The notes below the pieces were generated by a model. That model was not told the origin of the DNA. It made no database searches and worked only from the letters and a program-made list of their open reading frames with translations. Made by a program: the position numbers and the translations under genes. A stretch of DNA of 64,000 nucleotides from Candidatus Fermentibacterota bacterium (GTDB lineage: Bacteria; Fermentibacterota; Fermentibacteria; Fermentibacterales; JCC-6): contig CAWJQI010000005.1 in NCBI GenBank assembly GCA_963845085.1, positions 813,604 through 877,603 of the forward strand, read 5' to 3'. Positions 1 through 64,000 of the stretch are shown one piece after another (within the stretch, counting starts at the first letter, position 1; the number at the start of each line of letters is the position of its first letter).

Positions 1-578
1 ATTGCGGCCGTGACGAGAGCTCCCGTCGCAATGCCCATGAGACGGTTCGAAGTGATCCGCTGAAGGATGGTTTTCATCTTGTTGCCGGCCGCCTGCTGAA
101 GGTTGGTCGACATCATCTGCATGCCCATCAGGAAGATGGCAAGCCCGCCCAGGACCTGGAAAATGATGAAGAACATGTTGATCGAAACCAGGGTGATCGA
201 AGCCCTCGAAAGTTCGCCCCCGCTGTCGCCTGCGACGGCGGTGACGAGTATTTCGCCCATTTCGTCGCCGAACTCCAGGTTGACCATGGCGATGCCGGAC
301 GAATCGGTATACACCACGAAACCGGACAGACCGTCCTGCAGTATGGTGAGATAACCGGGATGCGGTTTGATCTCTGCGTCACCGCTCTGAACAACGAAAT
401 TGACAGGCACTCCGGCTGCAGGCGTGCAGTCCGATGAGTGGAGCACCCGAACAGAGACGGGTTCGGAAAGCATCTGGCCTGTGTTGCCGTAGGTCTTCCC
501 GAGGCATGAAGTGACCTGGAACTCACCCGCCAGAGCAAGGGAGCTAAAAAGAAGCAAAACGGCAAACAGCTTTTTCAT
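1..578 (-). CDS. Na+/phosphate cotransporter (NptA/YjbB-like) family protein, 5' portion; gene runs off window start
   Basis: ATG at 576-578 (minus) opens a frame with no stop down to position 1, which is why it is absent from the ORF track. Signal-peptide-like MKKLFAVLLLFSSLALA, then a ~110-aa soluble segment, then VLGGLAIFLMGMQMMSTNLQQAAGNKMKTILQRITSNRLMGIATGALVTA, typical of the Na/Pi-cotransporter N-terminus. Confidence 0.5.
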   Translation of the reverse strand, partial: MKKLFAVLLLFSSLALAGEFQVTSCLGKTYGNTGQMLSEPVSVRVLHSSDCTPAAGVPVNFVVQSGDAEIKPHPGYLTILQDGLSGFVVYTDSSGIAMVNLEFGDEMGEILVTAVAGDSGGELSRASITLVSINMFFIIFQVLGGLAIFLMGMQMMSTNLQQAAGNKMKTILQRITSNRLMGIATGALVTAA

Positions 579-697
579 GCAACAACTCCGTGATGACGGT
601 TCCGAAAGAGAGCCCCACCCCTGAAGGGAAAAGAGAATGGAATATGCTGATTTCAGCCGGGGTTGAAAACCATGCCCGGCACGCCTATCATACTCCC

Positions 698-1597
698 ATG
701 AAGGAAATGGGCGCACTTATCGAAAGCATGAGGCCCAAATCATGGACCAAGAACCTCTTTGTGTTCGCAGCCATGATCTTCGGCAGGGTGTGGTCAACCG
801 GAGCCCTTCTGGCATCCGCCGAGGCTTTTCTCGGCTTCAGTCTGCTCTCCAGTGCGGTCTATCTGATGAACGACGCGGTTGACCGGCGCCGTGACATGCT
901 GCACCCCTCCAAGAACCAGAGGCCGATACCATCGGGAAGGCTGCGGGTGGGAACGGCGGTCGCCGCATCGGTGATCGTCTCTGCTGCCGTGCTTGCCGTC
1001 TCATGGGCGGGCGCCCCGAGGCTTGCACTCGCGTACAGCATCTACCTCGTGATGCAGGTCGCCTATTCGCTGCGTTTGAAAAGCGAGGTCATCCTCGACT
1101 GCCTCATCATAGCGCTCGGATTCGTCCTCAGGGCCATGGCCGGCGTTGCCGTTCTCGATGACACGGGGCTTCACATGATTCTGTCGCCATGGCTGATCCT
1201 ATGCACCTTCTTCCTTGCCTCCTTCCTTGCTTTCGCCAAGCGCCGCAACGAGATATCCGTACTGGGCGAGGATGCCACAAACCACAGGAAAAACCTCAGG
1301 GAGTACACTCCCGCTCTTCTCGATCAGATGATGGGGGTGAGCGCGGGCGCGAGCATCATGGGGTACGCCCTGTACACCGTGAGCCAGCGAACTCTTGAAC
1401 AGGTGAGCCCGATGCTCTGGGTAACGGTGCCCTTCGTGGCCTACGGGATATTCCGGTACGAGTACCTTGTCTACAGCAGGGGCCTGGGAGGCAATCCCGA
1501 CAAGCTGCTGCTTTCCGACAGACCGATGATCCTCAACATCCTTCTCTGGGGCGCAGTGGTGCTTGCCGTTCTGATGTTCTTCCCGTCCGTTCAATGA
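698..1597 (+). CDS. UbiA-family prenyltransferase (decaprenyl-phosphate phosphoribosyltransferase-like)
   Basis: ORF 590..1597. NDAVDRRRD Asp-rich motif and multiple TM segments. The likely start is the internal ATG at 698 (MKEMGALIESMRPKSW) rather than the GTG at 590. The stop overlaps the ispE start. Confidence 0.6.
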   Translation: MKEMGALIESMRPKSWTKNLFVFAAMIFGRVWSTGALLASAEAFLGFSLLSSAVYLMNDAVDRRRDMLHPSKNQRPIPSGRLRVGTAVAASVIVSAAVLAVSWAGAPRLALAYSIYLVMQVAYSLRLKSEVILDCLIIALGFVLRAMAGVAVLDDTGLHMILSPWLILCTFFLASFLAFAKRRNEISVLGEDATNHRKNLREYTPALLDQMMGVSAGASIMGYALYTVSQRTLEQVSPMLWVTVPFVAYGIFRYEYLVYSRGLGGNPDKLLLSDRPMILNILLWGAVVLAVLMFFPSVQ

Positions 1598-2544
1598 TTA
1601 CGGTAAAAGCGCCCGCCAAGGTGAACCTCGGCCTCCGCATCCTCGGCAGGAGGCCGGACGGGTATCACGACATTCACAGCCTGTTCTGCCCTGTCTCGCT
1701 CTGCGACCTGATAAGTGTCTCGTCCACACGGCACCGGGGGGAGATAAGCCTCCGCGCAAGCGGAATCCCCGTGCCGGAGGGGCCTTCAAACATTGTCTGG
1801 AAGGCAGCCGCGCTGTTCATTGAGGCCACGGGCGCGGAGATGGGCGTTGAAATCGGCCTTCACAAGGAAATTCCTTCGCCCGGGGGGCTTGGCGGCGGCA
1901 GCAGCGACGCGGCTGCCGTCCTTCTCGCCATGGCGGCGCTCAGCGGGGATTGGGGTCAACTCGACAGCCTTGCCCTTGAACTCGGCAGCGACGTTCCCTT
2001 CTTTCTCGGAGACGGGGCTGCCCTCGTCGGGGGCAGGGGCGAAAAACTCACGCCGGTCACCATTCCGTCCTTTCACGCGGTTCTTGTCGATCCCGGCGAC
2101 GCGGTTCCCACTCCCTGGGCGTACGGCCTCTGGGACAGCTCGCACTTGACAGAACCACGTGTCCCGTGCGATGTTTCGGGCCTGATTACAGCGCAGTGGC
2201 ATGAGGGTAAGCCTTATCCCGTTGACCTTCGAAACGACTTTTTTCCCCTACTCTCAGAGCGTCTCACGGGGATCGGAAGGGTTTCCGAAGCCCTTTCAGG
2301 CGTCACGGGGGACTGGGGGCTGAGCGGTTCCGGGCCGGTGGCATACGGTCTGTTCCGCTCCCGGCGGGAAGCCGGGAAGGCGGCGAAGGTCTTGCGGGAT
2401 AGCTTCACCCGGGTGTATACCGCGGAATCGTTGTTTACGCTGGGGCGTCGTCAAATGGTTAAGACACAGGGTTTTGGTCCCTGCATTTGGGGGTTCGAAT
2501 CCTCCCGCCCCAGCCAGTCTTCCGTACACCGGGAAAGGATATAG
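1594..2544 (+). CDS. ispE: 4-diphosphocytidyl-2-C-methyl-D-erythritol kinase
   Basis: N-terminal PAKVNLGLRILGRRPDGYHDIH and GHMP-kinase motif PSPGGLGGGSSDAAA. The ORF has no stop until 2544 and so reads through tRNA-Gln; the true C-terminus is uncertain. Confidence 0.8.
   Translation: MITVKAPAKVNLGLRILGRRPDGYHDIHSLFCPVSLCDLISVSSTRHRGEISLRASGIPVPEGPSNIVWKAAALFIEATGAEMGVEIGLHKEIPSPGGLGGGSSDAAAVLLAMAALSGDWGQLDSLALELGSDVPFFLGDGAALVGGRGEKLTPVTIPSFHAVLVDPGDAVPTPWAYGLWDSSHLTEPRVPCDVSGLITAQWHEGKPYPVDLRNDFFPLLSERLTGIGRVSEALSGVTGDWGLSGSGPVAYGLFRSRREAGKAAKVLRDSFTRVYTAESLFTLGRRQMVKTQGFGPCIWGFESSRPSQSSVHRERI
2441..2516 (+). tRNA. tRNA-Gln (anticodon UUG)
   Basis: 76-nt cloverleaf read by eye. Acceptor stem TGGGGCG/CGCCCCA, anticodon stem CAGGG/CCCTG with loop TTTTGGT (anticodon TTG), T-arm GGGGG-TTCGAAT-CCTCC, discriminator G, encoded CCA. 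Confidence 0.85.
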
Positions 2545-2546
2545 TA

Positions 2547-3161
2547 ATGCCGTTGGAACTCAACATCGAAAAGCGAACCAGAACAGGTTCACGCGAGGCG
2601 CGTCGTCTTCGCCGCGAAGGGCTTGTGCCGGGCATCCTCTACGGTCGTGGCGGAGAGGTGCCTGTATCGGTCGAAGCCCGCCACTTCATGACGACAGTTG
2701 GCTACAACCCCTCCACGGGCATCATCAAACTCAATCTGCCCGGTGAGAAGTCCGTGAACTGCATCGTGAAGGAAGTCCAGTGGAACGTCATCAACGATAA
2801 GCCCGTGCATATCGACTTCCTCAGGGTGCTTCCGTCACAGATCATCACCGTGCCGGTGCCTGTGCACCTTGAAGGCAGTCCCGCCGGCTTGCTTCAGGGC
2901 GGGATCCTTGACCACATGCTCCACGAAGTTCAACTCACCGTGAAAGCCTCGGCCATTCCCCCGAGCATCACCGTCAATGTGAGCGCGCTTTCAATCGGCG
3001 ACTCTATTCATGTCTCCAACCTCGACCTTCCCGCCGGCATGACGGTGGATATGCCTGGCGACCCCGTGATCGCCTCCGTCATCATGCCCAGGGTCATGAA
3101 GGCCGCCGCCGAAGCTGAATCCACGGAGGAAGAAGCCGCCAAACCCGCCGAAGGTGAGTAG
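2547..3161 (+). CDS. rplY: 50S ribosomal protein L25 / general stress protein Ctc
   Basis: ORF 2487..3161. Start moved to the ATG at 2547 (MPLELNIEKR), which has an AAAGGA RBS. L25/Ctc family with an acidic C-terminal tail. Conserved ctc-pth adjacency. Confidence 0.85.
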   Translation: MPLELNIEKRTRTGSREARRLRREGLVPGILYGRGGEVPVSVEARHFMTTVGYNPSTGIIKLNLPGEKSVNCIVKEVQWNVINDKPVHIDFLRVLPSQIITVPVPVHLEGSPAGLLQGGILDHMLHEVQLTVKASAIPPSITVNVSALSIGDSIHVSNLDLPAGMTVDMPGDPVIASVIMPRVMKAAAEAESTEEEAAKPAEGE

Positions 3162-3743
3162 GTGCCGGAAGACGGAATAGGCCTTGTACTCTGTCTGGGC
3201 AATCCGGGTCCCCGGTACGCCCTGACTTGGCACAATGCCGGCTTCTGGGTGGCCGACATTCTTGCACGCGAGGCCGGCGTTTCATTCAAGAACGCCGGCC
3301 TTTTCCATGTTGCAGTCCTTCCGGGAGGGCTGCACCTCGCAAAGCCCGTGACATTCATGAACGAGAGCGGGAGGGCGGCCGGAGCGCTGTTGAACTCCAG
3401 GGGTCTTGATCCCTCCGAGATGCTGGTCGTTTGTGACGATGCCAACCTCCCGCTGGGCACCATCCGTCTCAAACCTGACGGATCAGCCGGCGGCCAGAAG
3501 GGGCTTTCGAACATCATCGAGGTGCTCGGAACAGAGGTATTCCCGAGGCTCAGGCTTGGCATCGGCCCGGTGCCCGAGCGGGTTCCCCTTGCTGATTACG
3601 TGCTTGGCAGGGTTCCGAAAGACCTTGAGGAAGAGGCTTCGCTGATGGCCCACAGGGCTGCGGACTGCGTGCTGCATGCAGTCAATGAAGGAATCGCAGC
3701 CGCTCAGTCCGTTTACAACACAAAGGCGCGGGAGGCGCCCTGA
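3162..3743 (+). CDS. pth: peptidyl-tRNA hydrolase
   Basis: GTG start. LGNPGPRYALTWHNAGF motif (GNPG..Y..TRHN). 193 aa, typical Pth size. Confidence 0.9.
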   Translation: MPEDGIGLVLCLGNPGPRYALTWHNAGFWVADILAREAGVSFKNAGLFHVAVLPGGLHLAKPVTFMNESGRAAGALLNSRGLDPSEMLVVCDDANLPLGTIRLKPDGSAGGQKGLSNIIEVLGTEVFPRLRLGIGPVPERVPLADYVLGRVPKDLEEEASLMAHRAADCVLHAVNEGIAAAQSVYNTKAREAP

Positions 3744-3765
3744 GGCGCCCCCCGCCACGGGATCA

Positions 3766-5355
3766 CTACTGCTGCGACTCCATCGCGAGCGAGCCGATGA
3801 AATTCACAAGCTCGGCGCCGGACAGCACCGTGCTGGATTCCAGAACACCGTCAGCCGCAGTGACACCACCGGTTACCCAGAGCGTGGGAATGCTGGCCGG
3901 CAGTGATATGTCTTCGGGGCTGAACTGGCGGATCATTCCGAGGTAGCCGCCTATTTCCATGGCATAGCTGAACATGCCGTCTCCGGTGAGACCGGGAATG
4001 TCGGCTGCGGGGGAGAAGTCTCCCGACAAGGCCTGGAGGATGCCCGCGGGGACATCGCCGGTTTCCACGAAGAAGAGGCCGTCATCCGAAGCGAACCAGT
4101 AGGTGATGGCGAGCGAGTCGGGAATGCCCTCTTCTGGCGGCATGAGAACGGTGAACCGTGTGGTCATGAATTCGACGCCTTCGATCACTGTGCTTTCAGT
4201 CGGGGAGTATGTGATCATTCCGGCCATTTCCGGGGGCAGGAACGACTGTGACTGGGCTGCCATGTCCATGATCATGACGGACATGCTCGCGAGATCGGCG
4301 TCGGCCGGCATGTTGTAGACAGCCATGAACCTCATGAACCCGTCGCTGAAGAACGACATGGCGGCGCAGCCGCTCATTTCGGTCCAGGTGGCGAGTGCCG
4401 CGGGGTCGAGGTTCATCCCTATTGCTTCGTAAACACTGCTCAGGATGATCCCGGTGAGTTCGGGAGGCATCTTGACCTGTGCGGACATTACCTGTCCCGC
4501 GGGGATCCTGTCGAGCAGGGACGGGTTGGAGGGGGTCACGACAAGCCTCGCAAGATCGCTGCCCTCCTTGAAAACCACGATCTGTTTGATATTGATGCTG
4601 TCGGCACCGAAGGTGAGCGTCATGTCATAGCGCTCGGTCTGGTTCAGGAAAACAACCGCCGCGTCGAAGTAGAGGTTGAGGAAGTTCTGTGCGAAGGGCG
4701 GAATCTCGGAATCCATGGTGGCGGTCTGTGCTATCATGGGGAGCTGCGAAGCGGCCATGGGGCCAACCATGGCGATATTGACAGAAGAGAAGATGGAGGC
4801 CGGCGGAATGTCGATCGACGGGTCGGGACCGAGGGCTTCGGCCATCGTGGAAAGCTTGTTCCGCGTCATGGTGAGTATGGCAACGCCGCGGGATTCGGCT
4901 GCATAGATCGTTCCGTTCTCGTAGGGCGCCTGAAAGACTTCAAGCTTGTCAAGCGGCTGACCGGGGACGAACTCGAGGCCGATCCTTCCCAGCAGTGAGA
5001 GAAATGCCGGAAAATCTGTGACGGAAACAGCCATGGACATGGACTGCGGCATCATGCTTTCCATCCAGAAGACAATTGCGCCCTCGGGATCGATGCCGAG
5101 AGAGTCAAGATCGTCGAGGCTTTCGACCTCAAGGTAGCCCACGGCTGCATTCTCGACAACCCCGGTGCCGAGGAACGGTGCGCCCGAGGCGATGTAGGCA
5201 TCCATGTTCCGCACCGCTGCAACCGGTTGCGTGAGAACGACCGAAACCATGGCGTTTTCCGGCAGAAGTGACAGGGGGCTCGCCGGTTCCTGTCTGCCGC
5301 AGCCTGACAGGGCCAGCATGAGCAGGCAGATGAAAACCGTAAACCTTGGAAACAT
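3766..5355 (-). CDS. lipoprotein, function unknown
   Basis: Signal peptide with lipobox LALSGC. 529 aa, no recognisable catalytic motifs. Convergent with pth. Confidence 0.55.
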   Translation of the reverse strand: MFPRFTVFICLLMLALSGCGRQEPASPLSLLPENAMVSVVLTQPVAAVRNMDAYIASGAPFLGTGVVENAAVGYLEVESLDDLDSLGIDPEGAIVFWMESMMPQSMSMAVSVTDFPAFLSLLGRIGLEFVPGQPLDKLEVFQAPYENGTIYAAESRGVAILTMTRNKLSTMAEALGPDPSIDIPPASIFSSVNIAMVGPMAASQLPMIAQTATMDSEIPPFAQNFLNLYFDAAVVFLNQTERYDMTLTFGADSINIKQIVVFKEGSDLARLVVTPSNPSLLDRIPAGQVMSAQVKMPPELTGIILSSVYEAIGMNLDPAALATWTEMSGCAAMSFFSDGFMRFMAVYNMPADADLASMSVMIMDMAAQSQSFLPPEMAGMITYSPTESTVIEGVEFMTTRFTVLMPPEEGIPDSLAITYWFASDDGLFFVETGDVPAGILQALSGDFSPAADIPGLTGDGMFSYAMEIGGYLGMIRQFSPEDISLPASIPTLWVTGGVTAADGVLESSTVLSGAELVNFIGSLAMESQQ

Positions 5356-5472
5356 TTTCCACCTCCATGAAGCGAAAGGATAGCAACTTGCGTCAATGCT
5401 AACAAAATCCGTACCCCTGTGTCAAAAATCGCCCTTCTTTGCAAACGCTTCGCGCAGGATTAGAATTGACAC

Positions 5473-6276
5473 ATGACTTCCAGTTACGACCTTTTTTCGA
5501 GCTTCGAGGAAGAACCGGGAACGGTTCTTTTCGTTGACACCGAAACCACCGGGGCCGACCCCGGAGAAGACCACATAGTCGAAGTCGCTCTGATGCTGTC
5601 CGAGTACCGCGGAACTTCCCCGAACGATTCCATCGAGGAGTATTCGTCACTCGTCAAACCGCCGGTTCCCATCCCTCCCGAGGCATCCGCCGTTCACCAC
5701 ATTACCGATGGGATGCTTGTCGGCGCCCCTGCTGCAGCGGAGATAGCAGGCGCGGTGCAAACTTTCGCCGACAAAGCCATGTTCATCTGCGCCCACAACC
5801 TCCCCTTTGACATGGCAATGCTCCAGCGGGGCTTTCCCGGTGTTTTCAACCGTTTTGCAGAGGAACAGCGGATAGACACGCTCAGGCTTGCAAGGCACTG
5901 CTGGGCGGACATTCCGTCCCATTCACTCCAGGCGCTCCGCTACAGGCACGGGCTTGACGGCATCGTGGCATCAGGCGACGCCCACAGGGCGCTGTTCGAC
6001 ACAAGGCTTGTGAAGGCGCTTCTCGATACAGTGCTCTCGCAGAATCTCACCGGCGTCACCGGCCTTTCAGAACTGGTCAGGTACATAGCGAAGCCTCTCG
6101 AGGTGAAGATCTTCAACTTCGGCAAGCACAAGGGCTGCCTGGTGGAGGATATCGCCGCCACCGATCCCGACTACATAAGATGGCTTCTGAAGCAGGAATG
6201 GCTTCCCACCGAATACCCCGACCTGTTCCACACGCTTCTGAGGAAATCCGGCGGAAATGGCAGCCATGCCGGCTGA
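5473..6276 (+). CDS. DnaQ-like 3'-5' exonuclease (DEDD family) with C-terminal KapD/ExoX-like domain
   Basis: Exo I motif LFVDTETTG, Exo III-like HRALFD. C-terminal FGKHKG...DPDYIRWLL segment. Confidence 0.7.
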   Translation: MTSSYDLFSSFEEEPGTVLFVDTETTGADPGEDHIVEVALMLSEYRGTSPNDSIEEYSSLVKPPVPIPPEASAVHHITDGMLVGAPAAAEIAGAVQTFADKAMFICAHNLPFDMAMLQRGFPGVFNRFAEEQRIDTLRLARHCWADIPSHSLQALRYRHGLDGIVASGDAHRALFDTRLVKALLDTVLSQNLTGVTGLSELVRYIAKPLEVKIFNFGKHKGCLVEDIAATDPDYIRWLLKQEWLPTEYPDLFHTLLRKSGGNGSHAG

Positions 6277-7552
6277 TACCTGGAAGGTCCGGGGCGGCTG
6301 CCGGCTCGAGGGCACATTGATGCCCGCGGGCAGCAAGAACGCCGCCCTGCCCGAACTCGCAGCCTGCCTGCTCACCGATTCGTCGTGCACGCTTACGAAC
6401 ACACCCGGAATTCGCGACGTTGAGGCGATGAAGGGCATACTCGAGGGCATGGGGTGCAGCGTGGTTTCCGAGGGGCATTCCGTTTCCATCGACCCGGGCA
6501 ACGCCTCGCCCGGCCTTCTTGATAAAAACCTGTGCAGGAACATCAGGGCTTCGATCCTGCTTGCGGCTCCCATGGTCGCAAGGTTCGGCGAAGTCGAACT
6601 CCCGCCACCGGGCGGCGACATCATCGGCAGGCGCAGGCTCGACACGCATTTCCTCGCCCTCGAGAAGCTTGGCGCAGTTGTCGAGTACGAGCGGGACAGA
6701 ATCAGGATAACCGCCCCGGCGGGCCTTGCCGGCGCCAGGATCCACCTCGACGAGCCTTCCGTCACGGCCACCGAGAACGCACTCATGGCCGCCTGTGCAG
6801 CGGAGGGAGCAACCGAGATCTACAACGCGGCATGCGAGCCGAATGTGCAGGACCTCGCAGCCTTGCTGAGTGCGATGGGCGCCGACATTCGGGGCGCCGG
6901 AACGAACCTGATCCTTGTCCGGGGGCGGGGCGGTCTTCTCGGGGGGGCGTGTCACACGGTATGCCCCGACCACATCGAGATAGGCAGCTTCATCGGCCTT
7001 GCGGCCTGCTGCAGGGGGCGGGTTGAGATCCCGGGCGTTCCCGAATCCATAATTCAGCCCATCATGACAGGCCTTGGCAAGCTTGGCGTTGAGATAACGA
7101 CCAGCTGCGGCGGAATCGTCATCCCCGCCGATCAGCCCCTCGAGGTGAGACCCGACATCAGCGGCGACATACCAACCATCTATGACGGGCCCTGGCCCGG
7201 CTTTTCACCCGATCTTACGAGCACCGCCGTTGTGACGGCAACCCAGGCGAGGGGAACGAGCCTGATATTCGAGAAGATGTTTGAAAGCAGGCTGTTCTTC
7301 ACTGACAAGCTTACCGCGATGGGAGCAAGGCTCATTCTTTGCGACCCGCACAGGGTTGTCATTGCCGGCCCCTGCAGGCTGCATGGAACCGAGGTGTCGA
7401 GCCCGGATATAAGGGCGGGAATGGCTCTTCTCACGGCTGCGCTGTGCGCCGAGGGCGACACTGTCATACACAACGTGCGACAGATCGAGAGGGGCTACGA
7501 AAACATCGTGCAGAGGCTTTCCGCCCTGGGCGCCAACATTGAGGTCTGTTAG
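6257..7552 (+). CDS. murA: UDP-N-acetylglucosamine 1-carboxyvinyltransferase
   Basis: KVRGG.RL.G....GSKNAALP motif near the N-terminus. 431 aa EPT family. Start could be the ATG at 6266. Overlaps the upstream gene by ~20 nt. Confidence 0.9.
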   Translation: MAAMPADTWKVRGGCRLEGTLMPAGSKNAALPELAACLLTDSSCTLTNTPGIRDVEAMKGILEGMGCSVVSEGHSVSIDPGNASPGLLDKNLCRNIRASILLAAPMVARFGEVELPPPGGDIIGRRRLDTHFLALEKLGAVVEYERDRIRITAPAGLAGARIHLDEPSVTATENALMAACAAEGATEIYNAACEPNVQDLAALLSAMGADIRGAGTNLILVRGRGGLLGGACHTVCPDHIEIGSFIGLAACCRGRVEIPGVPESIIQPIMTGLGKLGVEITTSCGGIVIPADQPLEVRPDISGDIPTIYDGPWPGFSPDLTSTAVVTATQARGTSLIFEKMFESRLFFTDKLTAMGARLILCDPHRVVIAGPCRLHGTEVSSPDIRAGMALLTAALCAEGDTVIHNVRQIERGYENIVQRLSALGANIEVC

Positions 7553-7560
7553 GAGGAACA

Positions 7561-8481
7561 GTGAAAAGGGTCGTTCCGGCTGCTGCGGTACTGCTTGTGA
7601 CGGGATGCGGTGACAACCCGCAGGGAACGGAACCCTGGCCGGACGGTGCAGAACTCATTGCAACCTCGAATTACGCCGACACCGCCCTTGCATTCTCGCC
7701 CCTGGGGCACATACTTCTCCTGAGCAACCAGTGCGACATCTGGGGTTTCGACGGCGTGGCCGACCCGGCGCGGTGCACCTACTCTCCGTTCGATGAATCC
7801 ACCGGGCCCAACGGTTGCTGGAACGGCGAGAACTGCCTCATTGTCTATTCCGCAACCGACGACTCGACCGGTCACGGCCAGATCAGAACGATCCCCGGCA
7901 ATGGAACCGCTGTCACCGTTCTCTTCGATCCCGACCTCGCGGTGGCATTCCCGTCCTGGAACCCCGCCGGCGACAGCCTCGTATTCTCCATGAAGCCTGT
8001 GGGCTCGTGGAGCAGGCGTCTTTTCACGATGCCCCACGAGGCTGACACGCTCATCCCCGTCGAGATACCGATCCTTTCGGGCGACTGCGTCAGGGCGTCG
8101 TACAGCCCCGACGGCGAGTGGATCCTCTTCCAGTACAGGGAAACACAGGATTCCCCCTGGAGCATCTGGATAGCACGCCCGGACGGAAGTGAAGCCAGGT
8201 CCGTTGCACAGGGCGGGCAGTGCGTGCATCCATGCTGGGGTCCCTACGACGGCTGGTTCGTCTTCTCCTCCGATCGCTGGGGCAATTATGAGCTTGCGGC
8301 GGGCCACATCGAAGCCGATACCGTGATCCGGATCACCGATGACGACTCAAGCGATCTTTACCCGGCCTGGAATCAGTCCTTCGGCTGGATAGCCTTCTCA
8401 AGCGACCGCCTCGTCGGCTTCGACATCTTTAGCATCGACGAGCCGGAAATTCCTGTCATTCAGCCCGGAGGCGCAAGATGA
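7561..8481 (+). CDS. TolB-like beta-propeller lipoprotein
   Basis: Lipobox LLVTGC. Repeated PD40/WD40-like units (PSWNPAGDSLVFS, ASYSPDGEWILFQ, PCWGPYDGWFVFSSDR, PAWNQSFGWIAFSSDR). Confidence 0.6.
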   Translation: MKRVVPAAAVLLVTGCGDNPQGTEPWPDGAELIATSNYADTALAFSPLGHILLLSNQCDIWGFDGVADPARCTYSPFDESTGPNGCWNGENCLIVYSATDDSTGHGQIRTIPGNGTAVTVLFDPDLAVAFPSWNPAGDSLVFSMKPVGSWSRRLFTMPHEADTLIPVEIPILSGDCVRASYSPDGEWILFQYRETQDSPWSIWIARPDGSEARSVAQGGQCVHPCWGPYDGWFVFSSDRWGNYELAAGHIEADTVIRITDDDSSDLYPAWNQSFGWIAFSSDRLVGFDIFSIDEPEIPVIQPGGAR

Positions 8482-8533
8482 TCATTTCCGTCCGGTAACT
8501 GGCGCAACAGGTTTTTCGCCGAACCGGAAGGGA

Positions 8534-10024
8534 TTGATCATGTCCGCTGTTCTATCGTTCCGAAATGTTTCCTTTACGTATCCCGGAGCCGCAGAGCCCG
8601 TTTTCAAGGGGCTTTGCTTCACCGCATCCCGGGGCTGGACAGTTTTCGCAGGCCCGAACGGCATCGGCAAGACAACGATATTGAGCCTTGCCTGCGGCCT
8701 CTTAAAGCCTTCCGATGGAGAGGTTTCCTTCAGGGGCAGTGCTTACTGCTGTCCCCAGAGGACTGACGACCCTCCGGAAGGCATGATCGGCCTGATCGGG
8801 ACCGGCCTGCACTCAGAGCCCGCTTACATGCTCGGAATCGGTTCGGACTGGTATGAAAGGTGGCACACTCTCTCCCACGGAGAGAGAAAGCGCGCGCAGC
8901 TGGCAACCGCTCTCTGGAGCGAACCGGACCTGCTTGCCGTCGACGAACCTGTCAATCATCTCGACCCGGATGCCAGGGCTTTGGTTTTCAATGCCCTGTC
9001 CCGGTTTCAGGGAGTCGGGCTTCTTGTCTGCCACGACCGCAGCATGATGGACAGCCTTGCGGTGCAGTGCGGATTGCTTTCCGAAGGTGGATTGCTCTTC
9101 TGTCGTGGCGGTTACACCATGGCCGAGCAGGAGGACAGGCTGCTCGAGGAGGGAAAGCGCGAGGAAAGACGCCGCGCGGAGAAGCACTGGCTCAGGCTGA
9201 AGAGGGATGCGCGGATGCGCCTTCTGAACGCCACGATGATTCAGGCGAGTGGCTGCGGGAGGCGTGTGTCTTTTCGGGACGTCTGCAGGTTCAACATCGA
9301 CGGGCCCTCACGAGTCGACGGTGCGGTGCAGAAGGCCGGCAGGCTTTGCAGGATCGCGTCGGCCAGGGCGGAGAAGGCCAGGGAAGCCATGGAATCGGTC
9401 ACCTACCGGAAGGAATACGACAGGGGCATCCACTACCCGGCTTCCGACTGCGGAAGGAACACCCTGTTCGACCATCAACCCGAAGTTGTTCCCCTTACCG
9501 GTGGTTCACTGGCGCTTCCCTCCCTTGCAATCCGCCCCGGCGACCGCATTGCGCTCACCGGCGCCAACGGCTCGGGGAAAAGCACCCTTGTCGGATGGCT
9601 CGTTGACCACCTTCAGCTTCCCCCGGGAAGGGTTCTTCACATTCCGCAGGAGATCACCGCCCGCGAGTCGTCGGCCATTCTTGAAAGTGCTCGTGCTTTG
9701 CCCCGTGACGAGCTTGGAATGGTCATGACGGGTGTGAGAAGGCTCGGGTCGCGTCCAGAAGCCATTCTTGAGAGCGGCCTTCCAAGTCCGGGTGAGACCC
9801 GGAAACTGCTGCTGTGTCTTGGCATGCTGAAGAAGCCCTGGGTGCTTTTCATGGACGAGCCGACCAACCACATGGACCTGCCGGGCATTCGTTGCCTTGA
9901 AGAGGCACTGGATGAGCTTTCCTGCGCAATTCTTCTGGTCAGCCACGACAGTGTATTTCTCAAGCGGATCACCCGGGTTGAGTGGAGGATCCGGTCGGGT
10001 GTGCTCCAGGTGTTGCAGGGATGA
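8534..10024 (+). CDS. ABC-F-type ATPase (two tandem ATP-binding cassettes, no TM domain)
   Basis: Two Walker A motifs (GPNGIGKTT, GANGSGKST), two signature motifs (LSHGERKR, LSPGETRK), two Walker B motifs (LLAVDEP, VLFMDEP). A charged Arg/Glu-rich linker lies between the cassettes. Confidence 0.75.
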   Translation: MIMSAVLSFRNVSFTYPGAAEPVFKGLCFTASRGWTVFAGPNGIGKTTILSLACGLLKPSDGEVSFRGSAYCCPQRTDDPPEGMIGLIGTGLHSEPAYMLGIGSDWYERWHTLSHGERKRAQLATALWSEPDLLAVDEPVNHLDPDARALVFNALSRFQGVGLLVCHDRSMMDSLAVQCGLLSEGGLLFCRGGYTMAEQEDRLLEEGKREERRRAEKHWLRLKRDARMRLLNATMIQASGCGRRVSFRDVCRFNIDGPSRVDGAVQKAGRLCRIASARAEKAREAMESVTYRKEYDRGIHYPASDCGRNTLFDHQPEVVPLTGGSLALPSLAIRPGDRIALTGANGSGKSTLVGWLVDHLQLPPGRVLHIPQEITARESSAILESARALPRDELGMVMTGVRRLGSRPEAILESGLPSPGETRKLLLCLGMLKKPWVLFMDEPTNHMDLPGIRCLEEALDELSCAILLVSHDSVFLKRITRVEWRIRSGVLQVLQG

Positions 10025-10046
10025 GGGTGGTTGTGTTGAAAACGCA

Positions 10047-10072
10047 GAAGGGGGCGCCGAAGCGCCCCCTTC
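10047..10072. terminator. bidirectional stem-loop between convergent genes
   Basis: Perfect inverted repeat GAAGGGGGCGC-CGAA-GCGCCCCCTTC, 23 nt after the ABC-F stop and 19 nt before the stop of the convergent lipoprotein gene. Confidence 0.5.
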
Positions 10073-10090
10073 CGTCCCGCATGGGTGCGG

Positions 10091-11206
10091 TCAGTTCTGA
10101 AGCATGCCCTCGATGGTCTGGGCAAGCTCGATCACGAAGTCGGGATCGTCAATGGCGATATCGAGGCCGAAACCGCCGTACTGCACCTCGAACAGCGTGA
10201 ACCGGAACTCCTGCTGAAGGAAGGTCATGGCGGCAGCCATGCCCAGCACGTTGTTCCTGTTCATCCCGGAGTGTTCGAAAGCGTAATCCCCGCCATCGTA
10301 GACCCCGAAGGCGGCCGTAAGGCCGGCGATCATGTCGCCTGAAAGCCCCTTGGCCATCTGCAGGGCTGCGTAACCTGTCATCGCGTTGCGCGTGAAGTCC
10401 GTCGCAGCAGCTGGCAGGTTGTAGGTGGAGTAGTCGAACCTGACGTCGTTCGTGGCCATGATCCAGGTGCGGTAGTTCGTTCCCTCGGCAGTGTACTGCC
10501 TGTAGGGAACATTGAGGTAGACCGAAACCTGGCCGTTATTGTTCACCAGGGAGTCAACCCTGATGTTCTCGTTGAGCGACCACTCGTTCACCGCCGAAGT
10601 CATGGCGAAGAAATCGGTGATCTCGGGCTCATACCTGTACTTGAAGGCGATGGCGCCGTACTTGGGGCTCTGGGGGTCGTTGTGGTCGGCGTTGAAGGGG
10701 GAGGCGCCGTACAGGAATGCGCCGATGATCAGGTTGTCGATGTAGGTGGTGTCGCCATCGACAGGCCAGTCGTACCATGTCTCACCGTAGGCCTCGATGA
10801 CCGACATGGTGCTCTCGCTGAGGATCGGGTCGATGCATTCGAAAACGGTCCAGTCGATGTCCTGCTGAATGGTTGCGGCGTTGGTCGCAATGGGCCAGCT
10901 TCCGCAGTCATTCTGGGCGGTCATGAAGAAGTAGTCGCCACCGACGTTCCAGTAGTCGCTCAGGTGGACCGAACTCCAACCGGCGCCGAGGTAGGCGTCG
11001 GGACGGGTCACATCCACACCGATTGCTTCCTGGAACTTCTCCATGGCGGTGCTGTAGTCGCCCTGGTCGTACGCTTCCCAGCCTTCCGCGACAAGACCGT
11101 TGTAGCCTATCACGTCAGGGATGTCAGAGGGAAGCTTGTCCCCGCAACCCGCCAGCAGAACGAGGGCGAGACCCGCAAGCAGTGCTATTGTGCGCTTCAT
11201 TTTCAC
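10091..11206 (-). CDS. lipoprotein, function unknown
   Basis: Signal peptide with lipobox LLAGC. 371 aa. Confidence 0.55.
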   Translation of the reverse strand: MKMKRTIALLAGLALVLLAGCGDKLPSDIPDVIGYNGLVAEGWEAYDQGDYSTAMEKFQEAIGVDVTRPDAYLGAGWSSVHLSDYWNVGGDYFFMTAQNDCGSWPIATNAATIQQDIDWTVFECIDPILSESTMSVIEAYGETWYDWPVDGDTTYIDNLIIGAFLYGASPFNADHNDPQSPKYGAIAFKYRYEPEITDFFAMTSAVNEWSLNENIRVDSLVNNNGQVSVYLNVPYRQYTAEGTNYRTWIMATNDVRFDYSTYNLPAAATDFTRNAMTGYAALQMAKGLSGDMIAGLTAAFGVYDGGDYAFEHSGMNRNNVLGMAAAMTFLQQEFRFTLFEVQYGGFGLDIAIDDPDFVIELAQTIEGMLQN

Positions 11207-11214
11207 CCTCCTTC

Positions 11215-13698
11215 CTACTCAACCATCATGATCTTCTGGGTGAGAACCTGGCCCTGCGCCTCGAGGCGGCAGAAGTAAACTCCTGCACCGAGAGGCTGGC
11301 CGTTTCCGTCGGTTCCGTCCCAGATGACGCTGTGGTTCGCTGCGGCCATTTCTTCATTGGCCAGGGTTCTTACAAGCCTGCCGCTGAGGTCGAAGACCCT
11401 CATGGTCACATGACCCTGCACGGGCGTGGCAAAACTGATTACCGTCTGGGCACTGAAGGGGTTGGGATGGTTGCCCTGGAGCTGCACCTGCGCGGGAAGG
11501 GACGGGCTTGTCACGCCGGGCGCCTCTCCCAGTACATAGATGCCCCCTTCGGAGACGGGCGCGCAGATTCTGCCGTTCTGGAAGTAGCTTTCAAGCCTGA
11601 CCCAGTTGTCGCCGTCGTGACGGTAAACCGATGCACGGGCGTTCTGGGCCGGGAAGGAAAGCGTTCCGTCGACGGAGGGAATGCTGACCGGGCCGGCGAG
11701 CACGCCAGTGAGCATGCCGGAGGCATCGGCCATGTTCGCGCCGGTGGCAAGGGAAAGACCCAGCATGCCGGTTTCACTGAGGACCACGCGGGAACCGGGG
11801 GCTGCTGCGCCCTCGGGAACCTCGAGCCTTATCCCCCTCACATCGAGGGTGAGTTTGCCGGAAACCGTGCCCACGGCCATCTCGACACTGTTCGAGATGG
11901 CGATGCCGCTGCTGTCATAGCCGGAGAAATCGAGCGTGTAGTTGCCGTCGGATGTGAGGTCGACCGCGCCCCTCCACATCATGCCGTTGTAGAACTCCTC
12001 CATCTTGAGCGGAGCGCTGGTTTCGCCCAGTGTTACGTTCAGGATGGGTCCGACCCAGTCGAAGCCCTCGATAGCCATCGTCTGCTGGTCGAGCGCAACA
12101 GCGTAGACGCTCGCGTAGTTGTCGGACACCTGGTTCTGGTGAACAGCAACTTCGAGGCTGGGCGCGTCGTAATCCTGGCTGAGGAAGTAGCGCAGGTTGA
12201 GGGCGCCGCCCGGGTTGTTGTTGGTGATGATGAGGTAGGTGGCATCGCCGTTAAGCTCGAAACTGCCGTTGTAGAGCTCGTCGAAGGTCACATCGGTGAC
12301 CGAGAGGAATTCCTCCCCGGCTTCGTTGAAGCTTACAACCTTCGCCTCCCAGCGGCCGTTGACTGCGCCTTCGCCGCCGGAGCCGTCAGAGTACTCGGCG
12401 TTGATTAGAACGTCGAGCTCATCGCCCGTCAGATTGCGGAAGAAGCAGTACTGCGAGGCCCAGATGGGGGCGGCCATCGCACTGGTCGGCGCGGCGATGA
12501 ACTTGAGGGGATACTCGTCGAACTTGCCGGTGAAACCGGCGTTCGCACGGGTGTTGGCATGGCCGAAGTCCTCAAACTCGGTGCCGACGAGGAAATCGTA
12601 CATGTAGATGCCGCCTGCGTAATCGCTCAGGAACCTGTGGTTCAGGTTGCAGATGAGCCAGTCCCAGTAGAGCGGGACAACTTCGTCCTGAATGGCGGTT
12701 TCAGGGGCGGCATCGGGGTTGATCGAAAGGGCCACGTTCATCATACCGGTCGTGTCGCCCTGGGCGATGGCCTGGATGATGCCTTCACCAAGGCGCTGGC
12801 GAAGGTACATGAAGAACATGAAGCCCTGCCCCCTGGAGCCCACGAAATCGTTTCCACCAGCGCCGGTCTGATGGTTGATGAGCTCGATGTAGGGAGCCTT
12901 CTCGAAGTTGGAAAGCAGCATGGAGTGCCCGTACTGGCCTGTGGAAGTGAAGCCGAAGCTTTCGTACTGGGCAACTTCTGCCATGCCCCTCACGACCCAG
13001 CCTTCCTCGGCGAGGTTCCGGCTGTAACGGCAGATGGCGCTGAGGCCGTTGGCCAGATTCCACTGACGAAGCTGCAACGCATGGGGGAGAAGGTTCGGGG
13101 CGTACGCCACGCCGTGCACGTTGAGGTAGACGATGTCGTGCGCGTTGAATTCGCCCTGAAGGTCTTCAGGGTTCACGTAGTACATCTGGTTCCGGGGAGT
13201 CTGGGAGGTCTGGGAACTGTTGTACTTGGTGGGGATGGCCGTAATGGCAATCCAGATCTTGTCGGCATCAGGAGCGGTGAGGACAGGCTCGCCCCAGATA
13301 CCGGTCACGGTGCCCCAGACGGTGTTCTCGAAAACCTCGGTGAGGTTCTCGAACTCGTCCATGGTCATCATGTCACCGATGACGCGGACGTCCCAGCCGT
13401 ACATGTCGTGAAGGGAGAGCTCCCCGTAGAGCAGCGAGTCAAGCTCGGTGATCACGCCGCCCTTGGAATCCACCCAGCAGGTGTCCTGCACCAGCCAGAG
13501 GGCATGGGGAGTCTCGGCCAGCACTGTGAACTGCCTTGAAACCGGATTCTGTGGGAACTCGGCAAGGTCAGGCACCAGAAGATTGACGTGGTCGCCAACC
13601 CCCTGGGCGTTCGCCGTGCTGAAACCGAGAAGCGGCATCAGGATCGCGGCCAGGAGAGCGAGGACCGCCCCACTGCCCCTTCCTGAAGTGGTTCTCAT
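11215..13698 (-). CDS. large secreted protein with T9SS C-terminal sorting domain (Por_Secre_tail)
   Basis: ORF 11215..13830. Start moved to the ATG at 13698 (strong AAGAGGAGG RBS, then signal peptide MRTTSGRGSGAVLALLAAILMPLLGFSTANA). The C-terminus HPNPFSAQTVISF...VFDLSGRLVRTL...WDGTDGNGQPLGAGVYFCRLEA...KIMMVE matches the T9SS CTD consensus. Confidence 0.7.
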   Translation of the reverse strand: MRTTSGRGSGAVLALLAAILMPLLGFSTANAQGVGDHVNLLVPDLAEFPQNPVSRQFTVLAETPHALWLVQDTCWVDSKGGVITELDSLLYGELSLHDMYGWDVRVIGDMMTMDEFENLTEVFENTVWGTVTGIWGEPVLTAPDADKIWIAITAIPTKYNSSQTSQTPRNQMYYVNPEDLQGEFNAHDIVYLNVHGVAYAPNLLPHALQLRQWNLANGLSAICRYSRNLAEEGWVVRGMAEVAQYESFGFTSTGQYGHSMLLSNFEKAPYIELINHQTGAGGNDFVGSRGQGFMFFMYLRQRLGEGIIQAIAQGDTTGMMNVALSINPDAAPETAIQDEVVPLYWDWLICNLNHRFLSDYAGGIYMYDFLVGTEFEDFGHANTRANAGFTGKFDEYPLKFIAAPTSAMAAPIWASQYCFFRNLTGDELDVLINAEYSDGSGGEGAVNGRWEAKVVSFNEAGEEFLSVTDVTFDELYNGSFELNGDATYLIITNNNPGGALNLRYFLSQDYDAPSLEVAVHQNQVSDNYASVYAVALDQQTMAIEGFDWVGPILNVTLGETSAPLKMEEFYNGMMWRGAVDLTSDGNYTLDFSGYDSSGIAISNSVEMAVGTVSGKLTLDVRGIRLEVPEGAAAPGSRVVLSETGMLGLSLATGANMADASGMLTGVLAGPVSIPSVDGTLSFPAQNARASVYRHDGDNWVRLESYFQNGRICAPVSEGGIYVLGEAPGVTSPSLPAQVQLQGNHPNPFSAQTVISFATPVQGHVTMRVFDLSGRLVRTLANEEMAAANHSVIWDGTDGNGQPLGAGVYFCRLEAQGQVLTQKIMMVE

Positions 13699-13810
13699 GT
13701 TAACCTCCTCTTTGCTGTCTGCGGTTTTAGCCGCACTGTGGAATCTATTCTTTCCGGGCCCTTCACAGGGTCCGCAGGTTCGGTCAAATCTTTCCTTTCC
13801 GGTGTAGTAC

Positions 13811-15139
13811 CTACCATTCATCTGAATCATCCCCAGAGCTGTCGCCGGACGTTGACTGGTGAATCCTGATCATGTCCTGCCAGTTGTTGAAGGAGACCTC
13901 GCCAGGAACGTTCGAGTAAACCTGGCGGAAATCACCGCTGGCATTCATGTCGGCGAAAACGAACACCTTGCTGCCGCCTTCGAGGTACTGCCATGACTCG
14001 TAGGGCATGTTGTCGGTTGTGAAGGCGCTTCGCTCGACCTCGACAGGTTCGCCGTAGATGACGTACACCCGTCCGCGGTCGGTCCTGAAGCCCGGCACGC
14101 CCATGTAGGAGAACCTTTCGACTTCACGGCAGCGCTCTTCAAAGCTCTCCCGGTCAGCCGGCGAGTTCTGCCAGAACTGCTGGTAGTAGGCGGCGCGTCC
14201 CTGTTCATCAAGGCTTTCGTAAAGCTCGGCGTGGCTCTCGGGAAGAAGCAGGATGAACTCTTCGAGGTGTTCGGGTGTTCCGGCTGCTTCCGCAGGGGAT
14301 GGCAACTCCGGCAGAAAGGCAACCGCCTCGACAAGCATCGGCTTGGTCGAGAGACCAAGCGTGTCGCCGTTCTCGGAGGTGTAGAGAATGTACAGGCTGT
14401 AGAGTCCCGAAACCCCGGCGGGAGTGAGATCGAGGCTGTCGACGAGACTGACGGAGTTCATCCCCTCGGGGATCGGGAAGGTTTCGGCGGGTCTGGCAAA
14501 CACCACCCGGCCATCGGGTCCGGTGATGCCGGTCTGCCTGTGAAGTGTCGTCCCCCCAAGGTCGTAGAGTTCCTGGTAGGTGTACACCCTCGTCTCGGCA
14601 GGAACGCTGAAGGTGTTTGACGCTGCCGGGAAGACTATCAGAGCGCCTTTTCTGAGAGCGTTTTCACTGCCCTCGACCACGGGCATGAGCGTTCTTGCGA
14701 TCTCCACCTCGCTCATGAAACCCGGGGCTTCGATCGTCAGGTTGCGCTGCGCCGTGCCGACCAGGCCGTTGAGGTTGTCGGTGACAGTCACTGCAAGCGC
14801 CCTTTCACCCGGGGTGACAGGAAGCATGACGGCATTTATGGCGCTTCGCCCTGAAGCCCATTCAGTTTCGGAGCGCCACGCCTCGTAGGCGAGAGTGTCA
14901 CCGGCAGGTCCGGTCATGACCACGACCGTTGTGAAGGAAGCCGTTCCGTCCGCATCCCGGGAGAGGTTGTCAAGCGGGATCTCCTGGTAGACTTCCAGCA
15001 TCTGGGCGTGATCTGTGCCGCTGCGGAAAAGGGCGGTGTCGATTGAAAACCGAACATCCCCCCTGCCCGGAGTAGCCAGCTGTTCGCCGATGCCCGCAGC
15101 AGCAAACGCAAGCAGAACTGCAATAAGCCTAGTAGACAT
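13811..15139 (-). CDS. GWxTD-domain protein
   Basis: ORF 13811..15175. Start likely the ATG at 15139 (GGGAGG RBS, signal peptide MSTRLIAVLLAFAAAG). C-terminal GFRTDRGRVYVIYGEPVEVE matches the GWxTD-domain core. Confidence 0.7.
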   Translation of the reverse strand: MSTRLIAVLLAFAAAGIGEQLATPGRGDVRFSIDTALFRSGTDHAQMLEVYQEIPLDNLSRDADGTASFTTVVVMTGPAGDTLAYEAWRSETEWASGRSAINAVMLPVTPGERALAVTVTDNLNGLVGTAQRNLTIEAPGFMSEVEIARTLMPVVEGSENALRKGALIVFPAASNTFSVPAETRVYTYQELYDLGGTTLHRQTGITGPDGRVVFARPAETFPIPEGMNSVSLVDSLDLTPAGVSGLYSLYILYTSENGDTLGLSTKPMLVEAVAFLPELPSPAEAAGTPEHLEEFILLLPESHAELYESLDEQGRAAYYQQFWQNSPADRESFEERCREVERFSYMGVPGFRTDRGRVYVIYGEPVEVERSAFTTDNMPYESWQYLEGGSKVFVFADMNASGDFRQVYSNVPGEVSFNNWQDMIRIHQSTSGDSSGDDSDEW

Positions 15140-16277
15140 ACCATGCCTCCCCGAGGCTGAAAGCCCGTTCAACATCCTGCCAGTCGCCTTCGAACTCGTA
15201 GTAACCGTATCCGAAGCGGTCGACGAAGGTCATCGTAAGCCGGGGATTGAAATAGGTCCACACCTGGAACGGATACCCCTCGGTCTGAAATGGGTGATCC
15301 TCGACCATGTCAGGCTCGCCAAGTTTGGCATAGGCGTGCCCCATGTCCGAGAGGATCCCCCTTGTCACTCCCGAGGTGAATGTTCGTTCGATGTAATCCA
15401 GTCTTCTGCGGTAGGTGTCGAGGAATTCGTTCTCCCTTGTGGCCGGGTTGGGATCGCGTCTGAGCCAGAACTCGCTCATCACGGCCTGCCTCTGGCCCGT
15501 GCCCTGGGCGCCCTCGAGTTCACTGATCTCCCTTGATGATGCGATGGGGCGGATCAGCGTGAGGGTTTCCTGCATGTCGTCGCCCCACAGGTCCCAGGAG
15601 GAGAGCAACCGGAATGAGCTCGAGGAAGTGGCCATGATGACCGGTCCGTCCATGGCGGCCGTGTTCACCCTGTACTGGCCCCGTTCGAGCCCGCCAAGCG
15701 AGATCGTGCAGGTGTAGGAGGCTATCCCGTCATCGCGTCGGGAAGGTTCCATCCAACCCTCCCTCATGATGTTGAGGTCGTGGTCGAGAATGGCGTAGGC
15801 GGCCCTTATCTCGCCCGATCCAACGGGAGGGTACACGTCCCAGAGAATGCTCATGTTCCCGAGAGCCCTGACCGTTCCTGACGGAGTGATCCTGAGCCCT
15901 GCGGATGACCATGTCTCAGCGTTCGTGCTGTCGATGACCACCTCAACGCTCTGAGAGACCCTCTCACCTGTTTCCAGGTCGAGAAGGCTCGCCTCAAGAG
16001 CGTGAACACCCGCTGAAAGCCCCTCAAACACCAGTTCCTCCACGACGGGAAAACCCTCTTCCCCTACCTGGCCCCCCGCCCTTGTAAAACTGCCTGCCAT
16101 CTCGGCCGTGACCTCGTAGCGGGCCGTTCCTGAATCGGCTGAAAACACGGTGACAAGGTCATCGCGTTCGATGATCACAGTCACCGTTGCGGAGCCGCTG
16201 CGAACGGGACCTGATGGAACCGTTGTCCAGCTCACCGCAAAGCCGGTCAGGACTGCAGGAATCAGGGAAACCATCAC
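15129..16277 (-). CDS. GWxTD-domain protein (paralog of the downstream gene)
   Basis: GTG start. The C-terminal half (..TRGILSDMGHAYAKLGEPDMVE..) aligns with the GWxTD domain of the adjacent gene. Confidence 0.65.
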   Translation of the reverse strand: MMVSLIPAVLTGFAVSWTTVPSGPVRSGSATVTVIIERDDLVTVFSADSGTARYEVTAEMAGSFTRAGGQVGEEGFPVVEELVFEGLSAGVHALEASLLDLETGERVSQSVEVVIDSTNAETWSSAGLRITPSGTVRALGNMSILWDVYPPVGSGEIRAAYAILDHDLNIMREGWMEPSRRDDGIASYTCTISLGGLERGQYRVNTAAMDGPVIMATSSSSFRLLSSWDLWGDDMQETLTLIRPIASSREISELEGAQGTGQRQAVMSEFWLRRDPNPATRENEFLDTYRRRLDYIERTFTSGVTRGILSDMGHAYAKLGEPDMVEDHPFQTEGYPFQVWTYFNPRLTMTFVDRFGYGYYEFEGDWQDVERAFSLGEAWYVY

Positions 16278-16297
16278 CTTCGAATCACCTTTCCCGC

Positions 16298-16323
16298 CCG
16301 GGGGGGGCGTCCGCCCCCCCCGG
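16298..16323 (-). terminator. G8/C8 homopolymer hairpin downstream of the PorV-like gene
   Basis: CCGGGGGGGG-CGTCCG-CCCCCCCCGG, a 10-bp all-GC stem with a 6-nt loop, between the PorV-like stop (16335) and the GWxTD start (16277). There is no clear U-tract, so it may be a processing/attenuation structure rather than an intrinsic terminator. Confidence 0.35.
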
Positions 16324-16334
16324 ATTCTGGGCTA

Positions 16335-17318
16335 TCAGAACGCAACGCCGAGGCTGGCCCTGTGGACCATTTCCAGGCGGTTGAAGTCCTGATAAGCGTA
16401 ATCGAGCGAAAGGGTGCTGCCGCCCATGGGGATCCGGAAACCGGCCCCGGCCGCAAGACCCTCTTCGTCCGTGTTTACCCTGTAGCCGCCCCTGAGGGCG
16501 AACATGTTGTTGAACCAGTACTCGGCGCCCATGTTCACCTGTTCAAGGTTGTCGGGCGGGTGAACGCCGTCGACCTCGACCGTGATGTGGTGGTTGGCGC
16601 TCTGCAGCACATCCATTGCCATGCCGATCTTGAAGGTCATGGGCATGGAGTAGGAGTCGTAGGTGTGCAGCGAGTCGTCACCGCTGAAATACGTGGTGAA
16701 CTCACCGTTTGGCGTGAGCTCAGGCCCGAAGTGCTGAATGGTCATGCCGATCCGAAGAGTCTTGAACCCCGTGTCGTAAAGGGTTCCGAGGTCGACTGCG
16801 ACCCCGCCCGCGGAAACGTCATCCCACGATTCCCTGACGTACTTCACGGTAAGGCCCGCGCTGAACCTGTCCGTGAGCATTCTGGAAAACGTGAGGCCCG
16901 CCACCATGTCGGAGCATGTGAACGTCTCGCCGGTGCCGTCGGGATCCTCAACGGTCGTCACGTCCATGTCGCCGCTGCTGAGAAGGCCGAACTGGAACCC
17001 GAAAGTTCCAACCCCGGGCTGCTCATGCGTGACGAGTCCGCTTCCGTAGAGAATGTCGCCGTAAAGCTGGGTACCGGAGAACTGCACCTGGGTGCCTTCT
17101 GCCTTGACCACGGCGCCCGGGTTCCAGTAGACGGCGCTGGGATCGTTTGCTGTGGCGATGAAGGCGCCGCCCATGGCAACACCCCTGGCGCCCACACCGA
17201 TCTGAAGGAACTGGGCGCCGGTGGTGCCGACCTTGGCGAATGAAGAGGCTTCCGCATCGGCAGGGATCAGCAGGAAGGCAACCACCGCCACTGCCAGAAT
17301 CATTCCTGTGAGCTTCAT
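16335..17318 (-). CDS. PorV/UPF0164-like outer-membrane beta-barrel protein (T9SS-associated)
   Basis: ORF 16335..17387. Start moved to the ATG at 17318 (GGAAAGGAGG RBS, signal peptide MKLTGMILAVAVVAFLLIPADA). N-terminal AQFLQIGVGARGVAMGGAFIATANDPSAVYWNPGA is the signature of this family as I recall it. Ends with an aromatic residue (F). Confidence 0.55.
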   Translation of the reverse strand: MKLTGMILAVAVVAFLLIPADAEASSFAKVGTTGAQFLQIGVGARGVAMGGAFIATANDPSAVYWNPGAVVKAEGTQVQFSGTQLYGDILYGSGLVTHEQPGVGTFGFQFGLLSSGDMDVTTVEDPDGTGETFTCSDMVAGLTFSRMLTDRFSAGLTVKYVRESWDDVSAGGVAVDLGTLYDTGFKTLRIGMTIQHFGPELTPNGEFTTYFSGDDSLHTYDSYSMPMTFKIGMAMDVLQSANHHITVEVDGVHPPDNLEQVNMGAEYWFNNMFALRGGYRVNTDEEGLAAGAGFRIPMGGSTLSLDYAYQDFNRLEMVHRASLGVAF

Positions 17319-17334
17319 GGTTATCCTCCTTTCC

Positions 17335-19563
17335 CTACTTGATAATGGCAAATTTGCCGATTGTGAAGTCATCCTCTGTCTCAACACGGTACACGTAGAG
17401 GCCGGTCACCACGTCCTGCTCGTTCCTGGAAACCAGGTCCCAGTATTCCGTGCCGATCTCCCCGCTGAAGTCCCGGTGTTCGAGGGTGACAACATGATTG
17501 CCGGCCAGGGTGTAGATGTGGATGTTGCACATGGCCGGAAGATTGATGAAGGCGATCTTGTTGAAGTAGATGGCTTCCCAGGCGGCGCTGCCGCGATACG
17601 GGTTGGGCACCACGGCCACGTTCTCGGTCCAGTTGGAGTCAACTCCCCAGCTGGGGACCACCGCGATGGGTGTACCCTCGACGGTCTGCTTGTAGTTCGA
17701 GCGGGTGCTCTCCACCATCGTCTCGGCGTCGTAGGAGCAGACCACGTAGAAGTAGGGGAAGCCGTTGGTGACGGTGTTGTCGGTGTAGGTGTAGGTGCCG
17801 GGACCGCTTACCGTTCCGATGAGCTCCCAGTTGCTCGGTGCAAACGCTGCCCTGTAGATGTTGTATCCGCCGAAGGGGCTGTAGCTTTCGGCATTGGCGC
17901 CCCACTCGAGAAGCACTGCGCCATCCTGTGCCTCGTAGAAGAGGATCGGGGTCGGCGGAAGCTGCGGAACGCCCCAGCCGCCGTTGCGGTAGTAGGCGTC
18001 GAGCATGTTGTCGGCCGCGGTGCGAAGACCGTCAAGGCCTGCGCCAAGAACCCAGCCGCCAACGATGTGCAGGCTGTCGCCCGTTTCGAGGTTGACCGGG
18101 CCCATGCTGGGCAGGAAACGGTAATCGAACACGGGGTAGCCGAGGGCAAGGGGGTTCTCGTAAACAAAGGGGAACGGCCCGGCGTTCGACGCAACCCTCG
18201 CGTTGGGGGTGTTGGGGTTGCCCACCCAGTCGGCGAGGTAGGCGGGGCCGCTGAACTGGCCGTTCTCATCCGGGAAGTCGCCCCACATGTACTGATACTT
18301 TTCCTCGTCGGTGCCGGGGTCGCTTTCCCAGTTCCACCAGCCGTGGCTGATCGGAATGGGCACGCCGTAGACATCGACAGGTCTTTCGATCGTGCCGTCG
18401 GCTTTCTTCACCCAGAGGTCCATCAGCCGCCAGCCGATGAAACCGACAACCGGGGGTGTGAGCTCCTGCTCACCGGTGTCGTCCGCTGTGCTGCCCGGGC
18501 CGTCGCCATCCCACATGTAGCTCATGTTCCTGGGAACAACAGCGTAAGTGGTGTCGCCGACAGTGTGCAGCCAGTAGTTCTCGGGCATGCCGTCGGTGAA
18601 GCGGTAAAGGCCGTTCTCGGGGATGAGCGTGTAGATGGTGTCGGCGCCCGCGATCCTGAAGAGAATGGTGAAGTGGTCGGAAACACCGTTTCCGTCGACA
18701 TCGTTGTCGAGAATGCCGTCAGCCTCGACGTAGTTGTAGTGGTAGAACACGTTGTTGGGGTCGGTGGGGTCGAGCGGGCTGTCGGCGTTCTGACGGTAGG
18801 TGTAGATGTCCTGCTCGCTTGCGTTGGTGCCGTTCTGGAAAACGTACTCGAAGGTTGCGTCGGGGTCGTTGCACCAGATGGCATGGCCGTCGTAGTAGAC
18901 GTTGTCGTCGATGGCCGCTTCAACGGGGTCGATCGTTGCGAGGTCGCAGTCGCCCCTGACGCCGAAGAGAAGGCCGTCGAGCGACGTGAGGTTCGAGGTG
19001 TTGTACTCGGCATGGTATGTCACGATGTGGTGCTGGGCCACGAAGTCGTTGAAACCCGGAGTGCCCCAGCTGTAGTTGCTTTCGTAGTTGAGGAAGCCGA
19101 AGGGCCTCTCATTGACCGTGGACAGCCAGTCGTCGTAGCCGAACATGGACTGCTCAAGGGCGATGGGGCCCGGAACAAGCTTCACGACCGGGAAACCCTC
19201 GCTGGGTCTGAGCTCGTAACCGGTGAAGTCGGCGCAGCTGGCAAGATACCTGTCGGGGCTTTCCGCTCCCGACGGATCGAAAACCGATGCCCAGATGTCA
19301 CCGGAATAGAGGTAACTGCTTGCCTGGCCGCCCGGCCATTCCATCGACGGGTAGTTGGCATCGGGATCGCCGATACGGCCGATGTTCAGAACCGCGCTCC
19401 ACAGGTTGCCCAGATTGTGAAGCGTCCACTGCAATGGGGGACGGTCATCCGTTTCGCTTCCGTCCGGACGCGGAATTTCGCGGATAGTCGCGGAAAAACC
19501 GGGGACGGCGAACGCCAGCAGCAGGAACAGAATAATGAACCTGCTGAACCTTGTGTTCCTCAT
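17335..19563 (-). CDS. secreted protein with T9SS C-terminal sorting domain
   Basis: ORF 17335..19731. Start moved to the ATG at 19563 (GGAGG RBS, signal peptide MRNTRFSRFIILFLLLAFAVPGFSA). The C-terminus VVPNPYRG...IHIYTLAGNHVVTL...WDLVSRNEQDVVTGLYVYRVE...KFAIIK is T9SS CTD-like. Confidence 0.7.
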   Translation of the reverse strand: MRNTRFSRFIILFLLLAFAVPGFSATIREIPRPDGSETDDRPPLQWTLHNLGNLWSAVLNIGRIGDPDANYPSMEWPGGQASSYLYSGDIWASVFDPSGAESPDRYLASCADFTGYELRPSEGFPVVKLVPGPIALEQSMFGYDDWLSTVNERPFGFLNYESNYSWGTPGFNDFVAQHHIVTYHAEYNTSNLTSLDGLLFGVRGDCDLATIDPVEAAIDDNVYYDGHAIWCNDPDATFEYVFQNGTNASEQDIYTYRQNADSPLDPTDPNNVFYHYNYVEADGILDNDVDGNGVSDHFTILFRIAGADTIYTLIPENGLYRFTDGMPENYWLHTVGDTTYAVVPRNMSYMWDGDGPGSTADDTGEQELTPPVVGFIGWRLMDLWVKKADGTIERPVDVYGVPIPISHGWWNWESDPGTDEEKYQYMWGDFPDENGQFSGPAYLADWVGNPNTPNARVASNAGPFPFVYENPLALGYPVFDYRFLPSMGPVNLETGDSLHIVGGWVLGAGLDGLRTAADNMLDAYYRNGGWGVPQLPPTPILFYEAQDGAVLLEWGANAESYSPFGGYNIYRAAFAPSNWELIGTVSGPGTYTYTDNTVTNGFPYFYVVCSYDAETMVESTRSNYKQTVEGTPIAVVPSWGVDSNWTENVAVVPNPYRGSAAWEAIYFNKIAFINLPAMCNIHIYTLAGNHVVTLEHRDFSGEIGTEYWDLVSRNEQDVVTGLYVYRVETEDDFTIGKFAIIK

Positions 19564-19652
19564 ACCCTCAGTCACCTCCAGTTCCTGTCTCGACCGGGAA
19601 CCCGCCCGGCCATCCGTTTGATGTAGAAAACTCCACGCATGTCTCAAACCTT

Positions 19653-20318
19653 TCAGTTCGTGAGCACGAAGCGGTACGTAAGCGATGTCCAGACACCGAC
19701 GGGAACGTTGTTGTTCCGGGCCGGTGTCCACCTGGTGTTCCGGGCGGCCGCAAGGGCTGCCTGGTCAAGGCTTCCCACACCGCTCGAGTTGTAGAGCTGA
19801 ACGTCCGCGACCGTGCCGTCTGCCCTGATGTAAAGCCAAAGCGTGACATTCCCCTCAACACCGGCCTGACTTGCCATTTCAGGGTACGCGGGGGCCGGCT
19901 GGTAGGTGCAGACCGGGAAAACCTCGACCGGCATGAACCGGGGAGGTCCCATCTCGTCTCCGCCCTGCTGGGACAGCTCCTCGGTCTGCTGGAAGGTCGA
20001 GACCTCGGTGAGTCCCTCGGTGTTCTCGCTGAGGGAAAGGGTGACTTCTATCTCCTGGATCATTTCCAGGGCATCCTGTTCCAACTCCTGGCTTTCTTCC
20101 TCGACTTCCTCCTCCTGCTCCTCCACCGTGTCATCGAACGCGAGATCGGCTTCGACCGCCTCCATCTCGCTGTCGGTGGTGCGCGTGGAGAGGCGCCCAA
20201 GCTCGCTCGAGGGGATCAGTTCGAACATGAGGATCAGAGCCGCGAGACCCATTACCATCCCCCATTCGAAGCCGAGGGAAGACTTCTCGCGTAGTTCAGC
20301 ATTCGCCCGTGTAAGCAT
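19653..20318 (-). CDS. tonB: energy transducer TonB
   Basis: N-terminal TM helix, acidic/Pro-rich spacer, C-terminal TonB domain (PAPAYPEMASQAGVEGNVTLWLYIRADGTVADVQL). Start chosen at the ATG at 20318 with a GAGGGGAGGGG RBS. Confidence 0.7.
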   Translation of the reverse strand: MLTRANAELREKSSLGFEWGMVMGLAALILMFELIPSSELGRLSTRTTDSEMEAVEADLAFDDTVEEQEEEVEEESQELEQDALEMIQEIEVTLSLSENTEGLTEVSTFQQTEELSQQGGDEMGPPRFMPVEVFPVCTYQPAPAYPEMASQAGVEGNVTLWLYIRADGTVADVQLYNSSGVGSLDQAALAAARNTRWTPARNNNVPVGVWTSLTYRFVLTN

Positions 20319-20328
20319 TCCCCTCCCC

Positions 20329-20793
20329 TCAGAGCCCGGATCCGAACTCTTCAGCATTGAACTGAATGCTGTAGAGCTCCTCGAATCGCAGGGCGTTGAA
20401 CAGGCTGATGATGTCGCTCATGGGTACTCTGGCGTCAGCGTTGAGTACGATGACGTCAAGGCGCTTGTTCTGTTCGCGCCAGAACTTGTCGTTCAGACGC
20501 GTTAACTGCTCGGCCACCTGGTTCAGGGGAACATCGTAGTCACCTATTCTTGCGATGACCTCGCTCCCCGCCTCGCCGGGTTCCATCTGCTTGATCCAGA
20601 CCTCGACGGTGAGGTTCTGCTTCCCAAGCTCGCTCATGACCTCGGGGTGCGCCTGGGGGAAGCGAATCCGCAATCCCCCGTCCGACTTGAAGATGGTGGT
20701 GGCCATGAAGAACACCAGCAGCAGGAAGACTATGTCGGCCATGGTACCGGTGAAAATCATGCCGGAAGCTTTCATCCGTCTTTTGATCTTCAT
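20329..20793 (-). CDS. exbD: biopolymer transport protein ExbD/TolR
   Basis: ADIVFLLLVFFM TM helix and ExbD-fold length (154 aa). Confidence 0.8.
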   Translation of the reverse strand: MKIKRRMKASGMIFTGTMADIVFLLLVFFMATTIFKSDGGLRIRFPQAHPEVMSELGKQNLTVEVWIKQMEPGEAGSEVIARIGDYDVPLNQVAEQLTRLNDKFWREQNKRLDVIVLNADARVPMSDIISLFNALRFEELYSIQFNAEEFGSGL

Positions 20794-21539
20794 TGCGCAC
20801 CACCCCCCAGTCTCTCCTGAGTCGTGATTCCGGTTCGGCTGACGCCGTTGCGCCTGAGAGTGTCGAGCGCGCGCACCATGCCGTTGTAATCACAATCAGG
20901 GAAGAACTTGAGTATGACCACAAGTTCGCTCTCCCTGACCACTGATGCGATGTCGCCCTGCCGGGCGTCGGCCAGTACCAGTGTATCGCCGAATGCCACG
21001 TCTCCGAAGAAGGGATCGGTCTCAACGGGGACTTCGGCGCCGAGATGCCTGCGGATAACCCCTTCCCGAAGAACGGGGGTGAGGTTCTCCGTAGAGATCG
21101 CGGAGGCGAGGTTTGCGTAAGTGCCGGCGGATACTCCCTTGGCTACTTCGAGGTTCACAAGCAGCCGCCTGGTGGTGGCGGACACGGTCTCCACCCTGTC
21201 CGCGGCAAGGGTCATGATCCCGTCCTGCAAGCCGGGATCCTCAAGGCTGACATCCTCGCCTGCCCGGGCCCTCTGAAGGGCTCCATTCGGGGGGGCCTGG
21301 TCGATAAGCGCCACATACTCGTCCTGACCCCATTGCTTGATGGTCATCACGAGCCTGTTGTTCTCGTCGATCACCACTTCCTCGGTCTCTGCGTCGGGCT
21401 TTTTAGGCAGCCTGTAGCTGATGCCCCTCTGGACCTCGAAAGTGGTCGTGACAAGGAAGAAGATCAGCAGCAGGAACGCAATATCGGACATGGAGGCATC
21501 TGGGATGGCTCCTGTTGCCCGGGGTCTTTCCTTGCGCAT
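20790..21539 (-). CDS. ExbD/TolR-family protein, long variant
   Basis: SDIAFLLLIFFLVTTTF TM helix at the N-terminus. ~100 extra C-terminal residues. Stop overlaps the downstream exbD start by 4 nt. Confidence 0.65.
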   Translation of the reverse strand: MRKERPRATGAIPDASMSDIAFLLLIFFLVTTTFEVQRGISYRLPKKPDAETEEVVIDENNRLVMTIKQWGQDEYVALIDQAPPNGALQRARAGEDVSLEDPGLQDGIMTLAADRVETVSATTRRLLVNLEVAKGVSAGTYANLASAISTENLTPVLREGVIRRHLGAEVPVETDPFFGDVAFGDTLVLADARQGDIASVVRESELVVILKFFPDCDYNGMVRALDTLRRNGVSRTGITTQERLGGGAQ

Positions 21540-21553
21540 GCGTTCTCCTTAAC

Positions 21554-22384
21554 CTACAGCTGCTTAAGGTGCTCCATATCGGCCAGCTGGTCGACAAGGA
21601 ACATGCTGGCTTCCTCCATGTCGGTAACAAATCTGCCGATTCTGGCGATGTAGTAGTTGTTGGCCATCTGTATGGGAATAGCGATGATAAGACCTGCAGC
21701 GGTGGTGATCAGGGCTTCCTGGATACCACCGGCGACAAGGCTCGCCTCAACGTTCTTCGCCGCAGCGATCTCTCCGAAGGCCCGGATCATACCTGATACC
21801 GTTCCCAGGAACCCGAGCATCGGGGCAATGCTGGTGACGGATGCAAGAACGACGAGACCCTTCTCGAGATAGGCCATCTCGATGCCGCCCGAGCTTTCAA
21901 TGGCCTTTTCAACATCCTCCAGACCCTTGTCCCTGCGGAGCAGGCCGGCCCGGAGTATCGCAGCCACGGGGCCGCGGGTTCTGTCGCAGAGGTCTTCCGC
22001 GCCCTGGAGGTCGCCCTTGCGGATGTAGCCGCCGAGCTGCTCAAGGAGCTTTGGAACGTTCTGCTGAGCCCTGCTGTAGGTCACAAACCTCTCGATGGCA
22101 ACGCCAACGCCGAGAAGAAGAGAGATGAGAAGCGGCCACATGAAGATACCGCCGGCGATGAACAGGTCTTTGAGATCCATGCTGGCACTCTGCTGCCTGG
22201 GGATCTCTTCCTCCGCCGGAGCGGCTTCAGCGTCGACGGGCTCAGTGGCAGGCTCCGGAACTGGGGCCGGCTCTTCAACTACTTCCTCGGTGGTTTCCTC
22301 CGCTGTAACAGGCTCTCCCTCCGTCGCCTGCGCGAAGGCCAGGGGCGCCAGAAGCAGCAGGAGAACCATCAGGATATTTCGCAT
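21554..22384 (-). CDS. exbB: MotA/TolQ/ExbB proton-channel protein
   Basis: Signal peptide plus acidic Pro-rich periplasmic N-terminus, then the TolQ/ExbB core (GIFMWPLLISLLLGVGVAIER ... MLGFLGTVSGMIRAF). Confidence 0.8.
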   Translation of the reverse strand: MRNILMVLLLLLAPLAFAQATEGEPVTAEETTEEVVEEPAPVPEPATEPVDAEAAPAEEEIPRQQSASMDLKDLFIAGGIFMWPLLISLLLGVGVAIERFVTYSRAQQNVPKLLEQLGGYIRKGDLQGAEDLCDRTRGPVAAILRAGLLRRDKGLEDVEKAIESSGGIEMAYLEKGLVVLASVTSIAPMLGFLGTVSGMIRAFGEIAAAKNVEASLVAGGIQEALITTAAGLIIAIPIQMANNYYIARIGRFVTDMEEASMFLVDQLADMEHLKQL

Positions 22385-22439
22385 ATGCAGTCTCTCCCGG
22401 TTTGTGGGCGGGCCCTCCCGGGCCCGCCCAATTCAGTTG

Positions 22440-25271
22440 TTACCACTCAAACTCAAGGCCGAAGCGAAGCTGACGCCTTGTGTCGTAAGCGTCGGGCGTT
22501 CCGAACGCACCCCTCGGGTCGTGGTCGGGCTCGCCGTTCCCGTCCTGGTCGGCATCGTACCAGGCTGTATCGATGATTCTGGCAACGTTGGTTCTGTCGA
22601 AGAGGTTCCTTACCCAAACGCTGAGATCCACCGATGTGCCGCCGATCCACCAGGTCTTGTTCACCTTGAGGTCGGTGGTTTCAGTCCAGGGCATACGCTG
22701 GCCGTTGATCTCGGGGTCTGCTGTTCCCTGGGCGCTTGCGGTGTACGGGTATCCGCTTCCGTAGCCGAACTGGACAGTTGCGCCGAAGCCTTCAAGCCAG
22801 TGGTTCGCGCCCCACAGCGGGCCTTCGCCCCTGGGAATGCGGAAGTCGAAGCTGGCGTTGACGCTGTGGCGCTGGTCCCAGTTGAGGGGGCTCTCGCGGC
22901 GGGGGACAACCCAGCCGGCCCAGTTGTAGGTGTAGTTCTGGGTGGCGTTGGAGCTCTTGCCCTGGGAAATTGAATAGGTGTAGTTGGCATTGAAGCTGAT
23001 GAAGTTCGACGGCCTTCTCATTATTGAGAACTCGGCGCCCCTGACATTGCCGTAGTCTGCGTTGATGTAGATGTCGTAGGCGTCGACGGCGCTGAAGAAG
23101 TTCTTCTGCATGTCGGTGAGGCCGGTGATGTCTTTGTAGAAACCGGTCACGTCGAGCAGCGTTATGTCGTCGAACTGGTGCTTGATGCCGACTTCGTAGG
23201 CGATGGTCTCTTCAGGTGCGAGGTCGGGGTTGCCGATGATGGGGTATGCGCCTGTGAGGTCGAAGTTGGAGCCGTCGTAGAGGTTCCCGAGCATGGGAAC
23301 CTGGAAATAGTGGCCGTACGTGAAGTGAAGCACGTCCCTCTCGGTGATGGGGTGGCTGAAGCCAACCCTGGGGCTGAGGTGGTACTTCGCGCTGACGCTC
23401 ACCGGGTTGCGGATGTAGTCGGGGTCGCCGGGGGCCGCATCGGGGTTCACGGGGTCGGTGAGGTCGGCGGGGTACTCGTCGAAGTTGGGGTCGAAGTAGT
23501 CGAAACGAACACCCGCGTTCACGATCATGCCGCGGAATTCCATCTTGTCCTGCGCGTAGGCTGCGAACTGGTGCGGGAAGTGATGGTAGTAGGAAGTGTA
23601 GATGTTGCCGCCGCTTGCCGTGTCGACGCTGTAGGTGAACACGTCGTAGTAGTTGCCCTCGATACCGAGCTTGAGCTGGTGCTGCTGGTTCACCTGGCTG
23701 GTAAGGTCGACGCGGGCGGTGCTGGTGACGCTCTGCTCGTCATCCCATGCGAAGCGCGAGGCGCCGGAACGGTAATAGCCGTTGGCGTCCTGCACTCTGG
23801 TGGGGGTGTAGTTCAGCCAGTCTTCAATTGTCCAGTCCTCACCGAGCCAGCCGCCTTCCGGGTCGCGGATCTTGTAGGAATACTCGGAAGTGTACTGGTT
23901 CAGCTTGAACTCGAGGAAGCTGGCATCGCTGAGTGTCTGGGTGAGGTTGAAACCGTAGCTGCTGTTGGTCCAGAACCTTGAGGGAAGAGCGTAGCCAACG
24001 GACTGACCGAGAATGGTGTCGCCGCTGTTGGGATCGATGTAGTCCTGCTCGAAGAGGTTGTAGGACCAGCCGTACTGCGGGTCGTTGCTGTAGAAACCGG
24101 CCTGCTGATCGCGGAAGGTGGTGGTCAGGTTGATCTTGGTGCGGGGCGTGGGGCGTATTGTGAGTTTGCCGTTGCCCGACCAGGTTTCCTGCCAGTTCCA
24201 GTTGCGTATGGCGTAGTTGCCGTCTTCGCCGCCGCCGGTCTGAAGCCATTCAACGCTTCCAAACAGACGAACGTCGCCGCCGACGTTGAGGCCCATGGCA
24301 GGCAGAAGCAGCTGGGTGATGGGCTCGGGACCGCCGATGGATGCTTCGGCGTTCAGCCTTGCCTCGGCAAACATGGCGGGTTTGTTCCCTGCGAATTCAG
24401 TGCCCTCAAAGTCGTCACCGGGCCACCAGGTGCCGGGGTAACCCCAGGTCCAGTCGGAGGCGAGGCCGAGGGTCTGGAAGTCGTTGCCGTTCATGGAGAG
24501 GGAACCGGAGTAGTTCTGGCCGCCTTCGCGGGTAACCACGTTGATGATGCCGGACTGAGCGTTGCCGTACTCGGCGCCGAAACCACCGGTCATGACCGAT
24601 GTTTCAGCAACGGCTGAAAGCGGGATGCTGGCATCGTATGTGTTGGTCTGGGGGTCCATCTGGGCAACGCCGTCTACGATGTAGGCGACTTCGCCGCTAC
24701 GGCCGCCGCGAACGCGGAGCGTTCCGCCCTGCTGGCTCGTTCCGGCCTGCTGTCCCACGATGTCGGCCACACCCGCTACGGGCATGGTCTTGATTTCGTC
24801 ACGGCTCACGACGGAGACACTGGCGGACTGACCCATTGTGATGAGCCCGCGCTGGTCGGTGACCGTCACGACCGTGCTTCCCACGGTGACGGGGTTGAGG
24901 GTGAGATCGACCCTGGTGGTCATGTCCACCAGAACCGAAACGCCCTGCATGGTCTGATCGCCCATGCCAACCATACGACCGATCACGTCGTAGTTGCCGG
25001 GCTGGAGGTTGATGATGAAGTACTCGCCGTTCTGGTCGGTCATGGCGCCGTAGCTGGTTCCGACGATCATGACCGTGGCCCCGATGAGGGGGGTTCCGGA
25101 GGCGTCGGTGACACGGCCGGCGATCTTACCGGTCGTGGCGGCCATTGCGGAAACGGCCATCAACAGCACCAACGCGAAGGTAATCGTACTCGCTTTTCTG
25201 GGCACCGTTGCAGCTCCTTTCAAATTAAGGTTACCAAACCCCTTCGCCCGTTCCGAAGGTACTGAAACCAC
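22440..25271 (-). CDS. TonB-dependent receptor with N-terminal carboxypeptidase-regulatory-like domain
   Basis: 943 aa. N-terminal CarbopepD_reg-like segment (GKIAGRVTDASGTPLIGATV), plug-like region, C-terminal ...RQLRFGLEFEW ending in an aromatic residue. Heads the exbB-exbD-exbD-tonB operon. Exact start uncertain. Confidence 0.8.
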   Translation of the reverse strand: MVSVPSERAKGFGNLNLKGAATVPRKASTITFALVLLMAVSAMAATTGKIAGRVTDASGTPLIGATVMIVGTSYGAMTDQNGEYFIINLQPGNYDVIGRMVGMGDQTMQGVSVLVDMTTRVDLTLNPVTVGSTVVTVTDQRGLITMGQSASVSVVSRDEIKTMPVAGVADIVGQQAGTSQQGGTLRVRGGRSGEVAYIVDGVAQMDPQTNTYDASIPLSAVAETSVMTGGFGAEYGNAQSGIINVVTREGGQNYSGSLSMNGNDFQTLGLASDWTWGYPGTWWPGDDFEGTEFAGNKPAMFAEARLNAEASIGGPEPITQLLLPAMGLNVGGDVRLFGSVEWLQTGGGEDGNYAIRNWNWQETWSGNGKLTIRPTPRTKINLTTTFRDQQAGFYSNDPQYGWSYNLFEQDYIDPNSGDTILGQSVGYALPSRFWTNSSYGFNLTQTLSDASFLEFKLNQYTSEYSYKIRDPEGGWLGEDWTIEDWLNYTPTRVQDANGYYRSGASRFAWDDEQSVTSTARVDLTSQVNQQHQLKLGIEGNYYDVFTYSVDTASGGNIYTSYYHHFPHQFAAYAQDKMEFRGMIVNAGVRFDYFDPNFDEYPADLTDPVNPDAAPGDPDYIRNPVSVSAKYHLSPRVGFSHPITERDVLHFTYGHYFQVPMLGNLYDGSNFDLTGAYPIIGNPDLAPEETIAYEVGIKHQFDDITLLDVTGFYKDITGLTDMQKNFFSAVDAYDIYINADYGNVRGAEFSIMRRPSNFISFNANYTYSISQGKSSNATQNYTYNWAGWVVPRRESPLNWDQRHSVNASFDFRIPRGEGPLWGANHWLEGFGATVQFGYGSGYPYTASAQGTADPEINGQRMPWTETTDLKVNKTWWIGGTSVDLSVWVRNLFDRTNVARIIDTAWYDADQDGNGEPDHDPRGAFGTPDAYDTRRQLRFGLEFEW

Positions 25272-25618
25272 TCCTTCCTGCCTTCGGAAAGGGCAATTAC
25301 ACCAACTTCACCGGGTTTCACCCGCTTCTCTATTTCAATGCCGTGCACGCCAATATGGCTGCACTACCAAAAACGCGTACTGCCCTTTGGAAACGAGAAT
25401 AAGCTTGCCCGAAAAGAGTGTCAAGCCGTGCTCTGGAACCGGCACCTAACACCCGGGATAGAGCTTTGCCGTGGACTGAGAGGATCAGGTTTCGTAACCT
25501 TCTCGATCGAATGCAGCTGGAGCCCGGCGGGTGTCAGGCGCCACGCACGCTTGACCCGGGGCTCATCTGTGGCAAGTTTTGACCCTGCGCCGGAAACGTC
25601 CCACCGGAAACCAGGGGT

Positions 25619-28603
25619 TTGCATGTGAACATCGACGAGCTCGAAAAACTTGCTGAGAGAAGGGGTTCGGATCCCGTCCCGCTGGATTCGCTCATGTCCC
25701 GAAGGGTTCGCAACATCCTTCTCATCTCCAGCCTGTACGATTCATTCACCATGCAGTCCGACGGGCGCTTCACCGAGGTGCTCTTCACAGAATACCTCAA
25801 GCTGAACCTCAGCTACGCCCCCTCCGTTGTGAGGGTGTCATCCCTCGAGGCTGCCACCGGCCTTCTCGCGGCAGGGCAGTTCGACCTTGTTATTTCGATG
25901 CTCAGGGTCGGGTCGATAACCGCCGACAGGATGGCAAAAAGCCTTAAATCGATGCATCCCGACCTGCCGTTCGTTGTGCTTGCCCACAACCAGAGGGATT
26001 TTGAGGAATTCCGCGATGCCGGTCTGCTTGCCGACGTGGATTACAGCTTCATCTGGCAGGGCGACGTCAGGCTGTTCCTCGCCGCGGTGAAACTTGTCGA
26101 GGACAGGCAGAATGCCCGGCGCGACGCTGATCTTGCAGGTGTGAAGTGCATCCTCCTTGTCGAGGATTCGCCCAGGTTCGCGTCGTCATACCTTCCAATG
26201 CTCTACAGTGAGATCATGAAGCAGACGCAGTCGCTCATGAGCGACGGGGTCAACCGAATGCAGAAGCTGCTCCGGATGAGGGCGAGACCCAAGATCCTCC
26301 TGGCGGATTGCTTCGAGAAAGCTGTGGAGCTGCTCGACGAATTCCAGGGCAACCTCCTGGGAGCGATCCTCGACTGCAGGTTCCCTCGGGATGGATACGA
26401 AAACAGGGAGGCTGGTTTCGCGCTGGCCGAACTGATGCGGAAACGCCTTCCGGACTGCCCCGTGCTCTTCCAGTCCTCCGAGCCGGAAAACCGTGAGAGA
26501 GCTGTCGCGCTCGGTGCTGCTTTCATCGACAAGGGTTCGCGTTCCCTGCTCACCGAGGTGGTCGGTTTTCTCCAGGAGTTCCTGGGTTTCGGAGACTTCC
26601 GGTTCAGGGCGCCTGACGGAGCTGTCGAAGCGGTTGCGGCAGACCTCCGCGGACTCGAGCGGGCTGTCAGGGAAGTGTCGGACGAAGCCCTGCTGCGCCA
26701 CGCCGAGCGGGATGATTTTTCGACGTGGCTGATGGCCAGAACCGAATTCGACCTTGCCCGGAGCCTCAGGCCGAGAAAAGTGAACGAGTTCTCCTCGCCC
26801 GGGGAATTGAGGAAATTCCTTGCACAGACCCTTCGTGACTGGAGGCTCGGCTTCCGGACCGGCGAGGTCGAGGAGTGGCACGGTGAAACCTTCAACGAGG
26901 ACACGGACTTCGTAAGAATCGGCGGCGGATCGCTGGGCGGCAAGGGCAGGGGGCTTGCATTCGTGCACTACCTGCTCGGCAGGTACCACATCGGAGACCG
27001 CTTCCGGGGATTGAGGGTCTTCGTGCCCCCAACCATCGTCATAGGAACGGATTGCTTTGACCGCTTCATCGCCGGCCTTCCCTCCGGAGGGATCGACCTC
27101 TACTCGGTTCCGCCGGAACACGACGCCGCGGGAAGGGATGCCGCGGTAAGGGAACTCTTTTTGCGGGCTGCTCTTCCCGAAGAGGTTTCCGAATCGCTCG
27201 GGCTCTTCCTCAGGCAGGTCGCCTACCCCCTGGCCGTCCGCTCCTCAAGCCTTCTCGAAGACTCGGCCAGTGAGCCGTTTGCCGGGGTCTACGACACTTT
27301 CATGCTGTCCAACTCCCACCCGGACCCCGATGTAAGGCTCCAGGAACTGTGCACCGCCGTGAAACTGGTCTATGCCTCCATGTTCAGATCGGATTCCCTC
27401 GGCTACATGGAGTTCACCCCGCACAGGCTCGAGGAGGAGAAAATGGCAGTGGTGATCCAGCAGGTTGTTGGAGCACCGCACGGGGGATTCATCTATCCCG
27501 ATGTGTCCGGGGTTGCCAAGTCCTGCAACTTCTACCCGGTGAAGGGCATGGAAGCCGGGGACGGCGTTGTGAGCGCTGCGCTGGGTTTCGGGAGGACAGT
27601 GGTCGACGGAGAAAAGTGCGTCCGCTTCAACCCCCGGAAGCCGAAGGTCCTCTACCAGTTCTCTTCCACCCGCGCCTTCCTGGAGAACTCGCAGAGGGAT
27701 TTCTACGCGCTTTCACTGCAAGGTCCCTCACCGCAGGCCGAGTTCGGCCTTGAGAAACTCCCGATTGAAACAGCAGGAGAGCACGGCGTGCTGTCTCCAC
27801 TCGCTTCGGTCTACTCCCCACAGAACGACATGATCTACGACGGCGTGTTCAACGATGGACCACGGCTGATCACAATGGCCGGGATCCTGAAACAGGACGG
27901 TTTTCCCTTCACCGAAGCGCTCGCCTATCTGCTGGAGGTAGGTAAAACAGCATTTTCCACCGACATCGAGTTCGAGTTTGCCTTGACTCTCAGGCAGGGC
28001 GGGCAGGGGCTCGAGGGGGAGATGGGGTTCCTTCAGATACGCCCGACCGGGTACGACCCCGGCGACGCTGCCCCGGTTCTGCTCGATGAGGAGAGGGCAT
28101 TCTGCGTGTGCGAGAGCGTTCTCGGGATCGGTGTCATCAGGGGTATCCACGACATCATACTCGTTCCCTCCGAGGGGTTCGACCGCAGCAACACCATGAA
28201 GGCCGCCCAGCACATCGAGCGGATCAACCGCAGGCTTCAGGCTGCGGGCAGGAAGAGCCTCCTGATAGGCCCCGGCCGCTGGGGCAGCGCCGACCACTGG
28301 CTCGGGATCCCGGTGGGCTGGAGGCAGATCTCCACCGCGAGGTGCATGGTGGAAGTTCCCTTCGGCGACCTTGATGTCACGCCATCACAGGGAACCCACT
28401 TCTTCCACAACATAACCTCACTGGGGATTGGCTACTTCACAATCACCCACTCGCCCCCCTCCCGTCTGGACGAGACCTGGCTGCTCGGTCTGCCGGCCGA
28501 GGAGGACACCGGTCTGGTCAGGCACATCAGGTTCAGCGAACCGCTTGTGGTGCGCATGGACGCCAGGGCCTCGAGGGGCGTGATCCTGAAACCGTACGAG
28601 TAG
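25619..28603 (+). CDS. receiver (REC)-domain protein fused to a PEP-utilising-enzyme ATP-binding domain (PPDK_N / PEP synthase N-terminal-like)
   Basis: CheY-like segments (KCILLVEDSPRF..., ...ILLAD...). The C-terminal half carries LAVRSSSLLEDSASEPFAGVYDTFM, which matches the AVRSSATAEDLP.ASFAGQ signature of PEP synthase/PPDK nucleotide-binding domains. 994 aa. Confidence 0.6.
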   Translation: MHVNIDELEKLAERRGSDPVPLDSLMSRRVRNILLISSLYDSFTMQSDGRFTEVLFTEYLKLNLSYAPSVVRVSSLEAATGLLAAGQFDLVISMLRVGSITADRMAKSLKSMHPDLPFVVLAHNQRDFEEFRDAGLLADVDYSFIWQGDVRLFLAAVKLVEDRQNARRDADLAGVKCILLVEDSPRFASSYLPMLYSEIMKQTQSLMSDGVNRMQKLLRMRARPKILLADCFEKAVELLDEFQGNLLGAILDCRFPRDGYENREAGFALAELMRKRLPDCPVLFQSSEPENRERAVALGAAFIDKGSRSLLTEVVGFLQEFLGFGDFRFRAPDGAVEAVAADLRGLERAVREVSDEALLRHAERDDFSTWLMARTEFDLARSLRPRKVNEFSSPGELRKFLAQTLRDWRLGFRTGEVEEWHGETFNEDTDFVRIGGGSLGGKGRGLAFVHYLLGRYHIGDRFRGLRVFVPPTIVIGTDCFDRFIAGLPSGGIDLYSVPPEHDAAGRDAAVRELFLRAALPEEVSESLGLFLRQVAYPLAVRSSSLLEDSASEPFAGVYDTFMLSNSHPDPDVRLQELCTAVKLVYASMFRSDSLGYMEFTPHRLEEEKMAVVIQQVVGAPHGGFIYPDVSGVAKSCNFYPVKGMEAGDGVVSAALGFGRTVVDGEKCVRFNPRKPKVLYQFSSTRAFLENSQRDFYALSLQGPSPQAEFGLEKLPIETAGEHGVLSPLASVYSPQNDMIYDGVFNDGPRLITMAGILKQDGFPFTEALAYLLEVGKTAFSTDIEFEFALTLRQGGQGLEGEMGFLQIRPTGYDPGDAAPVLLDEERAFCVCESVLGIGVIRGIHDIILVPSEGFDRSNTMKAAQHIERINRRLQAAGRKSLLIGPGRWGSADHWLGIPVGWRQISTARCMVEVPFGDLDVTPSQGTHFFHNITSLGIGYFTITHSPPSRLDETWLLGLPAEEDTGLVRHIRFSEPLVVRMDARASRGVILKPYE

Positions 28604-28641
28604 GATGTGCCCGGGGCGCCGCTTTTCCTGCAATCAACGGT

Positions 28642-30531
28642 TTACCGGTTGCCCACCAGCACGAAGCTTCCCCGAAGAACCTGGTCCCCCGCTGTCATGC
28701 GGACGAAGTAGGCGCCGGAGGGAAGGGAAGCAAGCTGAACCGAGTGTTCACCACCCGACACCTCTCTGTCCATCGGCAAGGAGACCAACCGGCCGCACAG
28801 GTTGAATACCTGAATCGCAACGGGACCCGGCTCCGCAAGATTGAACCGTATCTCCACAGGACCTGAACTTGGATTGGGGGTGACGGGGTGAAGACGAGTC
28901 ACTCCTTCAGCCCCCACCACTCCAAGCCACTCCCAGTAGAACAGCACCTGATAGAGAGTGGGGGTAACGAACCGGCCGGCCGGTTCCATGTGAACCCGGT
29001 ACTGGAGGTAACGGTGGGTGCTGTCAACAAACCCCGACAAGGCTGCCCGGCTCCTCAATGTAGCCCGACCACTCTCCCATGTCTTCGGGATCGTTGGAAC
29101 TCCGAACGCGGAACCTCAGGGAAGAACCGGCAGGAACGCTGTCCTGCCACTGAACTTCCTGCCAGTGGGGGTAATTGTTCACGTCCAGTATCGAGGAGGT
29201 CAGTGTTCCAGTGGAGGGGTAGCCAAGAGCGATACCAGGATATGTGGCTTCCCGAATCGAACGTGACCCCACCACATCCAGAGTATCGTCTCCATCAATG
29301 TCCCCGACTGAAAGCCCGTACGTACATTGGGACCATACTCAACGAAATGCCTTCTCCAGTTGCCGACCTGCGCCATCAATGTTTTCCCAGACAGCGAAAC
29401 ATTGGGTCATGGAACAGGCCCCGAGTATCGTCGGCATCTCCATCCAAGGTCCACATCGAACACCACTATCGAAGTTCCGGATACAATAGGATCAGTGAAG
29501 CTGCATGAATCAACCCATGAGTGACCGGTTCCGTCAGTGTTTTCGAACCAGGAAACCCACTCGGTCCAATCAGCGGCAATTACATCAAGATCTCCATCAT
29601 TGTCGACATCGGCCGCGCATGACTGCGTATGGCTCCCAAAGAGTGCTGTTGGCAGATGGAGTGCGTTCAGCCCAATTGTCTCCGGTTCCGTCCAAGGTTC
29701 TCCCAGAAAGAAATCTGTCTTGTACCCGGGTTGACTGTTGTTCGCAACATTGACCACATCCATCCAACCATCGCCGTTGATGTCTGCGGCACAAAGGTCC
29801 TGAGGGCTCTTGTAGCCGATGAAGTGCTCTGTCCATCCATCAAAGGGTTCCAACCGGACAGATTCAGGATTTTCATACCATACGAGATGCCCATCCGGTC
29901 CAGCTCTCTGAACAAGAATGTCCTGGTTCCCGTCTCCATCAATGTCCGTGGGTATGACTCGAATCGGAGCCGTGAGAAGATTGTCATCGATGATGCTCGT
30001 CTCCCAGTTCAACCCGCGTTCCGTCGGTATTGGTCCAGAGATAGATTTTTCTGTCGTAGTTAGTGGATCCCTCGCCTCCGACAACATCCAGGTCGCCATC
30101 GTTGTCAGCATCCACAGCGCAGACGGACCGAAGTATAAAAGTCTCCCCTGAATTGCTTATCGCATGACTTTCCCAGCCTCCGCCTGCACCATCATTCTCG
30201 AACCAGTAGACCTTATTGAAATTGTAACTGTAGCCGTTGGGTTCGCACAGACTATGTCGAGATGACCGTCACCGTTGATGTCAGCCACCACTCCCGGAGA
30301 TCGAGTACTCCACGTAGATCGGTGACCTGATGCTTATCGCCCCTCAGATTCAGGTACAGCTCTCCCGTCGTGCCCTCGTAGTCCATGTACTGGTGGAGGT
30401 CGAAGGAGTCGCTCCAATCGGTGACGGGACCGGTTACTCCAGGACCTGAAGACCAGTCGGTCTGAATGGACTCACCCGAGTAGAGAAACGCCGGCAACAG
30501 AAAGCAGGGCAGCAGGACAAGAGCCTTCACA
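28642..30531 (-). pseudogene. decayed gene for an FG-GAP-repeat secreted protein with T9SS C-terminal domain
   Basis: Four consecutive minus-strand ORF fragments in different frames (30252..30692, 29407..30111, 29024..29275, 28642..29058). Signal peptide at the 5' end (VKALVLLPCFLLPAFLYS), FG-GAP-like DIDGDGNQDILV / DVDNDGDLDVIAAD units, and a T9SS CTD at the 3' end (PNPSSGPVEIRFNL...VFNLCGRLV...GAYFVRM). At least three frameshifts. Confidence 0.6.
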
Positions 30532-31100
30532 ACGCCCCCCTCTCCAGCCGTATCCAGCCCAACCGTATGGACAGGGGACCGGGTACGACGCCCTGGCCCG
30601 GCGGATCCATCTGGAACCTTATCCCCACATCGTGAACTTCGCCGTTCCAGCCGGAGACTCCGCTCAGGTCCAAAGGTCCGAACTCTCTCCACATCTCACG
30701 GCCATTGCCAAGCCCACGACCAAAGCCGTTGCTCCCGTGAAGCTCAAGTATGTGCCCCGTTTCCGTGGAATCCTTCCAGAACAGGAACATGCCGCATCCG
30801 AAGCTGCTGCCGGTAATGTTGGGATTTAAACTGACCCCGGCCATGCCCAGCAATGAAGTTTATTAAGCTGATATAGCACCTGTCAATGGACCTCGATCTG
30901 CTTTTGAAAGCCACGGGAAGGTCGGGACGCTCAGATTGAGAGTCGTTCCTGTAAAGAAGAGCCCGAAACGTCCGGCAAAGTAATTCTGCCTTATCGCCCG
31001 TTTCAAGCAGGGGAATCTCCCAGCGCTGCAATCGTACTTCGGATATTCCTGCGATCAGTATTGCAGATGCAGGCTTTTTGCTCAACAGAATAGGTTCGAT

Positions 31101-31140
31101 GGAAAACACTTCCGGGGCGCCGCTTGACGCGACGCCCCGG
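31101..31140 (-). terminator. rho-independent terminator after the membrane-protein operon
   Basis: On the minus strand, just after the stop at 31151: CCGGGGCG-tcgcgtcaagcg-GCGCCCCGG, then GTGTTTTCC. Confidence 0.5.
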
Positions 31141-31150
31141 AACATGCTTC

Positions 31151-31795
31151 TCAGAGGTTGATCCCCATGGTGGGGAGCCAGTCGAAGAGAAGGAACTGGG
31201 CCTGGCCGATGAGCAGGCTGATTCGGGCCATCACCGTGTACCCGAAGCTTGCGCCGAAGGCAACCATCAGCACGGTGATGCCGACACCGGCAGCCCTGCC
31301 CGTGAGACCTTCATGGGGTTTTGAGAAGAAGAAATAAACAAGGCCGCACACAACTCCCACCACGACGATCAGGTTGTTGATGAAGCCCATCGTGCCAACG
31401 CCGGAGAGGGGCATTATCGTGCCCTCGATCTGGCTAAGGCAGTTCGTCTGAAGCGTGCTGACGAGGCTGAGCCCCGCGCCGGTTCCGACTATCATCGCGA
31501 GGGCGAGCCTGGACAGCCCCGCTATCTTGGGAACAAGCCTGGCCAGCATGAACAGGCCGAACACTCCGGGAATGATCATGAGGTAGTCGGGAGTGCCGTC
31601 GCCCGCGCCGGTGAGTTCATCGTAGAAGTTGGGCTTCAAAACGTTGAAGATGTTGTAGATGACCCAGTACCCGGCGCTCATGCCTACGAAAAGGTGCTCG
31701 GCGAACTTGTAGAACGGGTTGTCGCGGTACAGGAAACTGTAGAGCATCAGTGTGAGGACCGCGCCGAACCAGATTCCCATTATCTCCCAGTTCAT
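31151..31795 (-). CDS. integral membrane protein, unknown function
   Basis: 214 aa, ~6 predicted TM helices. Last gene of a 4-gene operon with overlapping stop/start codons. Confidence 0.5.
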   Translation of the reverse strand: MNWEIMGIWFGAVLTLMLYSFLYRDNPFYKFAEHLFVGMSAGYWVIYNIFNVLKPNFYDELTGAGDGTPDYLMIIPGVFGLFMLARLVPKIAGLSRLALAMIVGTGAGLSLVSTLQTNCLSQIEGTIMPLSGVGTMGFINNLIVVVGVVCGLVYFFFSKPHEGLTGRAAGVGITVLMVAFGASFGYTVMARISLLIGQAQFLLFDWLPTMGINL

Positions 31796-32652
31796 TTCGG
31801 GGCCCCCTTCCTGCGCTTGTGGAGCACGAGATACGAAATGTTGCCTATCACGATGAACGCCATGATGACAAGGTGGGAGATTGACTGCGCGGCCATGCCC
31901 GGTGTGGCGAGACCGGCCGGGGTTTCCCCCCTGCCTTCACGGATCATGGTCTCGTAGTCGGCGGCACCCTTGAGCCCGCCGAGAAGGCCAACCAGCTGCC
32001 CGGTTCCCAGGTATGTGTAGAACTCGGGCGCACTGACCGCCGTGCATCCTCCGCCGACCGGCAGGCCGAACCTGTCGCCGGCCATCATGACCCAGGCGTG
32101 TATACCGGGATCACCCGCGGAGAGGCATACGACGAGGTCGATGTCGCGAAGGCTCTGAACGCGTGTGAGAAGGGGAATCGAATCGTAGGGGACACCATCG
32201 CGATCCTGCGGGAACACCGCCCGGATGGAGCTGCCCATCCGCACGATGGAAACCCCGGCGCCAACGGTGTAGCCAAGGTTCACCCAGTCGTTGAACTGGG
32301 TTTTCCCCAGGCTGTCGCCCACCGCTGTCAGGGCCTCCTGGCTGAGGCTGGCGCCCTGCGGCCAGAGAGCCATGGCAATGATCCTGTGGCCGCGGGTGAA
32401 CATGTGCTGGGTGAGGGCGACCGCCATCGGCTGAAGCTCGGGCATGGTGGACGGGTCGTAGTCGTAGCTGACGAGGATAACCGCACCCGGTGGCAGGGAA
32501 TCTATCGCGTTGAACAGCTCACGGCTGGGCCCCTCCCCCACCGGAATGGGGTAGCTGAGCCTGAGAGCAAGAGGGATGAACACGGACAGGGCCATCAGCA
32601 GGTAAATGACCCTGCGGTCAACCCTGTCAAGCTTTTCAAGAAGCTTTTTCAT
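31792..32652 (-). CDS. membrane-anchored protein, unknown function
   Basis: ORF 31792..32781. Start moved to the ATG at 32652 (MKKLLEKLDRVDRRVIYLLMALSVFIPLAL), which overlaps the upstream stop (ATGA). N- and C-terminal TM helices flank a soluble domain. Confidence 0.5.
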   Translation of the reverse strand: MKKLLEKLDRVDRRVIYLLMALSVFIPLALRLSYPIPVGEGPSRELFNAIDSLPPGAVILVSYDYDPSTMPELQPMAVALTQHMFTRGHRIIAMALWPQGASLSQEALTAVGDSLGKTQFNDWVNLGYTVGAGVSIVRMGSSIRAVFPQDRDGVPYDSIPLLTRVQSLRDIDLVVCLSAGDPGIHAWVMMAGDRFGLPVGGGCTAVSAPEFYTYLGTGQLVGLLGGLKGAADYETMIREGRGETPAGLATPGMAAQSISHLVIMAFIVIGNISYLVLHKRRKGAPK

Positions 32653-33275
32653 CAGTCGGTACCTCCCAGGTAGCTGCGCTCGATGCCGAAGATCATCCTG
32701 AGGGAGGTGGCCACGACGCCAAGTGCGGCCCCGATCATGACCGCCCGCTGGCCCGCCATGTTGGGTACCTGCATCATCCACTCACTGATGGCGGGGATGT
32801 GCTTCCAGATCATCCCGCCGATGGGAACCCTGCCCAGCATGACGATGAAGGCGCTTGCAAGAAGAAGCGTCGCGCGCCAGTTGCTGGCCCTGAACGCCCT
32901 GAACGCAGCGCTCGCCACGAAAAAGGCAAGAAGGCTGAACATGGTGGCGCCCATGGGAACCACCATTGTCTGGAACATGTAATCGAACGGAAGGGTTTCC
33001 TCAACGCCCCACACCAGCCCTGCAACCATCATGGCCAGAAAGCCCGCAAGCACCACGGGGCTGTACTGCCAGTTCCTGGCCCTGGTGTTGATGCGGTGCA
33101 CATGGACCTGAACCAGGTTCACAGCACCAAGGAAAATGGCGGCTGAGGCCACAATCATGAACCAGTCCGTGAGCCCGTCGCCGATGGTGGAGATCGGTCT
33201 GTGAGGGATGAAGAAGTGCAGGATCATCACCATCCCGCAGATGAAGGTCACTATAAGCGGAAGAAACAATCTCAT
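32652..33275 (-). CDS. integral membrane protein, unknown function
   Basis: 207 aa, ~6 TM helices. Confidence 0.5.
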   Translation of the reverse strand: MRLFLPLIVTFICGMVMILHFFIPHRPISTIGDGLTDWFMIVASAAIFLGAVNLVQVHVHRINTRARNWQYSPVVLAGFLAMMVAGLVWGVEETLPFDYMFQTMVVPMGATMFSLLAFFVASAAFRAFRASNWRATLLLASAFIVMLGRVPIGGMIWKHIPAISEWMMQVPNMAGQRAVMIGAALGVVATSLRMIFGIERSYLGGTD

Positions 33276-33285
33276 TTCACCCCTC

Positions 33286-34431
33286 CTACTCTACATGGGT
33301 GAGGAAGCGCAGGAACTCGGCGACCCTGCCCGCCGGCTCCCACCAATGGCCCGCTGTGGCTCCGAGCACTCCGACAACTATCAGGATCATTATCACGAGT
33401 TTCGCCGCATCCTGCCCTTTGAGGCTCCCGAGAAGCTTCGGCTCCCGCGACAGGTATGCGCTTGCCGCATAGAGTTCCTCACCGATGAGGGTATAGTCGC
33501 AGGCGGCGATGAAGAACGGGATCTGGCTCACCATGGCGGTCCCGGCGATCTGGATCGCCCCCACGCTCTTCCCGGTCTCGGCAAGGATGAGGCTCTCCGC
33601 ATAGAACGTGCCGAGAAGGAAGATGGCCGCAGGTCTCTGACGGACCATCATGCCGTCGACACCGGCTGCGTAGCCGAACTGGTCGTCGGTCAGGTACGTG
33701 ATGTTGTCGCGGCGATATGCGTCGGGACGACCGGTCTGCAGGTAGGCCTCTTTCACGACCTCCTGCGATACGCTCATCACAACGCTTCGACATGTTGGAA
33801 CGAGCAGAGAGGAGCCGTATTCGGCGGCCTTCCGGGCCACACGGCCCAGAATTACCATGCTGGCAATGGTCTGGATGTCATCCATGTCCATGATGCCGGG
33901 CACGTACATGACCGGCCTGCCCATCTCCGTGGCGCGGCCCACTGCGTCCTCCACAGCGTTGAGCCCTGCGATGCGCCTGACGAACAGGTTCTTGCCCCGC
34001 TTGCCGGCCTCGATGTAGAGCAGGATGATGGTGCAGAGCAGCACCGTTATCACCAGCATTCCGATCCGCCCGGAGTGAAGCCATTTGACGGCGGGCATCG
34101 CGCTGACGACGGGACCCGGTTCGCCGGGAACTCCCTGCAGCCAGGGAACCAGCCTGTACGAGTATTCCGTTCCGTTCTCAAGTTCGCTGTCGGTGTATCT
34201 GCCGTCTATCGGGGCCACCGAACCCACGAACTCCCATTCGCCGCCGGGGGCCATCCGCTCCACGACGATGGAGTCGGGCACAACCAGATCAGGGCTCACC
34301 GTCCACTCAAGGCCGATCCTCCCCCCGTCGTCATCGGGGACATCGGAAGCTTCCGTGGTGGTGATGAACCCTCCTCCCGAAGCCGCAGCTGCCGTCAGCA
34401 TCAGGAGAAGCGCCGGAAGAAATGCTTTCAT
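33286..34431 (-). CDS. membrane protein with N-terminal signal peptide and FN3-like domain, unknown function
   Basis: MKAFLPALLLMLTAAAASG signal peptide, then a fibronectin-III-like segment (RIGLEWTVSP...GTEYSYRLVP), then TM segments. First gene of the operon. Confidence 0.5.
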   Translation of the reverse strand: MKAFLPALLLMLTAAAASGGGFITTTEASDVPDDDGGRIGLEWTVSPDLVVPDSIVVERMAPGGEWEFVGSVAPIDGRYTDSELENGTEYSYRLVPWLQGVPGEPGPVVSAMPAVKWLHSGRIGMLVITVLLCTIILLYIEAGKRGKNLFVRRIAGLNAVEDAVGRATEMGRPVMYVPGIMDMDDIQTIASMVILGRVARKAAEYGSSLLVPTCRSVVMSVSQEVVKEAYLQTGRPDAYRRDNITYLTDDQFGYAAGVDGMMVRQRPAAIFLLGTFYAESLILAETGKSVGAIQIAGTAMVSQIPFFIAACDYTLIGEELYAASAYLSREPKLLGSLKGQDAAKLVIMILIVVGVLGATAGHWWEPAGRVAEFLRFLTHVE

Positions 34432-34561
34432 TTTTCCTTGTGACCCCTTTCATGCCTGTGAACAATGCACGAAGATAGTGCGGCGCCCCCCGGGCGAAAA
34501 GCGGTTTCGTACGGGTGGAAAACCGGCGTGATTCCGGTGGTTCGATAAGAATACTTCATTA

Positions 34562-35233
34562 TTAACAAGGCACCCCTCTCCCCGCAAGAAATTCCGCCAT
34601 CTCCAGAGGTGAGCGGAAGACATGGTCGGGCCTGGCCAGAGAGATCTCCCGGGATGATCCATACCCCCACGCAGCTGCAGCGGAAGCTACTCCGCACTGT
34701 CTGGCCCCATCGATGTCGTGCACCCTGTCGCCCACCATAAGGGTGCGGGTCGGATCCAGCCCGAGCTCATCAAGAATGTGGCGGATCAGTTCTCCCTTGT
34801 TCGTGAGCCTCCCGTCAAGTTCGCTCCCGAAAACCCGGCTGAACATCCCCGACAGTTCGAAATGTTCGAGCACCCTTCCCGCGAACACCAGGGGCTTCGA
34901 CGTCGCCAGAACAAGATCAAGGCCGGAACCTGCCATGTGGAACAGCGCTTCGGGAATTCCCGGATACACTCGATTCTCATAGATGCCGACATCGGTGAAC
35001 CTGTCCCTGTAGAACTGCACCGCCTTCTGAAGCAGAGCCTCATCATCGCTCTGGAGAAGTGCGGCGAACGAATCCTTCAGCGGTGGTCCGATGCACCAGG
35101 TGAGGTCATCTCCCGGGGGGCTGACGGCGCCGAGAAGACCGAGCGCATGCCGGATGCAGCGGGTGATTCCCTCGCGGGGATCGGTCAGCGTGCCGTCGAG
35201 GTCGAGCAGTATCGTCTGGTAACGTATCGGCAT
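34562..35233 (-). CDS. HAD-family hydrolase (phosphoglycolate-phosphatase-like)
   Basis: ORF 34562..35317. Start moved to the ATG at 35233 (MPIRYQTILLDLDGTLTD = HAD motif I). Motif III-like VGDRVHDIDGA. Confidence 0.75.
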   Translation of the reverse strand: MPIRYQTILLDLDGTLTDPREGITRCIRHALGLLGAVSPPGDDLTWCIGPPLKDSFAALLQSDDEALLQKAVQFYRDRFTDVGIYENRVYPGIPEALFHMAGSGLDLVLATSKPLVFAGRVLEHFELSGMFSRVFGSELDGRLTNKGELIRHILDELGLDPTRTLMVGDRVHDIDGARQCGVASAAAAWGYGSSREISLARPDHVFRSPLEMAEFLAGRGVPC

Positions 35234-35234
35234 G

Positions 35235-36434
35235 TCAGCGCGAAAGCGCCGGGACAAGGTCACGCAGGGCTCTGGCAGCGCCCGCAAGCACACCGCAGTC
35301 GACAAGCTCCGGCACATCCCGTTCCGTGTGCGTTATTTCGGAACAGAGATGTGCGATGCTTTCGGAAACCAGCGCCATTGCCGGCCGCCCCCTCGATACG
35401 AAAACCATGTGGTCGCCCTGGTACCAAACGGGCCCCTCGAACATGCCGTCATGCCTCAGAACGGCTTTCCGGGCTGAATCGGCGAGCCCTTCAGGGCATC
35501 CGTAGAAGGAAATGCCGGTCCGCCCTTCCCTGTAGCCCACCAGGTCCATGTTCACTGCAAGTACGATACGGTCGAGTTCATCCCCGGGAAGCGCAAGGTA
35601 CAGGGACTGCCCGGGGGCGGAGTAGTAGTCCTCCCCGTTCAGCGCCAGCAGCTCCACGCAGAGGTTTCCTTCATACCCTTCCAGGAGCTTCGCAAGGGCG
35701 AGAAGAACGCACACCCCCGAGGCGTTGTCGAGCGCTCCCGGTGTTCCCTTCTTGGCATCGATATGGGCGCAGAACACAAGCCGGGGTCTGTCGGGTGAAC
35801 CCTTCATTCCCCGCACGTTGCAGCCCGTGGAGGGTATTCGCAACGATCCGACGGAAAGGTGCGCGTCGCTGCCGCACGCTCCCAGAAGCTTCTCCCCCTC
35901 GATGTCGGTTATGTACACCGACGGGATGGAAAAGTCACCGTCCTCGATCAGGGGGAAGGGATAGGCGGCACCCGCCAGTTCGGGATTGCGACCGGTCGCG
36001 GCAATGATCGCCGCCGGAGCCTTGGCCTCGAGTAGTGCTGCGAGCCCGGGGAAACTTGCCGGAATGAAGAAAGGAAAGTTTTTTGGTATGAGCTGCTCGC
36101 GTGCGAGCTCGCCGTGTATGAGAAGTATCCTGCCGGCGGCGTCGAGGGCGGAAAGCCCGGCAAGCGTCGATGCGGCGACGAGCGGGGCCGACCCCGAGTA
36201 TGGAAGGGTGTAGGGGGAGGGGTTCGCAGGAAGGGTCACTCCACCGATCCTGATAAACGCCTCGCCCGGTTCCCAGTCCAGGCAGTCGAATTCCTGCTGC
36301 ACCGCTTGGAATCCGCACAGGCGCATGTGATGCGCGAAGTAATCAGTCGCTTCACGGTTCCCGGGGCTTCCGACGTGCCTGTTCGGGATCCGCCGGCACA
36401 GCTCGTACAAATGCTTTTTAATCAGCTCTTCCAT
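35235..36434 (-). CDS. M28-family peptidase (aminopeptidase-like)
   Basis: FCAHIDAKKGTPGALDNASG metal-binding motif typical of M28. ALNGEDYYSAPG segment. Confidence 0.7.
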   Translation of the reverse strand: MEELIKKHLYELCRRIPNRHVGSPGNREATDYFAHHMRLCGFQAVQQEFDCLDWEPGEAFIRIGGVTLPANPSPYTLPYSGSAPLVAASTLAGLSALDAAGRILLIHGELAREQLIPKNFPFFIPASFPGLAALLEAKAPAAIIAATGRNPELAGAAYPFPLIEDGDFSIPSVYITDIEGEKLLGACGSDAHLSVGSLRIPSTGCNVRGMKGSPDRPRLVFCAHIDAKKGTPGALDNASGVCVLLALAKLLEGYEGNLCVELLALNGEDYYSAPGQSLYLALPGDELDRIVLAVNMDLVGYREGRTGISFYGCPEGLADSARKAVLRHDGMFEGPVWYQGDHMVFVSRGRPAMALVSESIAHLCSEITHTERDVPELVDCGVLAGAARALRDLVPALSR

Positions 36435-36491
36435 TCAAGCTTCCTGATCGGCGGGGACTCTCGCGACAGTGGTGCGAAGGCCGCCCGTCTG

Positions 36492-36917
36492 CTAGAACTC
36501 GGAAACCTCGGAGGTCATGCCGGAGAGAAGGGTCGCCGGCGACCAGGTTCTGACCTCGCCCTTTGAAAGCCGGAAAAGTGTCAGCGCACCCCATCCGTAC
36601 TTCTCAACAACGGGCTTGAGGAAAGTGAAACGAGTCTCAACGATGTTCTTCAGAAGATCCAGGTCGGAGAGCTTCTCCATGCGGCCGCGGATCCTTATCT
36701 GAACAGCCTTCCCGCCGTCCCAGTAACAGAGTTCCACCGAGGGATCGGCAATCAGCTGGATTGCAACATCCTTTGTCGAACCCGTGCAGAACGTCAGGCC
36801 GTTCTCGTCAACATGCGGAGTGTCCATTGCCCTGACCCGGGGCAGACCGTTCTCCACAGTGGCCATGAATGAAGTCGTGCAGTTCCTTACGAAATCCAGA
36901 ACCTCTCTGCGATCCAT
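36492..36917 (-). CDS. pyridoxamine 5'-phosphate oxidase-like FMN-binding (split-barrel) protein
   Basis: 141 aa. PNPOx/general-stress-26-like pattern (LPRVRAMD...DENGLTFCTGSTKD...YWDGG..VQIRIRG). Confidence 0.65.
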   Translation of the reverse strand: MDRREVLDFVRNCTTSFMATVENGLPRVRAMDTPHVDENGLTFCTGSTKDVAIQLIADPSVELCYWDGGKAVQIRIRGRMEKLSDLDLLKNIVETRFTFLKPVVEKYGWGALTLFRLSKGEVRTWSPATLLSGMTSEVSEF

Positions 36918-37068
36918 AACATCCCCTCTCTTTTGAGCCGGCGGAAAATAAGCGGCCTCACGGTGGACGAACAGCCGGGCTGACCCCGCCGCAGGTTGAC
37001 CGGGTTATCAGTGGGGGCTTATTCTCCATGCGAATGCTTGGTTCCCGGCATACACCCGAGGAGGGGTT

Positions 37069-37611
37069 ATGAAACACCTGTTGGCCGCAACGATTCTTTC
37101 TGCCGCCGTTTTCACGGCCGTCGCCGATGACGAGGCTTCGAACCGTCCTGTTGTATGGGCGTCGGAGTATGGCATCACATATGCAAAAAGCGTTCCGACT
37201 GAAGACTACGGCCAGGAGGGTCGCACCGTGCTGTATTCGGTGGAGGCGGAAGAGGACGTGCTGATTGCGAGTTACGACTGGTACTCCGGGGAGATGTACA
37301 TAGGCGGCCCGGGCGGGACCACCATTGTCAGGCTCGGGCCGTGGCAGCGCGGCGCATCACCCGGGGAAGATCATTTTGCGATCGGTTTCTACCGTGATTC
37401 CCGAACCCTCAGGGAATACTCAACCCTCGACCTCGAGGCCATGGGAAGCGGGATCTCGAACAGCGTGTCACATTACGAGGTGTTCGGCGAGCGCCTGGGT
37501 TTCCGATGGATCACCGGAAACGAATACGTCTTCGAGATAGCGGGGGTCAGCGGCAGGGTGTTCAGTTTCAGCCTGGAAACCGGTGAGATTCTTGAGGAAG
37601 CGGACAAGTAG
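37069..37611 (+). CDS. secreted hypothetical protein
   Basis: Signal peptide MKHLLAATILSAAVFTAVA. 180 aa. Confidence 0.45.
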   Translation: MKHLLAATILSAAVFTAVADDEASNRPVVWASEYGITYAKSVPTEDYGQEGRTVLYSVEAEEDVLIASYDWYSGEMYIGGPGGTTIVRLGPWQRGASPGEDHFAIGFYRDSRTLREYSTLDLEAMGSGISNSVSHYEVFGERLGFRWITGNEYVFEIAGVSGRVFSFSLETGEILEEADK

Positions 37612-37678
37612 CACGGAACAGGCAGATCAGTTCAGGCATGCCCGGCTTCTCGGGCAAAAAGGCAACTCCGAGCACTGA

Positions 37679-38902
37679 TCATGCCCGGACAAGACCGGGT
37701 GGTGAATTCAGCGTTTTCTCAAGCTGCCTGACCTTCTCAAGCGCAGCTTTCAGTCGCTTTTCCGACTCTGTGACCCTTCTTGTGGCATCGGCTTCTATCT
37801 CTCTCTCCCTGAGGCAGGTTTTGACCTCCGCGGCAATCCTGATCCGGGAGAGCTCGTCGTCCATGATCTCGGAGTGAAGATCCTCCTCCATCTCGACCAC
37901 CTCGGAGAGAACTTCATACGCCTCGGAGTGCCTCCCCAACAAAGCAAGCGCCCTGGCCTTGACGCGTTTCATCTCGCTCTTCGTGCTGTGGTAACCGGGA
38001 ATCATCGAGTACATCTCCTCGCACTCGTTCAGCACGCGAAGGGCCTCATCGGGGCTTCCCAGGTCAAGATGGCTTTTTGCGAGGTTCAACAGCACCAGAG
38101 CCTTGAGATTGGGTTTAAGCCCTGTTTCGGCAAGCACAAGGGCCTCTCCGCATATCTCCCTCGCCTGCTTCGGCAGACGGGCATCGAGAAGGGCGCTCGC
38201 CATGTTGATCAGCGAAAGGAGAACCTCGTACTGGTTGCCCAGTTCCTTCCTTATTCGCAGTGCCTCCCGATGACAGGAAAGGCTTTCCCTGGAGTTGCCC
38301 AGTTTGCCGTGCATCTGTGCGATTCCGTCGAGGCTGTAGGATACCCCTGTCCTGTCGGTGAGCGATGCAAAAACATCCATTGCCCGTTCAAGCATGACCA
38401 GCGCGGAATGGTACTCTCTGCGGCTTTTCAGGATCATTGCGATGTTCACCAGTGCGCGGGCCTTCTGCTGCTCGAGACCGTGCTTCTCGGACAGGTCAAG
38501 CACCTTCAGCTGGTACTCGTATGCGGTGGCCTTGTCGCCGAGGTTGTGGAGAAGGGCACCGCAGTTCCCGTAGACCACGGCGGCTCCGATGTAATTCCCG
38601 CCGGCCAGCATAAGTTCTGCGGCGTCAAGATTCTTTTCGAGCGATTCCTTCAAACGGCCATGTTTAAAATGATGGTTCGCGAGAAGACGGGTGAATTCGG
38701 CTCTTACTCCGGCCAGGCCCGTCACCCCGTCCGTGAGTTTCAGGGCCTTCGAACAGGTTTCTTGCGCCAACTCGTCCCGGTCGCCCTCAAGGGCTTTCTC
38801 GGCGAATGCAAGAACCTTTTTGGCAAGGTCGGCAAGGCGTGATGGATCCGCTGAGCGGATCTCATTTCCGAGCAACTCGAGTTCAGGGCAGGCTGATTCC
38901 AT
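37679..38902 (-). CDS. tetratricopeptide-repeat protein
   Basis: ORF 37679..38950. Start likely the ATG at 38902. Multiple TPR-like helical repeats (AYEYQLKVLDL, ALVNIAMILK...). C-terminal coiled-coil. Confidence 0.6.
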   Translation of the reverse strand: MESACPELELLGNEIRSADPSRLADLAKKVLAFAEKALEGDRDELAQETCSKALKLTDGVTGLAGVRAEFTRLLANHHFKHGRLKESLEKNLDAAELMLAGGNYIGAAVVYGNCGALLHNLGDKATAYEYQLKVLDLSEKHGLEQQKARALVNIAMILKSRREYHSALVMLERAMDVFASLTDRTGVSYSLDGIAQMHGKLGNSRESLSCHREALRIRKELGNQYEVLLSLINMASALLDARLPKQAREICGEALVLAETGLKPNLKALVLLNLAKSHLDLGSPDEALRVLNECEEMYSMIPGYHSTKSEMKRVKARALALLGRHSEAYEVLSEVVEMEEDLHSEIMDDELSRIRIAAEVKTCLREREIEADATRRVTESEKRLKAALEKVRQLEKTLNSPPGLVRA

Positions 38903-39146
38903 TCCACCACTTTCGCAAAAGCAACACAAGGATACATTACCGAACGACAATAGGCAAGCTCAGGCATATGCAATGCGTATGACTGACACTAAGGCGCAAG
39001 GTAAATGGTGTTTCAATAAACGTGGAATGAAATATTCCCCCGCATGCAAAGGTACCCGTATTTTTCTTCAGTGGAAACAGATACATGGATGAATGCAGGT
39101 TTCCCGGCATGGCCTTGAAACCGCTGCCCTCTGCTTCCGGTCCGGG

Positions 39147-40385
39147 CTATCTGATGAAGAGCACCCTGGCGGATGCCTTCTGTTCAAGGTTTCGCAGCAC
39201 CACGAAATAAACGCCTGCCGCAAGATCGCTGCCCTGCGAATTCCTGCCGTCCCAGAAAGCGGTTTGCACGCCCGCCGGACAGCTGCCGAGTTCCTGCGCG
39301 TGAACAAGGCGGCCGGCAGTGTCATAGACTTCGAGGGTCGTTGCGGAAAGGCCCGGTGATTCAAACACAACCGAAGTACCGGTGCTGAAGGGGTTGGGCT
39401 GAACCGAAACGATCTCCAGCATGCAGGCGGATCCGCCCTCACCTGCTGAGTTCGTTATCTCCCTCAGACCGAGGCTGTGGTAGTTCCCCGCCGCGACTCC
39501 GACAAAAGACTCGTTCGGAGGGGGAACATCGCATTGAGCGTAATAGTTGTAGCCCCAGGCCGAAATGGTTCCGTCATTGCGCAGCCCCAGGCTGTGCGAA
39601 TCCCCCCCGACCGCCGAATTGAAACCCGTGTTTGGCGAGGGCACCTGGCACTGGCCGTACGAGTTGTAGCCCCAGGCGATGAGGGTTCCGTCAGCCTTGA
39701 GGCCGAAGCTGTGATCGGCCCCGCACCCGACCGCCACAAAACCCGTGTTGGGCCAGGGCACTTCACACTGGTCGTGCGCGTTGGAGCCCCAGGCGGCTAT
39801 CGTGCCGTCCGACCTGAGGCCGAGGTTGTGATGCGAACCGGCGGCTATGGCAATGAAACCCTCGTTGGGCTCGGGAACATCGCACTGGCCCATGTCGTTC
39901 CGGCCCCATGCCTCGATCGATCCGTTGTCCCTCAACCCCAGCGAGTGCTGGTAGCCGGCCGCAATTGCGATGAACGACTCGTTCGGTTCAGGCACGTTGC
40001 ACTGGCCGTACTCGTTGTAACCCCAGGCAACGATCGAGCCCGACTCCTTCAGGCCCAGGCTGAAAACCAGCCCGCCGGCAACCGCTTCGAAGCCTTCGTT
40101 GGGCTCGGGTACGTCGCACTGACCCACAATGTTGTAGCCCCAGGCGACAATCTCACCGCTTTGAAGCAGGCCCAGGCTGTGGCTGCCGCCCGCAGCGACC
40201 GCCACGAACCCCTCGTTGGGCTCGGGAACATCGCACTGGCCGTACTCATTGTTTCCCCATGCGAGAATCCCGCCGTTGTAGTCGGCTCCGGCAGCCCCGG
40301 AAAAAACAAGCACAAGAATCGGAACAAACGTCTTTTTAAACAGCCTTTTCACAACATGCCCTCCTGTTTTTGCATAATTCAGCAA
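39147..40385 (-). CDS. RCC1-like repeat protein with T9SS C-terminal sorting domain
   Basis: ~8 tandem ~34-aa units of the form (I/V)(V/A)AWG.N..GQCDVPEPNEGF(V/I)A(V/I)AAG..HSLGL. C-terminus QPNPFSTGTSVVF...VYDTAGRLV...AAGVYFVVLR...RVLFIR is a T9SS CTD. Confidence 0.7.
   Translation of the reverse strand: MLNYAKTGGHVVKRLFKKTFVPILVLVFSGAAGADYNGGILAWGNNEYGQCDVPEPNEGFVAVAAGGSHSLGLLQSGEIVAWGYNIVGQCDVPEPNEGFEAVAGGLVFSLGLKESGSIVAWGYNEYGQCNVPEPNESFIAIAAGYQHSLGLRDNGSIEAWGRNDMGQCDVPEPNEGFIAIAAGSHHNLGLRSDGTIAAWGSNAHDQCEVPWPNTGFVAVGCGADHSFGLKADGTLIAWGYNSYGQCQVPSPNTGFNSAVGGDSHSLGLRNDGTISAWGYNYYAQCDVPPPNESFVGVAAGNYHSLGLREITNSAGEGGSACMLEIVSVQPNPFSTGTSVVFESPGLSATTLEVYDTAGRLVHAQELGSCPAGVQTAFWDGRNSQGSDLAAGVYFVVLRNLEQKASARVLFIR
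39485..40280 (-). repeat. nucleotide-level tandem repeats (~100 nt period) encoding the RCC1-like units
   Basis: Recurring ...gtgccccgagcccaacgagggcttc... / ...gcctgggg(c/t)tacaac... blocks visible on the plus strand as reverse complements. Confidence 0.5.
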
Positions 40386-40599
40386 TTTGGTATCTGTATC
40401 TCCGTTACATCCAAGTCAACCCTTGGTGCGCCCTTTCGGGGAAGATCACAGAAAGTGCTCGGAACGGGAGGCGGGCTCTTTTTCCGATCGCTGCAATATC
40501 GAAAAGATGTTCATTGTGTGCTCCCCGGATGCTCCGGGGTGATGAAGAAAGGGAGGCCTCGAACCGAAGCCTCCCGCGTGATTCATGGAAGAATAAACC

Positions 40600-40764
40600 T
40601 CAGTGGCTGCAGCAGCAGCATCCTCCGGCTTTCTTTCCCTTTACTTCCATCGGTTCGCCGCAGCAGATAACTTCGCAGTCCTCGCACCCGCAGCTCTTCG
40701 TTACTTCAAGCTCCACGCCGCATTCCTTGCAGACGAGTTTGTCCCCGACCTTGATTGGCTGCAT
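40600..40764 (-). CDS. desulforedoxin-like small metal-binding protein with poly-Cys tail
   Basis: 54-aa ORF, below the 60-aa track cutoff: MQPIKVGDKLVCKECGVELEVTKSCGCEDCEVICCGEPMEVKGKKAGGCCCCSH. Matches the desulforedoxin pattern GD..x.C..CG....V........CCGE.M.. (D. gigas Dx: [33 protein letters not shown]). AAGGGG RBS 7 nt upstream. 215 nt upstream of the RCC1-like gene on the same strand. Confidence 0.6.
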   Translation of the reverse strand: MQPIKVGDKLVCKECGVELEVTKSCGCEDCEVICCGEPMEVKGKKAGGCCCCSH

Positions 40765-40956
40765 TTCATCCCCTTTCCAGGGCTGGCATTACTGAAGGGG
40801 CACTCCTTCGAGCACCGATGATTCCGATCGTTTGCATGAGAATATAATTCCCTGTTCGAACAGGGAGGAATTCCGGGCACCTTGTCACAGAACTCCGCCG
40901 GAGCGATTGTCGTGCTTGTCACACGGCGGCGGACGGAGAGAGAAAGGCTGGCACAC

Positions 40957-41907
40957 ATGATCGATCCGGCAGGCAGGAAAACCCTCATCAGGGCCGCGGT
41001 ACTTGTCGTGCTCGCCGTTCTGACGCTGCTGGGCGTCACGAACATTCTGCTCGACAACACCGTTGGGAAACTGATCGTGGACCCGGCCCGGGCATACGTG
41101 GCTGATGCCAGGGAGGAGGCGCTGAACGGGTTCCTTTTGCTGAGCGCGGTAAAGGCCATTGTGGCGATCGTTGAAGATTCCGATGTCGGCGGGTTGCAGG
41201 TGGGCGACATCGTGCAGTCGCTTTATGACGCAATAGACATCTGCTGGAAGATGATGTTCGTCAGCCTGTCGACCCTCGTCGTGCTCGAGTTCCTGCTCTC
41301 CCTCTCCTCGCTGCTGTCCAAATGGATGATCGGGATCACTCTGCTGGCCTGGCTTTTGTTCACCGTCACGAAGAGGGATCTCCCGAGGAGGCTGCTCACG
41401 TTCTTCGCCTCTATGGCCTTCCTCTTCTACCTTGCAGTGCCCGTTTCACTCGTTCTGGCCTCCCACATCTCAAGGAGCATCACTGAACCGGTCAGGAACG
41501 AGTTCGACACAGCGCTCGAAGAGCTGAAAACGAAGTACGAGGCGGAGGTGGAGCTGCTGAGGCAGGACAATATCGTGGGCTTCGGCGTCACAACCAATCC
41601 GGCGAACTTCCTCGGCGCAACGGTGAACCTGCCGACGGCGGTCAACCTGTCATTTCCCCTGATCGACTCGGTGGAGAGACTGGCGGATGAGCTGAAGGAT
41701 GTTTATGAGAAACTTGTCGAGCTTCTCTTCACTTCAGGCATCGCCTGGCTTTTCGACGTGCTCATTGTTCCGGTTGGCCTGCTGTACGTTTTCTACAGAA
41801 TAAGCCTTATCCTGCTTGAGAAACTTGTCGGAGGCGATTCGGCATCACACCTGCAGAATGCCGTTGAGAAGGCATTTAAGAAATCCGGTGCCGGCAAGGC
41901 TTCGTAA
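40957..41907 (+). CDS. membrane protein, unknown function
   Basis: ORF 40882..41907 has a TTG start; the ATG at 40957 (MIDPAGRKTLIRAAVLVVLAVLTLLGV) is more plausible. Several TM helices. Confidence 0.5.
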   Translation: MIDPAGRKTLIRAAVLVVLAVLTLLGVTNILLDNTVGKLIVDPARAYVADAREEALNGFLLLSAVKAIVAIVEDSDVGGLQVGDIVQSLYDAIDICWKMMFVSLSTLVVLEFLLSLSSLLSKWMIGITLLAWLLFTVTKRDLPRRLLTFFASMAFLFYLAVPVSLVLASHISRSITEPVRNEFDTALEELKTKYEAEVELLRQDNIVGFGVTTNPANFLGATVNLPTAVNLSFPLIDSVERLADELKDVYEKLVELLFTSGIAWLFDVLIVPVGLLYVFYRISLILLEKLVGGDSASHLQNAVEKAFKKSGAGKAS

Positions 41908-41970
41908 GGCTGCGGGGGCATCGTGGCGCAGGGATCGGAACGCAACCTGAAGGCCCCACGACCGGTCCGG

Positions 41971-42456
41971 TCAACCGACAGCTTCCCCCACCGCCTCCAG
42001 AACAGCTGCCACGTGGCCAGTTACCTTCACGTTTGGCCAGACCTTCTCGACGATGCCTTCGGGGCTGATAAGAAAAGTTGATCTGGCAGCGCCAAGGTAT
42101 TCCCTGCCGTAATTCGCCCTGAACCTCCAGGCGCCGTACGCTTCGTGGACAAGATGGTCGGGGTCGCTCAGAAGCGTGATGGTCAGGCCATTCTTTTCCC
42201 TGAAGCTCCGGTGAGTGGCGCGGGTGTCACGGCTTACGCCTGCGATCACCGCACCAAGCTTCTCAAACTCGTCCTTCCTGTCGGAGAACTCCCGGGCCTC
42301 GGTGGTGCAGCCCCCTGTATTGTCCCTGGGATAAAAATAGAGAACCAGCCATTTCCCCCTGAAATCCCCGAGTCGAACTTCCCGCCCGTCATGATCCTTC
42401 AGGGCGAATTCGGGGGCCTTCGACCCCTGAGCCGGGATTGTGTTTTCCATAGCCAT
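41971..42456 (-). CDS. bcp: thiol peroxidase / peroxiredoxin Bcp
   Basis: FYPRDNTGGCTTEA (peroxidatic Cys in the ...P.D.T.GCT.E motif). 161 aa. Confidence 0.85.
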   Translation of the reverse strand: MAMENTIPAQGSKAPEFALKDHDGREVRLGDFRGKWLVLYFYPRDNTGGCTTEAREFSDRKDEFEKLGAVIAGVSRDTRATHRSFREKNGLTITLLSDPDHLVHEAYGAWRFRANYGREYLGAARSTFLISPEGIVEKVWPNVKVTGHVAAVLEAVGEAVG

Positions 42457-42778
42457 TCCTTTCGCGCTGTTTCCGCGCGGAATATGGAGCGGCTTTTCTG
42501 CGGTGCCCAGCCGGACAGGGGCTGCTGTCTGTCAATGCGCTTCACTTGCTGTATCTGCGCATTCGGGCCCTTGAAGCACGAATACACGCTTTGCATTGAT
42601 TGGCATTGATTTCCGGAAGTAATTTTGAATCCCTGCAGGGTTGCGGTATCTTTTGCGTGTTTTTCCATCCCTGTGAATCTCTCCGAGCCCCCGGGGCTAA
42701 AGCACGGTGCCATGCCCCCCGGGCCGATAGGGTGTACCTGGAAACGGTTGCGCCTCCCGCATTGGAAAGGAGACTACC

Positions 42779-44401
42779 ATGAACGCCATTCTGCAGATTC
42801 CGAGGCCCGGCAACGAGCCGGTTCTGGACTACCGCCCCGGAAGCCCTGAGAGAGAGGCTTTGAGTGCTGCTCTCTCATCATTCCGTTCCTCACAAACGGA
42901 GATTCCGCTTCTTATCGGAGGCAGGGAGGTTCGGACGGGAAACCTCGGGGAATGCCATGTTCCTCATGATCATGGTCACAAACTGGGCGTTTTCCACAAG
43001 GCCGGGGCCGCCGAGGTCGCCCTTGCCGTGGAAGAGTCACAGAAGGCCTGGAAGACATGGTCGCGCACGCCGTGGGAGGAGCGGGCCGCAGTCTGTCTCA
43101 AGGCGGCTGAACTGGTTTCCAAAAGATTCCGGAACGTTATCAACGCCTCCACAATGCTCTGCCAGAGCAAAACCGTTCATCAGTCGGAGATAGATGCGGT
43201 TTGCGAGATGGCGGATTTCCTTCGGATGAACACTTGGTTCATGCAGCGGATCTATCAGATGCAGCCCGAGAACTTCGCCGCTACCTGGAACAGGCTTGAA
43301 TACAGGGCGCTTGAAGGCTTCGTGTTCGCCGTCTCGCCGTTCAATTTCACGTCGATCGGAGGCAATCTGTGCATGGCGCCGGCGCTTGCCGGGAACACCA
43401 TCATCTGGAAACCAGCCTCAACGGCAGTGTACTCGAACTGGGAACTGATGAAGGTGTTCCGTGAGGCCGGTCTTCCCGATGGAGTGATCAACTTCGTTCC
43501 CGGCGACTCGGGTGAAGTAGGACCCGCGGCACTTCTGGACCGCAGGCTTGCCGGAGTTCATTTCACCGGTTCGAACCGCGCCTTCAACAGCATGTGGAAA
43601 ACCGTGGCGGGAAACATCGACAGGTACAGGACCTATCCGAGAATCGTCGGGGAAACCGGCGGCAAGGATTTCGTTGTTGCGCACGCCTCGGCCGATGTGA
43701 GAGGCCTTGCAGCATGCCTGATCCGTGGAGCATTCGAGTTCCAGGGGCAGAAATGCTCGGCCACATCGAGGGCATACATCCCGAAATCGCTCTGGCCCTC
43801 CCTCAAAGATATCATGGCACAGGACCTGGCCACGGTTAAAACAGGTCCTGTCGAGGACTTCGGCAACTTCATCGGCGCGGTCATAGACAGGGCTTCCTTT
43901 GACAACATCCGTTCGTACATCGACTACGCCCGCAAATGCCCGGACTGCGAGATCGCCATGGGTGGCAGGTGCGACGACTCCACGGGCTATTTCGTCGAAC
44001 CCACTGTCGTTTTGACGACCGACCCTCACTGCAGGCTGATGGAAGAGGAGATCTTTGGCCCCGTCCTGACGGTTTTCCTCTACGATGAGGCCGGGTATGA
44101 CGATGTGCTCGAACTCTGTGACAGCACATCCCCATATGCCCTCACCGGAGGCGTCTTCGCAACCGACAGGGCCGCAGTCCGCCTTGCTGAGGAGAAACTT
44201 GTTCACGCAGCAGGCAACTTCTACATAAATGACAAGACAACAGGCGCGACTGTTGGTCACCAGCCATTCGGAGGAGGGCGCTCTTCCGGCACGAACGACA
44301 AGGCCGGCTCTATCTACAACCTGCTTCGATGGGTGAGCATCCGCACCCTGAAAGAGTGCTTCAACACAGCCAGGGACTTCAGGTACCCGTTCCTCGGGTG
44401 A
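42779..44401 (+). CDS. pruA: L-glutamate gamma-semialdehyde (1-pyrroline-5-carboxylate) dehydrogenase
   Basis: Aldehyde-dehydrogenase family (ETGGKDFVV, FEFQGQKCSATSR catalytic Cys region, FGPVLTV). ~540 aa with the N-terminal extension typical of RocA/PruA. Confidence 0.8.
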   Translation: MNAILQIPRPGNEPVLDYRPGSPEREALSAALSSFRSSQTEIPLLIGGREVRTGNLGECHVPHDHGHKLGVFHKAGAAEVALAVEESQKAWKTWSRTPWEERAAVCLKAAELVSKRFRNVINASTMLCQSKTVHQSEIDAVCEMADFLRMNTWFMQRIYQMQPENFAATWNRLEYRALEGFVFAVSPFNFTSIGGNLCMAPALAGNTIIWKPASTAVYSNWELMKVFREAGLPDGVINFVPGDSGEVGPAALLDRRLAGVHFTGSNRAFNSMWKTVAGNIDRYRTYPRIVGETGGKDFVVAHASADVRGLAACLIRGAFEFQGQKCSATSRAYIPKSLWPSLKDIMAQDLATVKTGPVEDFGNFIGAVIDRASFDNIRSYIDYARKCPDCEIAMGGRCDDSTGYFVEPTVVLTTDPHCRLMEEEIFGPVLTVFLYDEAGYDDVLELCDSTSPYALTGGVFATDRAAVRLAEEKLVHAAGNFYINDKTTGATVGHQPFGGGRSSGTNDKAGSIYNLLRWVSIRTLKECFNTARDFRYPFLG

Positions 44402-44407
44402 TCATGC

Positions 44408-44433
44408 GCGCGCCGGGCTTCGGCCCGGCGCGC
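44408..44433 (+). terminator. rho-independent terminator downstream of pruA
   Basis: GCGCGCCGGGC-TTCG-GCCCGGCGCGC perfect 11-bp stem starting 7 nt after the stop, followed by TTTCCTC. Confidence 0.6.
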
Positions 44434-44565
44434 TTTCCTCAATTGAAAACTTGTCAAAACGCCTTAACGATGAGGCCCACACCGAAGCAACAATCAGGCT
44501 CAGCGGATTGCTGTCACGCCCACCCAAAGCTTGGCGGCAATACCGCTGCAGCCGATAGTTGTGCT

Positions 44566-44841
44566 CTATCCTGAAAACAACTCGGAATGGGAACCTGCTC
44601 TTTCAAAGATCAGCATATCGCTTTCAATCTTATAGATAAGGAGCCAATCGGATTCCACATGGCATTCCCGTCTGCCGATATAACTGCCAACAAGCTGATG
44701 ATCCTTAAAGATCGGATCAAGTTTCTTCCCGGCGATCAACGACCTGGCAATCAGCTTGAATTGATCAATGTCTTTCCCCTGTTTTTCCGCAAGTTTGATG
44801 TCTTTTTTAAATTGCTTCGTGAAAACAGGACGATACATCAA
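44566..44841 (-). CDS. yafQ: type II toxin YafQ (RelE/ParE superfamily mRNA interferase)
   Basis: 91 aa. ...DHQLVGSYIGRRECHVESDWLLIYKIE... matches YafQ HxL.G...G.RECHI.PDWLLIY. Overlaps the upstream antitoxin gene by 4 nt. Lower-GC DNA. Confidence 0.8.
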   Translation of the reverse strand: MMYRPVFTKQFKKDIKLAEKQGKDIDQFKLIARSLIAGKKLDPIFKDHQLVGSYIGRRECHVESDWLLIYKIESDMLIFERAGSHSELFSG

Positions 44842-45104
44842 ATACCAAGCTTCTTGAACATGTCCTCCGCATTCTCGCAGAGAACAAGACCTTCACCGGA
44901 ATCGGTTTCATCCATCGTTCTCCTGGTAAGAGACGACGGTACAACCACATCAAAAGGCAGGCCGTTATTCATCTCTATCTGTTTGTAGTACAGTGTAATG
45001 GCTTGAGTTGTGGATAAGCCCAGACTCTGAAGGATTTCCTCTGCTTTTTCTTTAAGACTTGGTTCAAGCCTTGCTCTTACAGTAGCCGTCTTGCTCACAT
45101 TCAC
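44838..45104 (-). CDS. dinJ: antitoxin DinJ (RelB/DinJ family)
   Basis: 88 aa. N-terminal ribbon-helix-helix-like TVRARLEPSLKEKAEEILQSLGLSTTQAITLYYKQI. Immediately upstream of yafQ. Confidence 0.75.
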   Translation of the reverse strand: MNVSKTATVRARLEPSLKEKAEEILQSLGLSTTQAITLYYKQIEMNNGLPFDVVVPSSLTRRTMDETDSGEGLVLCENAEDMFKKLGI

Positions 45105-45175
45105 CTCGCTCTCATTTCGAATGTAGCTCGGTTAGGCTACATAGTCAAGCGATATAATCCGCACAACAAAGGTTG

Positions 45176-46267
45176 TTACTGCAATTCCATCATGTACACC
45201 AGAGGGTATAGCTCCGGGTTTTCAGGAAATGCAAGTATTCCCTCCCTGCCGACATGGAACCGCCAACGGTCACACTCCTGCCAGTCCGGCAGGCGCACGG
45301 TGCAGGTGAATGCGCGACTGCCTTCGGAGTCGAAAACATCGAATACCGGGTTCAGGTAGTCGCCTCTCAGAACCCAGAGCCTGCCTTCGCCGTCCATACC
45401 CATGCAGTCCACCATACAGAAGCACTCTGGCACCGTTATGGTAAAATCGACCGGGTTTCCGGTGGACCTGGTCCACATCGAATCGATGTACTCCATTTCA
45501 TCCTGAATCATTTCAGGTGGTTTCGGCTGCATGTGAACATCGGGAAGACGCATTTCCGTGATCAACTCCCCCTGAGTGGTGTAACCCTCGATCAGGTATT
45601 CATCAGCAACAGCTGCAGAAACGTAAACAATGCCGTCTGTTCCGGCTGATACAATGAAGTCGGCACCAAAAATGATCGGGTAGTGGGGGACAGTATTCTG
45701 GCAGAGGATCCTTTCAAGTGTGCCATCCCCTTCAAGCATCACCACCGCCTGCGTTACGGAATCCGAGTGATCCGGCATCAGGAACACTCCACAGAATTGT
45801 TCTCCCTGTACCGGGACGACCATGTGTGAAATCCCGTAGCCTGGGTCTTGAAGCTGAACCTCTCTTACGAAGCCCAGGGTATCGTCAAAAAGTACGACCT
45901 TTCTTTCCATTGCCCCGGCCTGAAGCCAGAATCCCCCCGTATTCGCGGGCACAACAAGCTTAACGTTCTGAAACTCGCCCGGACCGTTGCCGGCCAGCTG
46001 CCGCTGATGAAGACATTCACCAAGAGGAGAGAACATGAAGACTGTTTTCCGGGCTGCGTCGAGGACGACAAGATTTCCGTTGTCAATAATGCAGGCGGAA
46101 ATAACCGATCCAAACACAACCGGACCGGTTTCCGTACCAATTGAATCAATGACCGCAAGCTCCCGTTCCATCATCATGGAGGCCTGCTCTTGGTCGGCGC
46201 AGGCAAGAAGGCACATGATAAGAACAGGCAACAATTTGGCCGTTACTACAACTTGTGTCACGGACAT
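45176..46267 (-). CDS. six-bladed beta-propeller-like lipoprotein, unknown function
   Basis: ORF 45176..46309. Start moved to the ATG at 46267 (GAGAAGG RBS, lipobox LLAC). Low-GC island. Immediately downstream of the Cys-rich peptide ORF. Confidence 0.55.
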   Translation of the reverse strand: MSVTQVVVTAKLLPVLIMCLLACADQEQASMMMERELAVIDSIGTETGPVVFGSVISACIIDNGNLVVLDAARKTVFMFSPLGECLHQRQLAGNGPGEFQNVKLVVPANTGGFWLQAGAMERKVVLFDDTLGFVREVQLQDPGYGISHMVVPVQGEQFCGVFLMPDHSDSVTQAVVMLEGDGTLERILCQNTVPHYPIIFGADFIVSAGTDGIVYVSAAVADEYLIEGYTTQGELITEMRLPDVHMQPKPPEMIQDEMEYIDSMWTRSTGNPVDFTITVPECFCMVDCMGMDGEGRLWVLRGDYLNPVFDVFDSEGSRAFTCTVRLPDWQECDRWRFHVGREGILAFPENPELYPLVYMMELQ

Positions 46268-46333
46268 CACCTTCTCGTTATTGCGGTTGACATGAACTGC
46301 CGGCGCCACGCGTCAATCCCGTTACAGGAATTG

Positions 46334-46471
46334 TTAGAACTGCAGACAGAGATCGAACGGGAGGCACCAGAACGGCTCCGAGCACTGGAAAATCATGCTG
46401 CACTTGTGCCAACCACAGATCTGCTTGTTCGCCTGAAAAACGGGAACCGTTGTTCCAACAAAGATTTCCAT
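46334..46471 (-). CDS. candidate Cys-rich precursor peptide (45 aa)
   Basis: MEIFVGTTVPVFQANKQICGWHKCSMIFQCSEPFWCLPFDLCLQF. Not in the ORF track (<60 aa). ATG with AAAGGG 8 nt upstream. 5 Cys with hexad periodicity. Lies between the rSAM/SPASM gene and the beta-propeller lipoprotein gene, on the same strand. Confidence 0.45.
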   Translation of the reverse strand: MEIFVGTTVPVFQANKQICGWHKCSMIFQCSEPFWCLPFDLCLQF

Positions 46472-46652
46472 TTGTGTTGCCCTTTCTATGTCAGGTTTGG
46501 ACACAGGCCATAGTTACCGCAGTCAAACTCACCGCCGCACGAAAATGTCAGGCTGCATGCAAGAGCGTTGCACTGCTGTTTACCGATACCCCCCACGAGG
46601 GGAACACTTGATGAGACAATGACCTCCAAGGCAATCTCCCTTCAGAAGGACA

Positions 46653-47921
46653 CTATGGATGCTGTTCTTTGCTGCGCACATGCAGGTAATACTTCTCTCT
46701 AATGAATTGCTCGTATGAGGATTCGGAGAACAGGCAATCGGGTTCGGTTCCAAACACGTGGTTGTACGGGCAACCACCAGCACAGGCTGGAAGCATTTTG
46801 CAGTCATAGCACGTGCTGGAATTGTTATAGGGATTGAAGGCATCCCATTTCGCATGCGTCATTACAATGCTTCGGACATCAAGGCCATAAGGCATTTCAT
46901 ATCTTTGTGTTTCGTTGGATGCAACTTCTCGCCAGCACTTCGCGATTCGGCCATCCGGCAGAACAACGATGCCGCTCATGTTCGTTGCAGTGCAGCCCGG
47001 CTGTCTTACCCCCAGGCAGTAGCGTGACATAGTGTCAGCTCCAACACATTTTGTAAGAATGTCACGATCTGGTTCGGCGCAACTATGTTTTGGGTAGTTT
47101 TTAATGGCTGCCGGGTATACATGCACCTGTGAATTGCTGCTGAACAGGTTTTTAACGTACTGAAAACTGCCTGCGGTCTCTGAATCAACATTCACGCGCA
47201 CGTTGATCCTCATGTGTTTTGATGCGCTGACAATGTTCCTAACCACAGTACGGTACGTTTCAATGCCACCGATCAATGGTCTGTTCCTGTTATGCCTTTC
47301 TGGAGGCCCATCCAGTGTGACCTGAGCAGATGTGACACCTATTTTAGATAATATTTTTGCTGTTGCTTCCTCAAGCAGGAACCCGTTAGATATAATTTGT
47401 GCCTGAAATTCGCATCCTTCGATTGAGTTCATTTCTTCCAGCAAAAAAATGCAAACATCCAGGTTGCAAAGCGGCTCACCCCCATAGAGAGTTATGAATG
47501 CGGCTTCTGAACCAAATTGCCTGCAGGCTTCGGCGATTGAGGATGCGGTCGCTTTGCTCATCGAAACCGGATCAAGACGCTTTTCGGTTTCGTAGCAGTA
47601 CCGACAATCGAAGTTGCATATTGTTGTCATTACTGCCGTTACTGCAAACGTTCCCTTGTGCTTCGCATTATCTGTAAGGATTCTTAGGTATTGCCTCTCA
47701 TCGAATGTTCCAGGTATCAGTGCGCCCATCTCGCAAAGTGTTTGGAACGTTTGCTCATCCTGGAAATGCAGGTCATCGGGACAAAGTGTCGATGACATCA
47801 CCTTCTCGAGCATTCCCCTCTTCCTGTCGTCGACCACTTTTACAAGCGCACCCGTGAAGCCGTTGTAAATAAGAAGGTAATCGCCCTCATCCAGCCACCA
47901 GTTGTACTGCGATAACTTCAT
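46653..47921 (-). CDS. radical SAM/SPASM-domain peptide-modifying enzyme (anSME-like maturase)
   Basis: ORF 46653..47954. The ATG at 47921 (MKLSQYNWW) with a GGAAG RBS is the likely start. CNFDCRYC radical-SAM cluster motif ~110 aa from the N-terminus (N-terminal extension). GGEPL motif. C-terminal CYDCKMLPACAGGC (CX2CX5CX3C SPASM). Confidence 0.8.
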   Translation of the reverse strand: MKLSQYNWWLDEGDYLLIYNGFTGALVKVVDDRKRGMLEKVMSSTLCPDDLHFQDEQTFQTLCEMGALIPGTFDERQYLRILTDNAKHKGTFAVTAVMTTICNFDCRYCYETEKRLDPVSMSKATASSIAEACRQFGSEAAFITLYGGEPLCNLDVCIFLLEEMNSIEGCEFQAQIISNGFLLEEATAKILSKIGVTSAQVTLDGPPERHNRNRPLIGGIETYRTVVRNIVSASKHMRINVRVNVDSETAGSFQYVKNLFSSNSQVHVYPAAIKNYPKHSCAEPDRDILTKCVGADTMSRYCLGVRQPGCTATNMSGIVVLPDGRIAKCWREVASNETQRYEMPYGLDVRSIVMTHAKWDAFNPYNNSSTCYDCKMLPACAGGCPYNHVFGTEPDCLFSESSYEQFIREKYYLHVRSKEQHP

Positions 47922-48222
47922 GCTTCCCTGGTTTCCCATCACAATACTGCACAATTTTGTTCGAGTAAATCAGGAGATAGCCCATTAGTTTCAGAAGCGC
48001 ATTTTCCGGTTGGTGCTCTCCCCCTCTTGGTGGCCGCAATGCTTGTCATTCCGAAGGTTCTTCAGCCTTTCCAGTACATCCTTTATTCCAAGTACGGCCC
48101 TGGGTCCACAATTTTCAAGTCAGCAATGAATCCACCCTTGCATGAGGATTCGCTCAACACCGCTCTCCCCTTCCGCTTGACATGCACCCGAGAAGCCCGA
48201 ATAGTGGCCACAGGGGTAGTAG

Positions 48223-50595
48223 ATGGATGCAGGGGGAAGGGGAATCGAGCTGAACAACGAAAACGCCGAACTCAAGCGGCGCGTTGCTTCCCTTGAAATG
48301 CAGCTTGGAGAACTTCAGGCCGATCATCGCCGGCTGCTTGAAGTTGAATCCATTCTTGACAGGCTTGCTGAACTCACCAGGGCCATCTTTTGGGAGACCG
48401 ACGCCGAAGGGCTGTTTACAAGGATAAACGACCTTTCGGAACTGGTCATCGGTTACAAACCGGATGAGATCATTGGAAAGATGCACTTCTTCGACCTGTT
48501 CCCCGAAGAGGGGCGCGAAGAGTTCCGCCGCACAAGCATGGAAGCCTTTGCGAGGAAGGATTCCTTCCGCAACGTTGGAAACCCTGTTGTGACGCGTGAT
48601 GGCCGCATTCGCTGGCTTGTCACCAACGGCGTTCCCCTTCTCAACCCTGACGGAAGCCTCAGAGGGTACAGGGGGCTGGATGTTGATATCACCGAGAGAA
48701 AGGCGTCCGAAGAGGCGCTTCTTGTGAAGAACTACGTTTTCGACGTCTCCATCGCCGCCAACAGCATCTCCGACACGAACGGGCTTGTGACTGAGGTCAA
48801 CGATGCGTTCCTTCGAACATGGGGATATCCGGACCGTTCAGCAGTGATAGGGAAGGCATTCACAGACTTCCTCGCGCATCCCGATGTGGCCGACGGTTTC
48901 CGGGAGAGGCTGCTGAGGGAAGAGCAGTGGGAGGGGGACTACGAGGCCAGACGGATGGACGGTTCCACCTTCATAGCCCACGGCCTTGCCACCACGTTGA
49001 GGGACAAGTCGGGAATGCACATCGGTTATCAGTCATCGGTGATAGACATTTCCGAAACAAAACAGGTCGAGGGCCAGCTCAGGGAGAGCGAGGCCAGGAA
49101 CACGGCCATCCTCAACGCACTTCCGGATCTGATGTTCCTTCTCGACAGCGAGGGCTTTTTCGTTGACTTTCATACAGCCAGTGATGCCCAGCTTCTCATG
49201 CCGCCCGAGTTCTTCCTCGGCAAACGCATCCAGGATGTTCTTCCCGATGAAATCTGGAGGCCGACAGTCGCCCGCATCCAGTCCCTGCGCAACGGGCAGG
49301 AGACAACGCCCTTCAAATACGAGGCAAAAATGGGCGATGACACCAGATACTTCGAAAGCAGGCTTGTCTCCTGCGGAGATGACCGTTTCATGTCCATCGT
49401 CCGGGACATCACCGATCTGCGTCTCGGAGAACTCGAGCAGGAAAAGCTTCACGCCCAACTCAGGCAGGCGCACAAGATGGAGTCGGTCGGCAGGCTCGCC
49501 GGCGGGGTTGCCCACGACTTCAACAACATGCTGAGCGTGATCCTTGGCCATGTCGAGATGGCCATGGAGAAAACACCTCCTTCACATCCTGTCATGGCCG
49601 ACCTGCTTGAGATTCTGCAGAGCACTGAACGTTCCGCGGAACTCACACGGCAGCTTCTTGCGTTCGCCCGCAGACAGTCCGTATCACCCAGAGTCCTTGA
49701 TCTCAACTCCACTTTGAACGGCATGCTGAACATGCTCCGAAGGCTCATCGGCGAGGACATCGAGCTTCGCTGGTTTCCTGGCGGCGACCTGTGGCCTGTG
49801 CTGGTCGATCCCCCACAGATGAGCCAGATGCTTGCAAACCTTTGCATAAATGCACGACAGGCTCTGTCCGGTACCGGCCGGATCACGATCAAGACCGGCA
49901 ACGTCACCCTCGAGGACGATTTTTGCAGGGAGCACCCGGGTTCCCGAAAGGGCGACCATGTTCTGCTGGTCATCAACGACAACGGCTGCGGGATGGACAG
50001 AGAGATCATCGACCACATCTTCGAACCCTTCTTCACAACAAGGCAGCCGGGGCAGGGAACGGGGCTCGGGCTTTCGATGGTGTACGGAATAGTGAAACAG
50101 AGCAACGGCTACATCGATGTGGAGAGCGAGCCCGGGAAGGGAACGGAATTCAGGGTCTACCTTCCCAGAAGCAGAACACCCGTTCAGCCGCTTCTTGAAT
50201 CCGTCGACACGTCCGTCAGGCAGCGCGGAAACGAGACCATACTGCTCGTGGAGGACGAAAAGTCCATTCTCGAGATGGCGGGCATAATGCTGGAAAACCT
50301 CGGCTACACGGTTCTCTACGCCTCAACACCATCAATGGCGCTTGAACTCGCAAGGGAAAACCAGGGCAGCATCCGTCTCCTGATTACCGACGTCATCATG
50401 CCGGAACTCAATGGGAGGGATCTGGCCTGGAACCTCAGGAGGATAATTCCCGGCCTGAAATGTCTGTTCATGTCGGGCTACACATCCAACGTGATTGCGC
50501 ACCATGGCGTTCTGGACGAGGGAGTGCACTTCATTCCCAAGCCCTTTACCTCGAAGAAGCTGGCCGCAAGCGTGAGGAATGCATTGGGCGGGTAG
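48223..50595 (+). CDS. hybrid sensor histidine kinase (coiled-coil, PAS domains, HisKA-HATPase, C-terminal receiver)
   Basis: [14 protein letters not shown]-box. G-box [10 protein letters not shown]-terminal REC domain ([13 protein letters not shown]...[12 protein letters not shown]). Confidence 0.8.
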
Positions 50596-50753
50596 CCTCG
50601 CGTCAGTGCGAATACTTGGCGGGTTATTGACCCCGCCCGTCGGTCAACACTATCATTCTCAGCGGGAAAATGGTTTGTAGAGCTGCGCCGTCGGCCGGCA
50701 CTTGTGTCGCGCTCGTAACCGCGCATGCAGGCACTTCAGCAAGGGGGGAACGG

Positions 50754-51827
50754 ATGAAATCGGTTCTGCTTGTTCTTGTGGCTTTTGCAGCAATCCCCGG
50801 CGCCACTGTAATTGACCACACATGCACCGATCTTGAAAGTATTCCCGCCACCTGGATCGACCTTGTCCAGAGCACCATGAAAAGCCACTACGCGCACACC
50901 TCCCACGGCGGCCAGCTCACATACGGGCTGGAATTCGTCGAACAGGGCGATCCCGCATACGCCTATCTCGTCGGAAGCAGTTACCTGCCATCCTCATCGA
51001 CTGCTTACTGCGTCTTCGACGGTCAGGAGTCAGAAACCTACATCACCCCCGAGCTTTACTGGGAAAGTGCAGCGGGCATCCAGATGACAAGGGATGTTCT
51101 CAACCACAATCCAACCATCTGCACGTCGATGTGGAGCTGGTGCACCCAGTGCGACTACTACTCCCAGGAGCAGGTTCAGGACTACCTCGATGTGATGAGC
51201 CAGCTTGAAAGCGAGTTCCCCGACGTTACGTTCATCTACTTCACCGGCAACGCGCAGTCGGAGGGATCAAGCGGCTACAACAGACATTTGCGGAACGAGC
51301 AGATCCGGGCCTACTGCCAGAGCAACGACAAGGTTCTTTTCGACTTCGCCGACCTCGACTGCTGGTGGTTCAACCCGGCGACGCAGACCTGGGAGCAGAA
51401 CACCTACTCCTACGGGGGGAGCGCCGTCCCCTCCGAACACCCCCACTTCTCGGGCGACGAGTACGGCCATACAACAGCTGAGAGCTGCGAGCAAAAGGGC
51501 CGTGCGTGGTGGTACATGATGGCTTTGCTTGCCGGCTGGTCGGGAACGGGGATCTCGGGACCCGCTGAAGGTCTCCTCCCTGCCGCCGTGACCGTATCCC
51601 CCAACCCGTCATCCGGCGTTTCATGCATTACCGTCGATCTCGCTTCCTCCGGGCGGGTGCGCGTGAGCGTGCTCGATCTCGCGGGAAGGGTTGTATACGA
51701 GTCCGACTCCACGCTCGAGAAAGGCATGCACACGTTCCCCGTCGTTCTCGGGCAGAGCGGCGTCTTCCTTGTCTCTGTCGAAGCGGGTGCCGAACGGCAC
51801 ATTTCAAGGCTTGTCACACTGGAATGA
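50754..51827 (+). CDS. secreted protein with T9SS C-terminal sorting domain
   Basis: ORF 50670..51827. Start moved to the ATG at 50754 (AAGGGGGG RBS, signal peptide MKSVLLVLVAFAAIPGA). C-terminus VSPNPSSGVSCITVDL...VSVLDLAGRVVYES...GVFLVSVE...RLVTLE. Confidence 0.65.
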   Translation: MKSVLLVLVAFAAIPGATVIDHTCTDLESIPATWIDLVQSTMKSHYAHTSHGGQLTYGLEFVEQGDPAYAYLVGSSYLPSSSTAYCVFDGQESETYITPELYWESAAGIQMTRDVLNHNPTICTSMWSWCTQCDYYSQEQVQDYLDVMSQLESEFPDVTFIYFTGNAQSEGSSGYNRHLRNEQIRAYCQSNDKVLFDFADLDCWWFNPATQTWEQNTYSYGGSAVPSEHPHFSGDEYGHTTAESCEQKGRAWWYMMALLAGWSGTGISGPAEGLLPAAVTVSPNPSSGVSCITVDLASSGRVRVSVLDLAGRVVYESDSTLEKGMHTFPVVLGQSGVFLVSVEAGAERHISRLVTLE

Positions 51828-51911
51828 CATGATCCCGGGTTCCGGAAAAGAGCTTTTCGCCGGGAAAGACAGCCGCGGGGACTGCGGGTCCGATGTCCCT
51901 ATATTTCCGGG

Positions 51912-53951
51912 ATGAAAGGCTTGAAACGTTTGCCTTCGTTCCTCCGCCGATGGGAGACCATCTGCTTGCTGCTCGGAGTGGCTCTCCTCGCAGCGGCGCC
52001 CCTTCTCGAGGAACGCATGCAGGACGAAAGAGCATCCGGGATCATCTTCACAGCGGGGCTTCTTCTTACGATGGTGGCCTGCACAGCCCTTGCAGTACGC
52101 CTGCTCAGGCTTCTGGCAGGGCTTCTTTTCCACAGGGTGCGCAGCAGGATAATAGCCAACTATGTGCTCACCGGCGTGCTCCCGCTGCTGCTGGTGTTCA
52201 TGCTTGTAGCCTCGCTTTCCCATTTCTTCATGCTTCAGCTTGCCAGCACCCAGCTGAAACAGGCCATCGAACGAGAGTTTCTTCGCCTCGAGGCTGCGGC
52301 CGTCAGAAGCTCCTACCTCGTCAACGAGTCCACTGACACTCTGAGCGCCGAATGCCGAGGGTTCCTTGAACGCGAGTATGCAGGCTTCAGGCTTGCCGTG
52401 ACTGATTCATCGGGAACAGGTGACTCCCTCACAAGCCTGACTGTGGGAAGGTTACGCTACGTCCCGGCTTGCGATTCTCTTCAGGGATCGTTCCTTGTAA
52501 TGCAGGACACGGTTTTCCTGGCAGTGTCGGTTCCCGCGGGCGCATGTCCGGGCGGCAGACCCCTTGTGCTGGCGGTTCCGATACGGGGCAGGCTTCTCGA
52601 GGAGATTGAGCGCGAACTCGGCGGGAACTGCATGTTCTCCTACGGCACCGGCATCACCGATGAACAACCCGAGCCCGGGAGGGGTTCCCTAAACTTCCAG
52701 ATCAGCGCAGGACCCGAAGGCTCATCTGGCTTCAGCTTCACCCAGTCGTCGGATCTGGAACGCAGGGTAAACGAGTGGACAATGGCCCAGCCGGACGGGT
52801 TTCCCCACATCATCTCCTACTCCCTCAATGCAGGTTTCCTTGTGGATGATGAAGGCATGGCCAGCGAGGTGATGGTCCTCGGCCTGGTCAGCACAACGTA
52901 CACATTCGTTGCCGGAAGGATCATTCAGGGAGCGATTCCCGAGGACGTGCCCATGAAGAGGGTGTTCCTGTGGGGAGCGATCATTCTCGCCGCGATCTTC
53001 AGCGCGATCGAACTGGTTGCGCTCATAATCAGCCTGGTGCTCTCGCGCTCCATCACGAAAACCATCGCCCAGCTTCACAAAAAGGCGGATTGTGTGGCCA
53101 GGGGTGACTTTTCATACCGGATCAACTCGGAGCGGAAGGACCAGCTCGGCCTTCTCGCAAACTCGTTCGACAGAATGTCTGACTCGCTCGAGCTTCTTCT
53201 CGAACAGGTGAAGGAGAAGGAGAGGATCGAGCATGAGCTTGCCATAGCCCAGGAAGTGCAGCGGATTTTCTTCCCGAAGAGCTTCCCCGAGGTCAACGGG
53301 ATCAGCCTGCTCGGAAGGTGCCTGCCCGCCCGGATGGTCTCGGGTGACTACTACGACTGCATTCCCCACCAGGAGGGGATGATAGACTTCTTCATCGGCG
53401 ACATCAGCGGCAAGGGAATCTCGGCCGCGCTGCTCATGGCGGGCTCCCAGACTTTTCTGAGATCGGAGGCCGCAAGGCGCCCTCTTCCACCGGTAACCCG
53501 GATCGTGGAAAGCTTCAACAAGTACCTTGTCCAGTACAGCGCCGAGGGCAAGTTCTCGTCGCTCTTCTATGGAAGGCTCGATCCGGCGAAACGAACCCTC
53601 ACCTGCTGCAACGCGGGCCATCCCAGACCGTTCCTCTTCAGACGCGGTGTCGTGACCGAATTGACGGTGGGCGGCCTCATCCCGGGTGTGCTGCCAACAG
53701 CCCCCTACGGGGAGGAAACGATCCAGCTTGAAGAGGGGGACCTTCTTGTGGCATTTACGGACGGCTTTACCGAGGCATTCAACCCCGATGATCAGGAGTT
53801 CGGAGAGAAGCGCCTCTCGGATACGGTCGAAGCATATCTGAAGGAAAGCCTGGAAGGCATCTGCGACCATCTCGTCAAGACCATAGACAGCTGGTCGGCC
53901 GCCCGTGTCCAGGCCGATGACATGACGATCTTTCTTGTGAGGGTGGGATAA
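51912..53951 (+). CDS. membrane sensor with HAMP domain and PP2C-type (SpoIIE/RsbU-like) serine phosphatase domain
   Basis: TM segments. HAMP-like LSRSITKTIAQLHKKADCVARGDFSYRI. PP2C motifs (ELAIAQEVQ, GDYYD, FFIGDISGKGISAAL, DGFTEA). Confidence 0.75.
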   Translation: MKGLKRLPSFLRRWETICLLLGVALLAAAPLLEERMQDERASGIIFTAGLLLTMVACTALAVRLLRLLAGLLFHRVRSRIIANYVLTGVLPLLLVFMLVASLSHFFMLQLASTQLKQAIEREFLRLEAAAVRSSYLVNESTDTLSAECRGFLEREYAGFRLAVTDSSGTGDSLTSLTVGRLRYVPACDSLQGSFLVMQDTVFLAVSVPAGACPGGRPLVLAVPIRGRLLEEIERELGGNCMFSYGTGITDEQPEPGRGSLNFQISAGPEGSSGFSFTQSSDLERRVNEWTMAQPDGFPHIISYSLNAGFLVDDEGMASEVMVLGLVSTTYTFVAGRIIQGAIPEDVPMKRVFLWGAIILAAIFSAIELVALIISLVLSRSITKTIAQLHKKADCVARGDFSYRINSERKDQLGLLANSFDRMSDSLELLLEQVKEKERIEHELAIAQEVQRIFFPKSFPEVNGISLLGRCLPARMVSGDYYDCIPHQEGMIDFFIGDISGKGISAALLMAGSQTFLRSEAARRPLPPVTRIVESFNKYLVQYSAEGKFSSLFYGRLDPAKRTLTCCNAGHPRPFLFRRGVVTELTVGGLIPGVLPTAPYGEETIQLEEGDLLVAFTDGFTEAFNPDDQEFGEKRLSDTVEAYLKESLEGICDHLVKTIDSWSAARVQADDMTIFLVRVG

Positions 53952-54218
53952 GCGGGGCTTTCAAAACCTGCCGACAGCCCCGGCCAGGGTTCAGGTCATT
54001 TCCATGACCCTCGATGGAATCACGGGTGATCACAGCTCACAGCAGGCGGGTGAAGCCCCGCGTTCCGCAGATATTTGCCGTGATGCATGAAATCATTCCC
54101 GGGATAGCGCCGACCAGAACCCCTTCTTGACTCCCCCCGCAGTTGCCCGATAGTATCCCGCTGACAGCGGTTCTGCAAACATCATCCCGGGATGCCCCCC
54201 CTCTGAAAGGCGGATCAA

Positions 54219-54911
54219 ATGGTCACTGCCCTTGCGCTTGCCCTGACGGCCGGAACGGCCTGGATCTCGATGCCGGGCGACCAGGCACCGCTCCAGGTAG
54301 GCACTGTCGAAATTGCGCTCGAAGGAGGGGGTATACGGACGCTTCTGGAGTGGCCGATTGTGATCGGCGAAGCTTCCGATCCGGCCGTCGATGCGATCAA
54401 CGAGGCCCTTGCATGGGAGACGGTGACGGGAGAGCCCATTGAGGAAACGATGGCCATCTACTCGGAGATACAAAGAGGCCATACCGGGGCGGGTTATGTT
54501 GTCAACTGGAACAGGAACGGTATCCTTGACCTCACCATAAGGCTTGACTACCTGGGGGCGTACCCGTCAACAAACCACAGGTACTTCTGCTTCAACGCCG
54601 CGACCGGAGAACCCGTCATTTTCAGCGATCTGCTGCTCCCGGGAGGAGCGGAAGCCCTTGCTCAACGGCTCGATTCCATGCTTGCGGAGAACATCGCGGC
54701 ATGCATGATGCCGGACCGGGTTGATCCCGCGATCTATCAGGGGTACACCTTCGAAGTCGGAAACCTCGACAGTTTCAGCATAACGGGTGACGGGGTGTGG
54801 TTCCACTACGACTTCGGCTTCCCTCATGCCGCGCTTGCGGCGGAACCGGACGGGGAGCTCTTCCTTCCGTCTGCCGAGATCATCCCGTTCCTCGCTGAAC
54901 CTTACCGATAG
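54219..54911 (+). CDS. hypothetical protein (possibly DUF3298/RsiV-like)
   Basis: 230 aa. No strong motif; weak resemblance only. Confidence 0.4.
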   Translation: MVTALALALTAGTAWISMPGDQAPLQVGTVEIALEGGGIRTLLEWPIVIGEASDPAVDAINEALAWETVTGEPIEETMAIYSEIQRGHTGAGYVVNWNRNGILDLTIRLDYLGAYPSTNHRYFCFNAATGEPVIFSDLLLPGGAEALAQRLDSMLAENIAACMMPDRVDPAIYQGYTFEVGNLDSFSITGDGVWFHYDFGFPHAALAAEPDGELFLPSAEIIPFLAEPYR

Positions 54912-54940
54912 GGGACACTGTTCCGGGGGGCTTCACCCGA

Positions 54941-55201
54941 TCATTTGTCGGCCATGGCGATGATCATCACCATGCCTGCCATGAGAATGATTGCCGCTGC
55001 AATGCCCGCGACGATGCAACTGAGCCTGGATCTCTGCGGGTACTCCATCTTTTCGTTATCGCCTGAAGCCTGAGGGATCGGGAGTTCCTCGGCCTGCAGC
55101 ATCACCCCGCAGTTGGGGCACTCCTTTGAGGCGCTGACAAACACGATCTTCTCGCACGAAGGGCACTTGGCAAAACTCACGTCTCCATCACCTCTTTCCA
55201 T
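54941..55201 (-). CDS. zinc-ribbon protein with C-terminal TM helix
   Basis: ORF 54941..55237; the ATG at 55201 is the likely start. CPSCEK...CPNCG zinc ribbon, then hydrophobic IVAGIAAAIILMAGMVMIIAM. Overlaps the 3' end of the rSAM gene by ~25 nt. Confidence 0.5.
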   Translation of the reverse strand: MERGDGDVSFAKCPSCEKIVFVSASKECPNCGVMLQAEELPIPQASGDNEKMEYPQRSRLSCIVAGIAAAIILMAGMVMIIAMADK

Positions 55202-56220
55202 CCGGCGTTGTGAACCTCGGGACAACCTGCATCGCAATCATATCGCTTTTCGCATGCGCCGCAGAAAGCAGGCATTCCGAACGTTCCAAGGGCGAAGTTC
55301 CTCCAGCGGGGATGCGAGGAGGCCTTCCTCCATTCCGTATGGTGGGCGATGCGCACACGGGAGTGGTTGCATACCCTGAGATAGCCCGATGGATCAATGG
55401 CGAAAAAGGTCTTTACCGCACTGCAGCGATACCCCACATGCAGCTTCCTGAGATCGGAAAGCCCCTCTACGCAAACCGGGAACTCGGTGCCGGTTGCCCC
55501 CGGAACACCCGATGCCACAAGCACGTCATCCGCGATGCGGATCATCTCCGAGAGGTCCCTCATATCCAGGGAAAGCTCGCCGATGTGCTTAAGCCCGCGC
55601 CCCCCGGGCAGGAAACGGTTCAAAAGAACCTGGCCGGCCCCGGCAAGGATCGCAGCGCTCATCGTCTCATAGAGTTCGAAAAGGTTCTTTTTTGTGACCG
55701 TGATGTTGGCAGTGGTTTTGACCCCGGCCTTCTTCGCCCTGCCGAAAAGGCCCAGGATCATCTCTGCGCCGGGATGCCCAGTATGCCATTCGTAGGTTGA
55801 AAGACCGGGCAGGCTGAGGCTGAGGGAAACTCCGAGACCGGAAAGCTCCCTGAGTACGGCTGAGGTGACCGTCCTGCCGTTTGAGAGAAGTGTGACCGTG
55901 GGTTGAACGCTTCTTGCGGCAAGCACACCGTCCACCTCCTCAACCAGCTCCACCTGCCGGTTGCGGGCGTGGGCAACCAGTTCGAGGCAGTCTTTCCGCA
56001 GCAGCGACTCGCCCCCTGTGAAGCCGAAGGAACTCACCCCCAGACCGCAGAGGGTGTCGATGAGACCCTTCCACTCCTGTGTGTCCATTTCCGGAAGCCT
56101 GGGGAAGTCATCACCGTACTCCCATGGGCATGAGCAGTACCTGCAGACGTGGTTGCACATGTAGGTGAGCTCAAGCACCGCCATCGATGGCAGGAAGGAG
56201 GGCGCTGCGACCCGGTTCAT
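55177..56220 (-). CDS. radical SAM/SPASM-domain enzyme (anSME/QhpD-like, no N-terminal RRE)
   Basis: CNHVCRYCS radical-SAM motif at residues ~22-30. GGESLL motif. C-terminal CGACEKRYDCDAGC (CX2CX5CX3C SPASM). Its ATG overlaps the upstream paralog stop (ATGA). Confidence 0.8.
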   Translation of the reverse strand: MNRVAAPSFLPSMAVLELTYMCNHVCRYCSCPWEYGDDFPRLPEMDTQEWKGLIDTLCGLGVSSFGFTGGESLLRKDCLELVAHARNRQVELVEEVDGVLAARSVQPTVTLLSNGRTVTSAVLRELSGLGVSLSLSLPGLSTYEWHTGHPGAEMILGLFGRAKKAGVKTTANITVTKKNLFELYETMSAAILAGAGQVLLNRFLPGGRGLKHIGELSLDMRDLSEMIRIADDVLVASGVPGATGTEFPVCVEGLSDLRKLHVGYRCSAVKTFFAIDPSGYLRVCNHSRVRIAHHTEWRKASSHPRWRNFALGTFGMPAFCGACEKRYDCDAGCPEVHNAGWKEVMET

Positions 56221-56804
56221 TCGATTCCCAGGATCGCCTGCAGCCTGTCGCCGTGTTCCCTCAGCGGACGCCTGGCATCGTAATTGTCGGTGTAGGACAG
56301 TTCCCCCGCAATGAACCCCTTGAGGATCTGAAGGTCGTTAAGGGTGACAGAGGTTCTCACGGTGTCGCCCTCGGCGTACACCAGAACGAGCCTGACGCCA
56401 CGCGAAGATTCTTCGTCGGGAAAACAGCGGCTGCAGTAGGTTTCCTCGAGAGACAATTCAAAGAAACCGTTGCCGGCCATTTCCTCAGTCATTCTGCGCA
56501 TCGTGGGAAGAAAGTACTGCACATTTTCTGCATCGGCATAGCCGTAGATGGTTCTTTCGCCGCACACCGGACAGATGTAGTCAGCCCTGTCGGGAAGGGC
56601 AATCGGCTCATAGCACATCGCTCCCATCACAAACTCGGGCTCGGGCTCCCTCTCCAGACGGTTGAGCATTACCCTGAGCCTTTCCCTGCCGCTCTCGATC
56701 CACCTCACTATGTTGGCCGGGGTTTTCTGCGCCCTTGCATGTCCGACGCCGTATGCGATCCCGGCCGCGGACAGAATGATGAACAAAACGTGCATCCAGC
56801 TCAT
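56217..56804 (-). CDS. signal-anchored Cys-motif protein, paralog 1 of 4 (novel family)
   Basis: 195 aa. N-terminal hydrophobic helix. Invariant GAMCY, CPVCGERT, ETYCSxC, EGDTVRT, L..ILGIE shared with three upstream paralogs. Confidence 0.6.
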   Translation of the reverse strand: MSWMHVLFIILSAAGIAYGVGHARAQKTPANIVRWIESGRERLRVMLNRLEREPEPEFVMGAMCYEPIALPDRADYICPVCGERTIYGYADAENVQYFLPTMRRMTEEMAGNGFFELSLEETYCSRCFPDEESSRGVRLVLVYAEGDTVRTSVTLNDLQILKGFIAGELSYTDNYDARRPLREHGDRLQAILGIE

Positions 56805-56823
56805 GGGTTCTCCTGTTCAGGCA

Positions 56824-57408
56824 TCACTCCATGCCGAGAATTGTCCGGAGGCGTTCCACCCTGTCCTTCAGGGGAAGAAGTGCATCCCTGTCGCTCCGGA
56901 ACACAAGACCTCCGCGCAGCAAGCCCTGGATCATCATCAGATCCTGACTGTTTACGACGGTTCTGACCGTGTCCCCCTCTTCGTATACGATCACGAGCCG
57001 AACACAGCCCTGATCGCCGGGATGGCAGAAACTGCAGTAGGTTTCCTCGAGAAAAGCCTCGAAGAACCCTGTTTCCGACAGACCCTCAGCCATTCTGCGC
57101 ATGCTTTGCAGGTCATTCTGAAGGAACCCTGCTTCCGGAGAGCCGTACAGCGTTCTCTCCCCGCAGACCGGGCATACGTACTCGGCCCTTTCGGGATGGG
57201 CCATCGGCCCGTAGCACATTGCACCCGGCACATACTCGGGGGCTTCCTCGAGTTCCACCCGTTCAAGCAGCCGCCGGATGTCTTCCCTGCGGCTCTTCAC
57301 CAGGTTGAACGCGCTGTTGGCTTTCCTTTGACCGCCCGCACCCAGCCCGACGCCGCAAGCTATCCCGGCGGCGGACAGGATGATGAGCAGAACGTGCAAC
57401 CAGCTCAA
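56824..57408 (-). CDS. signal-anchored Cys-motif protein, paralog 2
   Basis: 194 aa. Same motifs (GAMCY, CPVCGERT, ETYCSFC, EGDTVRT). Confidence 0.6.
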   Translation of the reverse strand: MSWLHVLLIILSAAGIACGVGLGAGGQRKANSAFNLVKSRREDIRRLLERVELEEAPEYVPGAMCYGPMAHPERAEYVCPVCGERTLYGSPEAGFLQNDLQSMRRMAEGLSETGFFEAFLEETYCSFCHPGDQGCVRLVIVYEEGDTVRTVVNSQDLMMIQGLLRGGLVFRSDRDALLPLKDRVERLRTILGME

Positions 57409-57423
57409 GCAGCTCCTCCCGGT

Positions 57424-58008
57424 CTACTCGATCCCGAGTATTGCCCGGAGCCTTTCGGTGTTGCCCTTGAGGGGCGCGATTGATTCATTGTTGGTCTCGT
57501 AGCTGAGTTCACCGTTGAGCAACCCTGTGATCATCTGAAGATCGGTCATGCCAACTGCCGTTCTGACCGTGTCGCCCTCGGAGTAGACCAGCACGAGTCT
57601 GGTTTCACCTGTTGAATCGGCGGGGTTGCAGTTGCTGCAGTAGGTTTCCTCGATGGAAGCCTCGAAGAACCCGTTGCCGCTCCACTCCTCGACCATCCTT
57701 CTCATTGCGGGAAGCTCCCACTGAATGCGTGCCGCCTCGCTCTGGCCGTAAAAGGTTCTCTCTCCGCACACGGGGCAGATGTACTCGACACGGTCCGGCG
57801 GGGCGACCGTGCTGTAGCACATGGCGCCCATCACGTACTCGGCCGCGTTCTCGCGTTCCACACGCTCGAGGAGAAGCCTCAGCCGCTCCCTTCCGCCGTG
57901 CATCATCCTGACCATCTTCATGGGATTTGCCAGAAATCCGGCGTGCCCGACACCGAAGGCAATCCCCGCGGCAGACAGTGCCAAAAGGGCAACAGCAATC
58001 CAGTTCAT
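57424..58008 (-). CDS. signal-anchored Cys-motif protein, paralog 3
   Basis: 194 aa. Same motifs (GAMCY, CPVCGERT, ETYCSNC, EGDTVRT). Confidence 0.6.
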   Translation of the reverse strand: MNWIAVALLALSAAGIAFGVGHAGFLANPMKMVRMMHGGRERLRLLLERVERENAAEYVMGAMCYSTVAPPDRVEYICPVCGERTFYGQSEAARIQWELPAMRRMVEEWSGNGFFEASIEETYCSNCNPADSTGETRLVLVYSEGDTVRTAVGMTDLQMITGLLNGELSYETNNESIAPLKGNTERLRAILGIE

Positions 58009-58028
58009 GGTTCAGCCCCCCTCAGTAA

Positions 58029-58692
58029 TCACTCGACACCGAGAACAACACGAAGCCGTTGGATCCTGTCCTTCAGAGGCTGCAGCGAGTCATAACTGTC
58101 TGCGAAGCTCAGTTCGCCCTGCACGAAACCGACGAGCATCTGAAGGTCGGACAGGTTCACGGCGGTGCTGACGGTGTCGCCGTCAGAGTAGACCAGATCA
58201 AGGATGAAACCCGGTTCGGATGATCGAATCGGCGCCCGAGCAGGTGCTGCAGAACGCGGATTCGTCAAGGAACGCCTGAAAGTACGGCGTTCCGTTGATT
58301 TCAAGCATGGCCCTCCGCATGGAGTCAGCCTCACGGGTCAGGGTGTAGGCGGCCTGTCCGCCGTACCATGTCCTCCCGCCGCAGACCGGGCAGATGTATT
58401 CCGCCCTTTCCGGAACAGCAGCCGTGCGGTAGCACATCGCTCCCATGACCACGTCAGGGGTCTCTTCGCGTTCGACCCTCTCAAGGAGAAGCCGTATGCC
58501 CTCCCTGCCGCTCCTGACGAGGCGGTTCACCGACACCGGCCCCTTTCCCTGCAACGAAAACCCGCGCCCAACGCCAAAGGCTGTTCCGACGGCTACAGCT
58601 GCCAGCACAATAACAACCCAGTTCATGAAAACCTCCCCGTACCGCTGATACACCCGAAACACCCTGCGGATTCCGCTGCCGGCCCCGTGCAT
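58029..58692 (-). pseudogene. paralog 4, split by a 1-nt frameshift
   Basis: ORF 58198..58692 carries the N-terminal two-thirds (GAMCY, CPVCGGRT, CSTC) and stops after ...GADSIIRTGFHP. ORF 58029..58334 in another frame carries the C-terminal third (ILDLVYSDGDTVSTAVNLSDLQ...VVLGVE). The junction lies at a ccgggttt homopolymer run. Confidence 0.5.
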
Positions 58693-58730
58693 GTATTATT
58701 CACACACTTTGGCCGGGAGGGAACACCGCA

Positions 58731-59585
58731 ATGAGTACGGAGAAAAACGTTGAGATGCTGGTCAGACCCGCCACTTCCGCCGATCTGCCGGGTCTTGAGG
58801 AGATATCAAGGCTCACCTGGGACGGGTACGACTACCTTGACCAGGTCGCTGGCGACTGGATAAGCGAGGGAAATCTCTTCACCGGGATATCCGACGGCAG
58901 AGTCGTGGCCTGCGCCCGGTTCACAAGGGTGCCGGGGGACATCCTGTGGCTCGAGGGGTTGAGGGTTCACCCCGACTACAGGGGACGGGGGTACGGCAGG
59001 ACGATCAGCGAACACATCCTGGAGCAGTGCAGAAAGCTTGTGGAGTCTCGCGAGGCCAGGGGCATAGAGTTCTCGACCTACTCGCTCAACGCCGAGAGCC
59101 GGGGGCTTTCCGAGAAGCAGGGCTTCAGGGTCACGGAATGGTTCCACATCCTCTACCGCGAAGGGATGCCCGCCGCCCTCTGCGGCATCGAGCCCTACGA
59201 ACCGGTCATCGAGGATTTCTCGATTTACCCGGAAAGGGTCTCGGTGGGGTGGAAGTATGCCCGCTGGCATGAACCGGGTTTCCTCGACTGGTTCAGGAGC
59301 GTGGCGCGGGCCTGGCGCACCGAGACGGGCGCAACCTTCCTCACAAGCCTGAGGGACGACGAAGCCTCGCCGCTCGCCTCCGCCTTTTCAGACAAGGATG
59401 GATTCTTCAACGGTCTGCGTGCATTTGCATCGCTGCATGCAAGAACAAACCTGGAGCTCTTCCTGCACGATTCGATGAAGGACATGATTGCTGCGGCTAA
59501 AACCCACGGCTGGGGCTACTGGGAGAATCCTGACAGCTCGAATGTGCCGGTGTATTCATTCGGGGAATCACCAGACTCAGAATGA
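58731..59585 (+). CDS. GNAT-family N-acetyltransferase
   Basis: Acetyl-CoA-binding motif region VHPDYRGRGYGRTI. Divergent from the paralog operon. Confidence 0.7.
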   Translation: MSTEKNVEMLVRPATSADLPGLEEISRLTWDGYDYLDQVAGDWISEGNLFTGISDGRVVACARFTRVPGDILWLEGLRVHPDYRGRGYGRTISEHILEQCRKLVESREARGIEFSTYSLNAESRGLSEKQGFRVTEWFHILYREGMPAALCGIEPYEPVIEDFSIYPERVSVGWKYARWHEPGFLDWFRSVARAWRTETGATFLTSLRDDEASPLASAFSDKDGFFNGLRAFASLHARTNLELFLHDSMKDMIAAAKTHGWGYWENPDSSNVPVYSFGESPDSE

Positions 59586-60329
59586 TGCCCGGTGAATGAG
59601 CGACAGGCTTGTCTTGTTATAGTGTCCATCGATGCCTTCAGGTGGAATGACGACTCTGGATAACGTTCTTGAGCCGTCGAGGGATAGCCGGTCGGTGAGA
59701 TGAAGCCAATCTGATTTCTGCAGCGAGTTTTGCCGAACATTATGACCGCCAGGCCAAGAGCGCCTGCTCCAGGTTGTATCTGTTGTACTGCTCGGGCGAA
59801 TGGATGTTGTTGATCGGCACAAGCAACTATAACTTGATACAAAGCAAGATTATTCGGCTCCAGCTCCTTCTCCGCACCCGTTCCTAACAATTCGGTTCGT
59901 TCCTATTCCAGCTAATCTTTTCCTCCCGTCCCACTCAATCCGTTGAGTCTTCGGAAAACACCTTGTAGTATTCGTGCTTGATATGATCACTAATTACCGG
60001 GATTCTTTGTCCCATTCGGGTTCAAACACCAGTCGAACCACCCGTCCCTGATCTCCTAAGGCTACTTCTGTGCATTCCACCATGTACTATATTGCATAAT
60101 ATGGCACGTTTCAATTAGCCTCTGTGCAATTTTAACAAACACAGGTTATTAGTCTGTTACAGTACCGTAACAATTCCCGAATTGCATTTGGTGGTTCTGT
60201 CACATGTAAATGCATAGTCAATACTGCTTTGGATCAGTCTCTACGTTTGGAATATTTAGCTACTTGACGTTAGTGTAAGGTTGTTGTATTCAATTTATGT
60301 GATTTTTACTCTTGGATAGGAGGTTGAGT

Positions 60330-60800
60330 GTGAGAAATTTGCTGCTGCTTCTGGTTCTCGTCATGCTTTGCACTAGTGTGGCAACCGCGGACAACTCGGT
60401 AACATGTGCTGAGTATTCGCATGTTTATGGACGAATTCGACTTGACAATGCTAACTGGTACCACTACACAATTGAGGTATACAACGCTGGTGATTCAGAG
60501 CCTGAGTCCGAATTAACCACGGAAGGCAGCTTTACAGGATATGCAGTATACTTCGAGACACCCACATACACAATAGCTTATGGAAGAATGAATGATGTAG
60601 ATGTGGAGTGCACAGTCATTAATGCTGCAAGTCAGGTTGTGCTCCATGAGATCCAGTACAGCATATTCTCCTTACCTAATCCAGGAACTTACGTCGAGTT
60701 TCCTGGTACTAAAGACGGCAGCCCCGAGGGGGTTCAGATATGTGCAGAGCCCCTCTCCCTCGATGAATCTACTTGGGCCTCTATAAAAGCTACATTCTAA
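60330..60800 (+). CDS. secreted hypothetical protein (AT-rich, likely foreign)
   Basis: ORF 60312..60800. The GTG at 60330 with an AGGAGG RBS gives signal peptide MRNLLLLLVLVMLCTSVATA. Confidence 0.4.
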   Translation: MRNLLLLLVLVMLCTSVATADNSVTCAEYSHVYGRIRLDNANWYHYTIEVYNAGDSEPESELTTEGSFTGYAVYFETPTYTIAYGRMNDVDVECTVINAASQVVLHEIQYSIFSLPNPGTYVEFPGTKDGSPEGVQICAEPLSLDESTWASIKATF

Positions 60801-60877
60801 CTATCCGGTTTATGGCCGGTATCTGTGTCATGCAGATACCGGCTTTTCTCTTGGACTTCAGAAAGCAAAGTGCTTTA

Positions 60878-61138
60878 TCAATTCAATTGTGTCCTCCAGT
60901 TTAGATCGAATGTGAGCACCAACAGATTGTTACCACTCTTCTGAGCCTTCAACCGCAAGAAATTGTTATAAATTGCCACACCATCAATATTTCTGAACAG
61001 ATATTTAAGCGAAAATTCTACGATACCAATGCGGTGCTTTTTCCTCATTAAGCCTATACCCATAAACTGATATGGATACTTCAATTGTTGGTATAATTGG
61101 GTATTGATGTTGTTCACAAAGTAGAGGTTTCTTCCCAA
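60878..61138 (-). pseudogene. possible DDE-transposase C-terminal fragment
   Basis: ...KHRIGIVEFSLKYLFRN... faintly resembles the ...RW.IE.FFK.LK... C-terminal motif of IS4/IS5-type transposases. Very weak. Confidence 0.2.
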
Positions 61139-61195
61139 TGCAAAAACATCTCTGTGCTTTTCCTGACGGTTGCGCTTCCCCTGTTTCCCCCGTAA

Positions 61196-64000
61196 ATTCG
61201 AGGCAGGGCAAGGGAGGGTGCACTGACAGGCACCGAGGGTTTCCCCGAGTACGGCGAACTGGTCGCCATCCTTGAGGAGGGCGCCAGCAGGTTTTCAGGC
61301 ATTCAGGGGCTCTCATCGGGCAGAACCGAAAAACTCATAGACGGCGAGCGCCGCAGGGTTGTGGTTCTCTTCCTTGACCTGGTCGGCTTCACCAGGCTTT
61401 CCGAATCCCTTGATCACGAAGTGCTTCACCGCGTCACAAGCCGCATCATGGGGCTTCTTTCGGCTGTGGTGCGCTCATACGGCGGCTATGTCGACAAGTT
61501 CGAAGGCGACCGCATCATGGTCCTCTTCGGCGCCCGTGTTGCGGCTGAGAATGACAGCGCCCGGGCCACGGCTTGCGCGCTTCGTCTTCTGAGCCTTCTC
61601 ACTGAGCTGTCCCCGATGCTGCCGGCCGGAGGGCTGCCCGCGAGGGTGGGTCTTTCGTGCGGCCCTGTGACTGTGGCGCCCGACGCCGGAGGGCATCTTA
61701 CTGCAATCGGAACGCCGGTGAACCTTGCATCCCGGCTTGAGGAGATGGCCTCGCCGGGAACCGCGCTCGTTGATTCCGCAGTGATGAAGGAATGTGCCGG
61801 GTTGTTCCTCTGGCGCGACGCCGGAGAACTCAGGGTGCGGGGGCTGACCGAGCCCGTACACTGTTTCGAGCCCGTCGAGCCCAACCCGGTCAGGCGTGAA
61901 AGGTGGCACAGGCTGGCCGATCCTTCCCGAGCCCTGATGGTCGGAAGGAAGGAGGAGCTTGATGTTTTGCTTTCGTGGTGGAATGGCTGCCGATCTGGCC
62001 GTGACAACCCCGTTCTCGTCCAGATCACAGGTGAGCCCGGCATTGGCAAGTCCAGGCTTCTTCATGAGTTCATCGCCGGGATCGGCGACGGGGTGTGCAT
62101 ACTGCACGGCCACACCGATCCTTTCACCCAGCCCCCCCTCCATCTCTGGACCGGGCTTCTCAGGGAGCACCTGCTGAACGTTCATGATGGCGCTGCCGAC
62201 ATTGCGGGCGCCCTGGCGGCGCTGGCCGATTCCTGTCCCGACCGGGAAACCGCACAGAGCCTCAGGCAGGTCACCCCTTTGCTCTGCGGTCTTCTGAGCC
62301 GGGACAGGGATGCAGGCCTCGAGACCGGCGGCGACGCAGGCGGGAGAAACTCCGCAGCCATCAGGATACTCGTAGACGCGATCGGTGCGGGCTCGCCCCT
62401 TGTGCTGGCGCTCGAAGACCTTCACTGGATGGATGAACCATCGCTTGCGACCCTGCGTCTGATCCTGTCAGGTGCCGAACGCAGTCGACCCCTGCTCGTA
62501 GTCACCACCGAACGCCCTCCACGGTTCGATCCAGCCGGACTGGCTGTAACCGCAGGCCACATCCCCCTCGAACCGCTGTCGGATGTGGATGTTCTGTCCC
62601 TCGCACTCCGTCTGATTGATCCCTCGGAAACAAGCGATGCCACGATAGACCTCGGTGCCGGCGACCTCATCATCCGGGGGGCGAGGGGAAACCCCTTCTT
62701 CGCTGAAGAGCTTACGCTCGGCCTTCTCGATTCGGGAAACCTCAAGGAGGGGCCCGACGGAGAGTGGCTTCTTACGGTTCACCCATGGGAAATAGTGGTT
62801 CCCGACTCGGTTCAGGGGCTGGTGCAGGCACGGATAGACAGGCTTCCCAGCCGCGAGAGAATGGTTCTGCACTTCGCTTCCGTCCAGGGTGCGGTGTTCC
62901 GGACCGATGTTCTCGAGATGTCGATCAGGGATTACGAGCCCGGCCTCGATGTGTCGGCTTCCGTGGCGGAGCTTTGCTCGATGGGATTTCTGTCACGGGG
63001 CGGGGGGGAGATCCGCGCGTTCCGGCACGACCTTGTTCAAAAGGCTTCCTACGGTACGATGCTGCGCCACAACAGACGCGTCGTCCACCGGAGCGTGGCC
63101 GGGGCAATCGAAAAGCTTCCGCCCGAGGAGAGGATGGCTCTGGGACCGGCGCTGTTCCGCCACTGGAGGGAGGCCGGCGAGATCCCGAAAGCGCTGGAGT
63201 GCGCCCCGGATGCGATGAACACCGCCGGTGACGGCGGGCAGATTGAGGAGGCGCTCCGCATCTCCAGGTGGATACTGGATGTGACGGAAGACGACACATC
63301 CGACCGGGGCTTCCAGGCGAAGATGAAGGCGCTTGCCACCAGGCAGTCCCTGCTCTACCGTGCGGGGCGCAACGATGAAGCGGGTGCGGTGGTCGCCGAG
63401 ATGCTTGCGGCGGCGGCGGGCAATGTCCACTGGGAGGCCGAGGCTCTCAGGGCAAAGGCCATCGGCCTGCACGAGGCAGGCTTCATGGACCGGGTCGAAC
63501 CTCTTCTCACCGAGGCTCTCTCGAAGGCGGCTGAAGCAGGCTCGGAGGAGCTTGCCGGGAGGATCCTCGGATCGCTTGCAAACTACCACAGCGACACGGG
63601 CAACCTTGAAGAAGCGCTGAGCCTGTTCCAAAGATCGCTCGCAATACGGGAACGGCTGTTTGACAAACCCAAGACCGGCGTTCTCTTCAGCAACATCGCC
63701 AACCTGTACTCGCGGACGGGAAATTACGCACTCTCCGAGGAGTACTACAGGAAGGCGGTTGAAATACACACTTCACAGGGCGACAGGGTCAGCCTGGGTT
63801 ACGCCCTCAACGGCCTTGCCATCTGCCTCGCCAGGGCAGGCAGTGTCGATGAAGCCGGCGGGATCTTCATGCAGGCCCTTTCGGCACATACCGACACAGG
63901 AAACAGGAGGGAACAGGCAGCCGTTCTGACCAACCTCGGAACGCTTGCCAAGATGCGTGGGGACTACGAGACCTCGCTCGCCTACCGGACCCGCTCTCTC
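61196..64000 (+). CDS. class III adenylate/guanylate cyclase domain - AAA+ (STAND-like) ATPase - TPR protein; no canonical start codon, runs off window end
   Basis: Frame opens right after a TAA at 61193-95. CHD core RRVVVLFLDLVGFT...DKFEGDRIMVLFG...GTPVNLASRLE. P-loop GEPGIGKS. C-terminal TPR-like repeats. No ATG/GTG/TTG upstream of the CHD first strand; first in-frame ATG ~61447. Confidence 0.65.
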   Translation, partial: MRGRAREGALTGTEGFPEYGELVAILEEGASRFSGIQGLSSGRTEKLIDGERRRVVVLFLDLVGFTRLSESLDHEVLHRVTSRIMGLLSAVVRSYGGYVDKFEGDRIMVLFGARVAAENDSARATACALRLLSLLTELSPMLPAGGLPARVGLSCGPVTVAPDAGGHLTAIGTPVNLASRLEEMASPGTALVDSAVMKECAGLFLWRDAGELRVRGLTEPVHCFEPVEPNPVRRERWHRLADPSRALMVGRKEELDVLLSWWNGCRSGRDNPVLVQITGEPGIGKSRLLHEFIAGIGDGVCILHGHTDPFTQPPLHLWTGLLREHLLNVHDGAADIAGALAALADSCPDRETAQSLRQVTPLLCGLLSRDRDAGLETGGDAGGRNSAAIRILVDAIGAGSPLVLALEDLHWMDEPSLATLRLILSGAERSRPLLVVTTERPPRFDPAGLAVTAGHIPLEPLSDVDVLSLALRLIDPSETSDATIDLGAGDLIIRGARGNPFFAEELTLGLLDSGNLKEGPDGEWLLTVHPWEIVVPDSVQGLVQARIDRLPSRERMVLHFASVQGAVFRTDVLEMSIRDYEPGLDVSASVAELCSMGFLSRGGGEIRAFRHDLVQKASYGTMLRHNRRVVHRSVAGAIEKLPPEERMALGPALFRHWREAGEIPKALECAPDAMNTAGDGGQIEEALRISRWILDVTEDDTSDRGFQAKMKALATRQSLLYRAGRNDEAGAVVAEMLAAAAGNVHWEAEALRAKAIGLHEAGFMDRVEPLLTEALSKAAEAGSEELAGRILGSLANYHSDTGNLEEALSLFQRSLAIRERLFDKPKTGVLFSNIANLYSRTGNYALSEEYYRKAVEIHTSQGDRVSLGYALNGLAICLARAGSVDEAGGIFMQALSAHTDTGNRREQAAVLTNLGTLAKMRGDYETSLAYRTRSL

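Follow-up and report, generated by a model that had tools for sequence, protein, structure and literature searches.

A 3.8-kb stretch of low GC content lies beside pruA in the 64,000-nt window (the whole stretch of DNA that was analysed), raising the question whether it is of foreign origin and which of its genes work together. The first-pass annotation had put its GC content by eye at ~45–50% with flanks of ~62%; computation gave 49.8% (0.498) for the island and 59.2% (0.592) for the rest of the window, and corrected the flanks to ~58–59%. The drop is significant: no other stretch of this length in the window has a lower GC content (z = −5.8 relative to non-overlapping windows), and by tetranucleotide distance the island departs from the remaining sequence with z = 8.0. 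GC3 is 0.46–0.60 in the four protein-length island genes compared with 0.70 in both pruA and the PAS kinase, while the two short peptide ORFs show values of 0.58 and 0.70. As annotated before, all island genes lie on the minus strand (Table 1). The island showed neither mobility genes nor flanking repeats, and it gave no match to plasmids or phages. Related clusters in three other loci (L020, L007 and L008, see below) are likewise low-GC islands, and L020, whose pruA is 71% identical to that of the window, has, likewise just downstream of pruA with one gene in between, another version of the system that runs in the opposite orientation and whose rSAM is 31% identical. The composition statistics, the islands in these loci and the pruA-side version in L020 support a horizontal origin. 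The hairpin at the left edge was not reported by a simple terminator scan. In the divergent intergenic region a promoter scan gave a match on the plus strand only, at 48177-48205, and none for the minus-strand operon.

Table 1. Features of the low-GC island and its edges
Feature	Position	Strand	Details
Low-GC island	44402-48222	-	all genes on minus strand
GC-rich hairpin	44406..44433	.	GCGCGCCGGGC-cgaa-GCCCGGCGCGC; island left edge, between convergent pruA and yafQ; read from sequence
YafQ/RelE-family toxin	44566..44841	-	PF15738 106.8 bits (7e-31); TIGR02385 76.4 bits
DinJ/RelB antitoxin	44838..45104	-	TIGR02384 56 bits (3e-15; cutoff 45.65); PF04221
Six-bladed NHL/DUF5128-like beta-propeller lipoprotein	45176..46267	-	363 aa; lipobox LLAC, Cys23
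Precursor peptide B, second position	46334..46471	-	45 aa; five Cys; ATG start; MEIFVGTTVPVFQANKQI-CGWHKCSMIFQCSEPFWCLPFDLCLQF
Precursor peptide A, first position	46486..46629	-	47 aa; TTG start; MEVIVSSSVPLVGGIGKQQ-CNALACSLTFSCGGEFDCGNYGLCPNLT
RRE + radical SAM + SPASM peptide maturase	46653..47921	-	422 aa from ATG
Divergent intergenic region, maturase operon/PAS histidine kinase	47922..48222	.	presumed operon promoter; from sequence

The radical SAM (rSAM)/SPASM identity proposed for the maturase was borne out, as every canonical motif is present. The enzyme matches PF04055 at 1e-16 and carries CNFDCRYC at residue 102, GGEP at residue 147 and the full 7-Cys SPASM pattern (C310-x13-G-x4-C329, C371-x2-C-x5-C-x3-C384, C396); the catalytic and SPASM Cys motifs are all conserved in the window enzyme and nine relatives. 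The ATG start (MKLSQYN) suits the homologs better than the upstream TTG, a start at the TTG at 47954 being possible. In an AF2 model (pLDDT 92.3) the protein is predicted to adopt a CteB-like RRE + rSAM + SPASM fold, with CteB (5WHY/5WGG) as the top Foldseek match over the full length including an N-terminal three-strand/three-helix domain. The ~100 N-terminal residues pointed out earlier are the RRE-type leader-binding domain usual for such enzymes and no special extension.

The best NCBIfam matches of the maturase are FlmE/OhkG (NF052473), TIGR04463, Clo7bot (TIGR04334), CefB ‘Cys-every-fifth’ (NF038107) and the geopeptide maturase (TIGR04280), with E-values of 1e-38 to 1e-48 and alignments from residue 12. 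These nearest named families are all Cys-rich-peptide maturases with the same domain plan (N-terminal leader-binding domain, rSAM core, SPASM) and, judging by their NCBIfam names, act on short Cys-rich precursors encoded adjacently; more distant database relatives of the window enzyme (25–29% identity) are TIGR04463 or Clo7bot members in 65/108 and 61/108 cases. However, scores of 137–165 bits are far below the cutoffs of 400–600, so the enzyme is a member of none of these families. Its precursors match no model, and it has a conserved propeller-lipoprotein partner; no propeller was seen in the one context read outside the clade, that of the relative L021, identity-ranked just below it. Among the sactipeptide and ranthipeptide maturases (CteB/SCIFF, PapB/freyrasin, AlbA, SkfB), CteB is the best structural match, over the RRE, rSAM and SPASM domains, PapB and the SCIFF maturase also appear as sequence matches, and the substrates of this group likewise combine a conserved leader with regularly spaced core Cys residues. 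However, the sequences are only weakly similar (87 bits for PapB with a cutoff of 340, 44 bits for SCIFF with a cutoff of 425), leader and Cys pattern differ, and known clusters of this kind contain no propeller lipoprotein. An assignment as anSME was rejected: the model scores 46.8 bits (cutoff 349), no sulfatase lies near the gene, and the enzyme falls among Cys-peptide maturases that carry an RRE.

Between the rSAM and propeller genes, the first-pass annotation had described one 45-aa five-Cys ORF, 181 nt after the rSAM stop. Its position is exact, but the supposed spacer encodes a second precursor, peptide A. Both ORFs have Shine-Dalgarno sites, for peptide A an AAGGGAG 6 nt upstream of the TTG. 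Peptide A shows a Cys spacing of 4,5,5,5 and, like other first-position peptides, a 19-aa leader; the 18-aa leader of peptide B is typical for second-position peptides. With a family HMM we obtained 67.8 bits (E 2e-19) for peptide A and 67.6 bits for peptide B, and the sequence of peptide A recurs identically on an independent Logan contig (L015). The family, including A and B, has the leader MEI/V-I/V...V/I-P and the spacing C-x4-C-x5-C-x5-C(-x5-C) in common; across 12 members from 7 loci, the leader and the invariant 4,5,5(,5) spacing are kept at 23–40% identity. In the family alignment (A3), P10, C19, C30 and C36 are invariant, and C24 and F34 nearly so. Searches with A and B against NCBIfam and Pfam matched no family, in agreement with the earlier statement that the peptide is unrelated to known precursors, and we found neither an NCBIfam/Pfam model nor a paper describing the peptide family or its propeller partnership. 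We infer that A and B are the substrates of the maturase; the chemistry is probably thioether formation. Cys-rich peptides could be modified by other routes, which counts against this chemistry. As acceptor residue, the conserved Phe that precedes the third and fourth Cys by two positions is no more than a candidate.

We compared the window with rSAM relatives of 31–50% identity at nine distinct loci, a small sample of ~10 distinct loci in total, all from metagenomes. One or two Cys peptides lie beside the rSAM gene at 9/9 of these loci, so that each has at least one small Cys ORF. A DUF5128/NHL-type six-bladed propeller lipoprotein adjoins the rSAM gene wherever the contig reaches: neighbouring genes for the rSAM, the peptide(s) and the propeller occur in the window, L001/2, L003, L004/11, L007, L008/9, L018, L019 (propeller upstream, in a rearranged gene order) and L020, over cluster GC contents of 37–61%, and the short contig L005 stops before the propeller position. 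In three loci (L003, L019 and L020) an MsbA-like exporter without a peptidase domain adjoins the cluster. The stretch looks foreign and carries a real, apparently undescribed peptide-modification operon. On all three points on which the first-pass annotation had made such a system depend (a significant GC difference, small ORFs at homologous loci, an rSAM enzyme distinct from anSMEs beside sulfatases) the results came out in its favour.

The presence of a six-bladed beta-propeller-like lipoprotein was also confirmed. Its lipobox is conserved across the propellers, and fold searches returned generic NHL propellers only, with no function indicated. The wider family of DUF5128 (PF17170)/NHL lipoproteins, large in the FCB-group Ca. 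Fermentibacteria and Aegiribacteria, shares its fold, the repeat signature DSIG...GxGPGEF, the lipobox and a helix inserted after blade 4 at ~25–28% identity. Most of these propellers occur without peptides or rSAM, for example beside glnA, or alone beside housekeeping genes in the one context that we read (L016/L017); the fold must therefore have a function that does not need peptides. Orphan propellers without peptides or a SPASM enzyme (L006, L010-L014) can be likened to orphan immunity genes. In contrast to the wider family, propellers of the cluster-linked clade are distinctive in that their C-terminal third is conserved and the rest hypervariable: among close-clade propellers the mean identity is 74% over residues 285–363 but 28–33% over residues 101–245, and the strongly conserved C-terminal motif F.C.V.LPDWQECDRWRF contains two Cys residues. 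Several cluster-linked propellers (the second copy in L003, the first copies in L007/L008) lack the motif Cys.

Propeller and peptides travel and diversify together in related bacteria. L007 and L008 carry extra peptide(s)+propeller cassettes, and a comparison of the two, whose flanking proteins are 90–95% identical, gave 90.7% identity for the rSAM enzyme and 91% for propeller 1 but 41.5% for peptide 2 and 53.9% for propeller 2. The block of 90% DNA identity ends inside peptide 1 and resumes only in the C-terminal third of the propeller, and one peptide has a 100% identical leader with a diverged core. Two close relatives with ~90% identical maturase and flanks hence differ strongly in hypervariable peptide cores and in an equally hypervariable stretch covering the first two-thirds of the propeller. 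Such hypervariability could also stem from surface exposure (phage or predator pressure) instead of peptide specificity. Bacteriocin-immunity pairs, including LanI-type lipoprotein immunity and hypervariable specificity loci, offer a comparison: there, too, a peptide gene or gene pair has its own partner gene behind it, cassettes are duplicated, leaders are conserved and cores variable, orphan partner genes occur and clusters lie in compositional islands. However, the propeller is related to known immunity proteins neither in sequence nor in fold.

We consider it fairly probable that the island contains a horizontally acquired RiPP operon working as follows. Two short precursors, A and B, would be made, and their conserved ME(I/V)(I/V)...(I/V)P leader would be recognised by the N-terminal RRE domain of the maturase. 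The rSAM/SPASM core (one SAM cluster, two auxiliary clusters) would then cross-link the 25–28-residue cores at the C-x4-C-x5-C-x5-C-x5-C cysteines, most probably through Cys-derived thioether rings like those of sactipeptides or ranthipeptides. The conserved lipobox and the adjacent exporters of the three relatives point to a site of action outside the cytoplasm, and we infer that the peptides are exported. Neither an exporter nor a leader peptidase was found in the island or in the window segments checked; an MsbA-like ABC exporter would have to lie elsewhere in the window's genome. Each peptide set may be recognised extracytoplasmically by its cognate propeller lipoprotein, which would probably serve in specific binding or self-immunity towards a two-peptide antimicrobial. 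We know of no 360-aa propeller acting as an immunity protein, which counts against the immunity reading.

An unlikely alternative, though one with a precedent, is that the cross-linked, exported Cys peptide binds tightly to the periplasmic propeller as its structural or cofactor-bearing subunit, in which case each cassette would stand for one heteromeric protein and not for a toxin-immunity pair. To our knowledge, no case other than the Qhp system (QhpD rSAM, QhpC small thioether subunit, QhpB beta-propeller, QhpF exporter) has been described in which an rSAM/SPASM-cross-linked small Cys peptide works with a beta-propeller outside the cytoplasm. Locally, the rSAM gene is followed by small peptide and propeller, and in L020 then by an ABC exporter, an order similar to qhpD-C-B...F; peptide and propeller genes are paired as cassettes, and their joint divergence could be interface co-evolution. 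In quinohemoprotein amine dehydrogenase (QHNDH), the small gamma subunit receives its Cys-to-Asp/Glu thioethers from QhpD and joins a beta-propeller subunit in the assembled enzyme (PMC8172795). QhpD is among the NCBIfam matches of the maturase, but at 59 bits (cutoff 453) the two are not homologous at family level. Moreover, a dihaem alpha subunit, the QhpE protease and the QhpG flavoprotein are absent, the peptides reach only half the length of QhpC and lack the conserved Trp needed for CTQ (a Trp quinone is impossible in peptide A), and the propeller is a lipidated six-bladed NHL protein and not of the QhpB type. Hypervariability between close relatives is not expected of enzyme subunits, nor does a propeller family mostly found without peptides fit such an assembly.

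It is also rather doubtful that the propeller tailors or processes the exported peptide as a periplasmic enzyme of the RiPP pathway (leader removal, lyase, amidating or disulfide handling). NHL and six-bladed propellers do include the peptide-processing or -cleaving PAL and virginiamycin B lyase, which the fold searches returned as well; for 9/14 family members the best NCBIfam match, though a weak one, is ScyF, an NHL protein from the scytonemin pathway, and the cluster has no other leader peptidase candidate. However, conservation among 84 family members mostly concerns Gly, Pro and hydrophobic positions of the NHL repeats, and no metal or catalytic constellation can be recognised; a tailoring enzyme would not usually come as one copy per peptide cassette and diverge to ~54% identity between close relatives, and L003 has two propellers for one peptide.

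That the rSAM enzyme modifies the lipoprotein itself, the small ORFs being non-functional or regulatory, is very improbable: anSME-type SPASM enzymes, which modify exported proteins such as sulfatases prior to export, are among the sequence and fold matches of the maturase and close-clade propellers keep the two motif Cys, but these Cys are missing from the copies named above, the anSME score is far below cutoff, the maturase carries an RRE-type domain, and small ORFs with conserved leaders, fixed Cys spacing and ribosome-binding sites occur at ~10 loci. A chance neighbourhood of an rSAM-peptide RiPP pair and a functionally unrelated propeller in a variable island, as the related propellers standing alone in housekeeping contexts might suggest, is already disfavoured and hardly credible given the adjacency in every locus examined, despite the rearrangement in L019, and the duplications that copy peptide and propeller jointly.

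The DinJ-YafQ pair, which had been counted as part of the system, is a genuine toxin-antitoxin pair but an independent passenger in the same island. We saw no relatives of it beside the homologous clusters, and upstream of dinJ it has its own promoter-like site (TTGACT-17-TACATT at 45148-45120), with a palindrome atgtagc-N8-gctacat; it is therefore a neighbour and not a component. The yafQ start overlaps the dinJ stop by 4 nt, and the GC content of yafQ (0.424) is the lowest in the island.

The first-pass annotation had described an abrupt drop in GC content, from flanks of ∼62%, after pruA and a recovery at the start of the PAS-kinase gene. In a sliding profile the GC content does fall from ∼0.58 to 0.43–0.52 at 44400–48200 and comes back up at the PAS-kinase start, but the flanks lie at ∼59% and not 62%. 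The island (44402–48222) has a GC content of 0.498 versus 0.592 for the remaining window (z = −5.8), is the lowest-GC 3.8-kb stretch of the window and is also distant from the rest in tetranucleotide composition (z = 8.0). GC3 values are 0.46–0.60 in the four protein-length island genes and 0.58 and 0.70 in the short peptide ORFs, compared with 0.70 in pruA and the PAS kinase. The island therefore deviates from its host in GC content, tetranucleotides and lower GC3. As annotated, yafQ, dinJ, the lipoprotein gene, a 45-aa ORF and the radical SAM (rSAM) gene all lie on the minus strand. A search of the island edges revealed no direct or inverted flanking repeats and no nearby tRNA (the window's only one is located at 2441), no integrase or transposase gene is found among the island's ORFs, and neither the propeller protein against plasmids nor the island DNA against phages gave a match. 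A known defence system was rejected as the identity of the island: PADLOC yielded just generic viperin-type rSAM similarity.

Positions of the features discussed, in the window and in loci compared with it
Feature	Sequence	Position	Strand	Remarks
T9SS sorting-domain protein	window	39147–40385	−	RCC1 repeats, FlgD-Ig domain
yafQ	window	44566–44841	−	PF15738
dinJ	window	44838–45104	−	TIGR02384
Region before dinJ	window	45105–45175		palindrome
Lipoprotein gene (propeller)	window	45176–46267	−	lipobox judged by eye
Five-Cys ORF, 45 aa (peptide B)	window	46334–46471	−
Second precursor ORF (peptide A)	window	46486–46629	−	TTG start; Cys-pattern six-frame scan
Radical SAM gene (maturase)	window	46653–47921	−
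PAS hybrid histidine kinase	window	48223–50595		divergent from maturase operon
T9SS sorting-domain protein	window	50670–51827	+
HAMP-SpoIIE (PP2C phosphatase) protein	window	51912–53951	+
Second radical SAM protein	window	55177–56220	−	347 aa; PF04055 1e-17
Second low-GC stretch	window	59500–61000		GC 0.43–0.48 (1-kb windows)
162-aa ORF	window	60312–60800	+	apparent signal peptide
Other version of the system	L020	3056–10581
First peptide	L007	6335–6463
First peptide	L008	6336–6464
102-aa Cys-rich peptide	L021	7280–7588

The DinJ–YafQ pair proved to be a genuine type II toxin–antitoxin (TA) module (TIGR02384, 56 bits, cutoff 45.65; PF15738, 106.8 bits, cutoff 30), with dinJ directly upstream of yafQ and a 4-nt overlap. 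It has the lowest GC content within the island. Since it accompanies no related cluster, we rejected it as a component of the system and regard it as a passenger. The palindrome before dinJ, atgtagc-N8-gctacat, overlaps a promoter-like TTGACT-17-TACATT and is plausible as a predicted operator for TA autoregulation.

The assignment of the maturase to the radical SAM enzymes is well founded: it carries CNFDCRYC at 102 (CX3CX2C) and GGEP at 147, and scores 61.8 bits with PF04055 (cutoff 29.5). The SPASM seven-Cys pattern CX9-15GX4C...CX2CX5CX3C...C (two auxiliary clusters) is complete (C310...G324-x4-C329, C371-C374-C380-C384, C396), and this signature, CNFDCRYC and GGEP are invariant in a 108-sequence alignment. 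The AF2 model (pLDDT 92.3) consists of three strands followed by three helices (residues 7–65), the rSAM barrel and the SPASM domain. A Foldseek search with this model returned CteB, a thioether-forming SCIFF maturase, as the best PDB match over the entire length (447 columns), followed by TigE, anSME, SuiB and ChlB. An N-terminal extension of ∼100 aa had been remarked upon; there is indeed a domain, but the strand/helix layout and the whole-length match to CteB indicate the ordinary leader-recognition domain of the class, modelled as PqqD-like (RRE). The best NCBIfam models all score far below their cutoffs: FlmE/OhkG (164.5 bits, cutoff 500), TIGR04463 (145.9, cutoff 525), Clo7bot (137, cutoff 600), CefB (‘Cys-every-fifth’; 136.3, cutoff 600) and the geopeptide maturase (132.3, cutoff 400). 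Database relatives at 25–29% identity are TIGR04463 or Clo7bot members and only four database clusters exceed 40%; on these grounds sequence comparison places the window maturase in a separate small sister clade. Grouping with the anSMEs found next to sulfatases had been named as evidence against a peptide-modifying role. This reading was rejected, as the TIGR03942 score is 46.8 bits against a cutoff of 349 and no sulfatase gene occurs in the island or the homologous loci. The second radical SAM protein of the window, 7 kb from the island, is unrelated.

Downstream of the maturase gene a five-Cys ORF of 45 aa had been annotated after a gap of 181 nt. The ORF stands, but the gap itself codes for a second precursor, peptide A, which reads MEVIVSSSVPLVGGIGKQQCNALACSLTFSCGGEFDCGNYGLCPNLT, has AAGGGAG 6 nt upstream of its start and recurs on the independent short-read assembly L015. 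Peptides A and B share an ME(I/V) N-terminus, V-P at positions 9–10 and K-Q ahead of their first Cys, and in both the Cys are spaced C-x4-C-x5-C-x5-C-x5-C. The maturase is thus adjoined by short precursors with a conserved leader and Cys core. A canonical family of 12 peptides from seven loci, 23–40% identical to peptide B, retains P10 and every one of the four core Cys; Cys3 and Cys4 are each preceded, at position −2, by an aromatic residue. Leaders comprise 19 aa in first-position and 17–18 aa in second-position peptides. An HMM of these 12 peptides found no further member in the 64-kb window or beside orphan propellers. That the peptide is unrelated to known precursors held true in NCBIfam, where there was no match even at E ≤ 10, and a two-sequence profile gave 0 matches at E ≤ 0.001 among 1.84 billion representative proteins; such peptides are too short or seldom called as genes. 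Variant Cys peptides are found beside the maturase in L007/L008, L019 and L020. The first peptide of L007 and L008 has a different core, C-x3-C-x6-C-x-C, is acidic and ends in WPF; its paired propeller is divergent yet well conserved.

The small Cys ORF is kept beside the rSAM gene in every clade locus whose context was read (31–50% identity), and the co-occurrence of Cys ORF, propeller and rSAM that the first-pass annotation had proposed to look for in metagenomes was found in all tabulated loci that extend to the propeller position. This evidence base comprises ∼10 metagenomic loci.

Gene order in loci related to the window operon, with rSAM identity to the window maturase
Locus	rSAM identity	Layout
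L001, L002	48%	rSAM, one peptide, propeller
L003	50%	divergent ABC exporter; rSAM, one peptide, two propellers
L004, L005, L011	50%	rSAM, two peptides in tandem, propeller (not reached by L005)
L018	43%	rSAM, one peptide, propeller
L007	33%	rSAM, variant peptide, propeller; second cassette with two peptides and a propeller
L008, L009	34%	layout of L007 plus third peptide–propeller cassette
L019	34%	propeller, rSAM, variant Cys peptide, convergent ABC exporter
L020	31%	rSAM, variant Cys peptide, propeller, ABC exporter

The association stops at the relative next by E-value (P0013, locus L021), also ∼31% identical, which is accompanied by a 102-aa peptide and no propeller. This peptide, located after the rSAM gene, is highly Cys-rich with repeated CGGxxC-type motifs, and the locus looks like a different Cys-peptide system. 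The ABC proteins encoded at the relatives' loci are half-transporters resembling MsbA and have no peptidase domain; in the window no exporter adjoins the operon, and no leader peptidase turned up in the segments checked.

The six-bladed propeller lipoprotein was likewise borne out, a confident AF2 model predicting six blades of NHL-type fold with an inserted helix at residues 251–269. The lipobox, MSVTQVVVTAKLLPVLIMCLLAC, follows [LVI][ASTVI][GAS]C, and its Cys is nearly invariant in 84 relatives. With PF17170 (DUF5128) the protein scores 21.4 bits, just under the cutoff of 22.9, and 10 of 14 propeller relatives match this family at E ≤ 0.1 (best 6.7e-10). A profile search recovered >100 related ‘6-bladed beta-propeller’ proteins; those with an organism name all belong to Ca. 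Aegiribacteria, Fermentibacteria or Sabulitectum, and the one whose context was read is solitary and adjoins glnA. Profile scans of genomes and of metagenomes gave only three loci each. Orphan propellers at L006, L010 and L012–L014 are 48–51% identical to the window protein, and neither a Cys peptide nor a SPASM enzyme is encoded within 7 kb of them. At L006 the orphan gene is preceded by those for an unrelated radical SAM protein (371 aa) and a spermine-synthase-like protein (748 aa). In Bacteroidales, small NVEALA proteins pair with six-bladed propellers, a possible lead.

We compared amino-acid identities between the close relatives L007 and L008. Flanking proteins are 90–95% identical, the rSAM enzymes 90.7%, the first peptides (pep0) 97.6% and the first propellers 91.1%. 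For the second cassette, the values are 67% for the first peptide (leader identical, core diverged), 41.5% for the second peptide and 53.9% for the propeller. At the DNA level, a block of 90% identity breaks off inside the first cassette peptide and restarts only within the final third of the gene for the propeller, and the third cassette of L008 is preceded by a duplicate of the cassette upstream region and leader. Six close-clade propellers have a mean identity of 74% at residues 285–363 and only 28–33% at residues 101–245. Conserved ends around a variable segment of peptide core and propeller are what would be expected of specificity cassettes exchanged by recombination. Tentatively, and as a possibility rather than a probability, rSAM-cross-linked two-peptide ligands or toxins and lipoprotein propellers may form a polymorphic specificity system that co-diversifies by cassette exchange, with the conserved leader/upstream region and the conserved propeller C-terminus as recombination handles, and that serves strain-specific immunity or envelope recognition in FCB-group bacteria.

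The evidence best fits a RiPP operon whose RRE-rSAM-SPASM enzyme would cross-link two leader-bearing Cys peptides, most likely through thioethers, as the CteB-like fold and the families closest to the enzyme suggest. Outside the cytoplasm the products would then encounter the propeller lipoprotein cognate to them. For the propeller we favour specific binding or immunity; this view draws on the pairing in cassettes, on hypervariability, on partner genes that occur as orphans, on the presence of two peptides and on the island context. The leading alternative is a complex resembling QHNDH, with the cross-linked peptide incorporated as a propeller subunit. QHNDH is a precedent for a cross-linked peptide as a subunit with a propeller, as described in a sactipeptide review (PMC8172795). 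However, the maturase scores 59 bits as a QhpD against a cutoff of 453, the loci contain no qhpA (dihaem), qhpE or qhpG genes, and peptide A is devoid of Trp, which CTQ needs in the small subunit. A role of the propeller as a periplasmic tailoring factor is a weaker alternative, as is the propeller itself being the rSAM substrate.

The clusters of L020, L007 and L008 likewise lie 7–12 GC points under their flanks. L020 carries a pruA 71% identical to that of the window and, one gene (DUF2259) downstream, a different version of the system in opposite orientation, also as a low-GC island; its peptide reads MNIISDAVAIGENGEVSTNKGCVWNCGCQCSNGNSNP. A different version so close to a related pruA suggests a replaceable locus, and the pruA-side site may be an exchange hotspot.

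Cys peptides modified by rSAM/SPASM enzymes are a quickly expanding source of cross-link chemistry and narrow-spectrum antimicrobials. The enzyme class of the maturase is already known. In contrast, neither the precursor family and sister-clade maturase, nor a co-diversifying propeller-lipoprotein partner for any RiPP class, was found in NCBIfam, Pfam, PADLOC, PDB or the literature searched. The clade offers a precursor family whose strictly spaced Cys pattern is new, a two-peptide arrangement and a conserved propeller partner from uncultured, little-studied FCB-group (Fermentibacteria-like) bacteria. Should the propeller prove to be a cognate binder or to confer immunity, it would provide the first function for a large domain-of-unknown-function family and a compact model of peptide–receptor co-evolution (four genes, ∼3 kb). 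A polymorphic specificity system, if real, would be a new RiPP partner class and give DUF5128-type propellers their first function.

Elsewhere in the window, the second low-GC stretch is mostly without long ORFs and holds a 162-aa ORF with no Pfam match. The right neighbour of the island, the PAS hybrid kinase, is followed downstream by the HAMP-SpoIIE protein. Two proteins with C-terminal sorting domains of type IX secretion (T9SS), one of them bearing RCC1 repeats, fit an FCB-group diderm host, in agreement with the propeller relatives stemming from Fermentibacteria/Aegiribacteria.

What the first reader, a model, noticed from the sequence alone, without database searches (positions are those of the whole stretch)
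46334..46471. 45-aa peptide with hexad-periodic cysteines (candidate rSAM substrate)
MEIFVGTTVPVFQANKQICGWHKCSMIFQCSEPFWCLPFDLCLQF has a hydrophobic leader-like N-terminus, then C-x4-C-x5-C-x5-C-x5-C. The three consecutive six-residue units SMIFQC / SEPFWC / LPFDLC each place Phe 2-3 residues before Cys. It is aromatic-rich (4 F, 2 W in the core) and ends 2 residues after the last Cys. It has an RBS-like AAAGGG. It is in the same codon register as, but antisense to, a 107-aa plus-strand ORF (46190..46513) that I consider spurious. Its size and Cys count echo SCIFF ('six Cys in forty-five') without sequence similarity.
Basis: seen in the sequence. Interest (0 to 1): 0.8.

Follow-up and report, generated by a model that had tools for sequence, protein, structure and literature searches.

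The report
Unannotated Cys-ladder peptide genes beside radical-SAM enzyme
The 45-residue cysteine-periodic peptide is a real but unannotated gene, one of two tandem copies encoding precursor peptides that the neighbouring radical-SAM enzyme most likely cross-links, and it belongs to a rare, uncurated family that always travels with a beta-propeller lipoprotein.

Summary
This is pepA (46486..46629, minus strand), which has the same C-x4-C-x5-C-x5-C-x5-C spacing and a similar leader. Both lie between a radical SAM/SPASM gene (46653..47921) and a six-bladed NHL beta-propeller lipoprotein gene (45176..46309).

Every homologous rSAM locus recovered carries one or two Cys-rich peptides in the same position. 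The close clade keeps the hexad pattern. A profile search of 1.84 billion proteins found only a handful of further members. It also found a second precursor group with the same core module, in one locus (L177) next to a different, PapB/QhpD-like rSAM.

The repeat unit is C-[D/S]-x-x-[F/Y]-x; the position four residues after each Cys is aromatic (F/Y) or His in 42 of 42 modules. No Pfam or NCBIfam model covers the peptides, and the maturase is below the cutoff of every curated family. Its model matches CteB, a thioether-forming maturase, over its full length, including an N-terminal RRE-like leader-binding domain.

Thioether cross-linking is inferred, not shown. It is not SCIFF. I rate it a new variant of a known kind.

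The parts
46653..47921 (-). Radical SAM/SPASM peptide maturase, 422 aa from the ATG at 47921. The mechanical ORF extends to a TTG at 47954.
   Evidence: Pfam Radical_SAM and Fer4_12. CX3CX2C at C102/C106/C109 and a seven-Cys SPASM signature (C310-x13-G-x4-C329, C371-x2-C-x5-C-x3-C384, C396) are invariant in 12 homologues. The best NCBIfam hits are FlmE/OhkG 164 bits, TIGR04463 146, Clo7bot 137, CefB 136 and geopeptide 132, all far below their cutoffs. The AF2 model has pLDDT 83 and an N-terminal beta3-alpha3 RRE-like domain at residues 7-65. The top fold match is CteB 5WGG, TM 0.70.
46486..46629 (-). pepA, a 47-aa precursor peptide and paralogue of the finding (TTG start). It begins 23 nt after the rSAM stop codon.
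   Evidence: same Cys spacing and a similar leader to pepB; GAAGGGAG Shine-Dalgarno at 46636..46643, 6 nt before the TTG. An identical sequence occurs in a second sample (L006). The codon log-odds score is best in this frame. The exact sequence is absent from the 15-billion-protein collection, so it has not been annotated.
46334..46471 (-). pepB, the 45-aa precursor peptide of the finding (ATG start). It begins 14 nt after the pepA stop codon.
   Evidence: AAAGGG at 46480..46485. Aligned with the peptides of L001, L003 (two) and L005, the invariant residues are P10, C19, C24, C30, F34 and C36. The profile built from these peptides retrieves P0032, P0033 and P0038 from 1.84 billion proteins. 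Not annotated.
45176..46309 (-). Six-bladed NHL-type beta-propeller protein with a lipoprotein-like signal peptide (…LIMCLLAC|ADQ). It is a conserved partner of the cluster.
   Evidence: Weak Pfam DUF5128 hit (21.4 bits); the L005 orthologue scores 36.7 bits and also hits NHL. Orthologues follow the peptide genes in L001, L003, L005, L008, L011, L173 and L174. The AF2 model has pLDDT 82, and Foldseek top hits are NHL domains, Drp35, PAL and Vgb. The GxGPGEF NHL motif is invariant.

Best explanation
pepB and its upstream paralogue pepA are genuine ribosomal precursor peptides of a small RiPP operon on the minus strand: rSAM/SPASM maturase, pepA, pepB, beta-propeller lipoprotein.

Proposed mechanism. 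The short N-terminal leader (M-E-[IV]-x-[IV]-x3-[IVL]-P…) docks as a beta-strand on the N-terminal RRE-like domain of the maturase. The maturase then uses 5'-deoxyadenosyl radical chemistry and its two SPASM auxiliary clusters to process the repeated C-[D/S]-x-x-[F/Y]-x units of the core. The most likely reaction joins each Cys sulfur to a carbon of a neighbouring residue. The best acceptor candidate is the conserved aromatic residue four positions downstream (C-x3-aromatic), the same spacing as PapB's C-x3-Asp. The product would be a rigid ladder of small in-line thioether rings. The modified peptide then acts outside the cytoplasm together with the lipoprotein beta-propeller, which serves as a binding, immunity or processing partner.

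Shown here: the genes exist, they are conserved, they are always linked to this maturase clade, the maturase has all rSAM/SPASM/RRE-type features, and the propeller is a conserved partner.

Inferred only: the thioether chemistry, the acceptor residue, export, and the role of the propeller.
For: Tandem paralogues, each with its own Shine-Dalgarno sequence, separated from neighbours by operon-like gaps of 14-24 nt. The Cys pattern and leader are conserved in L001, L003 (two copies) and L005, downstream of rSAMs 43-49% identical to the window's. Cys-rich peptides occupy the same position in the 32-35% clade (L007, L009, L011, L013, L173/L174). A profile search of 1.84 billion representative proteins gives only 16 hits, including three new 44-48-aa members. 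The same core module appears twice per peptide in a second precursor group; in its one locus with context, L177, it lies next to an rSAM whose best hits are PapB (192 bits), QhpD (153 bits) and the SCIFF maturase (128 bits), all Cys-donor thioether formers. Position +4 after Cys is F, Y or H in 42 of 42 modules, and +1 is D or S in 33 of 42. The maturase has CX3CX2C and the full SPASM Cys set, an RRE-like N-terminal domain and a full-length fold match to the thioether synthase CteB. Precedents from the literature: six in-line C-x3-D/E thioethers made by PapB (PMC9413430); Cys-to-Phe alpha-carbon thioethers in subtilosin A, and a substrate Cys bound at an auxiliary cluster of CteB (PMC8172795).
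Against: There are no expression or mass-spectrometry data. The five curated families closest to the maturase (FlmE/OhkG, TIGR04463, Clo7bot, CefB, geopeptide) have, to my knowledge, no established chemistry; for FlmE/OhkG the published work covers only the arginase of the cluster (PMC12703449). SPASM enzymes also make C-C and C-O links. Sequence similarity to the characterised thioether synthases is weak (PapB 87 bits, QhpD 59, SCIFF maturase 44; about 31 bits to CteB, SkfB and anSME in the PDB). Codon statistics barely separate the two strands for pepB (15.0 vs 11.6). The window has no protease or exporter next to the cluster, so it is not explained how a cytoplasmic product would reach a lipoprotein.
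Confidence: 0.8

Rival explanations
1. Same genes, different chemistry. The maturase acts on the conserved aromatic residues (for example a C-C cyclophane or a C-O link to a neighbouring side chain) or epimerises residues. The periodic Cys then form disulfides or bind metal after export, rather than acting as thioether donors.
For: The aromatic position is as conserved as the Cys (42 of 42). Cyclophane-forming SPASM enzymes (AmcB 55 bits, YhhB 49, FxsB 41) also appear in the hit list. SuiB, a Lys-Trp cyclase, and the epimerase EpeE are among the fold matches. The closest curated families have, to my knowledge, no established chemistry.
Against: The best full-length fold match is the thioether synthase CteB. 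The same core module is paired in L177 with a PapB/QhpD/SCIFF-maturase-like enzyme. The cyclophane families score lower than PapB (87 bits).
Confidence: 0.2
2. QHNDH-like logic. The cross-linked peptide is not a free natural product. It is exported and becomes a tightly bound small subunit or ligand of the periplasmic beta-propeller lipoprotein, as cross-linked QhpC does with the QhpA and QhpB (beta-subunit) proteins of QHNDH.
For: The propeller gene directly follows the peptide gene(s) in the window and in most clade loci with enough sequence (L001, L003, L005, L008, L173, L174; after a ~370-nt gap in L011), in the order rSAM, peptide, propeller, with an ABC exporter next in L009 and L011. 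The propeller has a lipoprotein signal. No invariant His or Cys suggests a metalloenzyme site. The QhpD/QhpC/QhpE/QhpF pathway is an established precedent (PMC7876137).
Against: QhpD similarity is weak (59 bits against a cutoff of 453). There is no haem subunit, protease or flavoprotein. L013 and L177 carry related peptides without an adjacent propeller. Tandem propeller paralogues (L173, L174) fit immunity or receptor diversification equally well.
Confidence: 0.15
3. The small ORFs are not the substrate. The rSAM/SPASM enzyme matures the beta-propeller protein itself, as anSME matures sulfatases, and the peptides are unrelated or are regulatory leader peptides.
For: anSME is among the best sequence and fold matches. 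The propeller is the most constant neighbour.
Against: The maturase has an RRE-like leader-binding domain that anSME lacks. The peptides have conserved leaders and cores. The same core occurs with another rSAM and no propeller in L177. L013 has a peptide but no adjacent propeller.
Confidence: 0.04
4. pepB is a chance ORF, and the plus-strand 107-aa ORF (46190..46513) is the real gene.
For: The plus ORF is longer. Its codon log-odds over pepB (11.6) is close to the minus-strand value (15.0). Gene callers did not call pepA or pepB.
Against: The plus ORF has no Pfam or NCBIfam hit. It overlaps the propeller gene start. The antisense frame is broken in L001 and L005. The minus-strand peptide is conserved at the protein level across loci whose rSAMs are only 43-49% identical to the window's.
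Confidence: 0.02

Closest known systems
Freyrasin system PapA/PapB (ranthipeptide)
   Same: A short leader followed by a core of repeated in-line Cys-containing units, processed by one rSAM/SPASM enzyme. The C-x3-acceptor spacing is identical (C-x3-D in PapA, C-x3-[F/Y] here). The second precursor group with the same core is paired with a PapB-like enzyme in L177.
   Different: There is no conserved carboxylate at +4, and PapB chemistry needs Asp or Glu (PMC9413430). The window maturase scores only 87 bits against PapB, whose cutoff is 340. The repeat is six residues long. A beta-propeller partner is present.
SCIFF / CteA-CteB (thermocellin)
   Same: A peptide of about 45 aa with a Cys-rich C-terminal half. 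The maturase has the RRE-rSAM-SPASM architecture, and CteB is the best structural match (TM 0.70).
   Different: Five Cys with hexad spacing instead of the SCIFF pattern. No hit to the SCIFF peptide model. The SCIFF maturase model scores 44 bits against a cutoff of 425.
TIGR04463 ('rSAM_vs_C_rich'), CefA/CefB (Cys-every-fifth), Clo7bot, geopeptide and FlmE/OhkG maturase families
   Same: These are the nearest curated maturase families (130-165 bits). TIGR04463-like L080 also sits beside a periodic-Cys repeat ORF (GGCAADGGC…).
   Different: All are far below their cutoffs of 400-600 bits. The peptides match none of the curated precursor models. FlmE/OhkG serve Arg-containing 'DD(I/V)LF' precursors (PMC12703449). 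To my knowledge none of these families has established chemistry, so they say nothing about the mechanism.
Quinohemoprotein amine dehydrogenase maturation (QhpD/QhpC/QhpB/QhpF)
   Same: An rSAM/SPASM enzyme makes several Cys thioethers in a small peptide that is exported by an ABC transporter and partners with a periplasmic beta-propeller (PMC7876137). The gene neighbourhood rSAM-peptide-propeller(-ABC exporter) recurs here.
   Different: QhpD scores 59 bits against a cutoff of 453. The propeller here is a six-bladed NHL-type lipoprotein and shows no detected sequence similarity to QhpB. There is no haem subunit, no CTQ-forming Trp/flavoprotein and no subtilisin.
Sactipeptides (for example subtilosin A / AlbA)
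   Same: A Cys sulfur linked to the alpha-carbon of Phe is an established rSAM/SPASM product (Phe22 and Phe31; PMC8172795). This makes the conserved aromatic residue a plausible acceptor.
   Different: Sactipeptides have nested hairpin rings, with donors and acceptors in separate halves. Here donor and putative acceptor alternate in a six-residue repeat. The sactisynthase models score low (SkfB 31 bits in the PDB search).

Membership tests
SCIFF (six Cys in forty-five) ranthipeptide precursors | Match to the curated SCIFF precursor model | tested here: not met
   pepA and pepB give no NCBIfam or Pfam hit at E <= 1. That the scanned NCBIfam release contains the SCIFF precursor model is my assumption.
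SCIFF (six Cys in forty-five) ranthipeptide precursors | Six Cys in the C-terminal half with the SCIFF spacing | tested here: not met
   pepB has five Cys, at 19, 24, 30, 36 and 42, spaced x4/x5/x5/x5. The SCIFF spacing itself is recalled from memory.
SCIFF (six Cys in forty-five) ranthipeptide precursors | Adjacent ScfB-type maturase (TIGR03974) | tested here: not met
   TIGR03974 scores 44.2 bits against a cutoff of 425.
Radical SAM/SPASM RiPP maturase (superfamily level) | CX3CX2C radical SAM cluster motif | tested here: met
   C102-x3-C106-x2-C109 is invariant in 12 homologues. Pfam Radical_SAM scores 61.8 bits.
Radical SAM/SPASM RiPP maturase (superfamily level) | Seven-Cys SPASM signature for two auxiliary 4Fe-4S clusters | tested here: met
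   C310, G324, C329, C371, C374, C380, C384 and C396 are invariant.
Radical SAM/SPASM RiPP maturase (superfamily level) | N-terminal RiPP recognition element | tested here: inconclusive
   The AF2 model has three strands followed by three helices at residues 7-65, and the full-length alignment to RRE-containing CteB has TM 0.70. There is no PqqD Pfam hit and no binding data.
Radical SAM/SPASM RiPP maturase (superfamily level) | Short precursor gene(s) adjacent and co-conserved | tested here: met
TIGR04463 / CefB / Clo7bot / geopeptide / FlmE-OhkG maturase families | Score above the curated cutoff of the family model | tested here: not met
   146/525, 136/600, 137/600, 132/400 and 164/500 bits respectively.
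PapB-type ranthipeptide system | PapB-family maturase | tested here: not met
   86.9 bits against a cutoff of 340.
PapB-type ranthipeptide system | Cys-X3-Asp/Glu acceptor motifs | tested here: not met
   Position +4 is F, Y or H in 42 of 42 modules and never D or E.
PapB-type ranthipeptide system | Thioether to a non-alpha carbon | not testable with these tools
   This needs MS/NMR of the modified peptide.
Quinohemoprotein amine dehydrogenase (qhp) system | QhpD maturase, haem subunit QhpA, CTQ-forming Trp | tested here: not met
   TIGR03906 scores 59 bits against a cutoff of 453. No cytochrome, flavoprotein or subtilisin gene lies nearby. Trp is not conserved in the peptides.
NHL / DUF5128 six-bladed beta-propeller | Six-bladed NHL fold with GxGPGEF-type repeats | tested here: met
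   The AF2 model has pLDDT 82. The Foldseek top hits are NHL domains at E about 1e-11. G-x-G-P-G-E-F is invariant. Pfam DUF5128 scores 21.4 bits (just under the 22.9 cutoff) for the window protein and 36.7 bits for the L005 orthologue.

The most novel reading that the evidence does not exclude
The hexad unit C-[D/S]-x-x-[F/Y]-x encodes a cross-link type not yet described for RiPPs: a repeated in-line Cys-to-aromatic-residue thioether ladder (C-x3-aromatic). The product may not be a free bacteriocin. Instead it may be exported and locked into the NHL beta-propeller lipoprotein as a cross-linked small subunit or ligand, which would be a QHNDH-like 'peptide-in-propeller' assembly in an uncultured FCB-group bacterium. 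The same module, recruited independently by two rSAM/SPASM lineages, would then be a portable cross-linking cassette.
Probability: 0.15. Interest if true: 0.8.

Novelty: new variant of a known kind. Interest (0 to 1): 0.6.

Why it matters
The work adds two protein-coding genes that automated annotation missed. It defines a precursor family and a maturase clade that no curated model covers. The family is very rare: 17 maturase relatives (E <= 1e-20) among 5.8 billion proteins, and 16 peptide hits among 1.84 billion representatives. The repeat is strictly regular (Cys, small polar residue, x, often Pro, aromatic, x) and it recurs with a second, PapB/QhpD-like maturase lineage. This gives a simple, testable substrate for finding out what these SPASM enzymes do. 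The nearest curated families (TIGR04463, CefB, Clo7bot, geopeptide, FlmE/OhkG) also lack known chemistry, to my knowledge. The constant NHL-propeller lipoprotein partner is unusual for RiPP clusters. It may point to a receptor, an immunity protein or a holo-complex role.

Tried and rejected
1. The genome-contig scan with the single rSAM protein found nothing. The alignment-based scans of genome and metagenome contigs used generic SPASM patterns. They returned about 160 loci, mostly at 25-30% identity and belonging to other families; only L013 (a Fermentibacteria MAG) belongs to the clade.

2. Paper searches for OhkG/FlmE together with radical SAM, for rSAM + RiPP + beta-propeller + cysteine-rich and for DUF5128/BF3164/NVEALA found no description of this system. 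The ohk/flm paper characterises only the arginase.

3. The sigma-70 promoter and intrinsic terminator scan was no better than shuffles.

4. Codon-position GC and codon log-odds give only weak strand discrimination for such short ORFs, so I rely on conservation instead.

5. The fold search with the propeller gave only generic NHL, lactonase and lyase matches, so no specific function could be assigned.

6. P0031 and P0042 from the profile search are repeat artefacts, not family members. P0034's contigs were too short to show any context.

7. The SCIFF, CefA, PapA-type and qhp memberships were each tested and rejected (see the membership table).

Full report
**1. The observation**

Its Cys residues lie at positions 19, 24, 30, 36 and 42, giving C-x4-C-x5-C-x5-C-x5-C. 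The three hexads, the count of 4 F and 2 W in the core, and the AAAGGG sequence 8 nt before the ATG are all correct. So is the shared codon register with the plus-strand ORF 46190..46513. One detail is wrong: three residues (LQF), not two, follow the last Cys.

A second small ORF, pepA, lies immediately upstream on the same strand at 46486..46629. It has a TTG start and a GAAGGGAG Shine-Dalgarno sequence 6 nt before it. Its product is MEVIVSSSVPLVGGIGKQQCNALACSLTFSCGGEFDCGNYGLCPNLT, with the same five-Cys spacing and a similar leader.

The two peptides align with a BLOSUM62 score of 72. Shuffled versions score 20.9 +/- 4.2, with a maximum of 44 in 5000 shuffles. In all six frames of the 64-kb window, C-x4-C-x5-C-x5-C occurs exactly twice, and those are these two adjacent ORFs. 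From the Cys frequency measured in the same call, I estimate about 0.13 hits would be expected.

**2. The context in the window**

Four genes lie on the minus strand with gaps of 14-24 nt:

- a radical SAM/SPASM enzyme at 46653..47921
- pepA
- pepB
- a 377-aa protein at 45176..46309

The enzyme has Pfam Radical_SAM and Fer4_12 domains. Across 12 homologues, the CX3CX2C motif (C102/C106/C109) is invariant. So is a complete seven-Cys SPASM signature: C310-x13-G-x4-C329, C371-x2-C-x5-C-x3-C384, and C396.

Its best NCBIfam matches are all peptide maturases: FlmE/OhkG 164 bits, TIGR04463 146, Clo7bot 137, CefB 136, geopeptide 132 and PapB 87. Each is far below its curated cutoff.

An AlphaFold model built from the 12-sequence alignment has pLDDT 83. 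It starts with three strands and three helices (residues 7-65), which is the topology of a RiPP recognition element. Over its whole length the model is most similar to CteB (5WGG, TM 0.70), the RRE-rSAM-SPASM thioether synthase of the SCIFF peptide thermocellin. The next matches are TigE, anSME, ChlB and SuiB. By sequence alone it is remote from every solved structure, at about 31 bits.

The fourth gene encodes a protein with a lipoprotein-like signal (…LIMCLLAC|ADQ). It has a weak DUF5128 '6-bladed beta-propeller' hit. Its model (pLDDT 82) matches NHL-repeat propellers, Drp35 lactonase, PAL and Vgb lyase. The NHL motif GxGPGEF is invariant in its homologues, and no His or Cys is invariant.

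Downstream lies a YafQ/RelB toxin-antitoxin pair with a promoter-like site of its own. Upstream, transcribed divergently, is a PAS histidine-kinase/receiver hybrid. No protease or exporter is adjacent.

The toxin-antitoxin pair and the four genes form a low-GC stretch (0.46-0.53, against 0.56-0.59 on both sides). This suggests the region was acquired. T9SS-type sorting domains in neighbouring genes and the one named relative, a Candidatus Fermentibacteria MAG (L013), point to a host in the FCB group.

**3. Conservation elsewhere**

The maturase family is rare: 17 proteins reach E <= 1e-20 among 5.8 billion.

The three independent close homologues (43-49% identity) all have the same layout:

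| Locus | Peptide(s) following the rSAM |
|---|---|
| L001 | MTTICGPLIPLLVLVGDQQCSGATCDEGFTCSTPFGCEDYIQIASI |
| L003 (first) | …VLICDPVIPVPGVFAREQCDKFLCSPGYTCDTPFSCGSVGCVF |
| L003 (second) | MEIVIEPSLPGALVARICQGYTCSGWFFCDSVFLCSKFDICAFY |
| L005 | …IEVTILDAGNLPLLLDPSKQACSAHGCDIDFQCSGGFLCDTHYIGI |

In each locus a propeller lipoprotein gene follows, 29-37% identical to the window's. In the six-peptide alignment the invariant residues are P10, C19, C24, C30, F34 and C36.

The more distant maturases (32-35% identity: L007/L008, L009/L010, L011/L012, L013, L173/L174) also have a Cys-rich small ORF immediately after the rSAM. Their Cys spacing is different. Most are followed by one to three propeller genes (no NHL-type propeller was seen next to the peptide in L013). 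L009 and L011 then have an MsbA/HlyB-type ABC exporter.

The exact pepA and pepB sequences are absent from a 15-billion-protein collection that does contain the neighbouring rSAM and propeller from the same 1.04-Mb contig. The two genes have therefore simply never been called.

**4. A portable core module**

I searched a profile of the six peptides against 1.84 billion representative proteins. Only 16 hits reached E <= 0.001.

- Three are new 44-48-aa members with the same leader and core (P0032, P0033, P0038).
- Seven are 84-112-aa proteins (P0034-P0037, P0039-P0041). They have a different, hydrophilic and probably helical leader, followed by two copies of the same core, for example …CGGHSCEPNYECVKPFGCSPAH….
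- Two (P0031, P0042) are repeat artefacts.
- The other four are the query's own relatives (P0018, P0019, P0021, P0022).

None of these peptides has a Pfam or NCBIfam hit.

The one locus of the second group with usable context, L177, has four such precursor genes around a different rSAM/SPASM enzyme. That enzyme is only 28% identical to the window's over 123 residues. Its best family matches are PapB (192 bits), QhpD (153), the Nif11-peptide maturase (147), the SCIFF maturase (128) and CcpM (122). No propeller is present.

Over 42 modules from both groups, the residue four positions after each Cys is F (34), Y (5) or H (3). The residue directly after Cys is D (17) or S (16). Pro is common at +3. 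The repeat unit is therefore C-[D/S]-x-[P/x]-[F/Y]-x.

**5. The strand question**

- The plus-strand ORF has no family hit and overlaps the start of the propeller gene.
- The corresponding antisense frames are interrupted in L001 and L005.
- Codon log-odds trained on the window's confident genes favour the minus frame clearly for pepA (6.2 vs -2.5) but only marginally for pepB (15.0 vs 11.6).

The case therefore rests on protein-level conservation across loci whose maturases are only 43-49% identical to the window's, not on composition.

**6. The likely mechanism**

Shown:

- The precursor genes are real and conserved, and they are strictly linked to one maturase clade.
- The maturase has every sequence and fold feature of an RRE-rSAM-SPASM peptide maturase.
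- An extracytoplasmic NHL propeller is a conserved partner.

Inferred:

- The leader (M-E-[IV]-x-[IV]-x3-[IVL]-P) binds the RRE-like domain.
- The enzyme then cross-links each Cys sulfur to a nearby carbon.

I favour thioethers for three reasons. The Cys are the invariant feature of the core. The best full-length structural match is a thioether synthase in which a substrate Cys binds an auxiliary cluster (PMC8172795). And the same module is paired in L177 with an enzyme of the PapB/QhpD/SCIFF-maturase group, which makes Cys-to-Asp/Glu/Thr thioethers (PMC9413430, PMC7876137, PMC8172795).

The acceptor cannot be the PapB-type carboxylate, because no D or E is conserved at a fixed offset. The only universally conserved partner is the aromatic residue at +4 (which is also -2 from the next Cys). 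C-x3-aromatic has the same spacing as PapB's C-x3-D. Cys-to-Phe alpha-carbon thioethers exist in subtilosin A (PMC8172795). The product would be a ladder of small in-line rings.

This chemistry is a hypothesis. The five nearest curated maturase families have, to my knowledge, no established chemistry. For FlmE/OhkG, the published work covers only the arginase of the orphan 'DD(I/V)LF' clusters (PMC12703449). SPASM enzymes also make C-C and C-O links.

The role of the propeller is open. It could be a binding partner, an immunity protein, a receptor or a processing factor. Tandem propeller paralogues in L173 and L174, and the absence of invariant His or Cys, argue mildly for a binding role rather than a metalloenzyme role. 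In the window it is also unexplained how the peptide would leave the cytoplasm.

**7. Comparison with known systems and novelty**

It is not SCIFF, CefA, PapA-type or qhp; the defining features of each were tested and not met (see the membership table). It does work like a Cys-rich rSAM/SPASM RiPP of the sactipeptide/ranthipeptide kind.

The gene order rSAM, peptide, propeller (and in two loci an ABC exporter) is close to the maturation pathway of quinohemoprotein amine dehydrogenase. There, QhpD cross-links QhpC before an ABC transporter exports it to join the other QHNDH subunits, QhpA and the beta-subunit QhpB (PMC7876137). I keep that as a minority reading.

No paper in the searchable library describes this family or a link between DUF5128 propellers and rSAM systems.

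I rate it a new variant of a known kind. The general logic is familiar. The precursor family, the maturase clade, the hexad Cys/aromatic repeat shared by two maturase lineages and the obligatory propeller partner are not curated anywhere I could search.

Confidence is about 0.8 that pepA and pepB are genuine rSAM-modified precursors, and about 0.55 that the modification is thioether formation.

Noticed in passing
window 42669..42788 (+): A Moco/tungsten-cofactor riboswitch (RF01055, 69 bits, E 1.4e-14) lies directly upstream of, and overlaps the start of, a 540-aa aldehyde-dehydrogenase-family gene (42779..44401). This is an uncommon gene class to find under Moco-riboswitch control.
   Followed up: no
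window ~44400..48100: A low-GC stretch (0.46-0.53, against 0.56-0.59 on both flanks) covers exactly the YafQ/RelB toxin-antitoxin pair (44566..45104, minus strand) plus the four-gene RiPP cluster. The rSAM also has an unusually low GC3 (0.52, against about 0.70 in other genes). This looks like a horizontally acquired islet.
   Followed up: partly
L177 3829..4575, 5621..5749, 8964..9257: The 3' end of a 248-aa gene (…KYNPFGPADRTM.GGRQIAEILKDR.ITTVCGYNYV..YPEWKRRFD.GPIFGGY) recurs as two truncated copies that bracket the rSAM/precursor cluster. It looks as if the cluster was inserted with duplication of the target gene's end.
   Followed up: no
L080 5389..~6000 (+): Next to a near-TIGR04463 rSAM (506 bits) in a Bacillota MAG lies a 203-aa ORF made of GGCAAD/GGCAAR-type repeats. 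The Cys mostly recur every five or six residues. It is probably the 'C-rich' substrate type behind that model's name.
   Followed up: partly
L173 4535..7086; L174 4535..8500: Two (L173) or three (L174) tandem paralogous NHL-propeller lipoprotein genes follow a single precursor gene. Expansion of the propeller rather than of the peptide hints at diversification of a binding or immunity function.
   Followed up: no
window 39147..40385 (-) and 50670..51827 (+): An RCC1-repeat protein with a FlgD_ig-type C-terminal domain, and a protein with a Por_Secre_tail (T9SS sorting) domain. These point to a host in the FCB group.
   Followed up: no
window 46190..46513 (+): A 107-aa ORF lies antisense to pepB, the 3' end of pepA and the start of the propeller gene, in the same codon register as pepB. 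It has no family hit and is not conserved. It is most likely a by-product of the stop-poor reverse complement of coding sequence in this fairly GC-rich genome.
   Followed up: yes

Follow-up and report, generated by a model that had tools for sequence, protein, structure and literature searches.

The radical SAM/SPASM enzyme gene studied here raises a simple question: does its product act on a small peptide, or on a full-length protein as anSME and QhpD do? The gene lies in a 64,000-nucleotide stretch of DNA (the window) from a Candidatus Fermentibacterota bacterium, and an earlier note, made from the letters of the window, had favoured a peptide-modifying maturase. We followed up this proposal through the domains of the enzyme, its place among curated families and the genes that accompany it (Table 1).

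Table 1. Positions in the window of the enzyme, its domains and the neighbouring genes
Feature	Position	Strand	Basis
Gene for the radical SAM/SPASM enzyme (putative peptide maturase, 422 aa)	46653..47921	-	ORF; PF04055; NCBIfam; AlphaFold2 model; CteB fold match
N-terminal RRE-like domain, residues 1-90	47652..47921	-	AlphaFold2 secondary structure, Foldseek, TigE profile match
CX3CX2C radical SAM cluster motif, C102/C106/C109	47595..47618	-	Invariant in 109 homologues
SPASM domain, seven invariant Cys (C310, C329, C371, C374, C380, C384, C396)	46734..46994	-	Invariant columns
Candidate precursor peptide 1 (unannotated; 47 aa from a TTG, 6 nt after the Shine-Dalgarno sequence GGGAG): MEVIVSSSVPLVGGIGKQQ-CNALACSLTFSCGGEFDCGNYGLCPNLT	46486..46629	-	
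Candidate precursor peptide 2 (unannotated; 45 aa from an ATG, with the Shine-Dalgarno sequence AAGGG): MEIFVGTTVPVFQANKQI-CGWHKCSMIFQCSEPFWCLPFDLCLQF	46334..46471	-	
Lipoprotein of 363 aa with lipobox LLAC and a predicted six-bladed beta-propeller (NHL-type, DUF5128-like)	45176..46267	-	PF17170, NHL profile, synteny
RelB/DinJ antitoxin	44838..45104	-	
RelE/YafQ toxin (pair spans 44566..45104)	44566..44841	-	

The enzyme combines a radical SAM/SPASM core with an RRE-like N-terminal domain

The assignment to the rSAM/SPASM enzymes proved sound. Pfam Radical_SAM (PF04055) scored 61.9 bits on the protein and 388 homologues were found with E ≤ 1e-10, which rules out a chance open reading frame. 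Ten cysteines were invariant in an alignment of 109 homologues. Three of them (C102, C106 and C109) are supplied by the CNFDCRYC sequence and, together with the GGE-type SAM motif G147-G148-E149-P150, which is equally invariant, place the protein among the radical SAM enzymes; in the AlphaFold2 model, which has a pLDDT of 92.5 over the full length, strands and helices alternate across residues 92-272. Starting instead from a TTG at 47954 would lengthen the protein by 11 residues; homologues, however, begin at an equivalent MKLSxYNW and the ATG was therefore taken as the start of the enzyme. CNFDCRYC had been placed about 110 residues into the protein, which is close: its first cysteine is residue 102 from the ATG, that is about 100 residues in, and 113 in the TTG version.

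The other seven invariant cysteines form the complete SPASM pattern C310-x13-G324-x4-C329 ... C371-x2-C374-x5-C380-x3-C384 ... C396. The C-terminal CX2CX5CX3C motif that had been read from the sequence falls within it, at C371-C384 (CYDCKMLPACAGGC), and the SPASM cysteines are predicted to bind two auxiliary [4Fe-4S] clusters. No eighth invariant SPASM cysteine was found in the 109 homologues; CteB and TigE also have seven, and in both the Aux I cluster is ligated by three cysteines (for TigE, PMC10878394). The Pfam SPASM model (PF13186) gave no match, even when the C-terminal 123 residues were searched at E ≤ 10.

The segment ahead of CNFDCRYC, of which WLDEGDYLLIYNGFTGALVKVVDDRKRGMLEKVMSS represents residues 9-44, had been interpreted as a PqqD-like RiPP recognition element. 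In the AlphaFold2 model it is folded in the order β1-β2-β3-α1-α2-α3 (strands 7-11, 16-20 and 25-29; helices 32-42, 48-54 and 56-65), followed by a linker helix at residues 75-88, with a pLDDT of 92.5 within the full-length model and 93.2 when modelled alone. This predicted succession of three strands and then three helices is that of the RRE winged helix-turn-helix. When the isolated domain was compared with the PDB using Foldseek, eight of the nine best matches were RRE proteins (TbiB1, ThcOx, the PbtF RRE and lasso B1), each of them individually weak (E 0.07-0.8; best TM 0.56/0.61). A profile of the N-terminal domain matched TigE residues 9-97 with an E of 0.0022, and TigE was the only PDB protein whose RRE was detected by this profile sequence search; its crystal structure places the RRE at residues 3-85 (PMC10878394). 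Similarity to PqqD itself (PF05402) was not found, as residues 1-94 had no Pfam match even at E ≤ 10. The absence of an RRE-like fold had been named as a finding that would count against the interpretation; instead, a β3α3 domain at pLDDT 93, RREs at the top of the Foldseek matches and the TigE profile match support the reading of residues 1-90 as an RRE-like, putatively peptide-docking domain, as judged from structure prediction and sequence profiles.

The enzyme resembles peptide maturases and lies outside every curated family

Of the NCBIfam models, those for peptide maturases (FlmE/OhkG, TIGR04463 'vs C-rich', Clo7bot, CefB and geopeptide) aligned from residue 1 and scored 132-165 bits, compared with 47 bits for anSME (TIGR03942, cut-off 349), which covered residues 99-262 only, and 59 bits for QhpD (TIGR03906, cut-off 453), which covered the core only. 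All of the best matches fell below their cut-offs. The protein is not an anSME by its score, by the presence of the N-terminal domain or by its surroundings, in which no sulfatase gene was found among the neighbours; nor is it a QhpD, and a qhpA/B/C context was not found among the neighbours either. Structure comparison gave a similar picture. The best full-length fold match in the PDB was CteB (TM 0.68-0.70 over 453-463 columns including its RRE), whereas anSME structures matched with E ~4e-12 over ~384 columns and left the N-terminal domain out; a phmmer search of the full protein against the PDB returned weak core matches only. The earlier note had set a peptide-modifying maturase against the anSME/QhpD protein modifiers, with nesting within the anSMEs as the outcome that would overturn it, and on both scores and folds the enzyme falls on the side of the peptide maturases.

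CteB (5WGG, 5WHY) shares with the enzyme an N-terminal RRE, a radical SAM barrel and a seven-cysteine SPASM domain, and its substrate is likewise a small Cys-rich peptide. However, the two are only 16% identical, the SCIFF model TIGR03974 reached 44.5 bits where its cut-off is 425, and SCIFF precursors are unrelated to the peptides of the window, in which a short hydrophobic leader precedes a C-x4-C-x5-C-x5-C core. We know of no propeller partner for SCIFF systems.

The best-scoring curated model was FlmE/OhkG (NF052473, 164.8 bits), whose alignment from residue 1 indicates that RRE and core are both homologous. FlmE and OhkG are rSAM/SPASM maturases of orphan 'DD(I/V)LF' RiPP clusters of Bacteroidota that include a peptide arginase (PMC12703449). 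The enzyme does not belong with them: it scores far under the cut-off of 500, the peptides of the window lack DD(I/V)LF and end in CPNLT and CLQF, and a peptide arginase is absent from the locus. This nearest named family is itself chemically uncharacterised (PMC12703449), which counts against a thioether reading of the enzyme. Four other kinds of maturase, each paired with small Cys-rich precursors, are homologous over their full length: TIGR04463, Clo7bot (TIGR04334), CefB (NF038107) and geopeptide (TIGR04280). Their models score 132-146 bits, far short of cut-offs that range from 400 to 600. The 5-6 residue spacing of the cysteines in the window peptides recalls the 'Cys-every-fifth' system of CefB; membership is not supported, as the CefB model scores 136.6 bits (cut-off 600) and the window peptides match no NCBIfam precursor model. 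TigE, a cyclopropylglycine synthase (8VPO), has the same RRE, rSAM and SPASM layout and the three-cysteine Aux I ligation, and differs in its sequence (13% identity), in the GYW motif that the enzyme lacks and in its precursors, those of the window not being of the TVGG-type repeat.

Two small Cys-rich peptides are encoded beside the enzyme

Directly 3′ of the enzyme gene and before the propeller lipoprotein gene lie two small open reading frames in tandem. Both encode a short hydrophobic leader followed by a C-x4-C-x5-C-x5-C(-x5-C) core; the leader consensus, M-E-h-h-h-x-x-x-h-P-h-h, spans ~18-19 residues and is unusually short. Among open reading frames of ≤90 aa, the C-x4-C-x5-C-x5-C pattern occurs twice in the 64-kb window, both times between the enzyme and propeller genes. 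It was found in the same position at all loci whose enzyme is 42-50% identical (L002/3, L004, L005/6 and L167), against a background of just four scattered matches over ~1.2 Mb of unrelated loci. Homologues of peptide 1 occupy the equivalent position at L002, L004, L005 and L167, and peptide 2 is close to the L005 peptide MEIVIEPSLPGALVARICQGYTCSGWFFCDSVFLCSKFDICAFY. More distant enzymes, at 31-34% identity, are also accompanied by Cys-rich peptides with similar leaders (L168, L169, L172/3, L176 and L016).

A canonical Shine-Dalgarno sequence precedes every peptide ORF, and the peptide ORFs of L172 and L173 differ by five synonymous codons and one conservative one, a pattern which indicates that these small ORFs are under purifying selection. 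Conservation, position, Shine-Dalgarno sequences and the ratio of synonymous to nonsynonymous changes together exclude a chance origin. Cysteines are the only core residues invariant across the wider peptide family; in the core family, conservation as high as that of the cysteines extends to the aromatics two residues ahead of Cys3 and Cys4. The family is rare (11 peptides among 1.84 billion representatives), and both window peptides were absent from a 15-billion-protein collection, peptide 1 as the exact sequence. It is without a curated model and mostly missed by gene callers: none of the seven peptides scanned matched an NCBIfam precursor model, the single hit being a spurious FAD-binding match (E 0.21).

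Sactipeptide and ranthipeptide systems have a Cys-containing precursor gene beside the enzyme. The window has two, with homologues at all related loci, and these conserved Cys-rich genes are the strongest support for the peptide-maturase reading. The two peptides are likely to be the substrates of the enzyme.

A predicted propeller lipoprotein is co-conserved with the enzyme and peptides

The order enzyme, one or two Cys-rich peptides, one to three propeller lipoproteins recurs in ~10 independent metagenomic loci, often with an added ABC exporter (L004, L168, L169 and L176). In the window, the lipoprotein falls just under the threshold of PF17170 (DUF5128; 21.5 bits, cut-off 22.9), while its orthologues at L004 and L167 score 36.7-39.1. 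It has no NCBIfam name. A profile of the lipoprotein family matched TRIM2/TRIM71, which are NHL propellers (E 1e-38), and 4RAA (4e-9), a 'putative exported protein', so that the six-bladed DUF5128/NHL propellers probably provide its fold and family neighbourhood; the literature searched yielded nothing on DUF5128. The lipobox cysteine is invariant in 17 homologues, and the closest group has a conserved cysteine pair in the C-terminal part of the propeller.

Propeller lipoproteins are strictly co-conserved with the enzyme clade, including two or three paralogues per locus, and are absent from 159 of the 160 loci with more distant enzymes. A 51% identical propeller at L171 stands alone, with neither enzyme nor peptide.

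A model for leader-guided crosslinking and its alternatives

We consider it quite probable that the protein serves as the modifying enzyme in a small cassette of the RiPP type, with two precursors and an NHL-propeller lipoprotein, and that leader-guided thioether crosslinking of cysteines is its most likely chemistry. According to this model, the winged-helix RRE (residues ~1-70) would bind the short hydrophobic leader of both downstream-encoded peptides, the leader probably pairing as an extra strand beside β3. The radical SAM cluster at C102/C106/C109 would then cleave SAM to give a 5′-deoxyadenosyl radical that abstracts hydrogen from a core residue, and the two SPASM auxiliary clusters, Aux I probably with an open iron site, would hold the substrate thiolate and accept an electron. 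Through these steps each conserved core cysteine would be joined by a thioether bridge, of the sactionine or ranthionine type, to a residue of an adjacent inter-cysteine loop. The compact multi-ring peptide thus formed would be exported and would then meet the extracytoplasmic NHL propeller lipoprotein that is co-conserved with the enzyme, or be handled by it. Points that speak against the model are the unusual shortness of the leader, the lack of a protease gene in the window and of an exporter gene within ~6 kb of the cassette, the silence of the Pfam PqqD and SPASM models and the weakness of each Foldseek match of the RRE-like domain.

RRE-bearing rSAM/SPASM enzymes are also capable of epimerisation and of making C-C, C-O and cyclopropyl linkages. 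Enzyme and substrates could therefore be as proposed and the reaction a different one, such as C-C cyclophane formation (triceptide-like F-x-C, with Phe/Tyr/Trp), C-O linkage, epimerisation or another radical rearrangement, leaving the cysteines as disulfides or metal ligands. We regard this as unlikely but credible. The conserved aromatics before Cys3 and Cys4 could be the reactive partners in such chemistry, yet across the wider peptide family only the cysteines are invariant; the cyclophane-forming models AmcB, YhhB and FxsB are significant but weaker (41-55 bits) than the top-scoring curated families, all of which act on Cys-rich peptides. Similarly, the sole PDB RRE detectable by sequence is that of a cyclopropyl synthase, TigE, but over its full length the enzyme is closest in fold to CteB, a thioether synthase, and cyclopropyl chemistry is further disfavoured because KCWRE, not GYW, follows the G-x4-C cysteine. 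Full-length similarity is in any case no guide to function in this superfamily (PMC10288494); catalytic-site proximity profiling has been used on sacti- versus ranthi-synthases, and the CteB positions are given in the text of that study (PMC10288494). A far more remote reading is that the enzyme modifies a full-length protein in the manner of anSME or QhpD, for instance the adjacent lipoprotein before its export, and that the small ORFs are irrelevant. The significant fold matches to anSME structures and the C-terminal cysteine pair of the propeller would suit it; we judge it very improbable, given an anSME score that is far below cut-off and confined to the core, the alignment of anSMEs without the N-terminal domain, the lack of a nearby sulfatase and the conservation of the small ORFs, with their Shine-Dalgarno sequences and signs of purifying selection.

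A further possibility concerns the fate of the product. In quinohemoprotein amine dehydrogenase (QHNDH), the gamma subunit is small, Cys-rich and crosslinked by QhpD, and it then lies against a subunit with a beta-propeller fold. By analogy, the crosslinked peptide might, once exported, bind tightly to the NHL propeller lipoprotein and serve it as a small subunit, a ligand or a peptide-derived cofactor, a doubtful proposal at present. QHNDH maturation (QhpD, QhpC, QhpB) similarly pairs an rSAM/SPASM enzyme with a small Cys-rich polypeptide that works outside the cytoplasm alongside a beta-propeller protein, a likeness of function. The strict co-conservation of propellers and enzyme, the ABC exporters at four loci and the lack of a protease to remove the leader (no protease gene was found in the window) are consistent with this fate. 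However, the low QhpD score, the solitary L171 propeller and the absence of a cytochrome or dehydrogenase partner argue against it; the window also has neither a haem subunit nor a subtilisin-like protease, and its propeller is predicted to be an NHL-type six-bladed lipoprotein as opposed to the QhpB subunit. Taken further, the cassette might not be an antibiotic pathway at all and might mature a radical-crosslinked mini-peptide for NHL-propeller lipoproteins that are periplasmic or displayed on the cell surface, a suggestion that we offer with little confidence.

Peptide-crosslinking, RRE-bearing rSAM/SPASM enzymes are a well-known kind, and the original call, although correct, is in this respect unsurprising. 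What is new is a precursor family with a very short hydrophobic leader, a C-x4-C-x5-C-x5-C core and conserved aromatics, an enzyme clade far from every curated threshold, and a tightly co-conserved NHL/DUF5128-type lipoprotein, which we did not find described for RiPP systems in the literature searched. If the small-ring thioethers are correct, the product would be a compact new scaffold, and if the propeller binds or processes it, this would be the first function in a large and uncharacterised family of exported propellers. A mini-peptide matured for the propeller would amount to a new peptide-plus-propeller module and a first functional handle on DUF5128-type propellers, with a loose parallel in the gamma subunit of QHNDH or in PQQ and its propeller dehydrogenases. 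Given the rarity of the family and its origin in uncultured organisms, practical impact should stay modest until heterologous expression is achieved.

Genomic setting of the cassette

The cassette is apparently rare and undescribed. No description was found in the literature searched for propeller, SPASM and lipoprotein, and propellers are not mentioned in a Bacteroidales RiPP-mining paper. Scans of genome and metagenome contigs gave, among the matches listed, relatives of ≤30% identity only, a silence on close relatives that carries little weight since a known JGI locus was not among the matches listed; viral contigs contained no relative of the enzyme.

Within ~6 kb of the window cassette no exporter gene was found. 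Scanning 44.4-48.3 kb for promoters and terminators gave counts within chance, and a search for repeats marking island boundaries found short, chance-level ones only. T9SS sorting domains are present on neighbouring proteins. Directly 3′ of the cassette, in the same low-GC stretch, lies a RelE/YafQ-RelB/DinJ pair that is not conserved at the other loci and is probably not a functional part of the cassette. The GC content is 0.43 in the toxin-antitoxin pair, 0.46-0.55 in the cassette and 0.57-0.60 in the flanks.

An RRE-bearing radical SAM/SPASM enzyme

The gene that the earlier note had read as a radical SAM/SPASM enzyme was confirmed as such. An alternative upstream TTG start lies at 47954; since homologues begin at the equivalent M-K-L-S-x-Y-N-W, the ATG used in that note is the likely start, and the N-terminal segment quoted there spans residues 9-44. 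In a Pfam scan the enzyme matched the radical SAM core (61.9 bits) and gave no match to the SPASM and PqqD models. Alignments of 13 and 109 homologues showed that the radical SAM triad within CNFDCRYC (C102/C106/C109) is invariant, together with C310, C329, C371, C374, C380, C384 and C396; G324 lies four residues ahead of C329. The C-terminal CX2CX5CX3C motif was present as CYDCKMLPACAGGC (C371-x2-C374-x5-C380-x3-C384). Judged from these alignments, the enzyme carries the complete seven-cysteine SPASM signature.

The proposal that the enzyme is a peptide maturase rather than an anSME- or QhpD-type protein modifier was borne out by comparison with NCBIfam. The top models were all RiPP maturases aligning from residue 1 (FlmE/OhkG, 165 bits; TIGR04463 'vs C-rich', 146; Clo7bot, 137; CefB 'Cys-every-fifth', 137; geopeptide, 132), whereas QhpD (59 bits), anSME (47 bits) and the SCIFF maturase (44.5 bits) matched the core alone. 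Based on these scores and alignment extents, an anSME- or QhpD-type modifier was rejected, as was membership in any curated peptide-maturase family, because the enzyme fell far below the cut-off of every one of the five maturase models (400-600). FlmE/OhkG are uncharacterised radical SAM enzymes of orphan 'DD(I/V)LF' RiPP clusters in Bacteroidota (PMC12703449); unlike those systems, the peptides of the window cassette lack the DD(I/V)LF motif. A search of 5.8 billion clustered proteins gave just four clusters at 42-50% identity to the enzyme; all others were at <=34%.

An AlphaFold2 model of the full-length enzyme (109 homologues; mean pLDDT 92.5) begins with three strands (residues 7-11, 16-20 and 26-29) and three helices (32-42, 48-54 and 56-65), followed by a linker helix (75-88) ahead of the barrel, and residues 1-92 modelled alone gave the same fold (pLDDT 93.2). 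This order, three antiparallel strands and then three helices, is that of the winged helix described for the RREs (RiPP recognition elements) of TigE, CteB and SuiB (PMC10878394). When the isolated domain was searched against the PDB with Foldseek, eight of the nine best matches were RRE proteins, among them TbiB1 with its leader, ThcOx, the PbtF RRE and lasso B1. Probability reached 0.97 and TM 0.56/0.61 at best; because every E-value was weak (0.07-0.8), this result represents an enrichment for RREs and not one significant match. Independently of Foldseek, an HMM built from 45 N-terminal domains matched TigE residues 9-97 (E 0.0022, whole PDB sequence set), and the RRE of the TigE crystal structure comprises residues 3-85 (PMC10878394). 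The best superposition of the full-length model was with CteB (453-463 columns including the CteB RRE, TM 0.68-0.70), while anSME aligned over only ~384 columns. The RRE-like character ascribed earlier to the extension thus held up, and the RRE fold of the modelled domain is established at the level that a computation can reach.

Probable cysteine-rich precursor peptides

A stretch of 344 bp separates the enzyme gene from the large gene that comes next, and two small ORFs of the same strand lie there in tandem. In every locus with a 42-50% identical enzyme, this position is taken by one or two homologous peptides (L002/L003, MTTICGPLIPLLVLVGDQQCSGATCDEGFTCSTPFGCEDYIQIASI; L004, (M)TLLSLGSIPLLTIQSAEICDNHGCDGDFECAGVFKCTVHYILI; L005/L006, two peptides; L167, one). 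A six-frame search of ORFs of <=90 aa for C-x4-C-x5-C-x5-C returned these peptides and no others in the family loci, and only four scattered matches in ~1.2 Mb of unrelated loci. All peptide ORFs are preceded by a canonical Shine-Dalgarno sequence, and those of L172 and L173 are distinguished by five synonymous changes and one Val/Ile exchange. On this basis the small ORFs are real genes.

Features of the window and of loci L171 and L174/L175
Feature	Location	Position	Strand	Details
Secreted protein	window	39147..40385	-	RCC1-like repeats; T9SS type A sorting (Por_Secre_tail) C-terminal domain
Cys-rich ORF	window	40600..40764	-	54 aa; MQPIKVGDKLVCKECGVELEVTKSCGCEDCEVICCGEPMEVKGKKAGGCCCCSH
RelE/YafQ toxin, RelB/DinJ antitoxin	window	44566..45104	-	4-nt overlap; GC 0.43; directly 3' of cassette
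Propeller lipoprotein	window	45176..46267	-	363 aa from ATG after GAGAAGG Shine-Dalgarno; lipoprotein signal ends LLAC
Peptide 2	window	46334..46471	-	ATG start; MEIFVGTTVPVFQANKQICGWHKCSMIFQCSEPFWCLPFDLCLQF
Peptide 1	window	46486..46629	-	TTG start, GGGAG six nt upstream; MEVIVSSSVPLVGGIGKQQCNALACSLTFSCGGEFDCGNYGLCPNLT
Radical SAM/SPASM enzyme	window	46653..47921	-	422 aa
Hybrid sensor kinase	window	48223..50595	+	PAS-PAS-HisKA-HATPase-REC; divergent from and adjoining cassette
Secreted protein	window	50670..51827	+	T9SS type A sorting (Por_Secre_tail) C-terminal domain
HAMP-SpoIIE (PP2C) phosphatase	window	51912..53951	+	beyond hybrid sensor kinase
Second radical SAM ORF	window	55177..56220	-	347 aa; CNHVCRYC; no N-terminal extension
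Solitary propeller lipoprotein	L171	4854..5999		51% identical to window lipoprotein
Very Cys-rich protein	L174/L175	6280..6588		102 aa; contains ...CFKHCGGGHCGGQTDDCRKQRTCDDKCMGLGTCAKQSGTWCSHQSDDCGDKGMCSNKCAGRG...

The peptides have a hydrophobic leader of 17-21 residues with a conserved Pro (M-E-h-h-h-x-x-x-h-P-h-h) and a core with four conserved cysteines, a fifth being found in 4/7 core-family peptides; Phe, Tyr or Trp stands two residues ahead of Cys3 and of Cys4. With only 3-9 residues after Cys4, there is no room for a sactipeptide-style hairpin that pairs with a long acceptor segment at the C-terminus, and any crosslinks would have to be small rings inside the inter-Cys loops.

The precursor family is unannotated and very rare. 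Of seven peptides compared with NCBIfam (the two of the window and those of L002, L004, L005 and L167), none matched a precursor model; the sole match at E <= 10, a FAD-binding protein against one L005 peptide (E 0.21), was spurious. Neither window peptide was present as a called protein in a collection of 15 billion, and a twelve-peptide profile run against 1.84 billion representatives retrieved no more than 11 small peptides, of which P0141 and P0142 are new. Another of the eleven, P0136 (MLLVNPPAMPDLGGMLDNEQCDEQCKHFYMQCVCQTLDMWPF), is encoded outside the window on the same 1.04-Mb contig, indicating a second cassette in this genome. It belongs to the peptide subtype of L172/L173, loci in which the enzyme is accompanied by two or three propeller lipoproteins.

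L174/L175, which stand at the margin of the enzyme clade, encode an enzyme (P0013) 31% identical to that of the window, then the 102-aa protein, which is a different kind of substrate; this locus has no propeller.

Linkage to propeller lipoproteins

The DUF5128 score of the window lipoprotein was just below threshold and those of orthologues above it. A profile of 17 homologues matched the NHL propellers TRIM2 and TRIM71 (E ~1e-38), the Bacteroides-type exported protein 4RAA (E 4e-9) and, weakly, peptidylglycine amidating lyase; the lipobox Cys and the DSIG and GxGPGEF motifs were kept in 17/17. In the window, L002/3, L004, L005 and L167, one to three lipoproteins of this kind are encoded after the enzyme and the peptides. 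One to three also occur in the more distant loci L168, L169, L172, L173 and L176 (enzyme identity 31-34%), whose peptides have other Cys spacing and a similar leader; in L168 the lipoprotein genes come first. L004, L168, L169 and L176 also encode an ABC exporter, which lacks a peptidase domain. Of 160 loci whose enzymes are <=30% identical, L016 alone has such a propeller, and there the association is weak. The linkage is tight and apparently undescribed: no description was found in the searchable literature, the coverage of which is incomplete, so that the lack of a report is no evidence that none exists. The propeller family is not confined to the cassette, since the L171 propeller is solitary, with no radical SAM/SPASM gene or Cys-rich peptide adjoining it; its neighbour is a spermine-synthase-like membrane protein.

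Proposed pathway

A RiPP pathway is the best-supported reading of the cassette. The RRE would dock the short peptide leader, a 5'-deoxyadenosyl radical would take hydrogen from a core residue, and Cys thiolates, probably presented at an open iron site of Aux I, would be joined to carbon as thioethers. The enzyme has only seven invariant SPASM cysteines. CteB likewise has seven, with three-Cys ligation of Aux I. TigE possesses the same seven and the same Aux I ligation (PMC10878394).

Enzyme architecture, motifs, RRE and the pairing of enzyme with peptides are established here; thioether chemistry on the peptide cysteines is suggested by the nearest families and by cysteines being the invariant core residues. 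The conserved aromatics of the core may instead take part in another radical reaction. Candidate roles of the propeller are immunity, a receptor function, extracytoplasmic tailoring or leader removal, and formation of a stable complex together with the peptide. The enzyme by itself is of a familiar type; what makes the cassette interesting is its unannotated and very rare precursor family, the enzyme's distance from all curated families and the propeller linkage.

Genomic context

The cassette and the adjacent toxin-antitoxin pair form a low-GC stretch at ~44.4-48.2 kb (GC 0.43-0.55 versus 0.57-0.60 in the flanks) between a P5C dehydrogenase gene and the hybrid histidine kinase gene. The low GC relative to the flanks suggests horizontal acquisition; neither an integrase nor repeats at its borders were detected. 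The T9SS type A sorting domains of neighbouring proteins make a host from the FCB group, or from a candidate phylum related to it, likely. The second radical SAM ORF was left unclassified (best NCBIfam AhbD, 59 bits against a cut-off of 500; PqqE, 54; ScmF, 52). The 54-aa ORF, with no Pfam or NCBIfam match, ends in GGCCCCSH and may be desulforedoxin-like or metal-binding.
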